Part shown: in pieces, positions 1-64,000 of the stretch
How the letters are laid out: every line of letters begins with the position of its first letter
How positions within the stretch are numbered: the stretch's first letter is position 1
From: Bradymonadia bacterium
GTDB lineage: Bacteria; Myxococcota_A; Bradymonadia; UBA7976; UBA1532
NCBI GenBank assembly: GCA_046290225.1
Contig: JBKAGE010000078.1
Location: forward strand, 352,001-416,000
Direction of reading: 5' to 3'
DNA: 64,000 bases
Notes under the pieces: generated by a model
Databases searched by the model: none
Told to the model about the DNA's origin: nothing
The model's input: only the letters and a program-made list of their open reading frames with translations
Position numbers and translations under genes: made by a program

Positions 1-200
1 GCACCCCCGAGCAGGTGGACGAGGCCGTGATGGCCCTCCAGAAGCTCCCCCGCGACTCCAGCGCCACCCGCGTGCGGAACCGCTGCAACCTCACCGGTCG
101 TCCCCGGGCCTACTACCGCAAGTTCGGCCTGTCCCGTATCGCCCTGCGCGAGCTCGCCCTCGCCGGCGAGATCCCCGGCGTGGTGAAGGCCAGCTGGTAA
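1..200 (+). CDS. rpsN: 30S ribosomal protein S14, long Zn-independent (C-) type; 5'-truncated by the window edge
   Basis: The frame is open from the window start ([65 protein letters not shown]). It has the classic S14 C-terminus with only one Cys. Confidence 0.97.
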
Positions 201-241
201 TCAGCGCTCCCTGCGCGCCCCACTGAATTGCCCGCACTGAG

Positions 242-1642
242 TTGGCTGCCTCAAGTCGCCGCGTCGCCTACCGCGCCGCTCGCATCCTCTCCCCAGATTT
301 GCAGTGGCGCACTGATGCCCACCTTGTCGTAGAGGATGGCTGTATCGTCGGCATCATCGATGATGCCCCCCACGATACGTCAGTGGTCGATCTCGGCCCG
401 TGCGCCATCGTGCCCGGGCAAATCAACGCCCACAGCCACGCCTTCCAGCGTGGCATCCGCGGCTTGACCGAGGGGTTGCCTGACGCGTCCTCGACCCATG
501 ACGACTTCTGGACCTGGCGAACACAGATGTACCGCCTGGCCCTGAACTGTCAGCCTGAAGACGTGCGGGCCATCGCCCAGATGGCTTTTGTAGAAATGGC
601 GCTCTCGGGCATCACCGCTGTGGGTGAGTTCCACTATGTGCATCACCAGCCAGACGGCACGCCCTACGACGACGTCAACACGCTCGCCCACGCGGTCATC
701 GAGGCCGCGCGCACAGCAGGCATCCGCATCACGTTGCTGAAGGTGGCCTATGAGCGGGCGGGGCACGGTCGTGATCCGAACCCGGATCAGCGTCGCTTCT
801 ACTCTGACGTCGATGACTACATCGACTCGGTGGAAGCGCTCCACGATCGCTGGGCGGGCACTGAAGGTGTGCACGTCGGCGTCGCCCCACACAGCGTGCG
901 GGCTGTCGGTCGAGAGACCCTGAAGCGGATCGCGGAGTACGTCAACGGGCGCCCTCAGCCTGCCCATATCCACGCGTGCGAGCAGACTGCCGAACTGGAG
1001 CAGTGCGACGCTGAGTACGGGATGGGCCCGGTGCAGCTCCTCGAGGACGTGGGCTTTCTGAATCGAGGGGCCACCCTCGTACACGGCATCCACCTCGACG
1101 CAGGGGCCCTCGAGCTGCTCGAGCGCGCTCAGGCCACCGTCTGCGCATGCCCATCGACTGAGCGCAACCTCGGCGATGGCGTGGTGCCCGCCTTCGAGCT
1201 GATGTCTCGTCAGGTGCCGATCTGCCTCGGCTCCGACAGCCACACCCTCATCGACCCCTGGGCAGAGATGCGGCAAGTGGAGTACCACGAGCGCCTGCTT
1301 CGGCAACGCCGCAATGTGCTGGCTCGATTCCACCCATCGGGCCAGACGGCGCGGTCGCTGTGGCCCATGGGCACCACCCACGGCGCGCAGGCCATCGGTC
1401 AGCGTGGTGGGGCTCTCTCCCCTGGCAGCCCTGCGGACTTCGTAGCCCTCGACCTCGAGCACGTGGCCCTCGCCGGAGCCTGCTCTGGTGATCTGCTCGC
1501 CGACATCGTCTTCTCGATGCCCAATGGGGCCGTCCGCGATGTCTATGTGGGGGGCCGGGCCATCGTTCAGGGCGGCGTGCACCCCCTGGCCCGCCGCACG
1601 GTCAAGGCCTTCGCCCAGGTCATGACCGGCCTGCGAGCCTGA
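242..1642 (+). CDS. hutF: Formimidoylglutamate deiminase (amidohydrolase superfamily)
   Basis: Motifs NAHSHAFQR, EFHYVHH, APHSVRAV, HIHACEQ, CPSTERNLGDG and LGSDSH. The TTG start is uncertain. Confidence 0.88.
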   Translation: MAASSRRVAYRAARILSPDLQWRTDAHLVVEDGCIVGIIDDAPHDTSVVDLGPCAIVPGQINAHSHAFQRGIRGLTEGLPDASSTHDDFWTWRTQMYRLALNCQPEDVRAIAQMAFVEMALSGITAVGEFHYVHHQPDGTPYDDVNTLAHAVIEAARTAGIRITLLKVAYERAGHGRDPNPDQRRFYSDVDDYIDSVEALHDRWAGTEGVHVGVAPHSVRAVGRETLKRIAEYVNGRPQPAHIHACEQTAELEQCDAEYGMGPVQLLEDVGFLNRGATLVHGIHLDAGALELLERAQATVCACPSTERNLGDGVVPAFELMSRQVPICLGSDSHTLIDPWAEMRQVEYHERLLRQRRNVLARFHPSGQTARSLWPMGTTHGAQAIGQRGGALSPGSPADFVALDLEHVALAGACSGDLLADIVFSMPNGAVRDVYVGGRAIVQGGVHPLARRTVKAFAQVMTGLRA

Positions 1643-1768
1643 TCGGTACAGGCAGGCCGCCTCGAAGCCAGCACCAGTGGCCCCTGGGTCCAGAAGGTGG
1701 TACGGCTGTCTCAGTTTCAGGCTCAGCGCGCGCTTGCTTCTGGGCCCAGGTCCGACTCGGAGTTCTTG

Positions 1769-3934
1769 ATGGAGAACACGTCGCTCCCCCTGAGCGTACA
1801 GGGTGGCCTCGACTGGGTGCTCTGGCGCCTCAAGCGATACATCGCGCGCTACGGGCATCGGATGGTGCAGGCGAGCGGTACGCTCAACAACCTGTACGTG
1901 AGCCTCGACGAGGTCCGTGGGCTCACCGGGGCGGCGACCCTCGCCTCTGCAGATGCTGCGCGCCAGGGCATCGCCGGCTTGCCCAGCGTTCAGGTGGTGG
2001 ATGCCGCGATGGCCACCATGTCGAACGACTGGCTCACCGCTGATGGCCCCCTCTTCGATTTGCGGCGCCGATTCGAACTCACCGATGACGACGTGAAGCT
2101 GCTCATCGTCAGCCTGGCCCCCACCCTCTCGGTGGATCTGTCCCGGCTGTACGGCTTCGCCTGGGCAGACTTCTCGGTGAAGCAACCCACCGTGGGGTTT
2201 CTGTTGGAGCTGATCGCCGACGATCTCGCCGGCGCGTCCCGGCTCTCTGCCCGAGTGCACGGTGACGCCCCTCTGGTGAAGGGTCGCCTCATCGAGCTGT
2301 TCGACACCCAAGCCTGGGGCTCTCCCTCACCACGGCTGCATCAGGGTGTACGACTCCCGGAGTCGGTGGTGGACTTCATCTGCGCCCGCCCGCCGGCCCT
2401 GCCAAGGGGTCTCGGCGTGTTCTGTCGGCACGAGCGCGCAGAGGATGCACCTGACCCGTCGACGCCTCTGGCCCTGAGCCCGGGCCTCAGCGCGCGCTTG
2501 GGGCAGCTGGTGGCCCGTGGACTCTCGGACCAGGGCCTCCCGTTGCGCATGTTGCTCAACGGCCCCCGAGGCACGGGGCGCCGCACGTCGCTGGCCCAAT
2601 GGATGGGTCGCTATGGCTGGGGGCTCATGGTGGTCGATCTCGGCGCCTTGGCACCCCCAGAGGGCCAAACGCCGGCGGTGGACAAGCTCGCAGGTCACCT
2701 CGCCGACATCGGCCGTGAGGCGCTGCTCCATCGCTGTGGGCTGCTGTTGCGCACTGAGGACATGCCCGGTGAGAGCACGGCAGCCACTGGGGTGCTCACC
2801 GCCGTGGGCCAGGGGCTCGGCGGGTTCACGGGCCCCCTCGCCGTGAGCGCCACTCGGGCGCCCCGTGGGCTGCACAATCAGATCAGGCACCTCATCGAGC
2901 TCGACTATCACATCCCCGAGACATCGACTCAGCGCGCGCTGTGGACCGACGCTGTGCAGCGGGCGGACTGCCGCGCCGACGACACCCTCCCTGATCAGCT
3001 GGCCCGACGCTTCACCGCGCCACCAGGCACCATCTACACTGCAGTGCGAGACGCTGTCGCCCAGGCCAAACAGCAGACCCGAGAGACCCCCCGCATCACC
3101 ATCGATCAGATCGCCCTGGTGATCAGGCAGCAGGTGGATCACGCCCTCGCTGCGGTGGCGGAGCCCTTCGCCACCACCCTCACCTGGGATGACGTGGTGC
3201 TGCCGGAAGAGGTGGAGTCGGCCCTCATGGAGGTGAAGGCTCAAGCGCGGTTCCGAGAGAAGGTCTTCGATGACTGGGGCTTCCGCCGCAAGATGTCCTA
3301 CGGCCGCGGGCTGAGCTGCCTCTTCACGGGCCCCCCGGGTACCGGTAAGACCATGATGGCGGCGATCCTCGCCCAGAGCCTGGGCCGCGAGATCTATCGC
3401 GTGGATCTGTCACGGGTGGTGAGCAAGTGGATCGGTGAGACAGAGAAGAACCTGGCCCGCGTCTTCGACGAGGCAGAGAAGGCCCAGGTGATGTTGCTCT
3501 TCGACGAGGCCGACTCTCTGTTCTCGAGCCGTACGGAGGTGAAGGGGTCGAACGATCGCTTCGCCAACATGGAGATCAACTATCTATTGCAGCGCATGGA
3601 GTCGTACGACGGCATGTCGGTGCTCACAACGAACTTCGAGAAGAGCATCGACGAGGCCTTCAAGCGCCGCATCCGGTTCCGCATCCACTTCACGCTGCCC
3701 GACGCCGACGAGCGCGCCCGCCTGTGGAAGAGCATGATGCCGGAAGGCATGCAGTTGTCCGACGGCATCAAGTTCGAAGCGCTGGGGAAGAAGTTCAAGA
3801 TCGCTGGCGGCAACATCAAGAACGCGGTGTTGCGGGCGGCCTTCTTCGCTGCTGAAGGCGACGGGGTGATGACCCACGAGCGTCTGGATAAAGCGGCTGT
3901 TCTGGAGATGCGGGAGATGGGCCGGTTGATCTAG
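1769..3934 (+). CDS. AAA+ ATPase with N-terminal winged-helix-like region (Afp15/Pvc15-like family)
   Basis: Degenerate first AAA module (GPRGTGRRT) and intact second module ([32 protein letters not shown]). The ATG at 1769 follows GGAG; the ORF track starts at 1697. Confidence 0.85.
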
Positions 3935-3936
3935 CT

Positions 3937-3951
3937 CCGCCGCTACGGCGG
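3937..3951. terminator. Short GC hairpin between convergent genes (possible bidirectional terminator)
   Basis: CCGCCG-CTA-CGGCGG in the 20-bp gap between two stop codons; no U-tract. Confidence 0.4.
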
Positions 3952-3954
3952 TGC

Positions 3955-5043
3955 TTATGGCAAGCAGAGACCGCCGCCGCCGGCGTCCTGGCAGGTCAGA
4001 CCTTCGGGGCAACCCTCAGCCGAGCCGATGTTCTCGCAGAGCACACCACAGAAGATGTCGTTGCCACCCTGGAGGCCCAACACGCAGGCGCCCATGCCGT
4101 CGGCGCAGGGCATGCCCATCATCTCCTGGGAGCACTCAGGGGCGCAGAAGCCGGGCTGACCCTGAGCGAAGGTCAGGCAGGCAGCGCCGGCCATGCAAGC
4201 CTCCTCGGCGTTCTGGCCGCAGACGCTGTAGTTGGGCAAATCACCCGTGGGCACCTCGGCGCAGACGCCGAGGGGCGTGCCGTCGGGCAGGGTCTGGGGC
4301 TGGCCGTCGGGGCCAGCGATGCCCACGCACTGCTCAGCGTCACCGCAGAGATCAGTGCACTGGCCGGGGATGCACACCTGCAGGCAGATGTTGCTCATGC
4401 CGTCGGGGGACACACACGCACCGCCCTCACCGCAGGTCTCGGCGTCCATGCACTCGCCGCCGATGTTCATGCCCTCGGGGATCTGGGAGCAGTCCACGGG
4501 GTTGGGCATGTTGCCGCCGCCGAGGCAGGCCTGGATCTCGGCGCCACAGGCCTCCTGGAGGCACGCCTGATCCGCCTGGTCACAGCCGCTGTTCTGGAAG
4601 CAGGTGGCCACGTTGCCGAAGAGCTGCACAGCCTCGGCAGAGCTGTTGTCGACACAGTCCTGCTGGCAAGCCTCGTCGGCACACTCGCTCAAGCAGGCGT
4701 TGAGATCGGCACAGCTGGTGATGGAGTCACCACCGCCACCGCCACCGCCACCGCCGCCAGCACCGCCAGGCTCACCGCCAGCGCCAGCCTCACCACCCGC
4801 GCCACCGTTGCCGCCGACGATCATGCCGCCGCCGGCGCCAGCCTCGCCGCCACCAGCACCCGCAATGCCGCCACCAGCGCCGCCGATGGCACCACCGGCA
4901 CCCGCGGCGCCACCACCGGCACCAGCGGCGCCGCCGCCAGCGCCGCCGACGCCGCCGTCGGCGCCGTCGCTATCTTCCTCACAACCCCATGCAGCCAGGG
5001 TCAAACAGGCCAATACGGCGAGTCGCTGAGCCATTCGTGACAC
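3955..5043 (-). CDS. Gly-rich, Cys-rich lipoprotein (myxobacterial surface type)
   Basis: Signal peptide and lipobox MAQRLAVLACLTLAAWGC, GAGG repeats, then a disulfide-rich region. GTG at 5043 follows AGGAG; ATG at 5034 is an alternative start. Confidence 0.8.
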   Translation of the reverse strand: MSRMAQRLAVLACLTLAAWGCEEDSDGADGGVGGAGGGAAGAGGGAAGAGGAIGGAGGGIAGAGGGEAGAGGGMIVGGNGGAGGEAGAGGEPGGAGGGGGGGGGGDSITSCADLNACLSECADEACQQDCVDNSSAEAVQLFGNVATCFQNSGCDQADQACLQEACGAEIQACLGGGNMPNPVDCSQIPEGMNIGGECMDAETCGEGGACVSPDGMSNICLQVCIPGQCTDLCGDAEQCVGIAGPDGQPQTLPDGTPLGVCAEVPTGDLPNYSVCGQNAEEACMAGAACLTFAQGQPGFCAPECSQEMMGMPCADGMGACVLGLQGGNDIFCGVLCENIGSAEGCPEGLTCQDAGGGGLCLP

Positions 5044-5179
5044 TTCGGTGCTCCTTCTCCAGACCGGTTCCATGCCGGCACGTTGCCATCGCCAGCCAGA
5101 GTTGGTCGGAGGCGGCGAATAGCGGTACATACCTCCGAAACATGGTTCAACTCAACTTGACAGCGCCAAGGTGCAACAA

Positions 5180-5866
5180 ATGACCCTCTTCACCCCCCTG
5201 CCCCCCCTCGGGGCCATCTTCGACATGGACGGCTTGCTCATGGACAGCGAGCCTCATTGGCGGCAAGCGGAGCTCGAAGTCTTCCGCCCTCTCGGCGTGC
5301 CTCTCACCGAAGAGATGTGCCTGCAGACCATGGGCCTGCGCATCGACGAGGTGGTGCAGTACTGGCTCGATCGCCACCCTTGGGCCGATCCCGACATCCC
5401 CGCAGTGGCGGACCAGATCGTGGAGCGCCTGGTGGTGCGGATTCTCTCTGAGGGCGAAGGGCTACCTGGGGCAGTCGAGGCGGTGCGTCGCTGCAAGGCT
5501 CGGGGGCTGCGGATGGCGTTGGCCACCTCAGCGCCGAAGTCGGTGATCCCGGCCACTCTGACCGCGCTGGGCATTCAAGACGCCTTCGAGGTGCTGTGCT
5601 CTGCAGAAGATGATGCGCTGGGCAAGCCCCACCCTGCTGTCTATCTGCGGGCCGCCGAGAGCCTCAGGCTGCCTCCGCAACGCTGCCTGGCCTTCGAGGA
5701 CTCCATCAATGGCATGGTGAGCGCTCGAGCGGCGCAGACCATCGTCATCGCCGTCCCCGGGCCGGAAGGTCGAGGCCGCCCGGAGTTCAGCCTCGCAGCG
5801 CAGACGCTCCACTCGTTGGAGACTGTCGACGATGCCTGGCTCGACGCCCTCGGGGTTGGTCGATAG
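5180..5866 (+). CDS. HAD-family phosphatase (HxpB/YniC-like)
   Basis: FDMDGLLMDSEP, ALATSA, KPHPAVY, FEDSING. Confidence 0.9.
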   Translation: MTLFTPLPPLGAIFDMDGLLMDSEPHWRQAELEVFRPLGVPLTEEMCLQTMGLRIDEVVQYWLDRHPWADPDIPAVADQIVERLVVRILSEGEGLPGAVEAVRRCKARGLRMALATSAPKSVIPATLTALGIQDAFEVLCSAEDDALGKPHPAVYLRAAESLRLPPQRCLAFEDSINGMVSARAAQTIVIAVPGPEGRGRPEFSLAAQTLHSLETVDDAWLDALGVGR

Positions 5867-5869
5867 TCG

Positions 5870-6295
5870 CTACCAGGTGCCAGTGCTCTCCATCGACACC
5901 CAGGGCTCTGCCGGGGGCAGCGCCTCACCGGCTTGCAGCAGCTCTATGGAGATCTGGTCGGGCGAGCGGACAAAGGCCATCCGACCATCACGGGGCGGCC
6001 GCAGGATGGTCACACCAGCATCTCGAAGGCGGGTGCAGGTGGCATAAATGTCGTCGACGACGAAGGCGAGATGCCCGAAGTTCCGACCCCACGAGTAGGG
6101 CTCTTTCTCGTCCCAGTTGTAGGTCAGCTCGATTTGCCCATTGTCGCCCTCGGCCCCTGTCTCGAGGAACACCAGGGTGAACCTGCCCTTCTCGCTCTCT
6201 CGACGCTTCACCTCTTTGAGGCCGAGCAGCTCACAGAAAAAATGCAGGGCGGCGTCGAGGTCGTAGACCCGGACCATCGTGTGCAGAAATCGCAT
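5870..6295 (-). CDS. gloA: Lactoylglutathione lyase (glyoxalase I, VOC family)
   Basis: [32 protein letters not shown]. Confidence 0.9.
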
Positions 6296-6343
6296 GAAGA
6301 CCTCGTGGCGAAGCAGATCCTCGCCATCCCTGGACAGAGAAGC

Positions 6344-7324
6344 TCAGCGACCGAACTTCTGGGTCCAGTAGTGCGTGTACGGTGAGCCCGGCTCTCGGGC
6401 ATAGCCGATGCCGATCTCGGTGAAGCTGCCGTTCATCATGTTCTGGCAGTGACCGGGAGAGTCGACCCACTGCTGAAACGTCGCCGCGGCAGAGCTGTTG
6501 CCCGCAGCGATGTTCTCGCCGCCGGCCTGGCCACGGTACCCCGCGTCAGCCATGCGCTGCCAGGGCGATCGACCGTCGCGGGAGGTGTGGTCGAAATAGC
6601 CCTGTCGGCCCATGTCCTGAGAGTGCAGTTGTGCAGCGCGCCTCAGCTCGGGCTGCATCGCGACCGGCCCTGCAGGGGGGAACTGTCGACCACCACAGTT
6701 GGCCCCCTCCGCCCTGAAGGCGTTGATCATGGGGATCATGGCGTTCTCTTCAGCGATCCATTCCGCGGGCCACTCACAGTCGCCGCAGTCCAGAGGACAG
6801 GTCTCACACGTCTCGTCGGGATCACACACCGCGTCCCCGCACTCAGATGGGCACGGGCCACAGTCCGCTGAGCAGCTCTCGCATGTCTCTTCTGGCGCGC
6901 TGCAGACTTGATCACCGCAAATCGGCGGACAGCGGCCACAGTCTTGCGGGCAGGTGCCACAGGACTCCGCGTCATCGCACAGATCATCTCCACATGTGGG
7001 CCCGGGCGGTGGTGCGGCGTCTGGCTCTGCGTCGGGTGGCGCGTAGATGAATGCGTCGGGCATGCCCTCGACGGAGCCACCCATGGGTGGAGGCGGCTCG
7101 AATGATCCGCCAGCGCCTCCAGAGGGCCCACCGATGATGCCCATGTCGGCCACCACTCTGGGCGCCTTCTGGTCATCGGGCACCTGCTCCCCTGTGGGCA
7201 AATCCCAAGCGCCCCCAGAGGGCCTGGAGGCCCCTGCGCTGAGCTGCCCCTCGCCACATGCTGTGAGCGCGAGGAGAGCGAGCAAAGAGACCGTGACGCT
7301 GGATGCTCGACAGAGAATTGACAT
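6344..7324 (-). CDS. CAP (SCP) domain lipoprotein with Cys-rich CGDxxC repeats
   Basis: Lipobox LALTAC, three CGDxxC...CPxDC repeats, and CAP motifs AAQLHSQDM, YFDH, GENIA, SPGHCQN, YWTQKF. Confidence 0.88.
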   Translation of the reverse strand: MSILCRASSVTVSLLALLALTACGEGQLSAGASRPSGGAWDLPTGEQVPDDQKAPRVVADMGIIGGPSGGAGGSFEPPPPMGGSVEGMPDAFIYAPPDAEPDAAPPPGPTCGDDLCDDAESCGTCPQDCGRCPPICGDQVCSAPEETCESCSADCGPCPSECGDAVCDPDETCETCPLDCGDCEWPAEWIAEENAMIPMINAFRAEGANCGGRQFPPAGPVAMQPELRRAAQLHSQDMGRQGYFDHTSRDGRSPWQRMADAGYRGQAGGENIAAGNSSAAATFQQWVDSPGHCQNMMNGSFTEIGIGYAREPGSPYTHYWTQKFGR

Positions 7325-7621
7325 GCAGGTCCCACCTCTCTCCAAGGCCGTGTGACATTCTGGTCCAAGGTCACCTGGAGAGGCAAGTCTCTGTTCGCAG
7401 GCGTGTCGCCCCTGACGACCGGCCAACTCAAGACCCCATGTAAAAAAAGCAGACCTCGTACGACACACCCATCGAGGACGTCACATATAGGTCGATGTAA
7501 AAGTCAGGGCCCTGAGAAAGACACAGGGTGGCTGATGTTGCACACTCTTTTGAACACAGGCGGTTCCCTCGCTAGCGTGAGAGAGAGCCCCAAGAGACAC
7601 CAGAAACACCAGAGGCCAGAT

Positions 7622-8164
7622 GTGAGCCGTGGCAAACTCTATACAGGCGGTCGCCTCAACCTGAATCTGCCCATGACTGTGGTGCAGACCATGGAGCGCG
7701 TGCGCATCAAACGCGAGGGCCGCATGGGGCTGCCTTCTGCGGCGGCGGACATCTATCGCGAGGCCCTCGCCCGAGGCCTAGCACAGATGGAGGCCGAGGA
7801 AGACGCTACACGGCCGAACAACACCTCTGAGCCCAAGATGTCCAAGGCCGACGCCGACGCCGCCCGGCGACAGCTCGCGCACCCGATCCTGCTCCAAGAG
7901 ATGTCGACCGACCTCACGCCCTGGGACCAGTGGCGAGCCGCAGCGTGTAGCTGGGCAGAAGACACGTACAAAGATCGAACGATGGGCCGGCACATCGCCC
8001 TGGCCATCATCGACGCCTGGGCCGACGGCGAGAGGGAGATCGGCCCACGACACCTGCCACTCTCACTCTGGGGGGGTCGCGCCGACCGCCTACCCCGAGC
8101 CGAGCGCATTGCCGCTGCCTTGAAACAGGCTCTGCCCCCACCCACACCTCTCTTCGGGTTGTAG
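7622..8164 (+). CDS. Hypothetical protein with possible N-terminal ribbon-helix-helix DNA-binding domain
   Basis: GTG at 7622 follows GAGG. The pattern is an alternating strand RLNLNLP, a helix, then a second helix AAADIYREALARGL. The C-terminal half is unrecognised. Confidence 0.55.
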   Translation: MSRGKLYTGGRLNLNLPMTVVQTMERVRIKREGRMGLPSAAADIYREALARGLAQMEAEEDATRPNNTSEPKMSKADADAARRQLAHPILLQEMSTDLTPWDQWRAAACSWAEDTYKDRTMGRHIALAIIDAWADGEREIGPRHLPLSLWGGRADRLPRAERIAAALKQALPPPTPLFGL

Positions 8165-8301
8165 GCCACAGCACACCTCTCGACAACCCCTCCCCCCTTC
8201 GAAGATGGCTCCAAACGGGGCATGCGCCTCCACACCCAACTGCGTACAGTATCACTCTTCTGATCGGGCGCCGGCTTACGCCCAAAACAACCGTGGATGG
8301 C

Positions 8302-8321
8302 GTCACGAAATTTTTCGTGAC
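8302..8321. promoter_or_regulatory. 20-bp dyad upstream of the protease/ECF cluster (candidate operator)
   Basis: GTCACGAAA-TT-TTTCGTGAC: perfect 9-bp arms, AT-rich in a GC-rich background, 65 bp before the start at 8387. Confidence 0.55.
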
Positions 8322-8386
8322 AAAAAACCCGGCCGGCGGTCTGTGTATGGCCCCTGTGAGACTCAAACTACGGAGGCACAGACCCG

Positions 8387-8887
8387 ATGAACATGCGAAA
8401 CACCCTGCTCCCCCTCGCCCTGCTCGCTCTCTCTGCCTGTGGCGGCGCCCAGAAGCCCACCGTTCAGCCCTCGATTCAAGCGGGGCCCGAAGCGGTGAAG
8501 CCCGGTGGAGACAAGCCGGGTCAGTGGGGCTGCCCTTACTGTGCGGTGCGTGTGTGTGTCGCTGAAGACAAAATCAACGATCCCTCTGCCGAAATCGAAG
8601 ACATCCGAGTAGATCTACCCCTGTCAGAAGATTTTGCAGATCTCAAAATCGCGGAAGCGGACCTGATGATCTCTGATCCCGAGAAGGAGACCGGGTTGTC
8701 CGTAGAGGTCGATCACGAAGCCCTCTACGATGGCCCTGTCAGCTTGCCCGCCGAAGACCTGCCGCAGATGTCGGTGGGGGCGTGGAGCGATTCAGAGACG
8801 ATGGTCATGCTCACCGTGGAAGGTGACTCGGGCCCCGAGCTGGTGCAGGTGCCCGTGGAAGTCAAGGTGGAGACGTGTTCGCAGTGA
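8387..8887 (+). CDS. Small acidic lipoprotein of unknown function
   Basis: GGAGG RBS, lipobox LLALSAC, a CPYC motif; the stop overlaps the next start (GTGA). Confidence 0.8.
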   Translation: MNMRNTLLPLALLALSACGGAQKPTVQPSIQAGPEAVKPGGDKPGQWGCPYCAVRVCVAEDKINDPSAEIEDIRVDLPLSEDFADLKIAEADLMISDPEKETGLSVEVDHEALYDGPVSLPAEDLPQMSVGAWSDSETMVMLTVEGDSGPELVQVPVEVKVETCSQ

Positions 8888-10812
8888 AGCGCTCAGGGCC
8901 ACGGTGGTGGTCCTTCGTCCTCGTGGCAGCTCTCGCACATTGGGGTTCACTCTGGGGCTGTGGGGCAACACCCAAGGCGCCTGCAGCGCCTCCCAAGCTC
9001 GCCCTGGTGGTGGGGATCAATCACTACCCGTCACCGCTCATCCCCGAGCTTGAGGGTGCCACACACGACGCGCGCAACTTCAAACAACTGCTCATCGAGC
9101 ACTATGGATTCGACGCCGCCGACGTGAAGGTTCTGACAGATGCTCAGGCCACTCGGGCAGGCATCTTGACGACCTTTCGCAGACATCTCGTGGAGCGAAC
9201 AGTGCCTGGTGCTCAGGTGGTCTTTCATTTCAGCGGACACGGCGCCCAGGTCTTCGACCGTTCGGGCGACGAGCCCGACCGCCTCGACGAAACCCTCGTG
9301 CCCTACGACGCACGGCGAAAGGGCGAGGCGGCCGGCGACATCCTCGATGACGAGATTCAGGGGCTGGTGAAGGCCATCGTCGCCCGTGGGGGGCACCCCA
9401 CCCTCATCTTCGACAGCTGTCACTCGGGGACCGCGGTCCGCTCAGGGCCGAAGGTTCGGGGCCTCGAGCTTCCCAAGGGGGTGAGCCCTGCAGCCCCTCA
9501 CCTGCAACCAGAAGACGAAGGCATGGAGATGCCCCGAGGGTACACCCTCGTCTCTGCGGCGGGCAGCGCTCAAAAGGCCCACGAGATCATCGACGGATCG
9601 GGGCAGGCCCACGGGGCCCTCACCTGGTTCCTCACCCGGGCCATTCGACAAAGCCATGGCCAAATCACGTGGCGCGCAGCAGTGAGTCGCGCCCAAGCTG
9701 ACGTCGCTGTGCACTTTCCCGGCCAACGACCTCGACTCGAAGGCGAAGGCCTCGATCAGCAGCCCTTCTCTACCCCCACGGCATCTCCGGTGGGACCCCC
9801 ACGCTACCTGGCGCGGGCCGTCACGGGATCTCAGAAGCAGCTGACCCTCAACGCCGGCAAGCTTCACGGTGTCGCCCGAGGGGCGCTGTACGGTCTGTAC
9901 CCCCTGGAGGCGATCTGGGCAGAGGAGTTGCCCCCTGAAGACGCTCAACTCGGCCGATTGCTGATCACTGAAGTGAACCCCATGGGGAGCACGGGCCGGC
10001 TGACAGGGGGTGACTGCCTCAAGGCCTGTCAGGCTGTTGAATTGTCGAGGCCTCTGACGCCCCACCCGCTCCCTGTGCGCCTCGATGGCCCCGAGGGTCA
10101 GTGGGATCCTTTGAAGAAGGCCCTCGAGCCCTGGGCGCAGGTGAAGGTCGTCGACGAGCCCCATCTCGCCCGGGCCATGCTCGCCACTTCCGAACAGGGC
10201 TTCACGCTGCAACTGCCTGCAGCAGGTGGGGTCGCTCAAGGGCTCTCTGTGGAGCAGGCCGTGGCGAAGCTGCTCCGATGGGCGCGGTGGTTTCACCTGA
10301 TGAACCTGCCCGACGGCGGTGACATCGGCGCCGAGATCACCCTCGATCCCCCCATCGTGGCCAACGCGGTGCCGCCGGGGACCCGCTTTACGCTCCAAGT
10401 GCAGAACAAAAGCCGCCGCCGGCTCTACCTGTCGGTGCTCTCGCTCTCCGACGAGGGTGAGATTACGCTCGTGTATCCCGCTCCCGGGGCTCAGGAGCAC
10501 ATCGATCCGGGCACCCGCTGGTCCAAGCCCATCCGCACAGTGCTCTCCAGGGACCGTGAGCAGAGCACAGATCTCATCCGAGTGGTCTTCACCCCGACAC
10601 CGCTCGATCTTGCTGCGGTGGAGCAGCCGCCTGAGCTGAGCACGCCGGGCACCCGTGGCCGGCCCTCCCTCGCCGGATGGCTGCTCTGGGGCGCCACCCG
10701 AGGGGGCCCGGTCTCGATGGAGACCCGAGATTGGAGTATTCGCAGCCTCGCGGTGACGGTGCGTCGCGAGGCGCCCCCTCTGCCCCCGAGAGTCGGCCAG
10801 GGCGAGGATTGA
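8884..10812 (+). CDS. Caspase-family (peptidase C14) lipoprotein with C-terminal DUF4384-like domain
   Basis: ALVVGINHY, catalytic FSGHG and IFDSCHSG, DETLVPYD, HGALT. The signal peptide ends in LWGC. The C-terminal beta-sandwich contains LYLSVLSL...ITLVYP. Confidence 0.92.
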   Translation: MKRSGPRWWSFVLVAALAHWGSLWGCGATPKAPAAPPKLALVVGINHYPSPLIPELEGATHDARNFKQLLIEHYGFDAADVKVLTDAQATRAGILTTFRRHLVERTVPGAQVVFHFSGHGAQVFDRSGDEPDRLDETLVPYDARRKGEAAGDILDDEIQGLVKAIVARGGHPTLIFDSCHSGTAVRSGPKVRGLELPKGVSPAAPHLQPEDEGMEMPRGYTLVSAAGSAQKAHEIIDGSGQAHGALTWFLTRAIRQSHGQITWRAAVSRAQADVAVHFPGQRPRLEGEGLDQQPFSTPTASPVGPPRYLARAVTGSQKQLTLNAGKLHGVARGALYGLYPLEAIWAEELPPEDAQLGRLLITEVNPMGSTGRLTGGDCLKACQAVELSRPLTPHPLPVRLDGPEGQWDPLKKALEPWAQVKVVDEPHLARAMLATSEQGFTLQLPAAGGVAQGLSVEQAVAKLLRWARWFHLMNLPDGGDIGAEITLDPPIVANAVPPGTRFTLQVQNKSRRRLYLSVLSLSDEGEITLVYPAPGAQEHIDPGTRWSKPIRTVLSRDREQSTDLIRVVFTPTPLDLAAVEQPPELSTPGTRGRPSLAGWLLWGATRGGPVSMETRDWSIRSLAVTVRREAPPLPPRVGQGED

Positions 10813-10870
10813 CAGCGATATGCCTCTGGGTTGAGATCCCGAGGCGATTGCGTGACACGTGAGTCGGTAG

Positions 10871-11686
10871 ATGACTGAGCCCCACATGGATGACGCGGCC
10901 CTCGACGCCCTGGCCTTCAAGGCCATGGGTGGGGGGGTGCCCGTCGAACCGCCTGATCCTGACGAGGCGCCTTCCCTCGATGAAGGCCTCATCCTCGCCT
11001 GGCAAGCAGGGCAGCTCGACGAGCACACATCGGCCCGTGTCGAGGCTGCCCTCGCCGCTGATCCAGAGGCCCGGGCGGTGGCCCTGGCCCTGGCGGAGCT
11101 GAACGCGTCGCCGGAGCTTGTGGATGATGTGATGCACCGGGCCTTGGAGAGCCAGAAGCCGAAGGCCATCTGGCGGTGGCCCACAGCAATGGCCGCAGCA
11201 GCGGCACTGGCCATTGGAGTGTGGTGGGGTCAACAAGAGCAGCGACTGCCAGGGCCAGACTATGCCTCGGGACCGCTGCTCGGTGCTGCACAAGTCTACC
11301 GCGGACCCGATCAGCCTCAGACCACATCTCCGGTCTATCTGCCGAGCAACACGCTGATGGTGAAGCTGCGACCTGCGACACCGCAAAGCGCGCCGAAGGT
11401 GCACATCTTCGGTGCCTTCGAGGGCGGCCAGCTCGAAGTCCTCTCAGATCATGTCGTCGAGCCCGTCGAGGGTGGCGGCCTCATCATCTCGGCGCCGGCG
11501 AGCGGCCTGTTCGGAGATCGCTTCGGCCCCTGGCGGTTGCATGTGGTCCTCGGCGATGTGCCCGAAGGGCTCGGCCGACGCGGTGAGGCTGAAGTGGATG
11601 CCAGAGCGCGCAGCTCGGGCACCACGTGGATGTCCTTCGATCTCCGCTATGCCCCCACCCTGAAGACAGATGAGGTGGAGCCCTGA
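10871..11686 (+). CDS. Putative transmembrane anti-sigma factor
   Basis: The N-terminus LILAWQAGQLDEHTSARVEAALAADPEAR matches the zf-HC2/ASD pattern without Zn ligands. One TM helix (AMAAAAALAIGVWW) precedes an extracytoplasmic domain, and the gene is adjacent to an ECF sigma. Confidence 0.75.
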   Translation: MTEPHMDDAALDALAFKAMGGGVPVEPPDPDEAPSLDEGLILAWQAGQLDEHTSARVEAALAADPEARAVALALAELNASPELVDDVMHRALESQKPKAIWRWPTAMAAAAALAIGVWWGQQEQRLPGPDYASGPLLGAAQVYRGPDQPQTTSPVYLPSNTLMVKLRPATPQSAPKVHIFGAFEGGQLEVLSDHVVEPVEGGGLIISAPASGLFGDRFGPWRLHVVLGDVPEGLGRRGEAEVDARARSSGTTWMSFDLRYAPTLKTDEVEP

Positions 11687-12339
11687 TTCTCTCACTCCTG
11701 CATCTGCTCACCGCCCTCCCCGGCGGCTTTGGTGATCGAGCCGACGAGGTCTTGATCAAGAAAGCCCTTGGAGGCCACAGCGGCGCTCTGCGCATGCTGG
11801 CGCGGCGTATTCTCCCAGTCATCAAGGCCCGGGCGCTGGCCTACACCCGTCGCCGTGGTGGTGATCTGGGAGTACACGACGCCGATGATCTCGTTCAGGA
11901 GATCTGGCTGACCCTGCTCAGCGATGACGGCCGTCTACTCAAGACCTATGACGCCACCCGGGGCAAATCCCTCGAGGGCTATGTCGGCCTGATCTGTCGT
12001 CGTGAGCTGTGGCGTCGTGCCCGGGCCCACGGCGCCATCCGCCGTGGAGGCGAAGCCCAGATCGCCCCCCTCGAAGCAGCCGCCGAGGCCCCGACCTCTG
12101 CCCCCGATCCCGAAGCCATCGTCATGGGGCAGAACCTGCTCGATGGTCTCTCGAGCTATCTGAGCGAGCAGCTGCCCGAGCGCGGCCGCCTCGTGCTCTC
12201 GGCCATCTACGAAGACCACCTCGAGCCGGCGAAGGCTGCGCAGATGATGGGGGTCAAGGTGCAGGTCGTGTACAACTGGCAGCACAAGATCCGCGGACTC
12301 ATCAAAGCCTACTGCGCCGAAGCTGGGGTGGCGGTCTGA
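11683..12339 (+). CDS. ECF-type RNA polymerase sigma factor
   Basis: Region 2 (DADDLVQEIWL...YDATRGKSLEGYV) and region 4 HTH (AAQMMGVKVQVVYNWQHKIR). The ORF track starts at TTG 11752; the start is inferred at CTG 11683 because the DEVLIKKALGG motif begins upstream of that TTG. Confidence 0.9.
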   Translation: MILSLLHLLTALPGGFGDRADEVLIKKALGGHSGALRMLARRILPVIKARALAYTRRRGGDLGVHDADDLVQEIWLTLLSDDGRLLKTYDATRGKSLEGYVGLICRRELWRRARAHGAIRRGGEAQIAPLEAAAEAPTSAPDPEAIVMGQNLLDGLSSYLSEQLPERGRLVLSAIYEDHLEPAKAAQMMGVKVQVVYNWQHKIRGLIKAYCAEAGVAV

Positions 12340-15056
12340 GGGCCCTACTTCGCTCGCACGCGCTGTGGATCTGCAGTGTGCTGGCCCTCTGCGCATGTCA
12401 GAAGGCACCAGAGCCGGCGCCAGCCCCTGCACCTCTCGAAGCGCTCATCATCAACCCCACAGCGCTGATTCGCGAGGGCACGAACGCCCAATACTGGCTC
12501 ACCCCTGGACGCAGTCTGCTCGTACAACTGAACGCGTCGAGTATCGCGGGCGCCTGGACTCTACACCTGCCTGATCGCAACATAGCCGGCAAGGTGGCTG
12601 GTCCATCAGTCCTCCGGTTTGAGCTGCCAAGCTCTATCCCACAGCCCCCCGAACGCGTTGAGCTGCGCTTGATTGGGCCCGGGCGACGGGAGATGCGCTG
12701 GCTGGTCCGATGGGTCAGTGATCCCCCACCTGCACGTCAAAAAGCTGCCCGCCTGAGCCGGGCAAGTGCCCGAGAGGCACTGAAGGCGCTCGGCTCGATG
12801 ACGCCGGAAGACTCAGTCTGGGCAACGCCGTTCAAGGCGCGGCTCAAGACGAGTCTCGAAGGGCCTCGCGCCGGTGTCGAAGCCTGGCTTGAAGGCGCCA
12901 GACTTGCTGGCACCCATGGTGTCCTCTCAGAACAGATGCGCAATCTGCACATCGCCGCCCACATGGCAGTGGGTGCCCAAATGTTCTCAGAAGCGAGCGA
13001 GGTTTTGGCTCAGGCCAGAGATCTCAACGTCTTTGACATCCAACCCCGCAGTCGATGGGACAATCAACACGCCCAGAGCTACCTCCATGCTCAGTTGGGT
13101 CAATGGATGCTCAGCAGACGTGCCCTCGAAGGCGCTCTGGCCGGTTATCGAGAGGCGGGGCTCTCGAACGAGGCAGCGTCAGCAGGCAACTCTCTCGCGT
13201 TGTTGCTCTCTGATTTGGGCCATCATCGTATCGCGCTGGAGGTGCTCAAGGGTGAAGTCGATCCTGATGCTCTGCCCACTCACCTCCAGCTTCTGCGAAA
13301 CGTCAACCTCGGCTGGATACTGCTCCGCGGCGCAACGGAGCGCATGTGGCCCCTGGACGAGGCAAGGCTCACCTCGCTCTTCACAGGCGCCCTGGCCTAC
13401 GCTCAGGAGGCCCATGGTGACCTGGATGTCGCCAACATCCGCGCCAACCTCGCCCTCACAGCCATCCTCGCAAACAACCTCGCCGAGGCCGAAACCCACC
13501 TCACCGCAGCCGAAGCCGCTGATCCTCGGGGAGAGAGTTTCGCCGCTCTGTTCATCGCTCGCCTCAAGGGTGAACTGGCCCTAGCGAAGGGAGACGCCCA
13601 GCAAGCGCTCGAGATCTTCGCAGTTGCTGAGCTGCTGGCCCGACGCAAGGCCAACGGAGACTGTGAGGACTGTTGGCGAGGCGCCTGGGGCAGCGGCCGC
13701 GCAGCGCTGGCCCTCGGCAACAGACAACACGCCCTGGAGATCTTCCGGCGAGCCATCGATGAGATGGATCGGCTCGCCCAATTTGCCTCGGTTACCGAAG
13801 ATCGAGGGCGCTTCAGAGCTGACCGCCGTGACCTCGTCGATGACACGCTCAGGTTGCTGCTCCACGATGCATGTGGTGCCAAAGGCCCCTGCCTGGACGA
13901 AGCCTTTGCCCTTGCAGATGCGCGGCGGGCAGCCCCCCTCGACGATTTGCTCAGTCGACTCCAGGCCGACCATCTGTCAGCCACCGAAGCACAACACCGA
14001 CGTGCCCGCATCGACGCCGCTCGGCAAGCTCAACGCGAGCTCCGCACATTGGTGGAGCGTGGCGCGGTCGTCCCTGAATCCGAACAGGCTCAGTGGCAGG
14101 CAGCCCACGTCCAGGCCAAAGCCGCCCGGGATGCAGCCTTCGAGGATGCGTTTGCCTTCGCCGGGCCCGCCAGCGGGGATCCCCAACAGCACAGTCCGCA
14201 CTCGATACGTCAGCACCTGGGCGATGACGCGGCCCTGCTCCTGATCACCCCCCTCGATGAAGGCTGGTACAGCTTCTGGCTCGACAACACCGTCCTCCGC
14301 GGTGCGGCGATCACCGACGACCCACTCGCACCCTGGACCGACGCCCTCAAAGACATTCGACACCTGTACGTGGTACCTGGAGGGCACCCCAAAGGCCTTG
14401 CCATCGCCACTGACGCCCTTGGGGATCGACCACCCCTCCTCAAGTCCCACACAGTGGCTGTACTGCCGCATGGCGGCCTGCTCAACGAGAAAGCCGCCAC
14501 GGCATCGGGGCCACCTGTCATCATCGCTGACCCGAGAGGCGACCTCTCTGGAGCAGCCGAGGAGGGCCGCCAGCTCGCCACACGCTGGCCTGATGCGCAG
14601 GTGCTCTCGGGCCCGCGCGCCAGAACAGCCCCAGTCCTCGATCACCTCACGCAGGCACGTAGGGTGCATTTCGCCGGCCACGGCGTCTTGCACAGGGCCG
14701 ACCCGTGGGCCGCCCACCTCGCGCTCTTCGACACCGACACCCTCGACGTGTACGCCATCCTCACCCACCCGGTGCCCAGCGAGCTGGTGTTTCTCAGTGG
14801 CTGTGAGACCGGCGTAGATGATGTGATCCTCGACGAAGAGATCGTGGGCTTGCCCGAGGCGTTTCTCGCTGCTGGGGCACGCTCCGTGGTGGCCACCGCC
14901 CGGCCCGTGGCCGATCGCTCTGCCCGGGCCTTCGCCCGGCACTTCTACGATCACCTCGACGCGGGCCCTGCTGCAGCGCTCAGGGCTGCGGCGTTGGCCC
15001 TCGAGGCCGAGGGTGATCCACACTGGACGGCCTACAGGCTGATGGGGAGGCGCTGA
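12336..15056 (+). CDS. TPR-CHAT protease 1, predicted lipoprotein
   Basis: CHAT dyad VHFAGHG / FLSGCETG, AFLAAGARSVVA and a TPR-like helical middle. The signal LRALLRSHALWICSVLALCAC begins at a CTG overlapping the sigma stop (start inferred). Confidence 0.88.
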   Translation: MRALLRSHALWICSVLALCACQKAPEPAPAPAPLEALIINPTALIREGTNAQYWLTPGRSLLVQLNASSIAGAWTLHLPDRNIAGKVAGPSVLRFELPSSIPQPPERVELRLIGPGRREMRWLVRWVSDPPPARQKAARLSRASAREALKALGSMTPEDSVWATPFKARLKTSLEGPRAGVEAWLEGARLAGTHGVLSEQMRNLHIAAHMAVGAQMFSEASEVLAQARDLNVFDIQPRSRWDNQHAQSYLHAQLGQWMLSRRALEGALAGYREAGLSNEAASAGNSLALLLSDLGHHRIALEVLKGEVDPDALPTHLQLLRNVNLGWILLRGATERMWPLDEARLTSLFTGALAYAQEAHGDLDVANIRANLALTAILANNLAEAETHLTAAEAADPRGESFAALFIARLKGELALAKGDAQQALEIFAVAELLARRKANGDCEDCWRGAWGSGRAALALGNRQHALEIFRRAIDEMDRLAQFASVTEDRGRFRADRRDLVDDTLRLLLHDACGAKGPCLDEAFALADARRAAPLDDLLSRLQADHLSATEAQHRRARIDAARQAQRELRTLVERGAVVPESEQAQWQAAHVQAKAARDAAFEDAFAFAGPASGDPQQHSPHSIRQHLGDDAALLLITPLDEGWYSFWLDNTVLRGAAITDDPLAPWTDALKDIRHLYVVPGGHPKGLAIATDALGDRPPLLKSHTVAVLPHGGLLNEKAATASGPPVIIADPRGDLSGAAEEGRQLATRWPDAQVLSGPRARTAPVLDHLTQARRVHFAGHGVLHRADPWAAHLALFDTDTLDVYAILTHPVPSELVFLSGCETGVDDVILDEEIVGLPEAFLAAGARSVVATARPVADRSARAFARHFYDHLDAGPAAALRAAALALEAEGDPHWTAYRLMGRR

Positions 15057-18000
15057 TGAGCAGACATCTCTTCTCACGGTTACATGCCGGGCTGTTCGCC
15101 CTCGGGCTGTTCGTCTTCGTGCTGGGCATCGGAGTCGGGCACGCCGAAGATGACGAGTTCGTGAGCGACGAGGCCATGGAGGCCCTGGCAAAGTTCCAGC
15201 AAGGGCAGAGCCTCTTCGAGGCGGGTCAGGTGGATCGCGCCCTCACGCTCTTCTCCGAGTCCCTCCCCATCGTGGAGACCATTGTGGCGCCGGATTCGCC
15301 GGGGGACATGGGTGACGCCTACTCCACCGTAGCCCGGTCGGCCTATACCGCGGAGCGCTTCGAGCTCGCAGACCAATGGGGCGTACGGGCCTTCGAGCTA
15401 CATCGCAAGGCGCACAAGGGGCATCACCCGAGCGCGGTTCAGGATCTCGATCTGCTCACCGCCACTGCCATGGCTCGAGGCCGATACTTCGAAGCGAGCG
15501 AGCGTCTCGAACAGGCCCTCGTCGTCATCGAGGCCCTCGACCCTTCTGATCCACGGCGCTCCGCAGGGCCCTCCGCAGTGGCTCAGGCCTTTGCCGAGCA
15601 CGGTGCCCGATCACTCGCTTCGAAGTGGTATGCCCACGCTCTGAAGGCCACTGAGGCGCAATTCGGCGCGGATCATCCCAACACCGGGATCGTCTTGAGC
15701 AACCAGGGCAGGCATCTGCTGGCCATTGGCGATCACCGCGGCGCAGCAAAGGCCCACCTCAGGGCCATGGAGATCATGCGCGCCCAGTATGGCGAGGTGC
15801 ACGCCGACACAGCTCGGACCATGGGCTACGCCGGCTGGTCCCTGCTCCACGCTGGGCAGCTGGCGAAGGGACGAAAACTCCTGGAGCAATCTCTCGCCAT
15901 CGAAGAGCAGGTGCACGGCCCGGAGCATGCCGAGGTCGCCGATACGCTGGTCGATCTCTCCGAGCTGTACCTGCACATTGGTGACATCCAACGGGCGCGC
16001 ACGCTGCTCGATCGCGCCGTGGCGATCAACGCAGCAAAGTTGTCGGAGGATGATCCGGACAGAGCCCGAGCGCACTTTGCCCTCGGTGCACTGCACTACA
16101 CCCAAGAAGACTACGACGCCGCCGAGACGCAGCTCACCCTCGCGTACACGCTGCTCACGGCGAAGGGCGAGGCAGGCAGCCAGCTGACTCACCTGCGCTA
16201 CGCTCTGGGATACCTGAAGGCCGAGCAGGGGCAAATCTCGGAGGGCATCGAGCTGCTGAAGACCGCCCTCGAAGAGAGCCAGGGTGAGGGCGGCAAGGCG
16301 AGTCAGCGGGCGCTCTATTCTGCCTTCCTTGGAGAACTCTACGTCCGCGATGGCGATCTCGACGCCGCTCGACCCTACCTCGACGATGCCCTCGCCTACA
16401 TCGAAGGGGCGGATCTGCCCGTTCATCCCTGGGCCGTCTACATGCGCTATGCCCTGCTGGCCCACGTGGACGATCGCCTGGCCACAGCCATCTTCTTCGC
16501 CAAGAAGGCGGTCGCTGCGTTGGAGAGCAGCCGCCGTGAGGTGGCCAGTATGACTGGCGGTGCCCTCGATCACTTCGACGGGACTCATCGACCCACCTAC
16601 GAGCTGCTCGCCGATCTGCTCATCGAGGCAGGCAGGCTCCTGGAAGCGCAGCAGGTCCTCGACTTGCTCAAGCAGGCAGAGTTCAGAGCATTCACGCGCT
16701 CGGATCCTCGGGGGCCCTCTCTCACATGGAACGCTCGAGAGCAACCGATGGTGGTCCGTCGGGAGTCTGGCGGACCCAAGGGCGGCTATGTGGAGATCAC
16801 GCACCGTCTCGCCAGCGCAGGCCGGGCCTACGAGGCGCTGCTCGCCCGAAAGCGGCAGGCCCTCCGAGAAGGTCGCCCCTGGGCCGAGGCGCAGGAAAAA
16901 GTGCTTCAGACCCTCCGCAGCGATCTCGGGGCAGCCCGAAGCGCCTATCTCGCCCAACTCGCTCAGCTCGAAGAGACGCTGAAGGCCAGAGACGACGGCG
17001 ATCTGCTCGGAAGACACCAGCTCAAGCGGCTCAGTGCGCTCCAGAGCACGCTCCGCCGCATCGGTGAGGGTACCGTGCTGGTCCACGCCCTCATCACCGA
17101 TGACGCATTGCACCTGCTGCTCACCACCCCAGGCGTACAGCTCGTGCGGACTGTACCGATCAAGCGCGCGGACCTGTACCGCGACATCCACACCATGCGA
17201 CAGGCCCTCGCCTCCCCCTCGATGCCGATCCACGACGCCGCCGGGCGCATGTACAAGCATCTCGTCGCCCCGATTCGCGAAGATCTCCGCCAGGCAGGCG
17301 CACGGACGATCTTGTTCGCTCTCGATGGTCCGCTGCGTTACCTGCCCCCTGCGGCGCTGTATGACGCCAAATCGAAACGCTACCTCGTCCAGACCTTTGC
17401 GGTGGCCCACTACACCGAGGCTTCACGCAACACCCTGGAGCGCGATCGCCAGCGCCTGGCCTCCGCCGCAGGCTTGGGGCTGAGCAAGGCTCAGGGTGGG
17501 TTCTCCCCTCTCCCAGCAGTGGGGGAAGAGCTCGATCGGCTGGTCAAGCAGGGGCCGGAGGACGAGGGTGCGATGCCTGGGGTGGTCCATCTCGACGAAG
17601 CGTTCTCCAGAGATGCTCTCGTTGGGGCCCTGGAAGATCGACATCCGGTGGTGCACGTGGCCAGTCACTTCGCCTTTCGCCCAGGCACTGAGGACGATTC
17701 CTATCTCTTGCTCGGTGATGGGCAGCGACTCTCCATCGCCGAGCTGAGATCTGGGGCGTTCCGCTTCGACGAGGTCGAACTGCTCACCCTCTCGGCCTGC
17801 GAGACCGCGCTCTCCACCGGCGCCGACGGTCGAGAGATCGATGGCCTCGCCACCGTGGCACAGGACCGAGGGGCCCAGTCGGTCCTCGCCAGTCTCTGGC
17901 CTGTGGCCGATGTGAGTACTGCCCGACTGATGGGCCACATGTACCAGCGGCTCGTCACCGGCGAGGGCAAGGCCCAGGCCCTCAGGCAAGCGCAGCTGGC

Positions 18001-18169
18001 CCTGCTCAACGGAGAGATTGGTGGCGTCTCCGAGGTGGCAACCACACGGGGCATCGTCAGAGATGGCCCACCGGCGAAGGCTCGCGACGTCTTTGTCCCG
18101 CCCCCTGACGCTCCATGGGCACACCCCTACCACTGGGCCCCGTTCATCCTCATGGGTCACTGGCGATAG
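15056..18169 (+). CDS. TPR-CHAT protease 2, secreted
   Basis: Sec signal (…VLGIGVGHA|EDD), kinesin-light-chain-type TPRs (FGADHPNTG, HGPEHAEVA), CHAT dyad VHVASHF / LTLSACET, ASLWPVAD and HPYHWAPFIL. TGATG overlap with the upstream stop. Confidence 0.93.
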   Translation: MSRHLFSRLHAGLFALGLFVFVLGIGVGHAEDDEFVSDEAMEALAKFQQGQSLFEAGQVDRALTLFSESLPIVETIVAPDSPGDMGDAYSTVARSAYTAERFELADQWGVRAFELHRKAHKGHHPSAVQDLDLLTATAMARGRYFEASERLEQALVVIEALDPSDPRRSAGPSAVAQAFAEHGARSLASKWYAHALKATEAQFGADHPNTGIVLSNQGRHLLAIGDHRGAAKAHLRAMEIMRAQYGEVHADTARTMGYAGWSLLHAGQLAKGRKLLEQSLAIEEQVHGPEHAEVADTLVDLSELYLHIGDIQRARTLLDRAVAINAAKLSEDDPDRARAHFALGALHYTQEDYDAAETQLTLAYTLLTAKGEAGSQLTHLRYALGYLKAEQGQISEGIELLKTALEESQGEGGKASQRALYSAFLGELYVRDGDLDAARPYLDDALAYIEGADLPVHPWAVYMRYALLAHVDDRLATAIFFAKKAVAALESSRREVASMTGGALDHFDGTHRPTYELLADLLIEAGRLLEAQQVLDLLKQAEFRAFTRSDPRGPSLTWNAREQPMVVRRESGGPKGGYVEITHRLASAGRAYEALLARKRQALREGRPWAEAQEKVLQTLRSDLGAARSAYLAQLAQLEETLKARDDGDLLGRHQLKRLSALQSTLRRIGEGTVLVHALITDDALHLLLTTPGVQLVRTVPIKRADLYRDIHTMRQALASPSMPIHDAAGRMYKHLVAPIREDLRQAGARTILFALDGPLRYLPPAALYDAKSKRYLVQTFAVAHYTEASRNTLERDRQRLASAAGLGLSKAQGGFSPLPAVGEELDRLVKQGPEDEGAMPGVVHLDEAFSRDALVGALEDRHPVVHVASHFAFRPGTEDDSYLLLGDGQRLSIAELRSGAFRFDEVELLTLSACETALSTGADGREIDGLATVAQDRGAQSVLASLWPVADVSTARLMGHMYQRLVTGEGKAQALRQAQLALLNGEIGGVSEVATTRGIVRDGPPAKARDVFVPPPDAPWAHPYHWAPFILMGHWR

Positions 18170-18201
18170 CCACATTCTTCAGTGAAAAAACCTGCACCCT
18201 G

Positions 18202-18229
18202 GGAACCTGTGCCGGGGGTGAATGTCGAA
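18202..18229 (+). promoter_or_regulatory. Candidate ECF (sigmaE-like) promoter
   Basis: GGAACCT-N16-TCGAA versus the sigmaE consensus GGAACTT-N16-TCAAA; it lies in the intergenic gap before the gene at 18443. Confidence 0.45.
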
Positions 18230-18442
18230 CGGTTCAGCAGGGGGCGCTCGCCGTCCCATAGTCGAAAACGCATGTCATTCCCGCTGGTTGATTCCCTATA
18301 GAGGGCACAGGCGTGGTGTATCTCGATGGCGGTCAGGCGCCCCGCGCCGCCCACCAGCGACACGCACCGATCTGCCCTGACCAGAGCCAGGGTGAAGGCT
18401 GGATGGATGGCCGATAGAAACGGCCAGAAGCGAGAGGTCGAG

Positions 18443-19786
18443 ATGTCTGCCCCCCAAGTCAGGGAGAACCCACAACCGAGCCCCCTCGGCGTTCACGTGG
18501 CCCTCGTTTGGCGAAACACCATGCTCAAGGATGTGTGGATCCGTCCCGGCGACGCAGCCACCCTCGGCGCCGACCTGAACTGCACGTTCACGTTGCCCGA
18601 GAGCGCTGGAGTCATCGGCACACACACGCTGATTACTCATGATGAGATGGGCCCTCTCCTCATCCCCCCATCGGGCAGCTCCGGGCGCCGTGCCTCTGCG
18701 GCTCAGCTGGCCGCAGATGCCGCCCCCCTCGGCTCCGCCACGATCACACTGGAAGAAGGCGACCGCGGCACGCTCGACCTGGGCCCCTTCACGTTGGTGT
18801 TCCGCTGCGAGCCGCTGCCCGATCGACGCTTGATCCCCAGGGTGGCCCCCTGGCTCGCCTGGGACACGGGCCTGATCGGCGGCATCCTCACCGCCCTCGT
18901 GGGCCAGATGGCGTTTCTGATCGCAGCGTTCTACATCTGGGAGCCCACACCTGCCCTGGCCACGGCGGACTTCGCCGATCGTGACTTCGTTGTGCAGATG
19001 CAGTTGCTGCCGCCCGAGCCGGAGATCGTGGAGCCCGAATCCATCGAAGATGATGAGGGTGCCTCCAAGGCCATTGAGGGTGAGGAGGGTCAGGCAGGAG
19101 AGCCCGAGAAGCCGACGGAGCGACCCACCACCATCAAACGCAAGAAGGACACTGAGACCTCGGGCATGCCCCGCAAGGGTGTCTTTCAAGCGATGGACGG
19201 CTTGAGCAGCCGGGGACCAATGGGCGGCGTCTTCGACGGGGCTGATCGTCTGAAGAACGATCTCGACGCTGCCATGGCTGGGGTGAACGATTCCACCTTT
19301 GTGGGTCGAGGCAACGAAGGCCTGGGCATCAGGGGCACTGGCCCTGGTGGAGGCGGGCTGCACAAGATGGGCACCATCCAGGGGGTCGGGACCCGGTCAG
19401 GTCCCGGGCGCGGGGTCCGCGGCAAAGGGCTGAAGGGCCGGCGCAAGATGCCGAAGACGGTGAAGCCCGATCGCAAGCACGTCAAAGTGGGCGACTACTG
19501 CCGACAGAACGACATCATCAAGGTGGTCAACCGGCGCCAGCGCGGCCTGAAGTTCTGCTACGAGAAAGGTCTGCGAGGCAACCCCGAGCTCCAGGGCAAG
19601 GTCACCTTCTCGTGGCGCATCGGCCTGGACGGCAGGGTCATGAAAGTGCTCGTAGAGGACGACAGCCTGCAGGATCGAGAGGTCACGCAGTGCATGCAGC
19701 GTGCGGTGAAACGCTGGCGCTTCCCCCAGCCCGACGGGGGTCTGTGTCAGGTGCGCTTCCCCTTTGTCTTCAACGCCGGGCTCTGA
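18443..19786 (+). CDS. AgmX/PglI C-terminal (TonB-C-like) single-pass membrane protein, GltG-like
   Basis: Cytoplasmic N-domain, TM helix, Gly-rich linker (GLGIRGTGPGGGG) and C-terminal FCYEKGLRGNPELQGKV...WRFPQP...FPFVF. ATG 18443 follows GAGG. Confidence 0.85.
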   Translation: MSAPQVRENPQPSPLGVHVALVWRNTMLKDVWIRPGDAATLGADLNCTFTLPESAGVIGTHTLITHDEMGPLLIPPSGSSGRRASAAQLAADAAPLGSATITLEEGDRGTLDLGPFTLVFRCEPLPDRRLIPRVAPWLAWDTGLIGGILTALVGQMAFLIAAFYIWEPTPALATADFADRDFVVQMQLLPPEPEIVEPESIEDDEGASKAIEGEEGQAGEPEKPTERPTTIKRKKDTETSGMPRKGVFQAMDGLSSRGPMGGVFDGADRLKNDLDAAMAGVNDSTFVGRGNEGLGIRGTGPGGGGLHKMGTIQGVGTRSGPGRGVRGKGLKGRRKMPKTVKPDRKHVKVGDYCRQNDIIKVVNRRQRGLKFCYEKGLRGNPELQGKVTFSWRIGLDGRVMKVLVEDDSLQDREVTQCMQRAVKRWRFPQPDGGLCQVRFPFVFNAGL

Positions 19787-19805
19787 TCCCGCATACTCCC
19801 CGGCC

Positions 19806-20537
19806 ATGAACGCCACAACGCCTCTCCTCGGCGCCCCCGGCAAGGCCATCATGACCCTGGTCGAGCGGGCGATTCACGATCATCAACTCATCTCCCCTGG
19901 GGATCGCATCGCCGTGGGCATCAGCGGCGGCAAGGACTCCCTGCTGCTGGCCTGCGCCTTCAAGGCCCTCTCCCAGCGCTCCGATCTCGACTTCGAGTGG
20001 TGCGGGGTCCACCTCGACCAGCACCAGCCCGGCTTTGCCCGCGATCAGTTCAATGCCGCCATCGAGGCTCTGGAGATCCCGCTTCAGGTGGTCTCCGAGG
20101 ACACCTGGAGCGTGGTGGAGAGCAAGCTCGCGCCAGGGCAAATCCCCTGCGCGCTGTGCGGCCGCATGCGTCGGGGCATCTTGAACCGCTGGTGCGCTGA
20201 GCACGGCTTCAACACGCTCGCCCTCGGTCACCACCTCGACGATGCCATCGAGACCTTCTTCTTGAACCTTCTGTTTCAGCGAAAACTCGATCCGCTCAAG
20301 CCGGCCACGTCGGCGAGCGCACACCCGGTGACCACCATCCGACCACTCATTCTGGTGGAGGAGCGCAAGATCGTGGACTGGCGGGATCGTCATGGTCTGC
20401 TGCCGGTGCCCTGCCCGGTGTGCGACAGCTTCCCCGAGTCTCGACGGCGGGATCTCAAGCGACTGCTCGAGCAGTTCAAGCAGTTACAGCCTCACGTGGC
20501 CGCCTCGATCCGAGGGGCACTCTACGATCGCAGCTAG
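19806..20537 (+). CDS. ttcA: tRNA 2-thiocytidine biosynthesis protein (PP-loop)
   Basis: SGGKDS, CALCGRMRRG, ALGHHLDD, IRPL, CPVC. Confidence 0.85.
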   Translation: MNATTPLLGAPGKAIMTLVERAIHDHQLISPGDRIAVGISGGKDSLLLACAFKALSQRSDLDFEWCGVHLDQHQPGFARDQFNAAIEALEIPLQVVSEDTWSVVESKLAPGQIPCALCGRMRRGILNRWCAEHGFNTLALGHHLDDAIETFFLNLLFQRKLDPLKPATSASAHPVTTIRPLILVEERKIVDWRDRHGLLPVPCPVCDSFPESRRRDLKRLLEQFKQLQPHVAASIRGALYDRS

Positions 20538-21093
20538 CGGACGACCGCGCTGCGCGCCGTCTGTAGCGGACGGCCGTGCTACGCACCGCCTGTAGCGGAC
20601 GCCTGCCCCGGCTTACGCCGGCGCAAAGCTGTAGCGGACGCCGAGTCTGCCTGCGGCAGCCTGAGCTGTAGCTTTCTAAGAGAGTTGGGTGGGAGTCTTG
20701 GGCTTCTCAACCCAGGTTGGGGCTTACGCCGAAAGTGGTGTGTTAGAGCACCATAAACAAATACCTGCTGCGAACGCTTGTCTGGTGCTCCGATATGAGC
20801 TTCGCTGGTACTCGACGATGCTTTGGCATCGCCTGCGCCCACCGAAGCCCATCTCAAAACACCATCCTGCGCGTTCCCTAACAGTTATTTGTTTATGGTG
20901 CTCTAGGGGCCAGCAGCGTTTGCGGTAGATGAATCCACACACGCCCCCTCAACTGATCTTCAAAAAAGCTACAGGGAATTTGCCGAAGGCAAATGAGCGT
21001 CCGCTACAGCTCTCGCCGAAGGCGAGGCGTCCGCTACAGGCGCAGCGAAGCTGGGCCGTCCGCTACAGACGGCGCGCAGCGCGGTCGTCCGCT
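20536..21093. repeat. 558-bp symmetric element: inverted ~180-bp arms, each a tandem array of a 12-bp repeat plus GNA mini-hairpins
   Basis: Perfect 40-bp terminal inverted repeat 20536-20575 / 21054-21093. CTGTAGCGGACG at 20561, 20590 and 20629; its reverse complement at 20998, 21028 and 21057. Degenerate symmetry continues to about 20714 / 20921. Confidence 0.95.
20744..20905. mobile_element. Palindromic MITE (ERIC-like) with TA at both ends
   Basis: Perfect 20-bp inverted repeat TAGAGCACCATAAACAAATA (20744-20763) / TATTTGTTTATGGTGCTCTA (20886-20905). The interior is an imperfect palindrome around CGATGC-TTTG-GCATCG (20816-20831). No coding capacity. Confidence 0.75.
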
Positions 21094-22277
21094 CAGTCCC
21101 GCTCCACACAGAGCGCGATGCCCATGCCACCGCCGATGCACAGCGTGGCGAGGCCCTTCTTGGCGTCGCGACGGATCATCTCGTGCAGGAGCGTCACCAG
21201 CACCCGGCAGCCGCTGGCGCCGATGGGGTGACCCAGGGCGATGGCCCCGCCGTTCACGTTCACGATGGCCGGATCCCAGCCCATCTCCTTGTTCACCGCA
21301 CACGCCTGGGCCGCGAAGGCCTCGTTCGCCTCGACGAGATCGAGATCAGCCACGGCCCAGCCAGCCTTCTCGAGGGCCTTCCGGGATGCGGGGATCGGGC
21401 CAGTGCCCATGACTGAAGGATCAACACCGGCGGTGGCCCAGGAGACAATGCGGGCGATGGGCTTGAGGCCTTTCTCCTCGGCGAAGCCTGCGCTGGCCAC
21501 CACCACAGCGGCAGCGCCGTCGTTGATGCCGCTGGCGTTGGCCGCCGTCACCGATCCGTCCTTCTTGAAGGCCGGGCGCAGCCGGCCCACGGAGGCCAAG
21601 GTGGTCCCCGCCCGGGGATGCTCGTCGGTGTCCACCACGATGTCGCCCTTGCGGCCCTTCACCGTGTAGGGGGCGATCTCCGCTTCGAACCGGCCCTCAG
21701 CCATGGCGACCTCGGCCTTGTTCTGAGAGGCCACCGCAAACTCGTCCTGCAGCTCGCGGGTGATCTCGAACTGCTCGGCGACGTTCTCTGCGGTGATGCC
21801 CATGTGATAGTCGTTGAAGGCATCCCAGAGGCCATCGGTGATCATCGTGTCAGCGAGGGTGCCATTCCCCATGCGCAGGCCCGTCCGCAGAAGCGCAGCA
21901 TGTTGCGCCATGCTCATGTTCTCCTGGCCCCCCGCCACGACGACCTGCGCGTCACCGAGACGCACGGACTGAGAGGCCAACGCCACCGCCCGCAGACCCG
22001 AGCCGCACACCTGGTTGAGGGTGTAGGCGGTGCGCTCTTTGGGCACCCCAGCGCTCACAGCAGCCTGGCGCGCAGGGTTCTGGCCCTGGCCCGCCGTGAG
22101 CACCTGACCCATGACCACCTCATCCACCGCATCGGTGCTCACCTCGGCACGCTGCAGCGCGGCGCCGATGACGTGGGCGCCGAGGGCGTGGGCCGGCACC
22201 CCGCTGAGGCCCTTGCCAAAGGCCCCGATGGGGGTACGCACCGCACTGAGGATCACCGGCTGGTTGGGGTTGGTCAT
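21093..22277 (-). CDS. Acetyl-CoA C-acetyltransferase (biosynthetic thiolase, PhaA/AtoB family)
   Basis: [32 protein letters not shown] 22277 follows AGGAG. Confidence 0.95.
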
Positions 22278-22551
22278 ATCGCTCGCTCCTGTGGATGGGT
22301 GGATGATCTCCACCGGGTTTTGTGGAGCGATTGTACTCAAACCTTGGTGCGCCGCAACACAAACCACAGGCCCCATCACACCAGTTCACGCAGCGTGCAC
22401 CACACCCGCCAGACAGCAGATTACACCATCAGTTTTGATGACTTGCAGAGTCAGATTGTCTTGAGGACAGACTCCGCGGACACTGAGATGATTCCCGCTT
22501 CGTCTCATAAACCACTTGTGCACCGCACCATACACACCCTCAGGAGGTGTC

Positions 22552-23655
22552 TTGAAACGGCTCGTCTTCTTCGGGGTCTTTCTGGCGCTCGTCGCCTACC
22601 TCGCCTTCTGGCCTGTCTCTGTCGATCCGGTCAGCTGGTCCCCTGCCCCCAACCCCGGGTACTCCGGTCCCTTCGAAGCCAATGACGGGCTCGCTGGCCT
22701 GGAGCGGTTGCCCATCGCCGGGCTGCACGGTCCAGAGGACATCGCCATCGACCGAGAGGGGCGGGTCTACATCAGCACCGAGGACGGCACCATCCTCCGG
22801 GCGAAGCCTGATGGCACCGATGCTGCCCCCTGGGTGAGCACAGGCGGACGCCCTTTGGGGATCGAGATCGCCCCCGGCGGGCCCCTCGAGGGTCACCTCT
22901 TCGTTGCGGATGCCTATAAGGGTCTGCTCAGCATCAGCCCTGATGGCACGATCACCACCCGGGCCACCGAAGCCGGTGATCTGCCAATCCTCTACGCGGA
23001 CGACCTCGACATTACCCGTGAGGGGCATGTCTATTTCTCCGACGCCTCGACGAAGTTCGGCGCCATGGCCAACGGTGGCACCCTCGCCGCAAGCAAACTC
23101 GACATCCTCGAGCACGGCGGTCACGGGCGCCTCCTGCTGTGGCGCCCGGGCGACTCCACCGCAGAGGTGAGGCTCACGGGTCTACAGTTCGCCAATGGTG
23201 TGGCCATCAACCATGACGAGAGCGCGGTCCTGGTGAACGAGACCGGCAGCTACCAGGTGGTGCGTCATCTCATCGCCGGGCCAGCTGAGCAGAGCACTGT
23301 GGTGCTCACCGATCTGCCGTGTTTCCCAGACAACATTTCCAGAGGCAGCGCGGGTCAGTTCTGGCTTGGCTGCGCCTCACCTCGGCGCTGGATCCTCGAC
23401 GCCACGTCTCAGTGGCCCCGCGTCAGGGCATCCTTCATGCGGTTGCCGGCCTTCATGCGGCCCAAGCCCGGGCGTCGAGGTCACGTCATGCGCTTCGACG
23501 AGACGGGGCGCATCAGCGCTGACTTGCAGGATGTTTCGGGTGGGTACGCCCTCACCACGGGGTTGGTGGAGGGCCGGGGGTACTGGTTCGTCACCAGCCT
23601 CACCGAAGATGCCCTCGGCAGACTGGCACCCCAAGGCGGGCCAGGGGCGCAGTAG
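22552..23655 (+). CDS. SMP-30/gluconolactonase/strictosidine synthase-like beta-propeller protein
   Basis: N-terminal anchor, GPEDIA, GRPLG, YFSDASTKF, FANGVA, FPDNI. TTG follows AGGAGG. Confidence 0.88.
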   Translation: MKRLVFFGVFLALVAYLAFWPVSVDPVSWSPAPNPGYSGPFEANDGLAGLERLPIAGLHGPEDIAIDREGRVYISTEDGTILRAKPDGTDAAPWVSTGGRPLGIEIAPGGPLEGHLFVADAYKGLLSISPDGTITTRATEAGDLPILYADDLDITREGHVYFSDASTKFGAMANGGTLAASKLDILEHGGHGRLLLWRPGDSTAEVRLTGLQFANGVAINHDESAVLVNETGSYQVVRHLIAGPAEQSTVVLTDLPCFPDNISRGSAGQFWLGCASPRRWILDATSQWPRVRASFMRLPAFMRPKPGRRGHVMRFDETGRISADLQDVSGGYALTTGLVEGRGYWFVTSLTEDALGRLAPQGGPGAQ

Positions 23656-23669
23656 CGCCCCCGGAGGCC

Positions 23670-29639
<5,970 letters not shown>

Positions 29640-29747
29640 CGTGGTGACTCCCTCTGCTCGAGCCTGCAACTGGCCCGTCGGAGGGAAAGTCGGTGGATCT
29701 ACCTAGGCTGATGATGGCTCATTCTGGGTCGACCCACTGGTGGGTGC

Positions 29748-30449
29748 CTACGGACCCAGGGAGACGTCGATGTGATTCTGGGGCGGCTCCGCTCGCTCGA
29801 ACCCGTGAGACAAGCCGAGGACCTCACACCACTCAGCGTGCCAGCACTTCAACAGATCAAATGCGTTGAGCTGCGTGTTGATCTCATCAACACACGAGGC
29901 GGCGTCGAGGGCTTCATCGTCTTTGAGCACACGATGAGTCCAGCGCATGCGGCTCTGAGTGAAGCCCCGGCGTCTCAGGGCAAAGGACAGTGCCTCCACC
30001 CCTGGTCCCCCACTGTGCAGCAAACACATCAGTCGCTCGAGGGCCAGCATGACCGATGGTGGACCCAGGGTGGGCCCCTGGAACACCTGCTCCACGAGGC
30101 TTGCGGACTCCGCAGGTAAATGCGCTCGAATCGCATCACACACGAGTGGGCGCCAGTACGCCTCATAGCGGCGCACGCACCCTCGCCGAATCAGGCGTCG
30201 CCGCGTCTCTGGAGACACCGGCAGCTGATGCTCGAAGGGCCGGGCCACGCCAGCGGCCCGCAACCAGAGACCCCATCCTTGTTGATGCTCCACCCGGTCG
30301 TACCCCATGCGGACCGCATGAAGCGACAACGGAGGCGCGACCACAGCCATGAGGAAGCGGTACACACGCTCCAGGCAGGCCCCCTCCTCAGGGGTGAGGG
30401 GTGCCCAGAAGTCAGCGGTGGTGGGGGATGCGGGAATCTCGATCAGCAT
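29748..30449 (-). CDS. Hypothetical protein
   Basis: 233-aa ORF with GGAGG RBS that fills the gap between co-directional genes; no recognised motif. Confidence 0.55.
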   Translation of the reverse strand: MLIEIPASPTTADFWAPLTPEEGACLERVYRFLMAVVAPPLSLHAVRMGYDRVEHQQGWGLWLRAAGVARPFEHQLPVSPETRRRLIRRGCVRRYEAYWRPLVCDAIRAHLPAESASLVEQVFQGPTLGPPSVMLALERLMCLLHSGGPGVEALSFALRRRGFTQSRMRWTHRVLKDDEALDAASCVDEINTQLNAFDLLKCWHAEWCEVLGLSHGFERAEPPQNHIDVSLGP

Positions 30450-30529
30450 GACGCCTCCAAGTGCGTGGTCTGATCTCCTCTACGCCCCGAGGCACTCAGG
30501 GCTTCCCGTAAAATGTGAAGCGTCGGATC

Positions 30530-32176
30530 TCAGCGCGTGGACAGCGAAAGTGTGTAGGGTGCCTGGGCGCCTTGATAGCCCAGTACCACGATGGTGCCGG
30601 GGCCCGAATGGCTGAATGACTCACCATCTGTCAGTGAATCCGATCCCACTGGGCGACCATCGGCGCCAAAGACCGGCTGGTTGCTGTTCTGATCCCACAA
30701 ATACACGTCGAGATCACCCTGAGCGTGGCTGAAGTCGACGCTCACCGTCCACTGACCCCCATGGTTGATGCGATAGAAGTCCGGGGCGTTGTTGCACACG
30801 CCACCGGAGATCTGCCCTGCGCCGAGCACCCCCGCCTGTCCCGCGCTGTCGTTGGGCTCCGAGGCTTCTTCCTCGCAGTTGCCCCCGAGACCGCCTCCAG
30901 GGGGAGGATCCTGGGGCGAAGGCCCGGGGTTGGGATCAATGCCGAGGCGCTGAGACTCCTCTCGGGCGATCTGGGCGTAGTCCAGAGGTACGTTGCTGTT
31001 GCGCATATCGTGGATGATGCGCATGTCCGACCGACGGACGACAAAGGCTGTGGGGAACACACGGGTGATGGGGGCGTTGTGCAGCGTCATGGGCGAGGGT
31101 CGAGTCTCCCCGTCACCGATGCGCAACCCCGGGGCGCCAGAGGCGTACCGGGACAAGATCCGGTTGGCGTCTGCAGAAGAGGCCGGGTTGTAGCTCGAAG
31201 TCTGAGTCTCCACCCACAAGAGCAGGCCACCAGCAGAGTCGATGTTCTGGGCAGTGGGGGCCAGCTGCTGAATGTACGACGAGCATGCTGGGCACCACTC
31301 GGCGCCGATGATCACGACAGCGATGGAGTAGCGCTCGTACGCCGGATCGCAGTGGAACATCTCCAGATCGAAGGGGATCGACTGCCCATTGCCGGTGTAG
31401 GCCGAGCCCCAGGCGAGCTCGGGCATGATCTGGTTGAGTGAGATCTGCCCTGCCCCATGGGGGTACTCACAAGGTGCCGCAGGGGGATCAGGCTCCGGGC
31501 TCAAAGGATCCTCCTGTGGGGGCGGATCGTTCTGGGGCGGCGGATCGTTTTGCTGGGGCGGATCTCGCTCTGGGGGTGGCGCGTCGGGCCAGGGCTCAGG
31601 CTCGGGATCGTTCTGTGGTGGGTCCTCAGCCCAGGGATCATCTTCCTCAGGCCAGGGATCTTCTTCAGGATCAGGGGCAGGATCCTCGGCCCAGGGATCA
31701 TCCTCGGGCTCCGGCTCCGGCGTCGGCGGATCACCAGGCTGCTGCTCCTCGGGCGCGCCTTGCTGTGGTGGAGGTGGTCCATTGGGGTTCGGGCTCTGCT
31801 CCTGCTCTTCGGGCTCGGCGATGGGGGGCGGCACGGAGCCACCGCCAGCAGGCGGTGGCTTGGCCCCAGGTGGCGGCTTGACGAAGGGGGTGTCGTCTCC
31901 CCCACTCTCGGCGTTCAGGTTGCCGAAATCACACCACCCGAACTCACTGCCAGGTACGGGGTGACACAAGAGCGAGCTGCACTCTGCAGGTGAGATGCAC
32001 GGCTGAACACAGACACCCACCAGACAGGCGAGACCAGAGCTGCACGTACCGTTTGGTCCACACGATTGACCGATGGAGGTGTAATCGATGGCGGGCGTGC
32101 CGCCCTGGTCGATTTGTGCACATCCCCAGCCCGTCATCATCAGCGTCAGCGCCCAGAGCCCGACTCGCATGTTCAT
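30530..32176 (-). CDS. Lipoprotein with Cys-rich head, Pro/Asp/Glu-rich linker, thioredoxin-like domain and C-terminal PPC-like domain
   Basis: Lipobox TGWGC, WCPAC, FPT cis-Pro region, EPNDS...DFYRI...GDLDVYLW. Confidence 0.82.
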   Translation of the reverse strand: MNMRVGLWALTLMMTGWGCAQIDQGGTPAIDYTSIGQSCGPNGTCSSGLACLVGVCVQPCISPAECSSLLCHPVPGSEFGWCDFGNLNAESGGDDTPFVKPPPGAKPPPAGGGSVPPPIAEPEEQEQSPNPNGPPPPQQGAPEEQQPGDPPTPEPEPEDDPWAEDPAPDPEEDPWPEEDDPWAEDPPQNDPEPEPWPDAPPPERDPPQQNDPPPQNDPPPQEDPLSPEPDPPAAPCEYPHGAGQISLNQIMPELAWGSAYTGNGQSIPFDLEMFHCDPAYERYSIAVVIIGAEWCPACSSYIQQLAPTAQNIDSAGGLLLWVETQTSSYNPASSADANRILSRYASGAPGLRIGDGETRPSPMTLHNAPITRVFPTAFVVRRSDMRIIHDMRNSNVPLDYAQIAREESQRLGIDPNPGPSPQDPPPGGGLGGNCEEEASEPNDSAGQAGVLGAGQISGGVCNNAPDFYRINHGGQWTVSVDFSHAQGDLDVYLWDQNSNQPVFGADGRPVGSDSLTDGESFSHSGPGTIVVLGYQGAQAPYTLSLSTR

Positions 32177-32415
32177 CCTCCACCAGTCCGATCAACTCAG
32201 ACTGACGCAAGGGCCGGGCCAACCTACCTTCACCACTGTTCTCGAGGACTTTCGCCACCGGCCCCCTGTATGGAGCCCCAAAAACGTGCTGCCCAGGTCA
32301 CTGAACACAGCTCAGTGTGTCCATCCGGTCTCACTGGACCTCTGATGCCGCTTTGAGTTGAAACCCCCGATACAGCCACTAAGCTGCCAGACTCGCATCG
32401 GGGAGTAGTGCTTAT

Positions 32416-33207
32416 ATGGCGAGTCTTTCGGACGTCCTTCTGACGTGGCCTACGGTCATGTACACCATCGCGATGGCCCTGATCCTGCTCTACTGGCTCA
32501 CGGTCATCCTGGGCGCCCTGGACATCGACGTGCTCGACTTCGACGTCGATCTCGACGGCGGCGTCGATGGCGCGCTGGACGGCGCCCTCGATGGTGCTGT
32601 GGATGGTGCCGTCGATGGTGCCGTGGACGCAGCCCTCGATGGTGCAGCAGAGGGCGCAGCGGAAGGGGTCGCAGAAGGCGCAACCGAGGGCGCAGCAGAA
32701 GGCGCCGGTGAAAGCAGCGGTGGTCTGCTCTCGGGTCTTTTCGGGTTGCTCGGCGCCTTGAAGCTTCGGGTGGTGCCCGTCACCGTGGCCTTGAGCTTCA
32801 TCATCCTCATCGCCTGGAGCGCCACGTTCTTCCTGATGGCCAACTTCGGCGCCGAGATCAGCGGGGTCATGCCCGGCTGGTTGCTCGGTGGCCTCGTGCT
32901 GCTTGGGGCCTTCGTCGTGGGCTTGCTCGGCGCCTCGGTGGCGGTGCAACCTCTGGGGCGCTTCTTCCACACCGAGCCTGCAGCTCGACGCAACGCCGTC
33001 ATCGGTCACTTTTGTGAAATCTCCACGGGCCGGGTCGACCACCGATTCGGTCAGGCGCTGTTCCATGACGGCGCCGCCGGCCTCGTGCTGCAGGTGCGTT
33101 GTGATCGGGACAACGGCCTCAAACGAGGAGATCAGGCCCTCATCGTCGACTTCGACGATCATCGGGAGGCCTTCCTCGTCGAAATGATCGACAGATCACG
33201 CTCTTGA
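32416..33207 (+). CDS. YqiJ/NfeD-like membrane protein with OB-fold (flotillin partner)
   Basis: Three hydrophobic segments, an acidic (D/E)GAx loop and a C-terminal FGQA...DGAAGLVLQVRC...GDQALIV OB-fold. It lies upstream of an SPFH gene. Confidence 0.85.
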   Translation: MASLSDVLLTWPTVMYTIAMALILLYWLTVILGALDIDVLDFDVDLDGGVDGALDGALDGAVDGAVDGAVDAALDGAAEGAAEGVAEGATEGAAEGAGESSGGLLSGLFGLLGALKLRVVPVTVALSFIILIAWSATFFLMANFGAEISGVMPGWLLGGLVLLGAFVVGLLGASVAVQPLGRFFHTEPAARRNAVIGHFCEISTGRVDHRFGQALFHDGAAGLVLQVRCDRDNGLKRGDQALIVDFDDHREAFLVEMIDRSRS

Positions 33208-33259
33208 AACTCAACCTCGTCTGTTCTGCTGACCACTTGCCAAGGAGTTCGCGCCTGTC

Positions 33260-35503
33260 ATGAACTTGCAGTTCCTCCTCATCGCCGTCGGCGTCTTCAT
33301 CGTCATCGTCATCGGGATCCTGGTCATGATCACGCGGTTCTACCGCAAGGTCGATCAGGGTCAGGCCCTCATCGTGAACAAGCTCAAGGCCGAGCCGGAG
33401 GTCACCTTCACCGGCGGGGTGGTGCTGCCCATCGTGCACCGCGCAGAGACCATGGACATCTCGGTGAAAGCCATCGAGATCGCCCGCCGTGGCGCGGAAG
33501 GGCTCATCTGTCGGGACAACATCCGGGCCGACATCAAGGTGAACTTCTTCGTACGGGTGAACAAGACCACCGAAGACGTGCTCAAGGTGGCCCAGAACAT
33601 CGGCTGCGTCCGGGCCAGCGATCGCGCCACCCTGGAAGAGCTGTTCGTGGCGAAGTTCTCCGAAGCCCTGAAGACCGTCGGTAAGCGGCTCGAGTTCGAG
33701 GAGCTCTACACCAAGCGCGAAGAGTTCAAGGACCAGATCGTCGAGGTCATCGGCCGCGATCTCAACGGCTATGTGCTCGACGACGCCGCCATCGACTACC
33801 TCGAGATGACCCCCCTCGACCAGATGGACGCCAACAACATCCTCGACGCCCAGGGCATCCGGAAGATCACCGAGATCACCAGCCAGCAGAACGTGCGCAC
33901 CAACGATCTCAAGCAGACCGAGCGCATGGAGATCGGGCGCCAGAACCTGGCCTCCGACGAAGCCCTGTTCCGCTTCGAGCAGCAGCGCGCCGACGCTGAG
34001 GCCAAAAAGAACAAAGAGGTGGCCATCACCCAGGCCCGTGAGCAGAACGAGGCCCTCCGGGTGCAGCAGGAAGAAGGTAAGAAGACCGCCATCGCTCGGA
34101 ACAAGGCCGAGGAAGAAGTGGCCATCAGCGCCGAGGCCAAGGCCCGCTCCGTCGCCGTAGCGGCGAAGGCGCGGGAGCGCGAGATCGGCGTCGAAGAGGT
34201 GCGCATCAAGAAGGCCTCTGATCTCGAGGAGATCGGCCGCGAGCGCGAGGTGGAGCTGCGACGCATCTCCAAAGAAAAGGATCTCGAGGTCGAGCGGAAG
34301 GACATCGCCGACGTGGTGCGCCAGCGCATCGCCGTGGACAAGACCGTCGCCGAGGAAGAAGAGCGCATCAAAGATCTGCGGGCGCAGGCGGAAGCCGAGC
34401 GTGAGAAGCAGGTGAAGATGGTGAAGGCCGAGGCCGACGCCCAGGAGGCCCTCGTCAAGGAGATCAAGGCCGCCGAGGCCAACGAGGCCGTGGCCAAGTT
34501 CAAGGCCCGGGAGCGCCTCATCAGCGCCGACGCCGAGGTAGAAGCCGCTGACAAGGCCGCCCGCGCCAAGACGCGCCTCGCCGAGGGTGTGCAGGCCGAG
34601 CAGGCCGCCCACGGCCTCGCCGAGGTCCGGGTGCAGGAGGCGCAGGCCGCCGCCATCGAGAAGCAGGGTCTCGCCGAGGCCCGGGTCACCAAGGAGAAGA
34701 TGAACGCCGAGGCCGAGGGTCAGGAGTCCCAGGGCATGGCCCGCCTGAAGGTGCGCCAGGCCGAGGTCGAGGTCACCGAGCAGGAAGGCATGCTCAAGGC
34801 CAAGCTGGTGAGAGAGCAGCGCGAGGCCGAGGCCAACGCCATCGAGCAACAGGGCGTCGCCGAAGCGAAGGTCAAGGAAGCCCACGCCGCGGCCATCGAG
34901 AAGCAGGGCACCGCAGAGGCCGCCGCCATCCGCGAGAAGCTCGCCGCCGAGGCCGCCGGCCTCGCGGAGAAGGCCGAGGCCATGAAGGCCCTCGACGGTG
35001 CCGGTCGGGAGCACGAGGAGTTCCGCATCAAGCTGGAGCAGGAGCGCGAGATCGCCATGGCCAAGATCCAGGCTCGGGTCCAGGTGAGCGAGGCTCAGGC
35101 CCGCGTCATGGCCAACGCCTTCGATCAGGCGAAGATCAACATCGTCGGCGGCGACGGTCAGTTCTTCGACCGGTTCCTCAAGGCTGTGAGCCTCGGCCAC
35201 GCCGTCGACGGCTTCATGGACGCGAGCACCACGGCGCAGACCGCCCTGGGCGAGTACCAGGACGGCAGCCGTAGCTTGCCCAACGATCTCACCGAGATCC
35301 TGAGCCGCCCCGCCATCGGCCCCGAAGGCATCAAGGACCTCTCCCTCGTGGCCTTGATCAAGAAGCTGATGGACGGCGCTGGCCCCGATGACATGGTGAA
35401 GCTGCGGGCCCTGCTGGCCCAGGTGCAGCGCCAGGGCATCGGCGGCCTCTCTCTGCTGCCTGCGGGCACGCACACCAAGGGCACTCCTGACGCCGAGGGC
35501 TGA
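33260..35503 (+). CDS. Flotillin-like SPFH/band 7 protein (YqiK-like)
   Basis: N-terminal TM, GLICRDNIRADIKVNFFVRVN, NNILDAQGIRKI and a long AE-rich coiled coil. Confidence 0.92.
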   Translation: MNLQFLLIAVGVFIVIVIGILVMITRFYRKVDQGQALIVNKLKAEPEVTFTGGVVLPIVHRAETMDISVKAIEIARRGAEGLICRDNIRADIKVNFFVRVNKTTEDVLKVAQNIGCVRASDRATLEELFVAKFSEALKTVGKRLEFEELYTKREEFKDQIVEVIGRDLNGYVLDDAAIDYLEMTPLDQMDANNILDAQGIRKITEITSQQNVRTNDLKQTERMEIGRQNLASDEALFRFEQQRADAEAKKNKEVAITQAREQNEALRVQQEEGKKTAIARNKAEEEVAISAEAKARSVAVAAKAREREIGVEEVRIKKASDLEEIGREREVELRRISKEKDLEVERKDIADVVRQRIAVDKTVAEEEERIKDLRAQAEAEREKQVKMVKAEADAQEALVKEIKAAEANEAVAKFKARERLISADAEVEAADKAARAKTRLAEGVQAEQAAHGLAEVRVQEAQAAAIEKQGLAEARVTKEKMNAEAEGQESQGMARLKVRQAEVEVTEQEGMLKAKLVREQREAEANAIEQQGVAEAKVKEAHAAAIEKQGTAEAAAIREKLAAEAAGLAEKAEAMKALDGAGREHEEFRIKLEQEREIAMAKIQARVQVSEAQARVMANAFDQAKINIVGGDGQFFDRFLKAVSLGHAVDGFMDASTTAQTALGEYQDGSRSLPNDLTEILSRPAIGPEGIKDLSLVALIKKLMDGAGPDDMVKLRALLAQVQRQGIGGLSLLPAGTHTKGTPDAEG

Positions 35504-38500
35504 TGAGCACCGACACCGAAGTCCAGTCTGATGTCGGAGAAGAAGGCGGCGCTCAGCTCGCCGGGGGCAACTACGACCTGATCCACCGGCGCCTGCTCAA
35601 CCAGGCCGGTGAGCTCAAGGCCCTGGTGGCCGCCCTCGACGAGCGCCGCAAGGCCACCTTCGGCAGCACCGATCTCACCGTGGTGGGCAACGAGCGCGTG
35701 CGGACCGAGCACAACTGCGTGCCTCGGGACATCGCCAACGTCGGCGGCCGCCTGTTGTTCGGCTACAACGTCTTCATGGGACTCAAGCAGGGCACCGCCG
35801 TGGATGACGTGCTGGGCCTGCACCAGTTCAGCGAGGCAGACGGCGGGGGGTTCGACTTCTCCGCCCTCCCCGGCGACGACGCCGACCGGGCCTACCTGCA
35901 GGACCCGCAGTTCCACAAAGACTTCGACGACCTCTACAAGTACTACCGGGACACACGTCTCGCCGCCTTGAGGGTGACGGAGAGTCAGCTGCTCGCCGTG
36001 TTCCAGGTGAGCGAGCGGGTCGACGATCTCAAGGTCTTCCGGTGGCGCATCGAGTCTTCAGGTCAGCTCAGCTACGTCGATAACCGCGGTGATCGGGACT
36101 ACACGTTCCCCCCGAGCCACGACTTCGAGTGGAAGCTCACCGGCCGCGAGCACCACGTCTATGGTGATCACCCTCACGTGAACATCGAAGATGTGGTCTT
36201 CGTGGAGACGGTGGGTGGTGATCTCACCATCAAGATCGAGGACAACACCGAGGACGGCGAGGGCATCTACAGCGAGCCCGTCGACGACGGGAACCAGACC
36301 CTCGACGATGCCGAGATCCATTACGCCCGGGTGGGCCACCTGGTACTGCTCAAGATCCTCCCTTACCGAGAGCTGGCGTATCGCTATCTGGTCTTCAACA
36401 CCCGCACCCACGACGTGCAGCGCATCGACGGCATCGGCGAGGCCTGTGTCCAGTTGCCGGAAGATCACGGCATCATGTTCCCGGGCGGGTACTACCTGAA
36501 TACCGGGGAGCACAAGGTCTTCGAGGGTGAGACCGAGGGCCTCGAGTTCAAGCGCATCATCAAGAGCCCCAACGGCGAAGACGTCATGTACGTCTTCTTC
36601 CGGCGCACCGACGGCCACTATCAGCTGCTGCCGTACAACCTCATCGACAAAGCAGTGCAGAGCCCCATCGAGTGCCACGGCTACAGCCTCTTCGACGACG
36701 GCCGCATGGTGGTGTTCCGTGCTCTGAGCGACGAGCCCACCCGTGTGCACCCCATGCAGGTGTGGCAGACCCCGTTCATGTCGCTTGAGTTCGCCGCCAG
36801 CGCCCCCACGGACAGCCGCTACCCGCAGCTCTCCAAGATCGGGAACGCCGATTTGGTGCGGGGGATCAGCGAGCTGTACTCCATTGAACGACTCGCGGAG
36901 CACCCGCAGCCCAACCGGGCCATCTTCGAAGATCTCATCGCCGCCATCAGCCGCATCGGCGACGCCCACTTCTGGCTCGGCTCGAGCAGCCAGAAAGAAG
37001 GCGCACAGAGCGAGGAAATCGGGGCGATCCCTGAAGCCCTCGATCAGATGCGCCGCACCGCCGATCTCATCGTCGACGAGTACGAGAAGGTGGTCCTGCT
37101 CAAGGATCGGGCGCGGGCGGCCCTCGCCGAGGCCGAGCAGGCCCACAGCGATCTCGTGGCGGGGCTGCGACCTGAAGACTTCCGTCGGGTGGACGACTTC
37201 ATGCAGTCCCTCACCGACTTGCGTACGCGCCGTGGGCAGCTCATCAGCGTCAAAGAGGTGCGTTACATCGACCTCGAGCGCATCGACGCTTTGGAGCAGG
37301 CCACCATCGAGGCCTACGACAAGGTGGGTCGGGCGTGCGTCCGGTTCCTGTTGCGAGATGAAGCCCTCGCCCCCCTCACCGCAGAGATCGATCGTCTGCT
37401 CGCCAGCCTCGAAGGGGTCAAGAAGGTCAAAGAGGTGGCCCCCCTCGTAGAGAAGGCCGACAGCATCAGCGAAGGCCTCGACGTGCTCACCGAAGTCATC
37501 GGCGGCCTCGAGGTGGAGGACGCCACTGAGCGCACCGGCATCTTGGAGTCGATCTCCGAGGTCTTCAGCCATCTGAACCGCGCCCGGGCCACCCTCAAGA
37601 ACAAGCGGAAGAGCCTGCTCACCGCCGAGGGGCAGGCGGAGTTCGCCGCCCAGTTCAAGCTCTTCGGCCAGAGCGCTCAGTCGGCCCTGGGGCTGTGCGA
37701 CACCCCTGAGAAATGTGACGACCAGCTCGGACGCTTGATGGTGCAGCTCGAAGAGCTCGAGGCCCGCTTCAGCGAGTTCGACGAATACCTCGGCGATCTC
37801 GCGAGCAAGCGCGAAGAGGTCTACGAGGCCTTCGCCGCCCACAAGCAGACCCTGCTCGAAGAGCGCCAGCGCCGGGCAGGCAACCTCGTCAAGGCTGGAG
37901 AGCGCATCCTCTCCGGCGTGGCCCGACGGGCCGCCACCATGAAGGGCGACGACGAGCTCAACGCGTGGTTCGCCGCCGACGCCATGGTGATGAAGCTGCG
38001 CACCCTCGTGGAGCAGCTGCGAGATCTCGGTGACGGCGTCAAGGCCGACGAGCTGGAGAGCCGGCTCATCGCCGCCAAGCAAGAGGCCTTGCGAGGTCTA
38101 CGCGATCGCCAGGATCTCTTCGAAGAAGGCGAGAACGTCATCAAGCTCGGGCGTCATCGCTTCAGCGTGAACACCCGCCCCATGGAGCTGACGCTGGTGC
38201 CCCGTGAAGACCGCATGGCGTTTCACCTCACCGGCACCGACTTCTACAGCATCGTCGACGACGAGGTCTTCGAGGCCACCGCCCCCTTCTGGAGCCAGAG
38301 CCTCGTCTCCGAGAGCAAGGCGGTCTATCGCGGGGAATACCTCGCCGCGAGCATCCTCTTCGCCGCAGAGGCCCCAGGCGGCACGTTCTCCCTCGCCGAT
38401 CTGCACGCCGATCTCCGAGGCACAGACGGCGGTCCGGATCATGGCCCTGTGGCCCAGGGCGCGGGTCATCCAGACCCCGGCCTGCTGGCGCGGGTCCGCT

Positions 38501-40986
38501 CCGTGGCGGAGTCGCGGTACGACGAGGGCTACGAGCGTGGCCTGCACGACGCCGACGCAACCCTCATCCTCGAGAAGCTGCTCAACCTGCACGAGGGCGC
38601 CGGCCTGCTGCGCTTCGGGGCGCATATCCGTGCCTTGGGCCAGCTCTTCTGGAGCCACGGCGTCGCCACCGCCTCCGGCGACTTCGAGAAGCTGATGCAG
38701 CAGTGGCATCGCCGGGCGGTGAGCCTCGGGCGCCTGCGGGCCGCCTTCGGCCGGGCCCCTGCCCTCGGGGATCTCGCAGCTGATCTGACTGAGGCCCTGC
38801 AGGTTTTCGTCGACGAGCACGGCCTCGGCGATCATTGGAGCGAGGCCGACCTGCTCCGGGGGGGTCGCTATCTGGTAGAGGAGCTGGCCAAGCCGAAGTT
38901 GAGCTTCACCGTGAGCCAGGAAGCCCGTCACGTGGGCGACGCGCTCTGGAAGGCCCTCGAGGATCATCGAGATCCCGTGCGCACGGGCGGCGCCCTCAGC
39001 GGTCGGGCTGCCTTGGAGGCCGATCTCCGGGCCTTCGATCAGCTCTCCGACGGGCAGTCGCTGATCCATCGATTCGAGGTGCTCGTGGCCTGGATCGAGG
39101 CCTTCGTGGGCGCCAAGGGCGATGAGGGAGAGCGGCACCTGATCACCGAGGTGGCGGCGCTGCTCACCGACGAGCGACTCCCGCGCAAGGCCACCGCCGC
39201 CCTCACCGAGACCACAGTCGAAGGCCTGCTCGGGCAGCACCGCCGAATCGAAGACGGCAAGATGGTGCTGCGGATCGACGAGTTCCTCGGGCGCCTCACC
39301 GACTTCGTGGAGCATCAGGTGCCGGGCTATCGCGGCTACCGCCAGGCCCGAACCACGCTGCTCGAGACCACCCGTAGCCAGCTTCGCCTCGACGAGTACA
39401 CCCCCAAGGTGATGAGCGCCTTCGTGCGCAACCGCCTCATCGACGAGGTCTATCTGCACATGGTCGGCGACAACCTCGCCAAGCAGATGGGCAGCGTCGG
39501 CGAGGGCAAGCGCACCGACCAGATGGGCCTGCTGCTGCTCGTCTCCCCACCCGGGTACGGCAAGACCACCCTCATGGAGTACGTGGCCAACCGCCTGGGC
39601 CTCGTCTTCGTGAAGGTGAACGGCCCCGCCCTGGGCCATGGCGTCATCTCCCTCGACCCTTCGGAGGCCCCCAACGCCACCGCCCGACAAGAGGTGGACA
39701 AGATCAACTTCGCCCTCGAGATGGGCAACAACGTGATGCTCTATCTCGACGACATCCAGCACACCCACCCGGAGCTGCTGCAGAAGTTCATCAGCCTCTG
39801 CGATGCCCAGCGGCGCATCGAGGGCGTCTGGAAGGGGCGCACCCGGACCTATGACCTGCGGGGCAAGAAGTTCTGCGTGGTCATGGCCGGGAACCCCTAC
39901 ACCGAGTCGGGTGATCGCTTTCAGATCCCCGACATGCTGGCCAACCGCGCCGACACCTACAACCTCGGTGACATCCTCGAAGGTCGGGACGAGGTCTTCG
40001 CGCTGAGCTACGTGGAGAACAGCCTCACCAGCAACCCCACCCTGGCGCCTCTGGCCACCCGAGATCGCGAAGACATCCACCGGTTCATCAAGAAGGCTCA
40101 GGGCGCCGAGATCGCCGACACCGACTTCAGCCACGCCTACTCAGCGGTGGAGATCAACGAGATCACCGAGGTGCTCAAGCGGCTGTTCCAGGTCCGCGAT
40201 GTCTTGCTGGCGGTGAACTTGATGTACATCGAGTCCGCTGCTCAGGAAGACGCCTACCGCACTGAGCCGCCCTTCAAGCTGCAAGGCAGCTACCGCAACA
40301 TGAACAAGGTGGCGGAGAAGGTGGTGGCGGCGATGAACGCCGCAGAGCTCGAGGCCCTCATCGACGATCACTACGCCGGTGAAAGCCAGACCCTCACCGC
40401 CGGCGCCGAGGCCAATCTGCTCAAGCTCGCGGAGCTACGAAACCGCATGAGCCCCGAGCAGTCTCAGCGCTGGGCCACGATCAAGTCCGACTTCAGCCGC
40501 AACACCCGTATGGGCGGCGACGAGACAGATCCGGCGACCCGCATCGCGGGCCTGCTCGCCGATGTGGGGCAAAGCCTCGAGCGCATCGGCCACGCGGTGT
40601 CCACCGTGGGCCAGCCTCAGTCGGGCGTAGTGGCGGAGCTTCAGGGCATGAAGGCCCTTTTGCTCGCCGCAATGGAAGAAGCGAAGTCGTCCCCGATGCC
40701 CACGAGTGGCCCCAGCCCGGATCAGGGCGCCCTGGCAACAGCCCTGGCAGGTCTGCAGAGCGCTGTGGAGCAGGCCACCCGCCCCGTGGTGGATCTGCGC
40801 ATCGAGAACGCGCCGCCGCCAGGCGTCGAAGAGCTGCTGGGTCAGCACGTGGCCATCGTCGAGCGCACGCTGGTGCCGCTCGTACAGACGGCGACGCAGT
40901 ACATGCACGATGGTGGCTCATTGGTCGAAGAGCTGCGAACGCTGCTCGATCACCTTCGAGCGGCCACTTCGGGAGGTGCTTCATGA
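35503..40986 (+). CDS. Large coiled-coil AAA ATPase (DUF3686-type, usually labelled 'DNA repair ATPase')
   Basis: RVRTEHNCVPRDI, RVHPMQVWQTPF, Walker A VSPPGYGKTT, Walker B YLDDIQH, DMLANRADTYNLGD. TGATG coupling to the flotillin gene. Confidence 0.88.
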   Translation: MSTDTEVQSDVGEEGGAQLAGGNYDLIHRRLLNQAGELKALVAALDERRKATFGSTDLTVVGNERVRTEHNCVPRDIANVGGRLLFGYNVFMGLKQGTAVDDVLGLHQFSEADGGGFDFSALPGDDADRAYLQDPQFHKDFDDLYKYYRDTRLAALRVTESQLLAVFQVSERVDDLKVFRWRIESSGQLSYVDNRGDRDYTFPPSHDFEWKLTGREHHVYGDHPHVNIEDVVFVETVGGDLTIKIEDNTEDGEGIYSEPVDDGNQTLDDAEIHYARVGHLVLLKILPYRELAYRYLVFNTRTHDVQRIDGIGEACVQLPEDHGIMFPGGYYLNTGEHKVFEGETEGLEFKRIIKSPNGEDVMYVFFRRTDGHYQLLPYNLIDKAVQSPIECHGYSLFDDGRMVVFRALSDEPTRVHPMQVWQTPFMSLEFAASAPTDSRYPQLSKIGNADLVRGISELYSIERLAEHPQPNRAIFEDLIAAISRIGDAHFWLGSSSQKEGAQSEEIGAIPEALDQMRRTADLIVDEYEKVVLLKDRARAALAEAEQAHSDLVAGLRPEDFRRVDDFMQSLTDLRTRRGQLISVKEVRYIDLERIDALEQATIEAYDKVGRACVRFLLRDEALAPLTAEIDRLLASLEGVKKVKEVAPLVEKADSISEGLDVLTEVIGGLEVEDATERTGILESISEVFSHLNRARATLKNKRKSLLTAEGQAEFAAQFKLFGQSAQSALGLCDTPEKCDDQLGRLMVQLEELEARFSEFDEYLGDLASKREEVYEAFAAHKQTLLEERQRRAGNLVKAGERILSGVARRAATMKGDDELNAWFAADAMVMKLRTLVEQLRDLGDGVKADELESRLIAAKQEALRGLRDRQDLFEEGENVIKLGRHRFSVNTRPMELTLVPREDRMAFHLTGTDFYSIVDDEVFEATAPFWSQSLVSESKAVYRGEYLAASILFAAEAPGGTFSLADLHADLRGTDGGPDHGPVAQGAGHPDPGLLARVRSVAESRYDEGYERGLHDADATLILEKLLNLHEGAGLLRFGAHIRALGQLFWSHGVATASGDFEKLMQQWHRRAVSLGRLRAAFGRAPALGDLAADLTEALQVFVDEHGLGDHWSEADLLRGGRYLVEELAKPKLSFTVSQEARHVGDALWKALEDHRDPVRTGGALSGRAALEADLRAFDQLSDGQSLIHRFEVLVAWIEAFVGAKGDEGERHLITEVAALLTDERLPRKATAALTETTVEGLLGQHRRIEDGKMVLRIDEFLGRLTDFVEHQVPGYRGYRQARTTLLETTRSQLRLDEYTPKVMSAFVRNRLIDEVYLHMVGDNLAKQMGSVGEGKRTDQMGLLLLVSPPGYGKTTLMEYVANRLGLVFVKVNGPALGHGVISLDPSEAPNATARQEVDKINFALEMGNNVMLYLDDIQHTHPELLQKFISLCDAQRRIEGVWKGRTRTYDLRGKKFCVVMAGNPYTESGDRFQIPDMLANRADTYNLGDILEGRDEVFALSYVENSLTSNPTLAPLATRDREDIHRFIKKAQGAEIADTDFSHAYSAVEINEITEVLKRLFQVRDVLLAVNLMYIESAAQEDAYRTEPPFKLQGSYRNMNKVAEKVVAAMNAAELEALIDDHYAGESQTLTAGAEANLLKLAELRNRMSPEQSQRWATIKSDFSRNTRMGGDETDPATRIAGLLADVGQSLERIGHAVSTVGQPQSGVVAELQGMKALLLAAMEEAKSSPMPTSGPSPDQGALATALAGLQSAVEQATRPVVDLRIENAPPPGVEELLGQHVAIVERTLVPLVQTATQYMHDGGSLVEELRTLLDHLRAATSGGAS

Positions 40987-41225
40987 TCGTCCGCGTGCCG
41001 TGGGATTCACTGCCCACCGAGACGCTCAATCGCCTGGTGGAAGAGTTCGTCACCCGCGATGGTACAGACTACGGGGAGCACGAGGTCGATACGGAGACCA
41101 AGGTGGTCCAAGTGCTGGGCCAGCTGCGCAAAGGCGATGTCGTGATCACCTTCGACAGCGATTTGGGCACCGCCAACATCGTGCTGAAGAAAGACGCCCC
41201 ACCGGCCCCAGAGGTCAGCGGCTGA
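40983..41225 (+). CDS. YheU (UPF0270) family protein
   Basis: ETLNRLVEEFVTRDGTDYGE...KVVQVLGQL; ATGA overlap with the ATPase stop. Confidence 0.88.
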   Translation: MIVRVPWDSLPTETLNRLVEEFVTRDGTDYGEHEVDTETKVVQVLGQLRKGDVVITFDSDLGTANIVLKKDAPPAPEVSG

Positions 41226-41982
41226 GGCGTTTCACCACCTGCTCGGCCACCCCCATGGCCGAGGCAGGGTTCTGGCCCGTGATCAGTCGATCGCTCACCG
41301 CCACGTTGGCCTTGAAGTTCTCCACCCCGATGAACTCCGCCCCACGCTCGCGCATCTTGCTCTCGAGCAGAAACGGCACCACCTCGGTGAGCTCCACCGC
41401 GGTCTCCTCGGCGTTGGTGAAGGCGGCGACCCTCTTGCCCTTCACGAGGTACTCGCCATCGGAGAGCTTCACGTTCACCAATGCCACCGGCCCATGGCAG
41501 ACCGCGGCCACCACCCCACCCTTCTCGTAGATGTCGGCGGTGAGCCTCTGGAGTATGGGGTCGTCGGGCAGATCCCACATCGTGCCGTGGCCGCCGGCGA
41601 AGAAGATGGCGTCGTAGTCCGAAGCCTTCACCTCCGAGGCCTTTACGGTATTCAGCGTGCGGCCCACCTTCTTGGGATCGTCGAGGAAGTCCACGTTGAT
41701 GGCATCTTCTCGGTTCACCCCGTCCATGGGCGCCTTGCCGCCCTTGGGCGAGACAAAGGTCATCTCGAAGCCCGCTTTGGAGAAGACATGAAACGGATGA
41801 CTGACCTCGGACAAGAAGAACCCGGTCTCTTTGCCGGTCTTGCCGAGCTCACCGTGGCTGGTGAGCACCATGAGGATGTGAGGTGGTTTGTTGCTCTTGG
41901 TGTGCTCCTTGGCCTCCGCAAGGCCAGAGAAGGCAGCGACGAGGCACAAAGCAATGAAGACCCTACGACTGGCTGACGACAC
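41215..41982 (-). CDS. DJ-1/PfpI (Hsp31-like, type 1 GATase fold) protein with signal peptide
   Basis: TGFFLSEVSHP, AGGHGTMWD, AVCHGP, ITGQNPAS; N-terminal signal ...FSGLAEA|K. Confidence 0.9.
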   Translation of the reverse strand: MSSASRRVFIALCLVAAFSGLAEAKEHTKSNKPPHILMVLTSHGELGKTGKETGFFLSEVSHPFHVFSKAGFEMTFVSPKGGKAPMDGVNREDAINVDFLDDPKKVGRTLNTVKASEVKASDYDAIFFAGGHGTMWDLPDDPILQRLTADIYEKGGVVAAVCHGPVALVNVKLSDGEYLVKGKRVAAFTNAEETAVELTEVVPFLLESKMRERGAEFIGVENFKANVAVSDRLITGQNPASAMGVAEQVVKRLSR

Positions 41983-42085
41983 TGACGAACTCTCGTGAAG
42001 TGAATGTGCGCCGGATCAGATGCCAGATCGACGCGATGCGTTCCATCGCCTCGGGCTCCCGCTCACCGACCTGCTGGGCACCCGC

Positions 42086-42565
42086 TCACATCTCGCCGGG
42101 CTCCCAGTGGGTCACCTCGAAGGTGGTGCTGCCCAGCTCCACTCCATCTTCGTCGAAGACCTTCACCTCCCAGTTGCCCATCTGGCTCACGCGCTTCATC
42201 GTGCTGCGGGACCAGGTGCGCCAGCGGCTGCTCTTGCCCACGTTCAGATCGACAGCCCACTTCCGCTTGCCGTCCTTGTACCAGACCATCCTCACCTGCT
42301 GGGCAGGCCCCGTGCGGTTGTTGAAGACAGCGTAGGCATGCACCGTGGGCTCATCAGGCAGCCGGAAGGCGGTGTTCTCGCCCTTCAACCGGCGCTTCTC
42401 TACGCCGGTGCCCATCTTCAGCGTGACGAGCTTGATGGCGCCCGCCTCGGCGGGGCCAGCGACGCCTCCATCTTCGATGTCGTGGGGGTCTTCTCCTGCC
42501 TGAGCGATGCCAGCGGTGCCGAGGATGAGGGCGAGGAGCAGGGTGAAGCGGGTGATGAGCGACAT
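42086..42565 (-). CDS. Secreted DUF2914-like protein
   Basis: Signal ...AGIAQA, RWRTWSRS...GNWEVKVFDEDGVELGSTTF; AAGGAGG RBS. Confidence 0.78.
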   Translation of the reverse strand: MSLITRFTLLLALILGTAGIAQAGEDPHDIEDGGVAGPAEAGAIKLVTLKMGTGVEKRRLKGENTAFRLPDEPTVHAYAVFNNRTGPAQQVRMVWYKDGKRKWAVDLNVGKSSRWRTWSRSTMKRVSQMGNWEVKVFDEDGVELGSTTFEVTHWEPGEM

Positions 42566-42612
42566 GAAGGCCTCCTTGAATCTTGATGCGTTTCGTAGAC
42601 GCAAGGAGGTAC

Positions 42613-42628
42613 TGCCAAGGGCGTGCCA
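42613..42628 (-). promoter_or_regulatory. Candidate sigma-54 (-24/-12) promoter
   Basis: Minus strand TGGCACGCCCTTGGCA versus the consensus TGGCACG-N4-TTGCW, with correct GG-N10-GC spacing, about 48 bp upstream of the start. Confidence 0.6.
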
Positions 42629-42701
42629 ACCATTTTCGAGCGTTTCATCTGCGCCCGAGAGGCTCTTCGGCATCGAAAGCTCGCTTTAGAGTCAATAAAA
42701 G

Positions 42702-43796
42702 CTACTTTGAGTAGACTTCATTGACTTTCCACATCTCCCGTTCGAACTCCTGGCAGGGTGCCGATGATGCCTCGTAGGGCACCCGAATCCAGAGCAAGCG
42801 CCACTTTGGCAGATCTGCCTTGGGATCAGGCTCGAAGCCGTTGGCTTCGGCGATCAGCTTCACCGTCGTCCCGAACGATCGGGCCAGAGAACGCTGAGTC
42901 TCTCCACCCTCGGTGACGTACTGAAACAGCTGGTACCCCTTTGCCGCCTCGTACCGGTCGGCGTTCTCCATGGCTCTTGGAGACAGATAGCGAATGTGCA
43001 GGTGGGTCCGGTGGCCCGGCGCGTGAACGAAGAGTGCGTCCTTGTGCCGGCGGCCCTTGGGATACGCGAAGATGCCTTCGAGCTCTGACTCTGGGATCTG
43101 CAGTTCGTCACGGGCATAGCGATAAATGCGGCCCTGTTGGCGGTAGTCCAGAATGCCCACCTCGATGGGGCCATTCCGGATCAGCGCGTTGATGAGGGCC
43201 CAGGTCTTCTCGGGATCCATCGGCCCCCGCAAACCTTCGCCAGCAGGCTCGAAGTACAACAAGATGTCCACGTCCCGACCGGTCTGGTGGGATCGGTGGG
43301 GCTTGATGCGGCGGCCGCGATATTTGGAGATCTCCGTCACCACGAGATCAGGGCCCTCAGGGTAGAGCGCCATCATCTCGTCAGCGGCCTTGCGCACCGC
43401 CTGAACTGTCTCCCGAGTGCCCCACGCAGCCCGGGTGCGCAGGTAGATGCCCGACCGTTCGGTCAGCCACACCGGGTTGGACTGATAGCCATGATTCGGA
43501 TCACCTACAGAACGGCTGGGCCAGAAGAGCGGGCCCAGGGTGTTGTCCGCGGCGCGACTGAGGGCGTGCAGCTCACCACGAAACACCTCGACCGCTTGCT
43601 CGACGCCCGTCACGACCGAGAGCTGGACGTCACCACCCCCAGGAGGCGCCTCAAGGGCTTTCTGCTGTTGTTGGTAGTCCGGGTGGGTGCGCCAGTCTAC
43701 CCACTGGCCTTTACGGCCAGTAGCGTCTCCGAGGGCCCACTGCGCCCACAGGGCACCGCAAACCAGCACGGTGGCGCCCAGGGCGACGTGCTTCAC
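42702..43796 (-). CDS. Penicillin-insensitive murein endopeptidase (MepA-like) with C-terminal LysM
   Basis: WGT, PHRSHQTGRDVDI, HRTHLHIR, and LysM YVTEGGETQRSLARSFGTTVKLIAEANG. Confidence 0.82.
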   Translation of the reverse strand: MKHVALGATVLVCGALWAQWALGDATGRKGQWVDWRTHPDYQQQQKALEAPPGGGDVQLSVVTGVEQAVEVFRGELHALSRAADNTLGPLFWPSRSVGDPNHGYQSNPVWLTERSGIYLRTRAAWGTRETVQAVRKAADEMMALYPEGPDLVVTEISKYRGRRIKPHRSHQTGRDVDILLYFEPAGEGLRGPMDPEKTWALINALIRNGPIEVGILDYRQQGRIYRYARDELQIPESELEGIFAYPKGRRHKDALFVHAPGHRTHLHIRYLSPRAMENADRYEAAKGYQLFQYVTEGGETQRSLARSFGTTVKLIAEANGFEPDPKADLPKWRLLWIRVPYEASSAPCQEFEREMWKVNEVYSK

Positions 43797-44599
43797 AGCC
43801 CGAACCCCATCTGCTCCACCTTGCCCAACGTGCGGCGCACATGCTCTCGCGCCTCGTCGGGCAGATCAGGTCGACCGAGCATCCAACGCAGGTACTCGTG
43901 CTCAGCGTCGACGAGACGAGTACCCACGTGCTTGCCCAGGCCGAGCCTGAGCGTGCCGTCCTTGCGATCTTCGTAGAGGTAACGACCGAAACGCTCCATC
44001 TCGGCGTCCAGGTCACGCTGAATCTGTGCCTGTCGGGCAAAGGCCTCGTCGACATCGTCAGGCAAAATGCCCGCAGCCAGCATGCCCATGAGCAGCAGCC
44101 CCGTGGCGTAGGAGTCGGCGTCGGCGCTGTGGGCGCGATCTTCCGGCAGCTTGATGCCATAGAGTTCGCACACAGTGCCCAGCTTCAAGGTGCGCTCTCC
44201 ACGGTGATCCCACCGGGCCCACAGGAACGGATCGAGAATCGGAGGCAGTCGCCACTCGATGCCGTGGCGATCATTCTCGGCATGGATGATGGCGGCATCG
44301 AAGAAGATGGCGTTGTAACCGCACAACACCGGCTTTACCTCGTCGAGATGAGCCTTGAGACGGCCAGCCACCTCGGGCCACTTTGGGGCGTTGGCTACAT
44401 CTTCGGCCCGAATACCGTGCACGGTGATGGCCCCTGCGGAGATGTACTGGCCAGGGTTCACTGGGGTCCGCTGCAAGGGCCCCCAAGGTTGGCCCCGAAA
44501 CACATAAGCGCCTCCGAGCTCGATGATGCGGTCGAACTCCACCTTGGGGCCGGTGGTCTCGGTGTCGATGGCCAGGATCAACGAATCTGACAAACGCAT
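43793..44599 (-). CDS. DEDDh 3'-5' exonuclease (DnaQ/ExoX-like)
   Basis: IDTETTG, GYNAIFFD, AHSADAD and a C-terminal LGKHVG...YLRWM module. Confidence 0.88.
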   Translation of the reverse strand: MRLSDSLILAIDTETTGPKVEFDRIIELGGAYVFRGQPWGPLQRTPVNPGQYISAGAITVHGIRAEDVANAPKWPEVAGRLKAHLDEVKPVLCGYNAIFFDAAIIHAENDRHGIEWRLPPILDPFLWARWDHRGERTLKLGTVCELYGIKLPEDRAHSADADSYATGLLLMGMLAAGILPDDVDEAFARQAQIQRDLDAEMERFGRYLYEDRKDGTLRLGLGKHVGTRLVDAEHEYLRWMLGRPDLPDEAREHVRRTLGKVEQMGFGL

Positions 44600-44677
44600 G
44601 CACAACCCTTCGCCGGGGAAACTGCGGGTCGGAGAGCATACGGAGAAGCGCTCACTGTGTGAAGAGGCTCACGCCTC

Positions 44678-46807
44678 TCAGGGGCAGGCATCACCCCCAG
44701 CGATGGTGAACCTGATCAGATAGCCAGTGCTCCCCTGCCAGCTCGTCTGCCCGCCGACGACGAAGCCACCATCGCACCCAGGCCTGAAGGCTGCGTCATA
44801 GAGGTAGGTGTTGCTGTCAGCGTTGTACGGCGGATCTTCCCAGCCAGGGACTGAGACGTCGATCATCTCGCACACCAGGGCATCACACCGATACAGGTCG
44901 TGGCGATACTCGATCACGGTGCCCCGCAGAGGGTTCACGCCACTGCGGCCGAGAATCAAGGCCCGACGCCCGTTGGGCTGGAAGGCGACGCCGTAGATGC
45001 CCTGACGGGAGAACCGGGGGGCATCACCGTACGCATTGAGCTGCCCACCCTCGAATCGGTAGACCGCGCGGCCCGACCAGCTGACCACCAGGGCGTAGTC
45101 TCCACCAGGCCAGCGGGCCACTCGAGACGTGTTCCCGAGGTTGTTGTTTCCAGGGTTCACCCGCCACTCTCCCACCCCACCGATGACGGCATAGAACAGG
45201 GTCTCGGCGCCGTTCTCCCCACAGGCCACGAAGACGCCGGTGCCACCAAACTCGTCGGGGGCGAAGGCGATGTCGTCACACCCGGTGCCTGAGAACTGCG
45301 CGGGGGCCTGCCCCACGAACTCACCGAGGCCTTCTGGGCCGCCGAAGGGATCGAAAGACCACAAGAAGGCGGTCCGCGCGCCTGAGTTCCCACCTCGGCC
45401 CAAGATGACGGGGTGCGCCCAGTTGTCGTCTGCCCAGGGGGGCATCTCCACTGCTTCGAAGGTGATCCCAGGCAGGCGGCCCACTTCGCTCACCGCAGGC
45501 AGGCCTGCTTGCCAGAGCAGATGATCGAACCAGAACACCACCCCGGCGGGGGCGTCGTCGACGGCCCCGACGATGAGCGCCCCTCGGCCGTCTCGGGTGA
45601 AGTTCACGTCTCTCAGACGCAGCCCACCACCAAGGGCCACAGGGGTGGCCTGGCCCGTCGCCCAATCCACGACGAAGAGCCGATCGTTCCGCTCAAGCGT
45701 GATGGCGTATTCACCCTGCGGGTGGAACGCGATCTGGTGCAGCTCGTCGAGGCCACCCACCGGCAGGCGATCGTAGACATAAGCGCCTGGGGGAGGCGTG
45801 GGCTGCTCCACGAAGGCGTCCGGTACGCTGAAGTCGGGCACCCCCTCGTCAGGGATCTCGGCGTCGGGGATTTCGAAGTCCGGGATCTCCATGTCGGGGA
45901 TCTCCATGTCGGGGATCTCTACATCAGGTACTTCTGCATCTGGTACCTCTGCATCTGGAACCTCCATGTCGGGGATCTCCGCATCGGGCACCGCGATGTC
46001 CGGGATGTCTGCATCCGGTACCAAAACATCAGGCAGCTCAGCATCCGGGATCTCCATGTCAGGGATCTCTACATCCGGGATCTGGGCATCAGGGATTGCC
46101 GCATCGGGCACCTCGGCATCCGGTACCTCACGATCGGGCACCTCGGCATCTGGAATCTCCATGTCGGGGATCTCAGCGTCGGGGCCAGTGGAGGAGGCAT
46201 CAGGCACCAACATGTCGATCATCGACGCGTCGGGCACCTGTACATCTAGCAACTCTGCGTCGGGTACATCGGCGTCAGGAGACGAAGCATCGGGTGCCTG
46301 CATGTCCGGTACGGGTCGAGCGTCAGGCACGCCTTCGTCGAGCAGCTCAGCGTCCTCGACAGCGGCATCGAGGACCTGATTCGGCCGCTCTGGCTGGCAC
46401 AACCCATCGAGACATGCCTCTCCGAGCAGGCAGTCGTCGGCCCCGTCACATGACCGACCGCCCAGAGGCACACAGATGCGCAATTGTGGATCACAGGCCT
46501 GGTCTTGTGGGCAGTCCCGATTGCGGCTGCAGGCGATCGACGCGTCACTCTGACACTCACCCACTCCGCAGTCGCGATCCGGATCGAGAGCAGGGGCTAC
46601 AGTGCAGGTGCCCTCGACGCAGGTGGCGCCCCGTGGACAGTCCGTACTGGTGGTACAGCTCCCACACCCACCGTCGCTGCACCGCGGGCCCGCTGTTCCG
46701 CCACCTCCGTCACCGTCAGCGCACCCTCCGAGGAGCATCACCAGCGCACACAGAGCGGCCCTGGCCCAGGCCATGCCTCTCACAATCGATGCCAATGATG
46801 CGTTCAC
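44678..46807 (-). CDS. Lipoprotein with Cys-rich repeats, PDxE(I/V) pentapeptide stalk and C-terminal beta-propeller-like domain
   Basis: Lipobox LLGGC. The start is uncertain (GTG 46807 or ATG 46774). IAFHPQG / VAFQPNG / AAFRPG blades. Confidence 0.78.
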   Translation of the reverse strand: MNASLASIVRGMAWARAALCALVMLLGGCADGDGGGGTAGPRCSDGGCGSCTTSTDCPRGATCVEGTCTVAPALDPDRDCGVGECQSDASIACSRNRDCPQDQACDPQLRICVPLGGRSCDGADDCLLGEACLDGLCQPERPNQVLDAAVEDAELLDEGVPDARPVPDMQAPDASSPDADVPDAELLDVQVPDASMIDMLVPDASSTGPDAEIPDMEIPDAEVPDREVPDAEVPDAAIPDAQIPDVEIPDMEIPDAELPDVLVPDADIPDIAVPDAEIPDMEVPDAEVPDAEVPDVEIPDMEIPDMEIPDFEIPDAEIPDEGVPDFSVPDAFVEQPTPPPGAYVYDRLPVGGLDELHQIAFHPQGEYAITLERNDRLFVVDWATGQATPVALGGGLRLRDVNFTRDGRGALIVGAVDDAPAGVVFWFDHLLWQAGLPAVSEVGRLPGITFEAVEMPPWADDNWAHPVILGRGGNSGARTAFLWSFDPFGGPEGLGEFVGQAPAQFSGTGCDDIAFAPDEFGGTGVFVACGENGAETLFYAVIGGVGEWRVNPGNNNLGNTSRVARWPGGDYALVVSWSGRAVYRFEGGQLNAYGDAPRFSRQGIYGVAFQPNGRRALILGRSGVNPLRGTVIEYRHDLYRCDALVCEMIDVSVPGWEDPPYNADSNTYLYDAAFRPGCDGGFVVGGQTSWQGSTGYLIRFTIAGGDACP
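45820..46340 (-). repeat. Intragenic 15-bp tandem repeat encoding PD(A/M/V)E(I/V)
   Basis: Recurrent gggatctccatgtc / gggatctc on the + strand; about 30 pentapeptide units in the translation. Confidence 0.88.
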
Positions 46808-47029
46808 AGATCTCTCCCAGGCACATCTTCTTCGGGGGCAGCCCATCGCGTCGCCCCTTCGTTCCACCGCACAACCCCGAGGGTCAGCAGTCGGCAACAT
46901 ATCAAGCCCACCACGTCGCAGGCGAGCCCCAGCCTGCCCACGGTACGGCGAAGCCAACTGCCTGCTCTTGCCTGCCCTCGATTGCTGGCGCAGGATAGGC
47001 CTCCTCACTCGCCATGTGGAGCGACTTGC

Positions 47030-48649
47030 GTGCGGCCTCTCTCTCGTCTAGCAGCCCTTGCCCCTCTCTCTGCCCTCTCGCTGGGCGTCGGACTCACTCT
47101 GGGTTTGAGCACCCTCACGAGTACAGGCTGTGGAGGTGGCCCATCGGTCCGCTCGGCCACGACAGAGACTGCAGCAGAGGCCCTGGAGTGGTTCAGGACG
47201 CTGGACGCGCGGTATGAAGCCTTCCGCCAGCCCATCGCCGCCTTCCGCTGGCGCCAGCTCGGTGGACCTGACGAGGGCGCGGCGCCGAACTTCGCCGAAG
47301 CGAAGAAGGCAGAGGCGAACTTCCTCAATGACGCCGAGCTTGATCTGCGCCTCGCCGCTCTGGAGAAACACAAGGCCCCAGCCATCGCCGCGCTCGCCCG
47401 GGCGTGGCGCCAGCTCAGGCAACGCTATGGTGTGCTCGACGCCCCCAGCGTGCGGGCCTTGCAAACCCGCCTGGATCACGCCCTCGCTGGTCCCCCTGGC
47501 AGCGTCTCTGCTGATCGGGGCGAGCGATGGTTGAGCGCCGGCGCTGACGCCAAAGGCCGCACCGACGCCCTGAGGGCCATCGCCAAGCGCACCGCAGCGG
47601 CTCTACCGTTACTCATCGAGCGGGCGCGGCGGCTCGACACCATCGCCCGAAATCGCGGCACCCGCGACTACCCCGATCTCGCCACAGGCCTGCCTCTCAA
47701 GGGGGCGCTCTCTGGCATCGAGCAGCAGTGCAGCCTCAACCTCGGTCAGACGCAAGCAGCCTGGCGCGCCCTGATGACCCGCGGCGCGGCCAAGCTGGGG
47801 CGCCAACCCCACGAGGGGGACTTTCAGTCGCTGACGGAGTCCTGGCTCGGCGAGACCAGCTCGTGGATGACCCAGCAAGCCGTTCACGAGGCCCTCGGCA
47901 ATACACTCACCACTTGGGGGTTGATGCGAGGGCCGTTGCCCTCGGCGGTGGAAGCACAGGGACAAGGGCCCGAGGGTGCTCGAGTCGTGGCAGTGGCCGC
48001 TCCCAACGACGTGCGCATCATCGGGCGCTTTCCTGATGGCTACCTCGGCGCCCGGGCGTGGGCTCGGGGCATGGCCCGGGTGGTGTACGCCCGGACCATC
48101 GACCAGCAACACCAGCCCTATCGGCAACTGCCCCACAGCGAGGCCCTCGTCGAGGGCTTCTCCAACCTCGTGGCCAGCCTGCTGAGAGATCCCCAGTGGC
48201 TTCGGCAGGCTTTTCCCACGGTGGATCCCGGCCTGATTCAGGGGCACCTCGATGCGGTGGCAGCATACGAAGCCTGGTCGCTGCGCCAGACGTGCCTGCT
48301 CGCCCGTCTGGAGCTCGAAGCCCACACTGATCGCGATCTCGTGACCCGACACCGGCAGATCTTCGATGAGAGCTTCGGTCAGCTGCCCATGGCACCGCCA
48401 GCCTGGCTCTCTCCTGCCCTCATGCGGCAGCCCCTCGCGGCTTGGTCTCAGGTCGTCGGGCGCCATGTGGGCGACGTGCTGCTCAGCCGCGTGGGCGATC
48501 GCCCCATGGCAGACGCCGACGTCGGCCGGTGGTTGCGACTCGGGTTGCTGTCCAAGGGCAACCGGCTCACCCTCACTCAGGTCCTCGATCCCAAGGTCAG
48601 CCCCACACTTCAGCAATGGCTGACCATCCAGAGTACGACTGGCAGCTGA
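47030..48649 (+). CDS. Lipoprotein resembling an M3/M2 gluzincin fold but lacking HExxH
   Basis: Lipobox TSTGC. PNDVRI...GYLGARAWARGMARVVY...EALVEGFSNLVASLLRDPQWL parallels the gluzincin motif spacing. Confidence 0.6.
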   Translation: MRPLSRLAALAPLSALSLGVGLTLGLSTLTSTGCGGGPSVRSATTETAAEALEWFRTLDARYEAFRQPIAAFRWRQLGGPDEGAAPNFAEAKKAEANFLNDAELDLRLAALEKHKAPAIAALARAWRQLRQRYGVLDAPSVRALQTRLDHALAGPPGSVSADRGERWLSAGADAKGRTDALRAIAKRTAAALPLLIERARRLDTIARNRGTRDYPDLATGLPLKGALSGIEQQCSLNLGQTQAAWRALMTRGAAKLGRQPHEGDFQSLTESWLGETSSWMTQQAVHEALGNTLTTWGLMRGPLPSAVEAQGQGPEGARVVAVAAPNDVRIIGRFPDGYLGARAWARGMARVVYARTIDQQHQPYRQLPHSEALVEGFSNLVASLLRDPQWLRQAFPTVDPGLIQGHLDAVAAYEAWSLRQTCLLARLELEAHTDRDLVTRHRQIFDESFGQLPMAPPAWLSPALMRQPLAAWSQVVGRHVGDVLLSRVGDRPMADADVGRWLRLGLLSKGNRLTLTQVLDPKVSPTLQQWLTIQSTTGS

Positions 48650-48750
48650 GCCCACAGCGCCCTCGTCATGGGCCACCCCATTTCGAACTTCTTGATTCCC
48701 CAGAGCCTGCGGCTTACCCATGGGCCGAGAAACCACACGAAAAGGAGTCG

Positions 48751-50604
48751 ATGATGACGACCCAGACTACAACTACGACCGACGCCGACGCCCTCTACGC
48801 CATCCGCCACAGCCTGAGCCACATCATGGCCCAGGCGGTGCTGCAGATTCGGCCAGGGTCTACCCTGGGCTTCGGGCCACCGATTGATGACGGGTTCTAT
48901 TACGACTTCATCTTGTCGTCTCCGATCACCGAGGAAGACTTCCCGGAGATCGAGAAGAAGATGAAGCACATCATCAAGCAGAACCAGGCCTTCGAGCGCG
49001 AGGAGCTGCCTGCTGAAGAGGCTCTGGCCCGCATCAACGAGATGAACGAGCCCTACAAGATGGAGTACGCCCAGGAGCTGCTCGAGAAGAAGGGCCTCGA
49101 CGGCCTCACGTTCTACCGCAACGGGCCTTTCCTCGACATGTGTGACGGCCCCCACGTGGAGAAGACCCGAGAGCTCGCCAAGGCTGGGTACAAGCTGCGC
49201 TCGGTGGCCGGTGCCTACTGGCGGGGCGACTCGAAGAACGTGATGATGACCCGCATCTACGCCTGGGCCTTCGCCGATCGCGAGACCCTCAACACCCACG
49301 TGAAAGCGTACAAAGAAGCCCAGGCGCGAGATCACAAGAAGCTGGGCAAGAGCCTCGACATCTTCGTCATCGACGACGAGATCGGGAAGGGCCTGCCCCT
49401 GTGGCTGCCCAACGGCACCGTGATCCGCGATCAGCTCGAGGCCCTCGCTCGGGAGCTGGAGTTCAAGGCGGGCTACCAGCGGGTGGTGACCCCCCACCTG
49501 ACCAAGGCCAGCCTGTACTACAAGACCGGCCACCTGCCCTACTACACCGACTCCATGTACCCCATGATGGAGCTCAAGGAGACGGTGGAGACTGACGACG
49601 GCGGCACGGAGCAAGTGGTGAAGGAGCAATACATGCTCCGGCCCATGAACTGCCCGCACCACCACCGCGTGTACGCGTCTCGCAAGCGCAGCTACCGCGA
49701 TCTGCCCGTTCGCCTGGCAGAGTACGGCACCGTGTACCGCTTCGAGGACTCCGGGGCGCTCTCCGGCATGCTCCGGGTACGTGGGATGAGCATGAACGAC
49801 GCCCACATCTACTGCACCGCCGATCAGATCCATCAGGAGTTCCTCGGGGTGATGGAGATGCACCGCGAGGCCTACAGCATCCTCGGGCTGAGCGACTATC
49901 ACATGCGCTTCTCCACCTGGGATCCGGAGGATCCCAAGGGCAAGCAGAAGTTCATCGACGATCCGGAGGGCTGGGCCATGGCTCAGCGTCTGGTCCAGGA
50001 GGCCATGGACGCCTCGGGTCTCCCCTACGTCGAGGGCAAGGGCGAGGCGGCCTTCTACGGCCCCAAGGTGGACTTCCAGTTCCGCACGGTGACCGGCCGT
50101 GAGGAGACGGCGAGCACCAACCAGCTCGACTTCGGCGTCGCCGGTCGCCTGGGCCTCACCTACACCGACTCCGACGGCACCGAGAAGACCCCCTACATCA
50201 TCCACCGGGCCCCTCTGGGCACCCACGAGCGCTTTGTGGCCTTCTTGATCGAGCACTACGGGGGCGCCTTCCCCACCTGGCTATCTCCGGTCCAGGTGCA
50301 GATCGTCCCCGTGGCGGAGACCTTCGTCGAGTACGGCGAGAAGCTCGTGAGCGAGCTCCGCGGAGAGATGGTCCGGGCAGAGATCGACGCGGGCAACGAC
50401 ACCTTGAACAAGAAGGTGCGCAACGCGGTCACCCGCAAGATCCCGAACGTTCTGGTGGTGGGCGAGCGGGAGATGCTCGAGCAGTCGGTCACCCTGCGCC
50501 GCTACGGCAGCCGCGAGCAGGTCACCATGCCCTTCGCGGAGTTCAAGGCCCGGCTCCTGACCACCATCAAACGACGCACTCAGACCTTCGTCGACGAGGC
50601 CTGA
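48751..50604 (+). CDS. thrS: Threonine--tRNA ligase (lacks the N-terminal TGS domain)
   Basis: RHSLSHIMAQAV, DMCDGPH, RDHKKLG, RPMNCPHH, AFYGPKVD, IIHRAPLGTHERF; AAGGAG RBS. Confidence 0.97.
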   Translation: MMTTQTTTTTDADALYAIRHSLSHIMAQAVLQIRPGSTLGFGPPIDDGFYYDFILSSPITEEDFPEIEKKMKHIIKQNQAFEREELPAEEALARINEMNEPYKMEYAQELLEKKGLDGLTFYRNGPFLDMCDGPHVEKTRELAKAGYKLRSVAGAYWRGDSKNVMMTRIYAWAFADRETLNTHVKAYKEAQARDHKKLGKSLDIFVIDDEIGKGLPLWLPNGTVIRDQLEALARELEFKAGYQRVVTPHLTKASLYYKTGHLPYYTDSMYPMMELKETVETDDGGTEQVVKEQYMLRPMNCPHHHRVYASRKRSYRDLPVRLAEYGTVYRFEDSGALSGMLRVRGMSMNDAHIYCTADQIHQEFLGVMEMHREAYSILGLSDYHMRFSTWDPEDPKGKQKFIDDPEGWAMAQRLVQEAMDASGLPYVEGKGEAAFYGPKVDFQFRTVTGREETASTNQLDFGVAGRLGLTYTDSDGTEKTPYIIHRAPLGTHERFVAFLIEHYGGAFPTWLSPVQVQIVPVAETFVEYGEKLVSELRGEMVRAEIDAGNDTLNKKVRNAVTRKIPNVLVVGEREMLEQSVTLRRYGSREQVTMPFAEFKARLLTTIKRRTQTFVDEA

Positions 50605-50610
50605 GGCCAC

Positions 50611-50629
50611 GCGCCCTCTTCGGGGGCGC
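50611..50629 (+). terminator. GC hairpin just after the thrS stop
   Basis: GCGCCCTC-TTC-GGGGGCGC; no U-tract. Confidence 0.35.
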
Positions 50630-50667
50630 TCTCAACCCTTCGAGCCAGGTTGGCGGGAGGCGGGCGC

Positions 50668-51420
50668 ATGCTCTGGCGCATCATCAAGTGGTTCTTCATC
50701 CTCGTAGGGATCCTCGCCCTGCTGACCGTGGGCTTCGTGTACTGGCAGCTGCGCACCCTCAAGGAGGCGATGCGACAGGACCAGCCCCTGGCCATCGCCG
50801 CCGTCGAGGCCCCGCCAGATGCACGGCAGGCCCTCGTACAGAAGGCCATGGAAGAGGCCGCGTCGTCAGAGCACGTGATCAAGCTCTCCGGTGAGCACCT
50901 CACCTGGATCCTCTCCGCGGTGATCCGTCGGCCCGAGGTGCGTCAGGCCATCGAGCAGAACGGCGCTCAGATCTCCAGTCAGGTGCAGGACTTGCCCGTA
51001 GGCGACTTCGAGCACTTCCGCATCGAGAACTTCGATCTCGACCGCCTGAAGGTGAAGGTGAGCATCGAGGGTGACGTGCTCACCCTCGCGGGCACCATGC
51101 CCTACCGAAACGACGACAGTCACCTGAACCTCAGCATGTCCGCAGCAGGATCATGGCAGGCGGGGGCGGGGCAACTCGACCCCCGCACCCTCGTCATCGG
51201 CGATGAAGATCTCCTCGACGGCATGCTCACGGGGGGCACGCTCCGCACGGCCATCGAAGAGGCCGCAGAGCAGGGCTTTGCGTCCATCCCGCCTCATCAG
51301 GCGGCGGCGAGCCCCGTGGAGCGCGTGGAAGTCAAAGATGGCTTGCTGCAGCTCACCATGAAGCCCGGCACGACGCAGAAGGTGGGATTGGTGATGAGCC
51401 GCCTGCTCGGCGGGATGTAA
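50668..51420 (+). CDS. Hypothetical single-pass membrane protein
   Basis: GGAGG RBS, N-terminal TM (WFFILVGILALLTVGFVYW) and typical high-GC codon usage. Confidence 0.75.
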   Translation: MLWRIIKWFFILVGILALLTVGFVYWQLRTLKEAMRQDQPLAIAAVEAPPDARQALVQKAMEEAASSEHVIKLSGEHLTWILSAVIRRPEVRQAIEQNGAQISSQVQDLPVGDFEHFRIENFDLDRLKVKVSIEGDVLTLAGTMPYRNDDSHLNLSMSAAGSWQAGAGQLDPRTLVIGDEDLLDGMLTGGTLRTAIEEAAEQGFASIPPHQAAASPVERVEVKDGLLQLTMKPGTTQKVGLVMSRLLGGM

Positions 51421-51432
51421 GCCGAGAGCGTC

Positions 51433-52050
51433 TCAGCTCACGGACCAGCCTCGGGCGGCGAAGGGCCCCTCGACGAGGGCCTGCCAAATCTGACGCTGCA
51501 CCTCTTCGATGCTCTGTGATCCGTCAATGACCAGCCGGTAGGGTCGCTCGATGGCCCGAAAGATGGCCCCACAGCGGGTGAGATCAGCCTCTTGCTCGAA
51601 CAGGTTGGCCACGTCGCCCCTGCCCTTCACTCTGCCCAACCCCACCTTGGCGCCGATGTCGATGAGCACGAGCAGATCAGGTGCCGGCGCGAAGGCTTCG
51701 TTCTGGGCGAGGATGTCGTCTACATCGAGGCCACGGATGCCCTGATAGGCCGCCGTCGAGAAGTAGTATCGATCGAGGATCACCACCTCACCCGCAGCGA
51801 GAGCGGGGTTGATGAGGCCGTCGACGTGCTCTCGCCGGTCGAGGATGAAGGTCTCGAGCTCTTCCTCGGCGCTCAGGCGACCTGTAGAGGCCGACTCTCT
51901 TAGACGACGACCATGGGGCCCGTTGGTGGGCTCCTTCGAGAGCCTCACCGTCAGGCCTGCGGCCTCACAGGCGCTCTGGAGCAGCCCGGCCTGGGTGGTC
52001 TTGCCCCCGCCATCGATGCCTTCGAAGACGACGAGCACGCCCGGCGTCAC
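51433..52050 (-). CDS. tmk: Thymidylate kinase
   Basis: VFEGIDGGGKTTQ, KEPT, LDRYYFSTAAYQG. Confidence 0.95.
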   Translation of the reverse strand: MTPGVLVVFEGIDGGGKTTQAGLLQSACEAAGLTVRLSKEPTNGPHGRRLRESASTGRLSAEEELETFILDRREHVDGLINPALAAGEVVILDRYYFSTAAYQGIRGLDVDDILAQNEAFAPAPDLLVLIDIGAKVGLGRVKGRGDVANLFEQEADLTRCGAIFRAIERPYRLVIDGSQSIEEVQRQIWQALVEGPFAARGWSVS

Positions 52051-52895
52051 GACTTCACCCGTGCGAGGGGCTGGCCCATGCGGATGGGGCTGCCGTCGGG
52101 GCGCGGCTCGAGCACCAGATCGGGGTTCTCGAAGAGCACCACCGCCGTGGAGCCGAGGTGGAACACACCGAGCTCGGCGCCGCGGACCACCTCGGGGCTC
52201 GGGGTGTACGTCCGTACGGTGCCCTCGATGCTGGGGCGGTTGCTTTGGATCTCGTCATCGTAGGCCATGGACATATGACCCACTGAGGTGGCCCCCACCA
52301 TCACTGTGGCCACGAGACCGATGGGGCTCTCCACATAGGTGATCACCCGCTCGTTGATGCAGAACAGGTTGGGGATGTTCTCCACCGCGGGCCGGTTCAC
52401 GGGCCACAGCCGGCCAGGGATGTGGTTCGACTTCACGATGCGCCCCTCAACGGGGTGATGCACGCGGTGGTAGTCCCTGGGGCTCAGGTACACGGTGGCC
52501 CAGTGACCCTGACGGAACCGACGCCCCAATTCCACGTCGCCGAGCATCTCGGCAGCGGAGTAAGTGAACCCCTTCGCCTGAATCAGGTTGCCCTGGTTCA
52601 TCTTGCCACCATTGGCGAAGACCCCGTCTGCGGGCGACACCGCGCATTGGGGGGCCTGGTGGATCGGCCGGGCGCCGGGGCGCAGACGACGCGTGAAGAA
52701 TTCGCCGATGGACCGGTAGTGGTCGATGGGGTGCTCAGCCTCGTCGATGTTGATGTCGTAGGCTCTGGCGAAGGCCTTCACCGAGGCCTGGCCCAGGGGG
52801 CCAGGCAGGCGACTGTGGGCCAGCTGGCCTACTGTGCGGCTCAGGGCGTTCTTGGGCACGAGACCCAAGGCCCCCAGGTACAGCCGATCGTTCAC
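52047..52895 (-). CDS. psd: Phosphatidylserine decarboxylase proenzyme
   Basis: FFTRRL, SPADG, QAKG, YLSPRDYHRVH, NER and the LGST autocleavage motif. GTG 52895 follows CAGGAG. Confidence 0.93.
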   Translation of the reverse strand: MNDRLYLGALGLVPKNALSRTVGQLAHSRLPGPLGQASVKAFARAYDINIDEAEHPIDHYRSIGEFFTRRLRPGARPIHQAPQCAVSPADGVFANGGKMNQGNLIQAKGFTYSAAEMLGDVELGRRFRQGHWATVYLSPRDYHRVHHPVEGRIVKSNHIPGRLWPVNRPAVENIPNLFCINERVITYVESPIGLVATVMVGATSVGHMSMAYDDEIQSNRPSIEGTVRTYTPSPEVVRGAELGVFHLGSTAVVLFENPDLVLEPRPDGSPIRMGQPLARVKS

Positions 52896-52967
52896 GTTGG
52901 GCTCCTGAAGTGGGCCCCCGCGCTCGGGGGCCATTGACCTTTACACACTGCGTTTCCGCAGTGCGCT

Positions 52968-55900
52968 TCACAGGCGGGCGAGGGCCGCCTTGCTCTCTTC
53001 ATGGGCGGGATCGAACCCGAGGGCCCGGTTGTACATGTCCCGAGCCTTCCGGGCATCACCCATTTGCTCACGGATCACACCGAGGTTGTAGAAGACGTCG
53101 ACCTTCTCTGCGGGGGTCTTCATCTTCATCTGGTGCAGCAACATCGTCTGGAAGATCTTGAGGGCTCGGGGCCACTCGGCACGATCGACGTAGATGTGGC
53201 CCAGGCGAGAGAGGTTGGGCAGATAGGTGGCGTCGTACTCGAAGCAGGCGGTGTAAGCCTCGAGGGCTGCCTCCTGATCACCGCGGGCCTCGTAGATGCG
53301 CCCGAGGTGGAAGTTGTACTTGAAGAGGGCCTTGAAGCGCCGACGAGACTTCAGATCATCGATGATGCCCCGAATCACGGGCTCGGCATCATCGCCTCGA
53401 TCGGCGTCGAGGTAGGCCTCGATGAGCTGATCAGCCACCTGTAAATCGTTCGACTGGAGCCCATACGCCGCCTCGAGGTGACCGAGGGCAGCGCCATGAT
53501 CACCGGTGCCCTTGCACAGTGCACCGAGGGTGAGCAGAGCGGGTACCCGCGCTTCGCCTTCGAGGGCTGCGAGCTTGAGCGTGTTGAGCTCGATGAGCGC
53601 TGCGGTGTCATCCGAGCCGTCTTCGTGGGCGCCGGTGGCCAGCTGAATCAGGCGATCGATGGCCACGACGTCGCTGGCCTCGTCCACGGCCTTCTGCAAG
53701 GCAGCCTTGCCACCTTCGACATCGTCGAGCTGGTCGAGGCGCAGCAAGCCCAGGCGCCGCCAGGACTCCGCACGATCAGGACCCTCTGGTGCATGCTCGA
53801 TGGCCTTCTCCAGGACCTCGGCGCAGGCGGCCCACTCCCCGGAGGTCTCGTGGAGCGAGGCGAGTCGGTTGAGGGCGCCGGGGTGGTGATCGTCCACGGC
53901 GAGCACAGCGTTGAGGTGCTCCACCGCTCGACCCATGTCGTGCAGGTGCAGCTCGCAGACTTCGGCCATCTCAAGGTGCAGCTTCAGCACTCGATCCTGA
54001 TCGCCCTGGTCGCGAATGGCGTCCAGGTGCTCGTTGAGGGTGTCCACCAGATCGTACCAGCGGTCTGACTGCCGATAGAGCCCGGTGAGCTTCTCGAAGG
54101 CACCCTGGTGATCCGAGCGCTGGGCGAGGGCCTGCCGGTAGTACTCCATGGCGTCGTCGCGTCGCTGGAGCCGCTCTTCGGCGTTGTCACCCATGGCCAT
54201 GAGCACGTCGAAGCGCTTGGACTCGTCCTCTGCTGCGGTCATCTCCTTGACGTAGACATCTTGCAGGCGATCCCACGAAGCCAGCTGCGTGTAGAGCTGG
54301 GTGAGGGCGGCGAGGGACTCAGCGTCTCCGGCGTCGTGATCGAGGGCCCGCTCGAAGGCGTCTGCGGCGCGCTCGATGTCGTCGAGGGCGTCGCGGCACA
54401 AGACCCCGATCCTGCGGTGCAGGCCGATGAGCTCCTCAGAGTCCATCGTGACGTCGACTCGACGCTCGAGGATGCCCACGAGATCGCTGTGGCGACCGTG
54501 GCCCTCGAAGAGGCCCTCCAGGGCGCCGAGGGCGTCGGCGTCGGCGTCGTCGATGTCGAGGATCTCTTCATAGGCGCTCACGGCGCCGTCGAGATCTTCC
54601 AAGGCCTCAGCACACAGGGCGCCGAGCTTGAGCAGACGGGCCTTCTTCTCGTCGAGGTCGAAGAGGCTCGCAGCCCGTACCCGGTGCACCTCTGCCAGGG
54701 CCGACCAGCTCTCGGCTTCGGTGTAGAGGGCCTCGAGGGCGGTGAGGGCGTCGTCGTTCTCCCCATCGTAGTCGAGGGCCACCTGGTAGTGGCGTACGGC
54801 CTCGCCGAGATCGCCGATCTCGTCGCGACACCACTGCGCCATCCGAATTTGATCTTCGAGGCGCAGGTCGACGTCGTTGATGGCGTCCTGAGCGTGCTCG
54901 ATGGCTTCGATCATCGACGACCACGCCTTCAGCTCGGCGCCGAGGCGCAGGAACTCGCCGCGGACATCCTCGTCTTCAGGATCTTCCACGAAGGCGAGCC
55001 GCTGAGCCTGGAAGGCCCCCTCGGTGTCGGTGAGGTTGCCCTCGCGGATCTGCGCGATCTGCCCCCAGAGGGTGGCGCGATCTCGCGCATCATCGGCGAG
55101 CTCCACCCGCATCTCGGTGAGGATGGCCACCTTCTCCCACAGCTCGGCTTCGCGATAGATCGGGTCGAGGACCTCGGCGACGGCCTCGCGATGCTCGAGG
55201 TTCACCGCGAGACGCTCCATGGCCTCAAGGGCGTACCGATGGTCTGCCTGATCCCACAGCACCTGACGGTAGAGCGTCAGAGCGCCGGCGAGATCGCCCT
55301 CCACAGCCTCGAGCAGGTAGCCGAGGCGGAAGCGCAGCTCCACCATCTCGCCCTCTTCGGCGAGTTCGATACGGGACCGCAGGATCTCGATGAGGGCGGG
55401 CCAGTCCTGCTGGCCGAGGTACAAGGCGTCGAGGGCCTTGAGGGCCTCTGCGTCGTACGGATCAGCCCGGAGCACCGCGCGCCAGGCATCGATGGCCTGA
55501 ATCGGCTCGGAGAGCTCCTGCTCGTAAATGAGCGCCAGTTTGCGGCTCAGAGCCTGGGAGACTGTGGCGTCGAGCACAGCGGCCGCCTGGCCGGCGTACA
55601 ACTCTGCCACGCGATCGAAGGCCTGCAGCTCGGCCCCGAGGGTGTCGAGAGCCTGCACCACCTCTGCCTCGGTGGGATCTTCCTGGAACGCGAGGCCGAA
55701 GAAGTCGAAGGCACCCTGAGCATCACCGAGGTGATCTCGGTGGATGCGGGCGAGACGGCAGAACAACGTGAGGCGCTCGGCCCGCTCCTGAGTCTCTTCG
55801 AGCTGAAGCTCGAGGATACGGGCGAGGGCTTCATGGGCCTCGACGGCGCTGTAGTGCCGCTCGAGCACGCGGCTGGCCTGCAGCCGATGATCGTAGTCAT

Positions 55901-58900
55901 CCAGAAGGCCCTCAAGGGCCTCCACGGCCTGAGGCGTGGTCTCGGCATCGTCGGGGCGCCGATCGAGCAGCTCTCCATACATCTCGATGGCCTGAGCGAT
56001 CTGCCCGAGGTGCGCTCTGAGCACCTCGCCGATGGCCAGGTCGAGCACGTCGAGGGCCGTACTCTCGGGATCGCTCTCGACACAGTGAGCCCGCTCGCCT
56101 TCGAGCAGATCGATGAGCTCGCCCCAGCGGGTCTCCGCGCGGTAGAGCCGCTTGAGAGACTCGATGGCCCGCTCGTCCCGAGGGGCCGCCTCTCTCACGG
56201 AGCGCCAGGTGAAGATGGCCTCGTCGACATCTTCGAGGCGGACCTCGCACAGATCGGCGATCCGGTACTGCAGCTGCCGGCGGCCCTCGTCGTCGAGAGG
56301 CGCCACTTCGAGCTTCTCTCGGAGCGCGTTGGTGAGCTGGTCCCAGTCTTCGATGTGGGTGTAGAGCGCCGCGAGGGCGTCGAGGGCCTGCACGTGCTCG
56401 GGATCTTCGTCGAGGACCCGGCGCCATGTGTCGATGGCCTCACTGGGGCGATCCAACTCCGCAGTGTGGAGATGCGCCATACGCTCCAGCAAGGCGATCT
56501 TGGCGGGGGTCTCGCTGACGATCTCGGCCTTGCGTCCGAGGATCTCAACGAGGCCCTCGTGGTCGTGATGTCGCGTGTAGATGCCCTCAAGGGCATCGAG
56601 GGCACTCATCCGGCTGTCGTCGATGAGCAGCACACGTCGGTAGCACTCCACCGCAGGCTCGTCAGCACCGAGGCGCGTCTCGTACACCCCGGCCACCTTG
56701 TGGAGGATCTCCGCAGCAGCTTCGAGATCACCGAAGGACTCGATGCCACCCAGGTAGGCCTCCACGAGGGGCTGCCAGGCCTCGATCTCACCGGCAATCC
56801 GGTCCAGAGGGGCTTGCAGGTCGGGGTTGCCGTAGTCCTCGGCGAATGCACGACGCCAGGCATCGAAGGCGGCAACTTTGTCGGCGAGCCGCTCTTCCTG
56901 AGCCTTGGCCATGCGGCTGAGGATCTCCACCCGGCCCCAAGGCTCGCTCACGAAGCGCAGCTGCACCTCGAGCACGATGATCCAATCCTGCCAGCGATCC
57001 TGATCGGCATAGATGGGCTCAAGCAGACGCGCCACGTGGTCCTGCAAGGGCATCGGCGGATCATCGGAGAGGGTCTCGAGCATCTGCTCGAGGGACTCCA
57101 AGGCCACAGCATGCTGTGGATCATCTTCCACGATGACCGTATGCCAGGCCTCGATGGCCCCGGCCTGATCGCCGAGACGCAGGTTGAGCACGTCGCCCAG
57201 GCGGGTGCGCAACCCGGCCCGGGTCGCGGCCTCATCAGCATGATCGATCTGAGCGCTGATCAGCTCTGCCTGCTCAGCCCAGCGGGCCTCACGGGTGAGC
57301 AGCCGCTCCACGTCGTCGAAAGCGGGCACGTTGCCCGGCTCGATCTCCCTCACCCGACGGAGCGCGCCGAGGGCCCGGTCCACATCGCCGAGGGTCTCGT
57401 CGAGCAGGCCCGCAGCCTTGAAGAGCAAGCTCTTCTGATCTTCGACGGCCTCCTCCGCTTCGGCGCGGTTGAGGTAGAGGGCCACGAGATCCTCGAAGGC
57501 CTCGGTGCGGGTGTAGAGCGCCACCAGAAGCTCGATGGCCTTCTGATGACCAGGCTCGATCTCCAGGACTGCCCGGTAGCAATCACGGGCGGCTTCGTCG
57601 AGGCCGCGGATCTGCTCCTCGATGTGACCGAGCTCGAGGTAGAGCACCACCTTCAACGCCGGATCGGCGATCTCTCCGATGACATCGTGATAGGCGTTGA
57701 CGAGCCGATCGAGGGTGAGCGCCGCCTGGGCGAGGCGGGTGGCCTCTGCACGGTTGGCTTCCAGCGCAGGGGCCAGGGGGAAGGCACGAATGCACGCGCC
57801 GAAGGCCGCGGCGTCGTCACCGAGGCGGCCGCTGTGGATCTCGGCGATCTCCCGGAGAAGGGTCACCCGGGCCTCAGTCTCCACCTCAGGATCTCGCTGA
57901 CGGGCCTCGAGCACCAGAACCAGGGCTGCGAACTGCTCGTCCCGGCGATAGTGGGGCTCGAGGATCAAGCCTGCACTCAATGTGCTGATGCCCGCCTGTG
58001 CAGCGCGGTCTTCTTCGCCGAAGAGTGCCTCGAGGGCGCCGCGGGCGGCCTCGTGGGCCGACATCCGATCGAGGATGCCCTTGTAGATGCCCAGGGCCTT
58101 CTCACCTTCACCGAGGTGACGCTCCCATGCCTCGCCGAGCTTGAACTCCAAGTCGGCACGAGCGGGATCTTCAGTGACGTCACCGAGGCGGGCTTCGTAC
58201 AACTGCGTCAGCTCGGGCCAGCGCTCCGAGAGTGAGAGCAGGCGCTCGAGCTCGGTGAAGGCCCCCACGTCATGACGATCGTCGGCGAGCACGCTGCGCC
58301 ATGTATCGATGGCCTCGGGGAGATCGCCGAGGCGAGTCTCCCAGATGCCTGCCCGGCGAGCACGCAAGCTCCGACGGCTCTCGGCCTCTGCGGTGCGCTC
58401 CGCCTTCTCGGCGAGGATCTGCACCAGGGCCACGTCGTCACCCACCTGGTCGTAGAGGACCTCGAGGGCGTCGAGGGCCCGAGGCTCACCTTCAACGAGG
58501 GCGAGCACCTGACGGTACTCTTCGATGGCCCTGTTCACGTCGTCGAGATGCGTATGGGCGATCTCGGCGATCTTGAGGTGCACCGTCACCGCCTCGGTCT
58601 CGTCGGTCATGGAGATCTCGCTGAGCAGGTCAGCGAGCTCACCATAGCTGTCCGTGGTCCCGGCGAGCCGCTCCAGGCCCTCGCGGATGTCGGCACGACC
58701 ACCGCTCGACGTATAGGCCTCGCTCAGCGTCTCGAAGGCCGAGACCGGCTGCTCAAGGGCCTCTTCTTCGAGGATGGCGATCTGCAAGAGCGTGGGGATC
58801 TGCTCTTCTTCAGGCCGATCGGCGAGGGTGAGACGCAGCGTGTCGCGGAGAGCGAGGTGATGCCCTGCAGCGGTGTAGATGGGCTCCAGGCTCCTGCAGG

Positions 58901-61900
58901 CCGCCAATCGCACCTCGGGGGCTTCGAGCAGGGACTCGAGGCCATCGCGGGCACCGCCGTGGTCCGGCGTACGGGCCACGATGTGGTTGAAGCACGCCAG
59001 TGCTTCTTCGGGCTGCCCCAAAGGACCCCAAAGCAGACGACCCATGCGCAGCTCGAAGGCGTTGCGGCCATCGTCGCCTTCGGCGAGGCCAAGCTCCCGC
59101 GTCAGAATCTCCAGGAGCGCCTCATGACGCTCCAGCTCCGAGAACAGGCGATCCAGCTCGCCGAGGGCTCGGGTGTCTTCGGCATCGAGTTCGAGGATGT
59201 CGCGATACACCGAGACGGCGTCGTCACGCTCCTCAAGGGGCTGCTCCAAAAGGGCCGCCGCCTTGAACAAGAGCGCCTTGCGATCTTCGACGGCCTCTGC
59301 CCGAGCACCATGGTCGAGCAGAACCTCCACGAGGGCCCGGTGATCTTCTACTGCGGTGAAGAGCCGCTCCAGCGCCACGTGGGCATCCAGCCCCTCAGGG
59401 CGGAGCGCGCGGATCTGGCTCCATGCCTTGATGGCCTGTCGTGGGGCCTCGAGCTCACTCTCGTACACCTGAGCGAGGCGCACGAGCAGAGCCACCCGGG
59501 GATCCTCTTCAGCCTCGAGCACCACCCGGCGCTCCAGGATCTCGGCGAGGGCGTCGGCGTCGCCGACCTTGAAGTACAGCGCGTCGAGTCGAGCCAGGGC
59601 TTCGGTGTCTTCAGGGAAGAGATCGAGCAGCCGCACGAGGGCGGCGATGGCCTCATTGGCCTCGTCGAGGCGGCGATCGTAGAGCACGGAGATGAGGGCC
59701 AGCATGCTGCGCTGCACCTCGGCCTCGATGTCACAGCCCTCTACGTCGAGGGGACCGCGGAGCACCTGCACCAGAGCAGGCCAGCCCTCAGTCATGGCGG
59801 CGAGCCGCTGAAGCTCGGCGAGCACCTGGGGGTTGCCGTAGTCGTCCTCGAAGGCCTCGGAGTAAACCACGAGCGCGCCGGGCTGATCGTGGAGCCGGTG
59901 CTCCTTCAGCTCGGCGATGCGGCTGCGCAGGGCCACGCGATCGGCAGGCGTCTCGGCGTCGCTCAGGCGCACCTCGGCGAGGTGAATGCACAACGCCCAG
60001 GCTTCTCGCTGTGTATAGATGGGCGAGAGCAAATCACAGACGTGGGCTCGCAGCTGAGGCCCATCAGCGTGCTCGGTGTCACCCTGCAGGTGCGCCAGCA
60101 TGTGCTCCACGGCCTCCAGCGAAGGCCGGTGCTCAGTGTCGAGGGTGAAGACCTCGCCGTAGCAGACCAGTGCACCTTCGAGATCACCGAGCTGATGCTC
60201 GAGGACCTGAGCGAGCTGGTACAGCAGCTCCACCCGGGCCTGCGTCTCTTCGGCGGCGTCGGTGATCTCCAAACGCCGGCGGAGCAGCCCCGCGAGATCG
60301 GCGTGACGGCCGGTGTTGCGGAAGATGCGCTCCAAGGCGTTGAGCGCCCGGCCCTGACGGGGATCGATGTCGAGGATCCGCCGCAGGGCCACCACGGCGG
60401 CCTCGGGATCTTCGAGGACCTCTTCCCAGAGATCAGCCACCCGGAAGAGAACAGGGATCTGAGCCTCGCCTTCGAGGCAGGCCACCTTGCGCTCGCACAC
60501 CCCGACGAGGCCACGCCAGTCTTCGAGTCGAGTGTTCAGGCGGTCGAGGATCTCAAGGACCTCGAGGGTGTCTCCCTCAGCCCCGGCGAGGGTCTCGAGG
60601 GTGAGCCGGGCCCCCTGAACATCGGAGAGGCGCTCTTCCTGCAGTAGGGCCACTCGACGGCTGTAGGCCGGGGCCTGCTCGCCGCTGAGCGTCACCTGAT
60701 CGCCGGCCACGGCGAAGGTCTGGTACACCTCCACCAGCTGAGCCCAGAGGCGATGAGCGGCAGCGATGGCCTCCAGCTCTCCCCGAACCTCTTCGTCAGA
60801 CGGATCAAAGTTGAGCAGACGCGCGTAGGCCTCGAAGGCCCCGTCGTGATCCGCCAGGGCATCGCGGCGCAGCGCCGCCAGCTCAGCGAGGCGCGCCCGT
60901 CGCTTCTCCTCGAAGGAGCCCTCACCCTCAGCGTCGACGAGCAGGCTCAATACCCGATGCAGCCCGAAGGCATCTCCGGCAGCCCGTAGATGAGGCTCGA
61001 GTACCTCGGCCGCATCGGCGGAGAGGGGGCCGTTGAGGTGAGCAGCGAGGGCCTCGATGGCCCCAGCGTGGGTGCCTTCGATGGCCAGGACCTCGCCATA
61101 TCGACCAATGGCGTGATCACCGTGCCCGGTCTCCTCGCAGAGCCCACCGAGCCGCATGAGCAGCTCAGCCCGACGTGGGGCAGCCTCGGTGAGGGCCAGC
61201 TCCTGCTCGAGGTAACCCACCAGGGCTTCTTGCTCACCTGCCACAGCCGAAAGGCGCTGCAGGCCTTGAATCGCGTCGAGGTGAGAGGGCTCCAGGGCCA
61301 GGATGCCCGTGTAGGCCGCCTGAGCTGCAGCGGCATCTTCTCGCACGTTCTCGTGCAGGCCGCCGATGGCGGTGAGAATCTCCACCTGCGCGGTGGCATC
61401 GCCCTCAGCAGCGTCGAGCTGCGCGGTGTAGATGCCCAGCAGCTCTTCGGATGCGCCGAGGCCCTGGTACAGGCCAGCCAGAGCCCCGAGGACCTCGGGG
61501 CTGTCGCCGGAAAGCTCTCGTACACGCTCGTAGTGCGCCACAGCCTGGGCCGGCTCGTTGAGCGGGCCTGCGTTCATGTGGGCCAGGGCGCGGTGCATCT
61601 CCACCTCGACCTCTGGGGTCTGCACCGAGCGGACCAGCACGCCGAGCAAGTCGGTGAGCGGGCCCCACTGCTCACCGGCCTCGGCGATGCGGATCGCCTC
61701 CGACAGACACGCGGCATCTTCGGGCTGGCGCTGGAGCGCATTGGCCCGCCACATGTAGGCCGCCGGGAGATCTTCGCGCTTGTGCTCGTGGATCTCTGCG
61801 AGGGTCTGCATCAGCGTTTGAGGATCACCGTGCTCGTGATCGAGCTGCACCTCGAGGGTGTCCACCAGCTCGTCCCATTGGGCGGTCTGCTCGTAGTGCG

Positions 61901-64000
61901 GGCTCAGCGTGATGGCGGCCTCGAGATCATCGGCCTGGACCTCGAAGACACGGGCCCAGGTGCCCAGGGCCGCGCCCTCGTCACCGAGCTCCACCTTCTG
62001 TACCCGGGCCATGCGCTTGAGCAGATCGACCTTGAGAGGCTGCTCGTCGGCAGCGCGCACCTGCTCATCGAGCAACCGCACAAAGCCCGTCAGCTCGCCA
62101 CGCTCGGCGAAGAGCCCCTCGAGCGAACGCCAGTCCTGGGCCTGTAGATACACACCACGGAGGAAGGCCTCTGCCTGACGGTCTTGCACGTTGAGGCGGA
62201 GCACCGCCCGCCACGCCTCGGTGGCGCGAGCTTCGTCACCGAGCTGGTCGGCGCAGATCGGCGCCAGCTTCTTCAGCCAGAGGAGGCGATCTTCGTCGCT
62301 CTCGGTGAGGCCGATGCGCTCCGTGAGCAGATCAGCCAGGGGGCCCCACTGAAGGGTCTTGCGATACAGGATCTCGAGGGCCTCCCACGCCTCGCCGTGA
62401 TCAGGCTGGGCTGCGAGGACCTGCCGCCAGAGATCGATGGCCTCGCCCTCGCGCTTGAGGCGCTCCGTGGCCAGGGTGGCCATCTGCTGCAGGCGAGCCA
62501 CCCGGGCGTCGCCTTCGAGAAGCTCGAGCTGGAGGCCATAGGCCTCGTACACCTTGGGCCACATCTTGCGGCGGGTGTAGAGCTCGATGAGGCTCGAGAT
62601 CGCCTCCTCGTCTCGGGGCTTCACCGCCAGCAGGGCTTCGAGATACACGATGGCCTGCTGCGGGTTGGAGAACTGATCGAGCCAGAGCTGAGCGATGCGT
62701 CGGAGCAGCGCCACCTGAGCGTCGGTCTCCCCCACCTCGGCAGCGAGATCGGCCCGACGGCTCAACACACCGATGAGGTCGTTCCAGCGGCGCTTCTTCT
62801 CGAAGGTAGACTCGAGGGCGTCGAGGGCCTCGGTGTTCCCCGGCTGGAGCAGCAGGATCTGGTTGTAGGTGTTCACCACCATCACCTCGAGGTGGAGGCG
62901 ATCGCGGTAGATGGTGATCATCTGGCTCAAGATGCCCACCCGCCCCTCGACATCGTCTTCGGGGAGCAGGTTGTAGTCTTCCTTGAGCGACTCGAGCAGG
63001 GCGTTCCACTTGCGAGTGCGCTCGAACAGACGGCGCAGGGCGTCGCGGGCTTCCCCATTGTCGGGATCGAGCTTGCGGATGCCCTTCCAGACATCGATGG
63101 CCTTGTCGGGGCTGTTGAGGGCGTTCTCGGCCACGTCGGCCATCTGACGACCGATCTCGAGCTTCTTCGCCAGCGACTCCGCCGCCGACTGGCGCGCACC
63201 GAGGGTGGCCAGCAGGCGTTTGTGATCACCAGCCTCTGAGTAGAACTGTGTGTAGAAGTCGAGCATCAGCCCGTTGCGGGGATCGTTGAGCTTGATGCGC
63301 TTGAAGTACCCCTCAGCGGCCTTGAGATCGCCCACCTTGCGCCACAAAATCATGGCGATCTGGACCAGCATGGCCCCTTCGTCGTGACCCCGGCCCCGGC
63401 TGCGGAGCGCGGCCTCGTACACCGCCACCAGCTCGTGCCACGACTCTTTCTCGCTGTAGTAGTCGACGCAGAAGTTGAAGGCGTCCTGGTGCGCCGGATC
63501 CACCTTCAACAACGCCCGGGACCATTGCGCCGCCCGGGGCAGATCTTGGAGCGCCTCTCGGGAGATCGTCACCATGCGCTGCAGCAGAGCGAGTCGATCG
63601 GCCTTGCGGGTGGTCTTGGCGAGCTGCTCTTCGAGGAACTTGAGCAGATCCTCGTACCGACCATTCTCTTCGAAGTAGTGCTCGAGCAGGATTCGAGCCT
63701 GATCGTTGCGGGGTTGACGCTCCAACACCCCGCGGAGCAACCCCTCGATGCGCTCGTCTTCCGGGTACTCTCGAAGCAGGACCTCCACCGCCTCGAGGAT
63801 CATCGCCGACTTGCGGCGGGTGTCCCGGATGCCCTCGACCTGCTCCAGCAGCGCCTGCACCTTCGCCTGCCCCTCGGAGCGGGCGTGATCGATCAGCTCG
63901 GCGAACTCACCGGCTCGGGGATGCTCCGGGGCGAGCTTGAAGGCCTGCCGGACGCAGAGCACTGCGTCATCGGTGGCACCGAGGCTCAGACAGATCTCGG
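52968..64000 (-). CDS. Giant tetratricopeptide-repeat protein (>3670 aa, AgmK-like); 5' end lies beyond the window
   Basis: Continuous TPR units (AIDxWRxVL..DP.H..AL.AL..LY...E.W..L). The frame stays open from 63962 to the window edge. Confidence 0.9.
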   Translation of the reverse strand, partial: EICLSLGATDDAVLCVRQAFKLAPEHPRAGEFAELIDHARSEGQAKVQALLEQVEGIRDTRRKSAMILEAVEVLLREYPEDERIEGLLRGVLERQPRNDQARILLEHYFEENGRYEDLLKFLEEQLAKTTRKADRLALLQRMVTISREALQDLPRAAQWSRALLKVDPAHQDAFNFCVDYYSEKESWHELVAVYEAALRSRGRGHDEGAMLVQIAMILWRKVGDLKAAEGYFKRIKLNDPRNGLMLDFYTQFYSEAGDHKRLLATLGARQSAAESLAKKLEIGRQMADVAENALNSPDKAIDVWKGIRKLDPDNGEARDALRRLFERTRKWNALLESLKEDYNLLPEDDVEGRVGILSQMITIYRDRLHLEVMVVNTYNQILLLQPGNTEALDALESTFEKKRRWNDLIGVLSRRADLAAEVGETDAQVALLRRIAQLWLDQFSNPQQAIVYLEALLAVKPRDEEAISSLIELYTRRKMWPKVYEAYGLQLELLEGDARVARLQQMATLATERLKREGEAIDLWRQVLAAQPDHGEAWEALEILYRKTLQWGPLADLLTERIGLTESDEDRLLWLKKLAPICADQLGDEARATEAWRAVLRLNVQDRQAEAFLRGVYLQAQDWRSLEGLFAERGELTGFVRLLDEQVRAADEQPLKVDLLKRMARVQKVELGDEGAALGTWARVFEVQADDLEAAITLSPHYEQTAQWDELVDTLEVQLDHEHGDPQTLMQTLAEIHEHKREDLPAAYMWRANALQRQPEDAACLSEAIRIAEAGEQWGPLTDLLGVLVRSVQTPEVEVEMHRALAHMNAGPLNEPAQAVAHYERVRELSGDSPEVLGALAGLYQGLGASEELLGIYTAQLDAAEGDATAQVEILTAIGGLHENVREDAAAAQAAYTGILALEPSHLDAIQGLQRLSAVAGEQEALVGYLEQELALTEAAPRRAELLMRLGGLCEETGHGDHAIGRYGEVLAIEGTHAGAIEALAAHLNGPLSADAAEVLEPHLRAAGDAFGLHRVLSLLVDAEGEGSFEEKRRARLAELAALRRDALADHDGAFEAYARLLNFDPSDEEVRGELEAIAAAHRLWAQLVEVYQTFAVAGDQVTLSGEQAPAYSRRVALLQEERLSDVQGARLTLETLAGAEGDTLEVLEILDRLNTRLEDWRGLVGVCERKVACLEGEAQIPVLFRVADLWEEVLEDPEAAVVALRRILDIDPRQGRALNALERIFRNTGRHADLAGLLRRRLEITDAAEETQARVELLYQLAQVLEHQLGDLEGALVCYGEVFTLDTEHRPSLEAVEHMLAHLQGDTEHADGPQLRAHVCDLLSPIYTQREAWALCIHLAEVRLSDAETPADRVALRSRIAELKEHRLHDQPGALVVYSEAFEDDYGNPQVLAELQRLAAMTEGWPALVQVLRGPLDVEGCDIEAEVQRSMLALISVLYDRRLDEANEAIAALVRLLDLFPEDTEALARLDALYFKVGDADALAEILERRVVLEAEEDPRVALLVRLAQVYESELEAPRQAIKAWSQIRALRPEGLDAHVALERLFTAVEDHRALVEVLLDHGARAEAVEDRKALLFKAAALLEQPLEERDDAVSVYRDILELDAEDTRALGELDRLFSELERHEALLEILTRELGLAEGDDGRNAFELRMGRLLWGPLGQPEEALACFNHIVARTPDHGGARDGLESLLEAPEVRLAACRSLEPIYTAAGHHLALRDTLRLTLADRPEEEQIPTLLQIAILEEEALEQPVSAFETLSEAYTSSGGRADIREGLERLAGTTDSYGELADLLSEISMTDETEAVTVHLKIAEIAHTHLDDVNRAIEEYRQVLALVEGEPRALDALEVLYDQVGDDVALVQILAEKAERTAEAESRRSLRARRAGIWETRLGDLPEAIDTWRSVLADDRHDVGAFTELERLLSLSERWPELTQLYEARLGDVTEDPARADLEFKLGEAWERHLGEGEKALGIYKGILDRMSAHEAARGALEALFGEEDRAAQAGISTLSAGLILEPHYRRDEQFAALVLVLEARQRDPEVETEARVTLLREIAEIHSGRLGDDAAAFGACIRAFPLAPALEANRAEATRLAQAALTLDRLVNAYHDVIGEIADPALKVVLYLELGHIEEQIRGLDEAARDCYRAVLEIEPGHQKAIELLVALYTRTEAFEDLVALYLNRAEAEEAVEDQKSLLFKAAGLLDETLGDVDRALGALRRVREIEPGNVPAFDDVERLLTREARWAEQAELISAQIDHADEAATRAGLRTRLGDVLNLRLGDQAGAIEAWHTVIVEDDPQHAVALESLEQMLETLSDDPPMPLQDHVARLLEPIYADQDRWQDWIIVLEVQLRFVSEPWGRVEILSRMAKAQEERLADKVAAFDAWRRAFAEDYGNPDLQAPLDRIAGEIEAWQPLVEAYLGGIESFGDLEAAAEILHKVAGVYETRLGADEPAVECYRRVLLIDDSRMSALDALEGIYTRHHDHEGLVEILGRKAEIVSETPAKIALLERMAHLHTAELDRPSEAIDTWRRVLDEDPEHVQALDALAALYTHIEDWDQLTNALREKLEVAPLDDEGRRQLQYRIADLCEVRLEDVDEAIFTWRSVREAAPRDERAIESLKRLYRAETRWGELIDLLEGERAHCVESDPESTALDVLDLAIGEVLRAHLGQIAQAIEMYGELLDRRPDDAETTPQAVEALEGLLDDYDHRLQASRVLERHYSAVEAHEALARILELQLEETQERAERLTLFCRLARIHRDHLGDAQGAFDFFGLAFQEDPTEAEVVQALDTLGAELQAFDRVAELYAGQAAAVLDATVSQALSRKLALIYEQELSEPIQAIDAWRAVLRADPYDAEALKALDALYLGQQDWPALIEILRSRIELAEEGEMVELRFRLGYLLEAVEGDLAGALTLYRQVLWDQADHRYALEAMERLAVNLEHREAVAEVLDPIYREAELWEKVAILTEMRVELADDARDRATLWGQIAQIREGNLTDTEGAFQAQRLAFVEDPEDEDVRGEFLRLGAELKAWSSMIEAIEHAQDAINDVDLRLEDQIRMAQWCRDEIGDLGEAVRHYQVALDYDGENDDALTALEALYTEAESWSALAEVHRVRAASLFDLDEKKARLLKLGALCAEALEDLDGAVSAYEEILDIDDADADALGALEGLFEGHGRHSDLVGILERRVDVTMDSEELIGLHRRIGVLCRDALDDIERAADAFERALDHDAGDAESLAALTQLYTQLASWDRLQDVYVKEMTAAEDESKRFDVLMAMGDNAEERLQRRDDAMEYYRQALAQRSDHQGAFEKLTGLYRQSDRWYDLVDTLNEHLDAIRDQGDQDRVLKLHLEMAEVCELHLHDMGRAVEHLNAVLAVDDHHPGALNRLASLHETSGEWAACAEVLEKAIEHAPEGPDRAESWRRLGLLRLDQLDDVEGGKAALQKAVDEASDVVAIDRLIQLATGAHEDGSDDTAALIELNTLKLAALEGEARVPALLTLGALCKGTGDHGAALGHLEAAYGLQSNDLQVADQLIEAYLDADRGDDAEPVIRGIIDDLKSRRRFKALFKYNFHLGRIYEARGDQEAALEAYTACFEYDATYLPNLSRLGHIYVDRAEWPRALKIFQTMLLHQMKMKTPAEKVDVFYNLGVIREQMGDARKARDMYNRALGFDPAHEESKAALARL

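Follow-up and report, generated by a model that had tools for sequence, protein, structure and literature searches.

The window, the 64-kb stretch of DNA analysed as a whole, carries a six-gene operon whose conserved core, judging by gene neighbourhoods in related genomes, is an ECF sigma factor, a transmembrane (TM) anti-sigma factor and a lipoprotein TPR-CHAT protease (hereafter, CHAT1). We read this core with moderate confidence as a split, exported DdvA-like switch in which CHAT1 would be the site-1 protease of the anti-sigma. The features are as follows.

8323..8347, + strand: candidate ECF promoter, AAAAA-N15-GTGTA
8387-8887, + strand: lipoprotein gene; lipobox C18, C49-x-x-C52 and C164, Fn3-like beta-sandwich
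8884-10812, + strand: caspase gene; GTG start, lipobox C26, dyad H119/C179, PF00656 (E 7e-20)
10871-11686, + strand: anti-sigma gene; degenerate ZAS-like N-domain, TM 106-122, Ig-like periplasmic domain 127-265
11300..11305, + strand: Arg144-Gly145 loop of the anti-sigma, conserved across the family, the proposed CHAT1 cut site
11683-12339, + strand: ECF sigma gene; PF04542, TIGR02937 over the cut-off, probable CTG start
12336-15056, + strand: TPR-CHAT1 gene; PF12770 (E 9e-33), probable CTG start, lipobox C21, D732, dyad H782/C823
15056-18169, + strand: TPR-CHAT2 gene (hereafter, CHAT2); PF12770 (E 1e-60), Sec-type signal, dyad H871/C915

The operon is real and retains all three His/Cys dyads, and the anatomy given in the initial annotation holds: six co-directional genes (ORFs 8387-18169), a dyad in each of three clan CD proteases, and mostly overlapping starts and stops. 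The junctions are -4, +58, -4, -4 and -1, so that four of five overlap, two of these only with CTG starts for sigma and CHAT1. The lipoprotein or Sec signals also claimed there were assessed from motif, hydropathy and conservation; CHAT2 has a clear Sec-type signal, the CHAT1 lipobox is present only if the CTG start is used, and that of the caspase follows a weak hydrophobic stretch (mean 1.43). Among the differences listed between close strains (low-depth contigs), 30 of 37 in five operon genes are synonymous, and none of those listed falls in the anti-sigma gene; a further 70 differences lie beyond the list. As had been noted, the window holds no sign of a CRISPR component: a simple exact-repeat check of the 64 kb found no CRISPR-like array, and no Cas gene was matched among 26 window proteins scanned or among 11 in PADLOC. 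The PADLOC matches (BovA and the caspase) were rejected as defence systems, being common domains only. Repeat searches returned chance-like repeats only, and no sigma-70 promoter and no clear terminator were found.

The sigma factor is a short protein with Sigma-70 regions 2 and 4 (PF04542 over the cut-off, PF08281 weak; TIGR02937 at 53.7 bits versus a cut-off of 42.9). It probably starts at a conserved CTG overlapping the anti-sigma stop. The longest-ORF start, TTG 11752, was rejected because it would cut into the conserved first helix, and the longest-ORF start of CHAT1, GTG 12009, because it would overlap the sigma gene by 330 bases and bury the lipobox. With this start the protein gains an N-terminal extension, hydrophobic and some 20 residues long; an extension of this kind behind a CTG, shared across the family, would be a form of ECF control overlooked by standard annotation. 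The search of metagenomes for close sigma orthologues gave distant matches only (at least 17, with identity of at most 36% among the matches listed).

The genes of the core were found together in relatives: the anti-sigma adjoins the sigma in 42 of 44 sigma loci (within 8 kb) and a CHAT1 domain is present in 31, counts that come from related genomes and are therefore non-independent samples. The structure model of the anti-sigma comprises a helical N-domain, the TM helix (106-122) and an Ig-like sandwich. With an N-terminal ZAS bundle, one TM helix and an adjoining sigma, it belongs with the ZAS-type TM anti-sigmas as a degenerate member, as the zinc ligands HxxxCxxC are absent and the protein has no Cys at all. 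It has no Pfam match of its own; zf-HC2 was matched in 11 of 39 family members. Residue 144 is Arg in 34 of the 39 aligned anti-sigmas and Lys in three (versus a 9% background), and Arg in 19/19 held-out homologues, which marks a family-wide Arg-Gly/Ser loop; Arg144 also sits in a loop of the structure model. The Arg is missing in a few anti-sigmas (4/44), and at six of the 30 loci with complete flanks a sigma occurs beside an anti-sigma that retains the Arg, with CHAT1 not nearby.

CHAT1 and CHAT2 each combine a TPR array with a CHAT domain bearing a His/Cys dyad, and D732, H782 and C823 of CHAT1 are invariant in 27 of 27 sequences. Searched against the PDB, the CHAT1 profile found DdvA (8rot) as the sole CHAT protein (E 1.3e-9). 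Complex prediction on the CHAT1/anti-sigma pair, a check proposed earlier, gave a score of 0.67 against 0.00 for the best of three controls, a value that speaks to neither catalysis nor affinity. Of 157 solved complexes, 116 reach the score mark, as do 2 of 215 mismatched pairs; for this pair, modelled with own alignments, these rates are rough. Contact agreement between runs was at least 94% and partner pLDDT at least 84. In the model, anti-sigma residues 137-147 contact CHAT1 residues 732-741, 780-785 and 821-824, and the Arg loop is placed in the CHAT1 active site. Proteins closely related to a true partner can also pass this test, and the pass may partly reflect likeness, since CHAT-substrate complexes have already been solved (Csx29/Csx30, DdvA).

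For the proposed switch, family resemblance suggests that the ZAS-like domain would retain the ECF sigma at the inner membrane. Upon a signal, the CHAT1 lipoprotein is predicted to bind the periplasmic Ig domain and would cut after Arg144; an RseP-type protease would then cleave the membrane stub, by analogy with DdvA. Two RseP-family genes over the cut-off occur in the genome. The released sigma may transcribe genes for a set of exported proteins as well as its own operon, as candidate promoters suggest. The motif AAAAG-N15-GTGCA was found upstream of four orthologous operons, and the window promoter is a degenerate match to it, third-best in the window and equalled in score by 8 of 1000 shuffles. 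The strict motif is not enriched in the genome (6 versus 5 reversed). Nor was the promoter motif found upstream of lipoprotein-caspase loci that lack a sigma, where the best scores (8.6-12.3) fell elsewhere than in front of those genes, so that nothing places these loci in the regulon; straight DNA alignment of the upstream regions was uninformative. Candidate promoters precede genes for exported proteins, with no defence genes among the 11 candidate targets scanned, and the threat or phage signal suggested by the initial annotation found no support.

The operon would work like DdvA/DdvS of Myxococcus xanthus and is not a member of that system. The available text on DdvS/DdvA (PMC11506125, PMC6061681; PDB 8rot, 8rw5) likewise describes an ECF sigma, a single-pass ZAS-type anti-sigma and a periplasmic TPR-CHAT with a His/Cys dyad, with a proposed juxtamembrane CHAT cut followed by RseP. 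There, however, the TPR-CHAT is fused to the TM anti-sigma, whereas CHAT1 is a separate lipoprotein with the sigma gene in between. The anti-sigma described here also bears its conserved Arg-Gly loop on a small Ig-like domain, and the operon holds extra proteases. DdvS is associated with GTAA-N16-CGT promoters and a CBASS/CRISPR regulon; here the candidate promoter is AAAAG-N15-GTGCA, no CRISPR or CBASS genes were seen in the window, and the candidate targets are exported proteins. Of the split, multi-input DdvA-like switch envisaged at the outset, what survives is a split, CRISPR-free switch with an exported CHAT that would act on a TM anti-sigma; a conserved multi-input relay finds no support. 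In its available text, the DdvA study leaves open whether a periplasmic CHAT is a true anti-sigma site-1 protease, since no signal is known there and a single membrane protein is both protease and target (PMC11506125). A split system makes this question testable with two purified proteins: the substrate domain, soluble and 134 residues long, has a single scissile bond predicted at R144-G145, and an S1 Asp is predicted as well.

The other proteases do not share the conservation of CHAT1, which alone travels with the sigma/anti-sigma pair; two TPR sensors and a caspase had been proposed as inputs. The usual fourth gene in relatives encodes an S8 subtilase with a C-terminal CxxC domain (23 of 44 loci, all also carrying CHAT1); subtilase and caspase never co-occur in one of the 44 loci, and five have CHAT1 with neither. 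The lipoprotein, which had been given no role, aligns with the subtilase tail in hhalign at 95.9% (E 5.5e-9), against no more than 1.1% for any of nine control pairings, and by profile comparison is a free-standing homologue of that CxxC domain. It lies directly upstream of a caspase in 9 of 9 copies, and the order lipoprotein, caspase, anti-sigma, sigma, CHAT1 recurs in two genomes of another genus. On these alignments and gene orders, the caspase occupies the subtilase slot, and lipoprotein and caspase form an exchangeable second-protease module replacing the subtilase-CxxC fusion of most relatives; the swap around a common CxxC domain illustrates how such switches get rewired. The module is most likely a regulated output or a second CHAT1 substrate, not a required input. 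The caspase has a caspase domain, dyad and acidic S1 residues of a C14 metacaspase; it matches yeast Yca1 (4f6o, E 1.9e-20), with the GHG, DSC and acidic motifs kept and the acidic S1 and Ca-site residues aligned, and its relatives have a DUF4384-like C-terminal domain. In the ESM Atlas the lipoprotein matched no named family (best score 0.77), fold searches with it and with the anti-sigma Ig domain gave common Ig or Fn3 arrangements only (best Z 7.9 and 7.6), and these two, the C-terminal domain of the caspase and the N-terminal domain of CHAT1 share no profile similarity with one another. A redox role in which the CxxC shields a catalytic Cys was considered, and is weakened because the same domain also sits on a serine protease.

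Just after its catalytic Cys, the caspase has Arg motifs that 9 of 9 homologues retain. A bolder scheme, conceivable but doubtful, is a caspase cascade in the periplasm with the sigma doubly locked: the exported TPR-CHAT would cut Arg sites in both the anti-sigma and its partner metacaspase, the CxxC domain would plug subtilase or caspase into the same switch, and the sigma, its CTG start coupled to the anti-sigma, would be membrane-tethered by a removable hydrophobic pro-sequence. Pro-sigmaK of Bacillus has such a membrane-tethering hydrophobic pro-sequence, which needs to be removed.

A role as sensor or initiator for the second protease, here the caspase and in other loci the subtilase, is unlikely; with its CxxC domain it would detect the signal and activate CHAT1, or it would cut the anti-sigma itself. 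Both layouts do retain the CxxC domain, but a serine and a cysteine protease share the slot, which makes a common precise cut less likely. Acidic residues as in Arg/Lys-specific metacaspases are present in the caspase, which, being metacaspase-like, could also cut after Arg144, and the loci that group together in the caspase tree do so in the CHAT1 tree as well; the loci with CHAT1 and neither second protease speak against this reading. The free lipoprotein was detected only in 5 of 28 family genomes, those with the orthologous sigma (from which the profiles were built), but at L106 and L107 the lipoprotein-caspase pair has neither CHAT1 nor sigma in its vicinity. The published CHAT/caspase cascade, in its available text, runs from CHAT to caspase (10.1101/2023.06.23.546230).

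The invariant dyad and acidic pocket of CHAT1, and the modelled contact that sets the conserved Arg loop onto its catalytic residues, also make it quite unlikely that CHAT1 is a resting, protective or sensing partner of the anti-sigma, with another protease (or none) opening the switch and the proteases being mainly outputs of the sigma regulon. Such a role would accord with the position of the operon behind a candidate promoter of its own sigma, with a complex score silent on catalysis and affinity, and with the available text on DdvA (PMC11506125), in which the dyad is in a resting state and dyad mutants still repress. The resting dyad, and the lack of autoproteolysis observed after Mx4 infection (PMC11506125), also weigh against the proposed CHAT1 cut.

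CHAT2 looks like a local, lineage-specific later addition to the operon, to judge from its phylogeny and distribution. It falls in a separate clade from CHAT1 (support 100 in a quick tree) within a widespread family of at least 1830 members. The gene is joined to CHAT1 by a 1-base overlap, and one contig of a close strain from another sample (X2 record 14) spans the junction. No CHAT2 orthologue was found in the sigma loci of 40 relatives (some truncated where the contig stops), among them the orthologous operon L045 with its complete flanks, and six CHAT2 homologue loci from relatives are all without a sigma/anti-sigma of the window's family; the gene-neighbourhood survey that had been called for therefore upheld the co-occurrence of sigma, anti-sigma and CHAT1, but placed CHAT2 beside the cassette in no other genome examined. 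Three inputs (CHAT1, CHAT2 and caspase) of one cascade relaying an envelope or threat signal to the anti-sigma are, on this distribution and with candidate targets free of defence genes, very improbable, even though a single, tightly coupled operon encodes all three as exported clan CD proteases and two-CHAT loci exist (L076 and the genome's own contig C68).

Several further systems resemble parts of the operon. In type III-E Csx29/Csx30/CASP-sigma (PMC10028731), a separate TPR-CHAT also cleaves the anti-sigma partner of an ECF sigma within a loop, and a folded domain beside the loop recognises the substrate. Csx29 is, however, cytoplasmic and RNA-activated through Cas7-11, whereas the window has export signals, a membrane-spanning anti-sigma and no Cas genes; lacking Cas7-11, a CRISPR array and a cytoplasmic Csx29, the operon is not a type III-E craspase. 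The type III-B SAVED-CHAT/PCaspase/PCc-sigma/PCi system of the myxobacterium Haliangium ochraceum (10.1101/2023.06.23.546230) also clusters a CHAT protease with a C14 caspase, a sigma and a further small protein as partner. Its available text describes a cA3 trigger via SAVED, a kinase, and a caspase that cuts the sigma and PCi; the window operon instead has proteases with export signals and a TM anti-sigma, with no SAVED or kinase match in its six proteins. ECF54 (Casas-Pastor 2021 supplement, PMC7826278; PMC8999054) places an ECF sigma beside a TPR-CHAT and a subtilase, as in most relatives here, but is described as restricted to Actinobacteria, without a putative anti-sigma, and with a carboxypeptidase-regulatory-like neighbour and another promoter motif. 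This description sets the operon apart, as a TM anti-sigma is present and the titled relatives are mostly Myxococcota-type MAGs. Myxobacterial sigma-70/metacaspase operons, which combine a metacaspase and a sigma, were noted in 2012 without a mechanism (PMC3501461); no CHAT or anti-sigma role is described for them, and CHAT occurs 0 times in the main text. The window's genome has separate sigma-70/metacaspase operons of its own on contigs C6, C8, C34 and C79.

ORF calling in the window recovered the six co-directional genes described in the initial annotation:

8387 to 18169, + strand, six-ORF operon encoding a small CxxC lipoprotein, a C14 caspase, a transmembrane (TM) anti-sigma, an ECF sigma, and the TPR-CHAT proteins CHAT1 and CHAT2

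The caspase, the sigma, and both TPR-CHAT proteins were matched by Pfam and NCBIfam, and the His/Cys dyads named for all three proteases are present. The overlapping start and stop codons also held at four of the five junctions, two of which require CTG starts. A CTG start of the sigma is well supported as a prediction, because in 5/5 orthologous loci this codon overlaps the anti-sigma stop and follows a purine-rich Shine-Dalgarno-like stretch. Three of these loci lack any ATG, GTG, or TTG within the sigma extension upstream of the conserved first Asp. For CHAT1, a candidate start overlaps the sigma stop in 3/3 orthologous operons (CTG, TTG, and CTG), and from this start the protein would have a lipoprotein signal of normal form. 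Export signals were assessed by eye, hydropathy, and conservation only, by which that of the caspase is the weakest. Short contigs of close strains, taken from two marine DNA runs, partly cover each of the six genes, and 30 of the 37 in-gene differences among those listed (40 of 110) were synonymous.

The window's genome has 11 CHAT and 6 caspase matches, and three paralogous loci (contigs C76, C38, and C35) encode members of the window's sigma, anti-sigma, and CHAT1 families along with a secreted S8 subtilase. At E 1e-25, the sigma family was detected in 13 of 24 same-family genomes versus 0 of 16 others. We compared 44 sigma loci, i.e., the window, its three paralogues, and 40 relatives (of 46 sigma matches); 14 of the 44 are incompletely flanked due to contig ends or the extent fetched. 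The anti-sigma was found in 42, a CHAT1 domain in 31, a subtilase in 23, and a caspase with lipoprotein in 4, and the subtilase loci all have CHAT1 (23/23) and never the caspase (0/23); these counts are descriptive rather than statistical, as the genomes are kin and not independent. Among 25 further loci from titled MAGs, mostly of Myxococcota type, CHAT1, anti-sigma, and subtilase occurred together in 17, and neither caspase nor lipoprotein was found in any. Across 301 genomes of the phylum, the anti-sigma family was found in 24, of which 13 lie outside the family.

Other arrangements were seen at individual loci. At L076, a family sigma is flanked by two CHAT1-type genes, with a divergent subtilase. 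On contig C68 of the window's genome (L006, 13056-18988), a divergent sigma/anti-sigma pair lies between two opposite-strand CHAT genes; this anti-sigma lacks the conserved Arg and the sigma lacks the hydrophobic extension. On contig C37 (L005, 9279-11123), a 614-aa ORF downstream of a subtilase and CHAT1 combines an N-terminal region without assignment with a C-terminal family anti-sigma, again without the conserved Arg. Four separate loci (contigs C8, C79, C6, and C34) have sigma-like and anti-sigma-like ORFs beside a caspase, judged from translations, as in the myxobacterial sigma/metacaspase operons reported in 2012 (PMC3501461).

The window's anti-sigma has no Pfam match, and 11 of 39 relatives match zf-HC2. 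In its model (pLDDT 84.6), a helical N-domain is followed by a TM helix (106-122) and a beta-sandwich whose fold matches are generic Ig-type only. A loop, G138-x5-R144-G145, sits ~22 residues past the TM helix. G138 is invariant in 39 aligned sequences, and position 144, the proposed CHAT1 cut site, is Arg in 34/39 and Lys in 3/39 (Arg background in the domain, 9%), and Arg in 19/19 homologues from distant loci held out of profile building. CHAT1 D732, H782, and C823 are kept in 27/27, with the Asp in 16/17 held-out copies. For a single pair (CHAT1 40-905 and anti-sigma domain 128-261), the predicted complex scored 0.67, with 0.00 for the best of three controls; the score mark was reached by 116/157 solved complexes and 2/215 mismatched pairs, a calibration that is rough here given the use of our own alignments. 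Runs agreed in ≥94% of contacts, with partner pLDDT ≥84, and placed anti-sigma 137-147 against CHAT1 732-741, 780-785, and 821-824, with a second contact between CHAT1 575-583 and anti-sigma 165-172 and 199-205. The model supports a putative binding of the anti-sigma periplasmic domain by CHAT1. Solved CHAT-substrate structures may have helped the score. A PDB search with the CHAT1 profile found DdvA as the sole CHAT protein. The genome also encodes two RseP-family genes.

Nine copies of the free lipoprotein were found (using a profile built from those copies); they fall in 5 of the 28 family genomes, the same five that have the orthologous sigma, and every copy directly precedes a caspase. 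In hhalign, its profile aligned over 106 columns with the CxxC domain at the C-terminus of 18 cassette subtilases (95.9%, E 5.5e-9), against ≤1.1% for nine control pairings, so the lipoprotein and caspase together correspond to the subtilase-CxxC fusion in split form. The same gene order (lipoprotein, caspase, anti-sigma, sigma, CHAT1) is found again in two related genomes, G014 (L045) and G022 (L046, where the contig stops inside CHAT1). G015 and G023 have the orthologous anti-sigma/sigma pair on its own (L044 and L047) and lipoprotein-caspase-CHAT1 trios at other sites (L110 and L109), whose CHAT1 and caspase cluster with those of the window (quick trees; support 88 and 93). The window's caspase is metacaspase-like, and its acidic S1 residues and calcium-site residues line up with those of yeast Yca1; the metacaspase family is described as Arg/Lys-specific (PMC3501461), from which the same specificity would follow here. 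Another G014 locus (L108, 6244-18144) has CHAT1 divergent from a lipoprotein, a caspase, a 1632-aa protein, and a second caspase, and no sigma of the cassette family was seen there.

CHAT2 forms a separate clade (support 100) in the quick CHAT tree, and its family has at least 1830 members in several phyla. Matches at E 1e-40 were found in 3 of 40 related genomes, and in six CHAT2-homologue loci fetched there was no cassette sigma or anti-sigma; one had a caspase ~2 kb away. At L045, CHAT1 is followed by unrelated genes, and the six-gene form was found only in the window among the loci examined. The CHAT1-CHAT2 junction is real, given its 1-base overlap and one close-strain contig that bridges it (31 letters on the short side). 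The initial annotation proposed that three proteases relay an envelope or threat signal to the anti-sigma/ECF pair; its observation was confirmed and its interpretation held in part. No CHAT2 orthologue was seen in the sigma loci of 40 relatives.

A hydrophobic stretch precedes the first conserved helix in 37 of 40 scorable family sigmas (44 given; off-frame controls, 0/80), and in only 3 of 23 scorable sigmas from the further loci. This stretch may be a membrane anchor or a pro-sequence, perhaps akin to that of pro-sigmaK. N-terminal extensions are missed when the start codon is non-canonical, as noted by Casas-Pastor et al. (PMC7826278).

The motif AAAAG-N15-GTGCA, first spotted by eye, lies upstream of the first gene in 4/4 orthologous loci.

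8323-8347, candidate promoter, a degenerate match to AAAAG-N15-GTGCA (motif scoring; 8 of 1000 shuffles as high)

Two higher-scoring matches in the window fall inside coding DNA. The strict motif exceeded its reversed control in G015 (4:0), G022 (2:0), and G023 (11:0), with no such excess in G014 (2:1) or the window's genome (6:5), and may be common to paralogous sigmas. When widened to take in the window's site, it had 21 matches in the window's genome, 11 of them before a gene with a hydrophobic N-terminus (7/18 and 8/15 at neighbouring spacers, 0-4 at others). For eleven of these genes, Pfam gave PA14, PDZ, beta-propeller, MopE, DUF4397, or nothing. The candidate promoters weakly favour an output at the envelope or in secretion and lend no support to anti-phage defence. 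Immediately 5' of the candidate -35 lies a perfect inverted repeat of 9 bases around a 2-base centre (8302-8321), a possible operator. In G015 and G023, the motif also lies upstream of a 66-68 aa ORF (L182 and L198), which resembles a microviridin/graspetide precursor.

The operon would work like Myxococcus xanthus DdvA/DdvS, yet it is not a member of that system, in which the TPR-CHAT is fused (PMC11506125, PMC6061681). Csx29/Csx30 (PMC10028731) and SAVED-CHAT/PCaspase (10.1101/2023.06.23.546230) are CRISPR-linked, sigma/metacaspase operons of myxobacteria are in print (PMC3501461), and ECF54 of Actinobacteria is described as having CHAT plus subtilase without an anti-sigma (PMC7826278 and supplement; PMC8999054). 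Our literature search found no report of an exported, stand-alone TPR-CHAT paired with a TM anti-sigma, of the CxxC domain, or of the sigma hydrophobic extension, and subscription papers and supplements may hold more.

The two genes following the operon were not linked to it in the relatives examined; they and other genes of the window are as follows:

18326-19786, GltG/AgmX-like gliding protein
19764-20537, PP-loop protein
23670-29669, - strand, secreted 1999-aa protein that has many Asp-rich repeats and ends in an anchor-like tail
52968-63962, - strand, 3664-aa TPR protein
33260-40986, + strand, orphan protein (747 aa) whose gene is coupled to that of an 1827-aa DUF3686/DUF7902 AAA protein
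1697-3934, + strand, winged-helix AAA ATPase with IetA-type matches in PADLOC

Follow-up and report, generated by a model that had tools for sequence, protein, structure and literature searches.

A gene-less palindromic mosaic repeat between convergent ttcA-like and thiolase genes of a Bradymonadia bacterium, probably a non-autonomous variant tied to an uncharacterised cassette class

In this study, we asked what fills the gap between a ttcA-like gene and a convergent thiolase gene in a 64,000-nucleotide stretch of Bradymonadia DNA (the window), and how such a sequence could have come to lie there. An earlier note, made from the sequence alone, described a 558-bp non-coding element that occupies the whole gap between the two stop codons and is built from inverted arrays of a 12-bp repeat with hairpin spacers. 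This description is borne out: the stops lie at 20535-20537 (TAG) and 21093-21095 (minus strand), and the inverted arrays, the truncated terminal repeats and the outer periods of 29 bp are all present in the sequence (Table 1). The element overlaps both flanking stops, and the orthologs of the ttcA-like gene in relatives mostly extend a few codons further.

Table 1. Features of the element and its flanking genes (positions in the window)
Feature	Position	Strand	Remarks
ttcA-like gene (PP-loop, PF01171)	19764..20537	+	last two bases of the TAG stop are the element's first two bases
Left terminal truncated repeat	20536..20543	-	CGTCCGCT reading outward
Left arm, four hairpin modules	20544..20665	-	type string b-p-a-i (outward)
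Left-arm modules	20544-20560, 20573-20589, 20602-20628, head module 20641-20665	-	
Left-arm 12-bp linkers	20561-20572, 20590-20601, 20629-20640	-	
Conserved non-coding core, left part	20666..20745	.	starts CTGTAGCTTT, contains GGGGCTTACGCC block; homologous to family B core
Nested 158-bp MITE	20746..20903	.	terminal inverted repeats of ~22 bp; TA at 20744-20745 and 20904-20905
Small hairpin module within MITE	20811..20837	.	recurrent in other repeat families here and in other genomes of the class
Conserved core, right part	20904..20974	.	GCGGTAGATGA block, ends AAAGCTACAG
Right arm	20975..21085	+	type string d-c-k-i; GAA/GCA triloops on the plus strand
Right-arm modules	head module 20975-20997; 21010-21027, 21040-21056, 21069-21085	+	
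Right-arm 12-bp linkers	20998-21009, 21028-21039, 21057-21068	+	
Right terminal truncated repeat	21086..21093	+	CGTCCGCT; its T opens TCA, which on the minus strand reads as the thiolase TGA stop
Thiolase gene (PF00108, PF02803), convergent	21093..22379	-	

The window copy holds six exact CGTCCGCTACAG 12-mers (at 20561, 20590 and 20629 on the minus strand and at 20998, 21028 and 21057 on the plus strand) against 0.53 expected from shuffles, with spacers of 17, 17, 27 and 25 nt in the left arm and 23, 18, 17 and 17 nt in the right. Its terminal inverted repeat extends over 69 nt at 93% identity, the outer 40 nt being perfect, and its folding z-score is -19.8 relative to shuffles. What had been taken for two heads of about 50 bp are in fact the two ends of one asymmetric conserved core. 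The element lies between protein genes and not inside an rRNA gene; no match to a sigma-70 promoter or a terminator was found within it, and an Rfam search returned three matches with E-values of 0.24-0.84, far under the gathering scores. Other large genes of the window lie close by (23670-29669, minus strand, and 12009-18169, plus strand): they encode a surface protein of 1999 aa with Asp-rich repeats and two TPR proteins, whose C-termini we take to be CHAT-like.

A search of the genome (8.58 Mb, 99.4% complete) for the same repeat arrays, which the earlier note had called for, established that the element is multicopy. The family, here termed family A, comprises 197 exact CGTCCGCTACAG 12-mers at 45 loci, 31 of them with both orientations and 14 with one. 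Both ends could be defined in 27 copies, 24 of which measure 366-450 bp; two lack the core and the window copy is the longest. The family appears specific to this genome: the 12-mer is not enriched in any of 40 relatives, and an 11-mer of the linker occurs 204 times here versus at most 26 times in each of 400 other genomes of the phylum. Scans of sequence collections for linker arrays returned 3 viral, 35 GTDB and 8 metagenome stretches. On inspection these were plain tandem repeats or chance matches, in none of which inverted arms with spacers of the hairpin type were present, and they were rejected as family members. Family-A cores share 82% identity at the median and 95% at most, and their variation is rich in transitions and without adenine bias. 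A core HMM found no homologue at E <= 0.1 outside this genome among the loci compared, loci of another genome of the class (G080) reaching only E 0.83. As candidate functions of the core, a structured RNA was rejected for little covariation and a peptide-coding sequence for a frame broken by 1-nt indels.

As an element length, the 558 bp of the earlier note is correctly measured and atypical, since the window copy is about 160 bp longer than usual owing to a second MITE, flanked by a TA duplication, in its core. When the MITE was removed in silico, a normal 150-bp core remained that aligned to another copy without a gap at that point. The sole other copy of the MITE in the genome lies within a core of a sister family, family B (G000:C34:360961-361136), and both copies have TA on both sides; a search of the genome for the ends of the MITE found only these two short copies and no autonomous partner. 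Both copies sit in the core that families A and B share, at different positions, which suggests that the MITE targets elements of these families. The small hairpin module that the MITE contains is also present in several repeat families here and in about 20 other genomes of the class, in elements with different ends, and BLAST of the whole element against 112 other genomes of the class gave short hits only, nearly all of them to this hairpin.

The ends of the copies are sharply placed. After CGTCCGC, the next base is T in 63 of 69 ends, C follows in 63 of 69, and the triplet is TCA in 37. An end lies at most 30 nt behind the stop of an ORF of at least 150 codons in 52 of 69 cases, versus 4.4% of positions and 8.8% of TCA sites drawn at random, a null that takes in coding DNA, and 27 of 44 loci fall between convergent ORFs as judged by a codon heuristic. 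No replichore bias was seen (33 vs 33), nor, by eye and without an empty site for comparison, any direct repeat indicative of target duplication in the flanks of the 27 complete copies. A second family-A copy also supplies a thiolase stop codon (G000:C34:201797-202198). In none of 12 ttcA ortholog loci in relatives does a thiolase gene lie within 1.5 kb, so that there is no synteny for an empty-site comparison; a second locus, in G080, is likewise not syntenic in its congeners. No empty site was seen in the sequencing reads, which were searched as short contig pieces from two DNA runs (shares 0.09 and 0.08); one 261-nt skip with undefined letters between fits another copy of the family. Because the relatives are not syntenic at the locus and neither an empty site nor excision of a copy was seen, we infer the mobility of family A from its dispersion only.

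The arms follow a grammar. Across the family, 76 arms resolve into 268 modules in 24 clusters, of which about 12 are recurrent. Counted outward, slot 1 holds one of two head hairpins in 58 of 63 arms, slot 2 is drawn from one module class and the outer slots from another. The outward strand carries a C(GAA/GCA/AAA/GGA/GTA)G triloop in 205 of the 268 modules and is the more stable strand as DNA in 252 of them. Among 106 outer modules the closing pairs change together (GC..GC in 66, AC..GT in 40), while a G.G mismatch is retained in 104. Since d(GNA) loops closed by C:G are described as very stable in DNA (PMC3201870), we infer selection on single-stranded DNA hairpins in the arms. Against such selection it counts that predicted folds of whole elements favour arm-to-arm pairing, seen for 66 of 74 right-arm linkers, over the local hairpins, which form in 25 of 82 cases as DNA and in 15 of 82 as RNA.

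Within this grammar the arms are thoroughly shuffled. All 66 arms with at least three modules differ from each other, as do all 27 complete elements, and hybrid modules are visible among the module clusters. In the core, the four-gamete test is failed by 505 of the 780 pairs of informative sites, a count that recurrent mutation could inflate, and core distance is hardly related to arm distance (Mantel rho 0.15, p 0.078). An apparent avoidance of symmetry between arms, strong when the arms were left unoriented, was gone once they had been paired by head type (8 vs 10.4, p 0.19) and was discarded. With left and right arms paired in this way, module types are shared at chance level, and only 4 of the 27 complete copies end in the same module on either side. 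The perfect 40-bp terminal inverted repeat, which the earlier note had singled out, is therefore real in the window copy and incidental, and not a trait of the family.

The earlier note had further proposed a REPIN-like mobile family whose enzyme is encoded elsewhere, and we searched the genome accordingly for a RAYT, a reverse transcriptase, a transposase or a recombinase. In the 99.4%-complete assembly there is no match to PF01797, and NF047646 reaches only E 1.65; tblastn of 19 proteins with an HUH motif, taken from 30 Y1 loci of relatives, gave no hit. A profile search with PF04986 gave no match in any control genome and so has no bearing on the question. Among the 90 ORFs that flank the 45 loci, 37 of which have no Pfam match, no transposase, HUH protein, reverse transcriptase or integrase was found at E <= 1e-8, and by coordinates none of the eight tyrosine recombinase matches of the genome lies at a family-A locus. 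Two reverse transcriptase genes, a convergent pair (G000:C79:178718-180977) that is presumably retron-like, are adjacent to each other and remote from all 45 loci. An IS4-family transposase gene is inserted in an element with hexamer arms (G000:C50:55559-57127); it has 14 matching end pieces, those displayed lying at contig ends, which may suggest more, collapsed IS4 copies. In the family-A linker itself, GTAG lies 6 nt from the module stem, and a stem directly behind it is found only in the minimal copies at C51, C52 and C63. The idea of a REPIN-like family is hence upheld in that the elements are multicopy, gene-less and palindromic, with REP/BIME-like habits and no enzyme adjacent, and is not supported as regards the RAYT, given the missing PF01797 and NF047646 matches, the distance of GTAG from the stem and the absence of such arrays from all 36 Y1-HUH loci inspected.

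The genome contains at least four fold-back families. Family B comprises 38 paired cores that are homologous to those of family A (median identity 53%, with shared blocks); its arms differ from those of A and are likewise mosaic with outward GNA hairpins. The locus at C82 is a hybrid with one A arm, a core and one B arm. Both PF05635 genes of the genome lie between inverted arms, one, at C77, in family-B arms and frameshifted, the other in hexamer arms, and a 10-mer at the inner end of the C77 locus occurs 12 times in the genome, five of these in family-A loci. As to genes enclosed by other arm pairs, which the earlier note had wished to see checked, the family-A arms enclose no four-helix gene, and the family-B arms at C77 enclose the frameshifted one. 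In relatives, inverted arms surround 7 of 12 four-helix loci; in a larger set that overlaps with this one in part, they surround 16 of 29, mostly as plain arrays of 6-8-mers.

Several further loci were noted along the way. At G000:C36:153145-154952, an SMR/Qac-like efflux ORF and an ORF without assignment lie between inverted arms that belong to another family, together with a diverged second copy of the 3' end of a ferredoxin-like gene, the gene itself being located in the flank. Genome G008 has four near-identical four-helix genes with the same short downstream end in unrelated contexts (L061, L065, L069 and L071), which may be a sign of recent movement. A pair of upstream boxes (CGCAAC, then, after about 17 nt, CGATAA or CGAAAA) is common to several four-helix and some Y1 genes (L413, L414, L417, L420, L412, L400 and L408) and looks like a promoter.

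The same arm design, with unrelated linkers that partly lack GTAG, was found in three other genomes of the class, and in two of them it occurs both gene-less and around a four-helix gene. In G080, the family has a 9-bp linker, in which GTGG-A adjoins the stem, with shuffled outward GNA hairpins and about 134 nt between the arms; it gives 156 matches versus 0 in the control and is not enriched in 7 congeners. One G080 copy (C181) encloses a TIGR02436 gene with weak similarity to Avd and 2GSC as closest structure, and another arm pair encloses a resident phosphopantetheinyl transferase gene, which in two congeners stands behind the same upstream gene with no arm. G080 also has a RAYT-like gene (74.7 bits, cut-off 80), and the repeat on its flanks is another one. 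A scan of 400 genomes for the tandem-hairpin pattern flagged, among others, G062 (98 vs 1) and G069 (41 vs 14), and the stretches inspected in both hold inverted linker-plus-hairpin arms without GTAG, one pair being placed around a tRNA-Leu gene. In G062, one linker family (25 matches, control 1) flanks a four-helix gene and also occurs gene-less, and an arm design common to gene-bearing cassettes and to gene-less copies of the same arms is seen in G080, G062, G070 and family B. Two further observations were made in G080: a junction with a hairpin arm (L311 1190-1240) carries a short tandem repeat in the congener G079 (L301 1750-1900), and at G080:C399:250-1850 a low-GC segment with a lipoprotein-like ORF in it stands between arms that each retain half a core, as if foreign genes lay inside a core.

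The association was then compared between gene types by counting, as hairpin arrays, at least three outward hairpins within 330 nt on one side of a gene. Four four-helix and 11 Y1 loci without a hit or motif were dropped, duplicates were merged and Y1 starts were estimated. By this measure hairpin arrays are present at 9 of 60 four-helix loci, at 0 of 36 Y1-HUH loci and at 0 of 19 ttcA control loci. The Fisher p of 0.024 overstates this contrast because six of the nine positives come from G062 and three of the four positive genomes were inspected after they had shown hairpin arrays. Five four-helix loci, among them the C72 gene of this genome, have at least three such hairpins pointing inward instead. 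The comparison is suggestive, not proof, that hairpin arrays associate with four-helix rather than Y1 genes.

How, then, might the copies have arisen? One answer is an orphaned REP/BIME system, in which a RAYT (TnpA-REP) read GTAG plus hairpin and cut and joined single-stranded DNA at C|T. The mosaic arms would have been made and dispersed by this enzyme, whose gene was later lost or is missing from the assembly. TnpA-REP is described as cleaving at C|T, as requiring in E. coli a mismatch in the stem, as able to recombine BIMEs and as lost in some cases (PMC8266576, PMC3333891, PMC6006769), and REP ends as a frequent source of stop codons (PMC3733652). In agreement with this, the family-A linker carries GTAG on the strand with T-rich loops, the copies end exactly at the C|T of its CTAC, with the T that follows CGTCCGC in 63 of 69 ends, the G080 linker has GTGG-A beside its stem, and 9 of 27 relatives of the same taxonomic family have PF01797 matches. 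However, a Y1 gene is missing from a 99.4%-complete genome even though none of the relatives searched has the family and the linker is kept with little change, the 36 Y1 loci and the G080 RAYT-like gene lack such arrays, GTAG stands off from the stem by 6 nt, and the G069 and G062 linkers do without it, so that we consider this origin rather unlikely. Unlikelier still is a purely host-driven origin, with recombination and replication slippage copying and shuffling the arrays, selection retaining them behind genes for a role at transcript ends or in DNA structure, and four-helix genes as passengers. The position of ends behind stops (52 of 69 within 30 nt) and of loci between convergent ORFs (27 of 44), the pervasive recombination, the arms around a resident gene and a tRNA gene, and the 90 flanking ORFs without a mobile-element enzyme would all fit, yet it leaves unexplained the fixed ends, the slot order and the single loop polarity in four genomes with unrelated linkers as well as the arrival of copies at unrelated loci, and no terminator-like site is found in the element.

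Spread at the level of RNA has also been considered, in the manner of a 23S intervening sequence, with the arms pairing in a transcript, RNase III excising the element, and copies spreading via RNA and a reverse transcriptase in trans. Intervening sequences whose terminal stems are cleaved by RNase III can hold four-helix ORFs (PMC4990558), and here arm-to-arm pairing is predicted for most right-arm linkers (66 of 74) and the genome has two reverse transcriptase genes. Nevertheless, most copies lie at gene ends and many between convergent genes, so that transcription need not run through both arms, the loops that are conserved belong to the type stable as DNA, the transition-rich core variation has no adenine bias, and both reverse transcriptase genes are at C79, away from all 45 loci; this makes such a route improbable. 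It is more improbable again, to the point that we would be surprised by it, that the element is an ordinary MITE moved by a DDE transposase reading the terminal 8-10 bp: symmetric ends, a gene-less core, a size of about 400 bp and an IS4-family gene in the genome are what such a MITE would lead one to look for, but no target duplication was seen in 27 complete copies, the arms are mosaic with no two elements alike, and no transposase lies in or beside them.

The explanation that we prefer is that the element is a gene-less copy of a four-helix-bundle (TIGR02436/PF05635, Avd fold) fold-back cassette that spread via single-stranded DNA and was reshuffled by recombination, and we would give this reading as a whole an even chance. 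Membership of the element in the four-helix cassette class appears somewhat favoured, while a causal role of the four-helix protein is put forward tentatively. Copies would spread by way of DNA in single-stranded or cruciform form, where the C(GNA)G hairpins would be the recognition signal; an Avd-like protein, acting in trans or since lost, would bind the hairpins and recruit a putative nicking/joining activity; insertion would occur at a TC(A) site just behind genes; and recombination at linkers and within shared hairpin stems would reshuffle the arms. It is conceivable, although we are inclined to doubt it, that Avd-like four-helix genes form an undescribed class of mobile or domesticated elements, each gene with its own repeat family as RAYTs have their REPs, in which the protein reads C(GNA)G hairpins on one strand and drives gene-less fold-back spread, the element being one such copy. 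The link of four-helix genes to family A is indirect, through family B, whose gene is frameshifted. Against the four-helix reading stand, moreover, the majority of four-helix genes, which have plain 6-8-mer tandem arms or none, and the similar arms that enclose the phosphopantetheinyl transferase gene and the tRNA-Leu gene.

A lead for what such a protein might do comes from papers on diversity-generating retroelements (DGRs). The four-helix family is described as having no known function (PMC4990558), PF05635 as resembling Avd (PMC10053308), and the DGR target signal as a DNA hairpin with a GC stem of free sequence and a conserved GRNA loop, with Avd named as a possible contact (PMC3240598). 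Both have stems that are GC-rich but otherwise free in sequence, a G..A loop conserved on one of the strands, and an Avd-fold protein in the wider system; in contrast, DGR loops are 4-nt GRNA (PMC3240598), and here no template/variable repeat pair, linked reverse transcriptase or adenine-biased variation is seen.

Other known systems resemble the element in part. With the E. coli REP/BIME repeats and TnpA-REP (PMC3333891, PMC8266576), it shares intergenic mosaic hairpin repeats, a stem mismatch, GTAG/CTAC, C|T ends and adjacency to stop codons; unlike in those repeats, the constant part here is a non-palindromic 12-bp linker, the hairpins vary, each arm is a head-to-tail array and the two face each other across a fixed core, 6 nt separate GTAG from the stem, and no tnpA-REP was found. 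Pseudomonas REPINs likewise have an inverted pair as unit, a whole-element hairpin and a species-specific family, but are described as near-identical REP doublets about 70-110 bp apart with a cognate RAYT (PMC3116915), whereas here an arm is made up of 3-5 hairpins that differ from each other, one arm varies independently of the other, and the search for a RAYT gave none. Neisserial intergenic mosaic elements (dRS3 plus RS; PMC1797815) also place a constant short repeat between reusable spacers and show array recombination and nested repeats; there dRS3 is itself an inverted repeat and the RS spacers are about 50-150 bp, whereas here they are triloop hairpins of 14-32 nt, each with its set slot in an element that has two arms and defined limits. 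The ORF-bearing 23S rRNA intervening sequences with S23p (PMC4990558) are matched by the gene-bearing relatives of the element in having a four-helix gene between complementary ends, while the element itself is not in rRNA, has no ORF and has long hairpin-module arrays as arms. Thus the element resembles BIMEs, REPINs and neisserial elements in habit and is not filed with them because the tests for a RAYT and for GTAG no more than 2 nt from the foot of the hairpin failed.

Taken together, the element is real and is probably a non-autonomous palindromic repeat variant tied to an uncharacterised cassette class. No description of the hairpin-array design or of its four-helix link was found in open-licence PMC and bioRxiv text; what is new here is the form with hairpin modules, their strand polarity and shuffling, and the difference from Y1 genes. 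Palindromic repeats confined to one species are as a rule credited to RAYTs or DDE transposases, and here is a one-genome family without either. Its design recurs with unrelated linkers around a gene family without known function and, if the link is causal, would give that family a role and connect the target hairpins of DGRs, rRNA intervening sequences and intergenic repeats. If the link is not causal, the family is still a clear example of a mosaic repeat with slot order and DNA-hairpin strand polarity.
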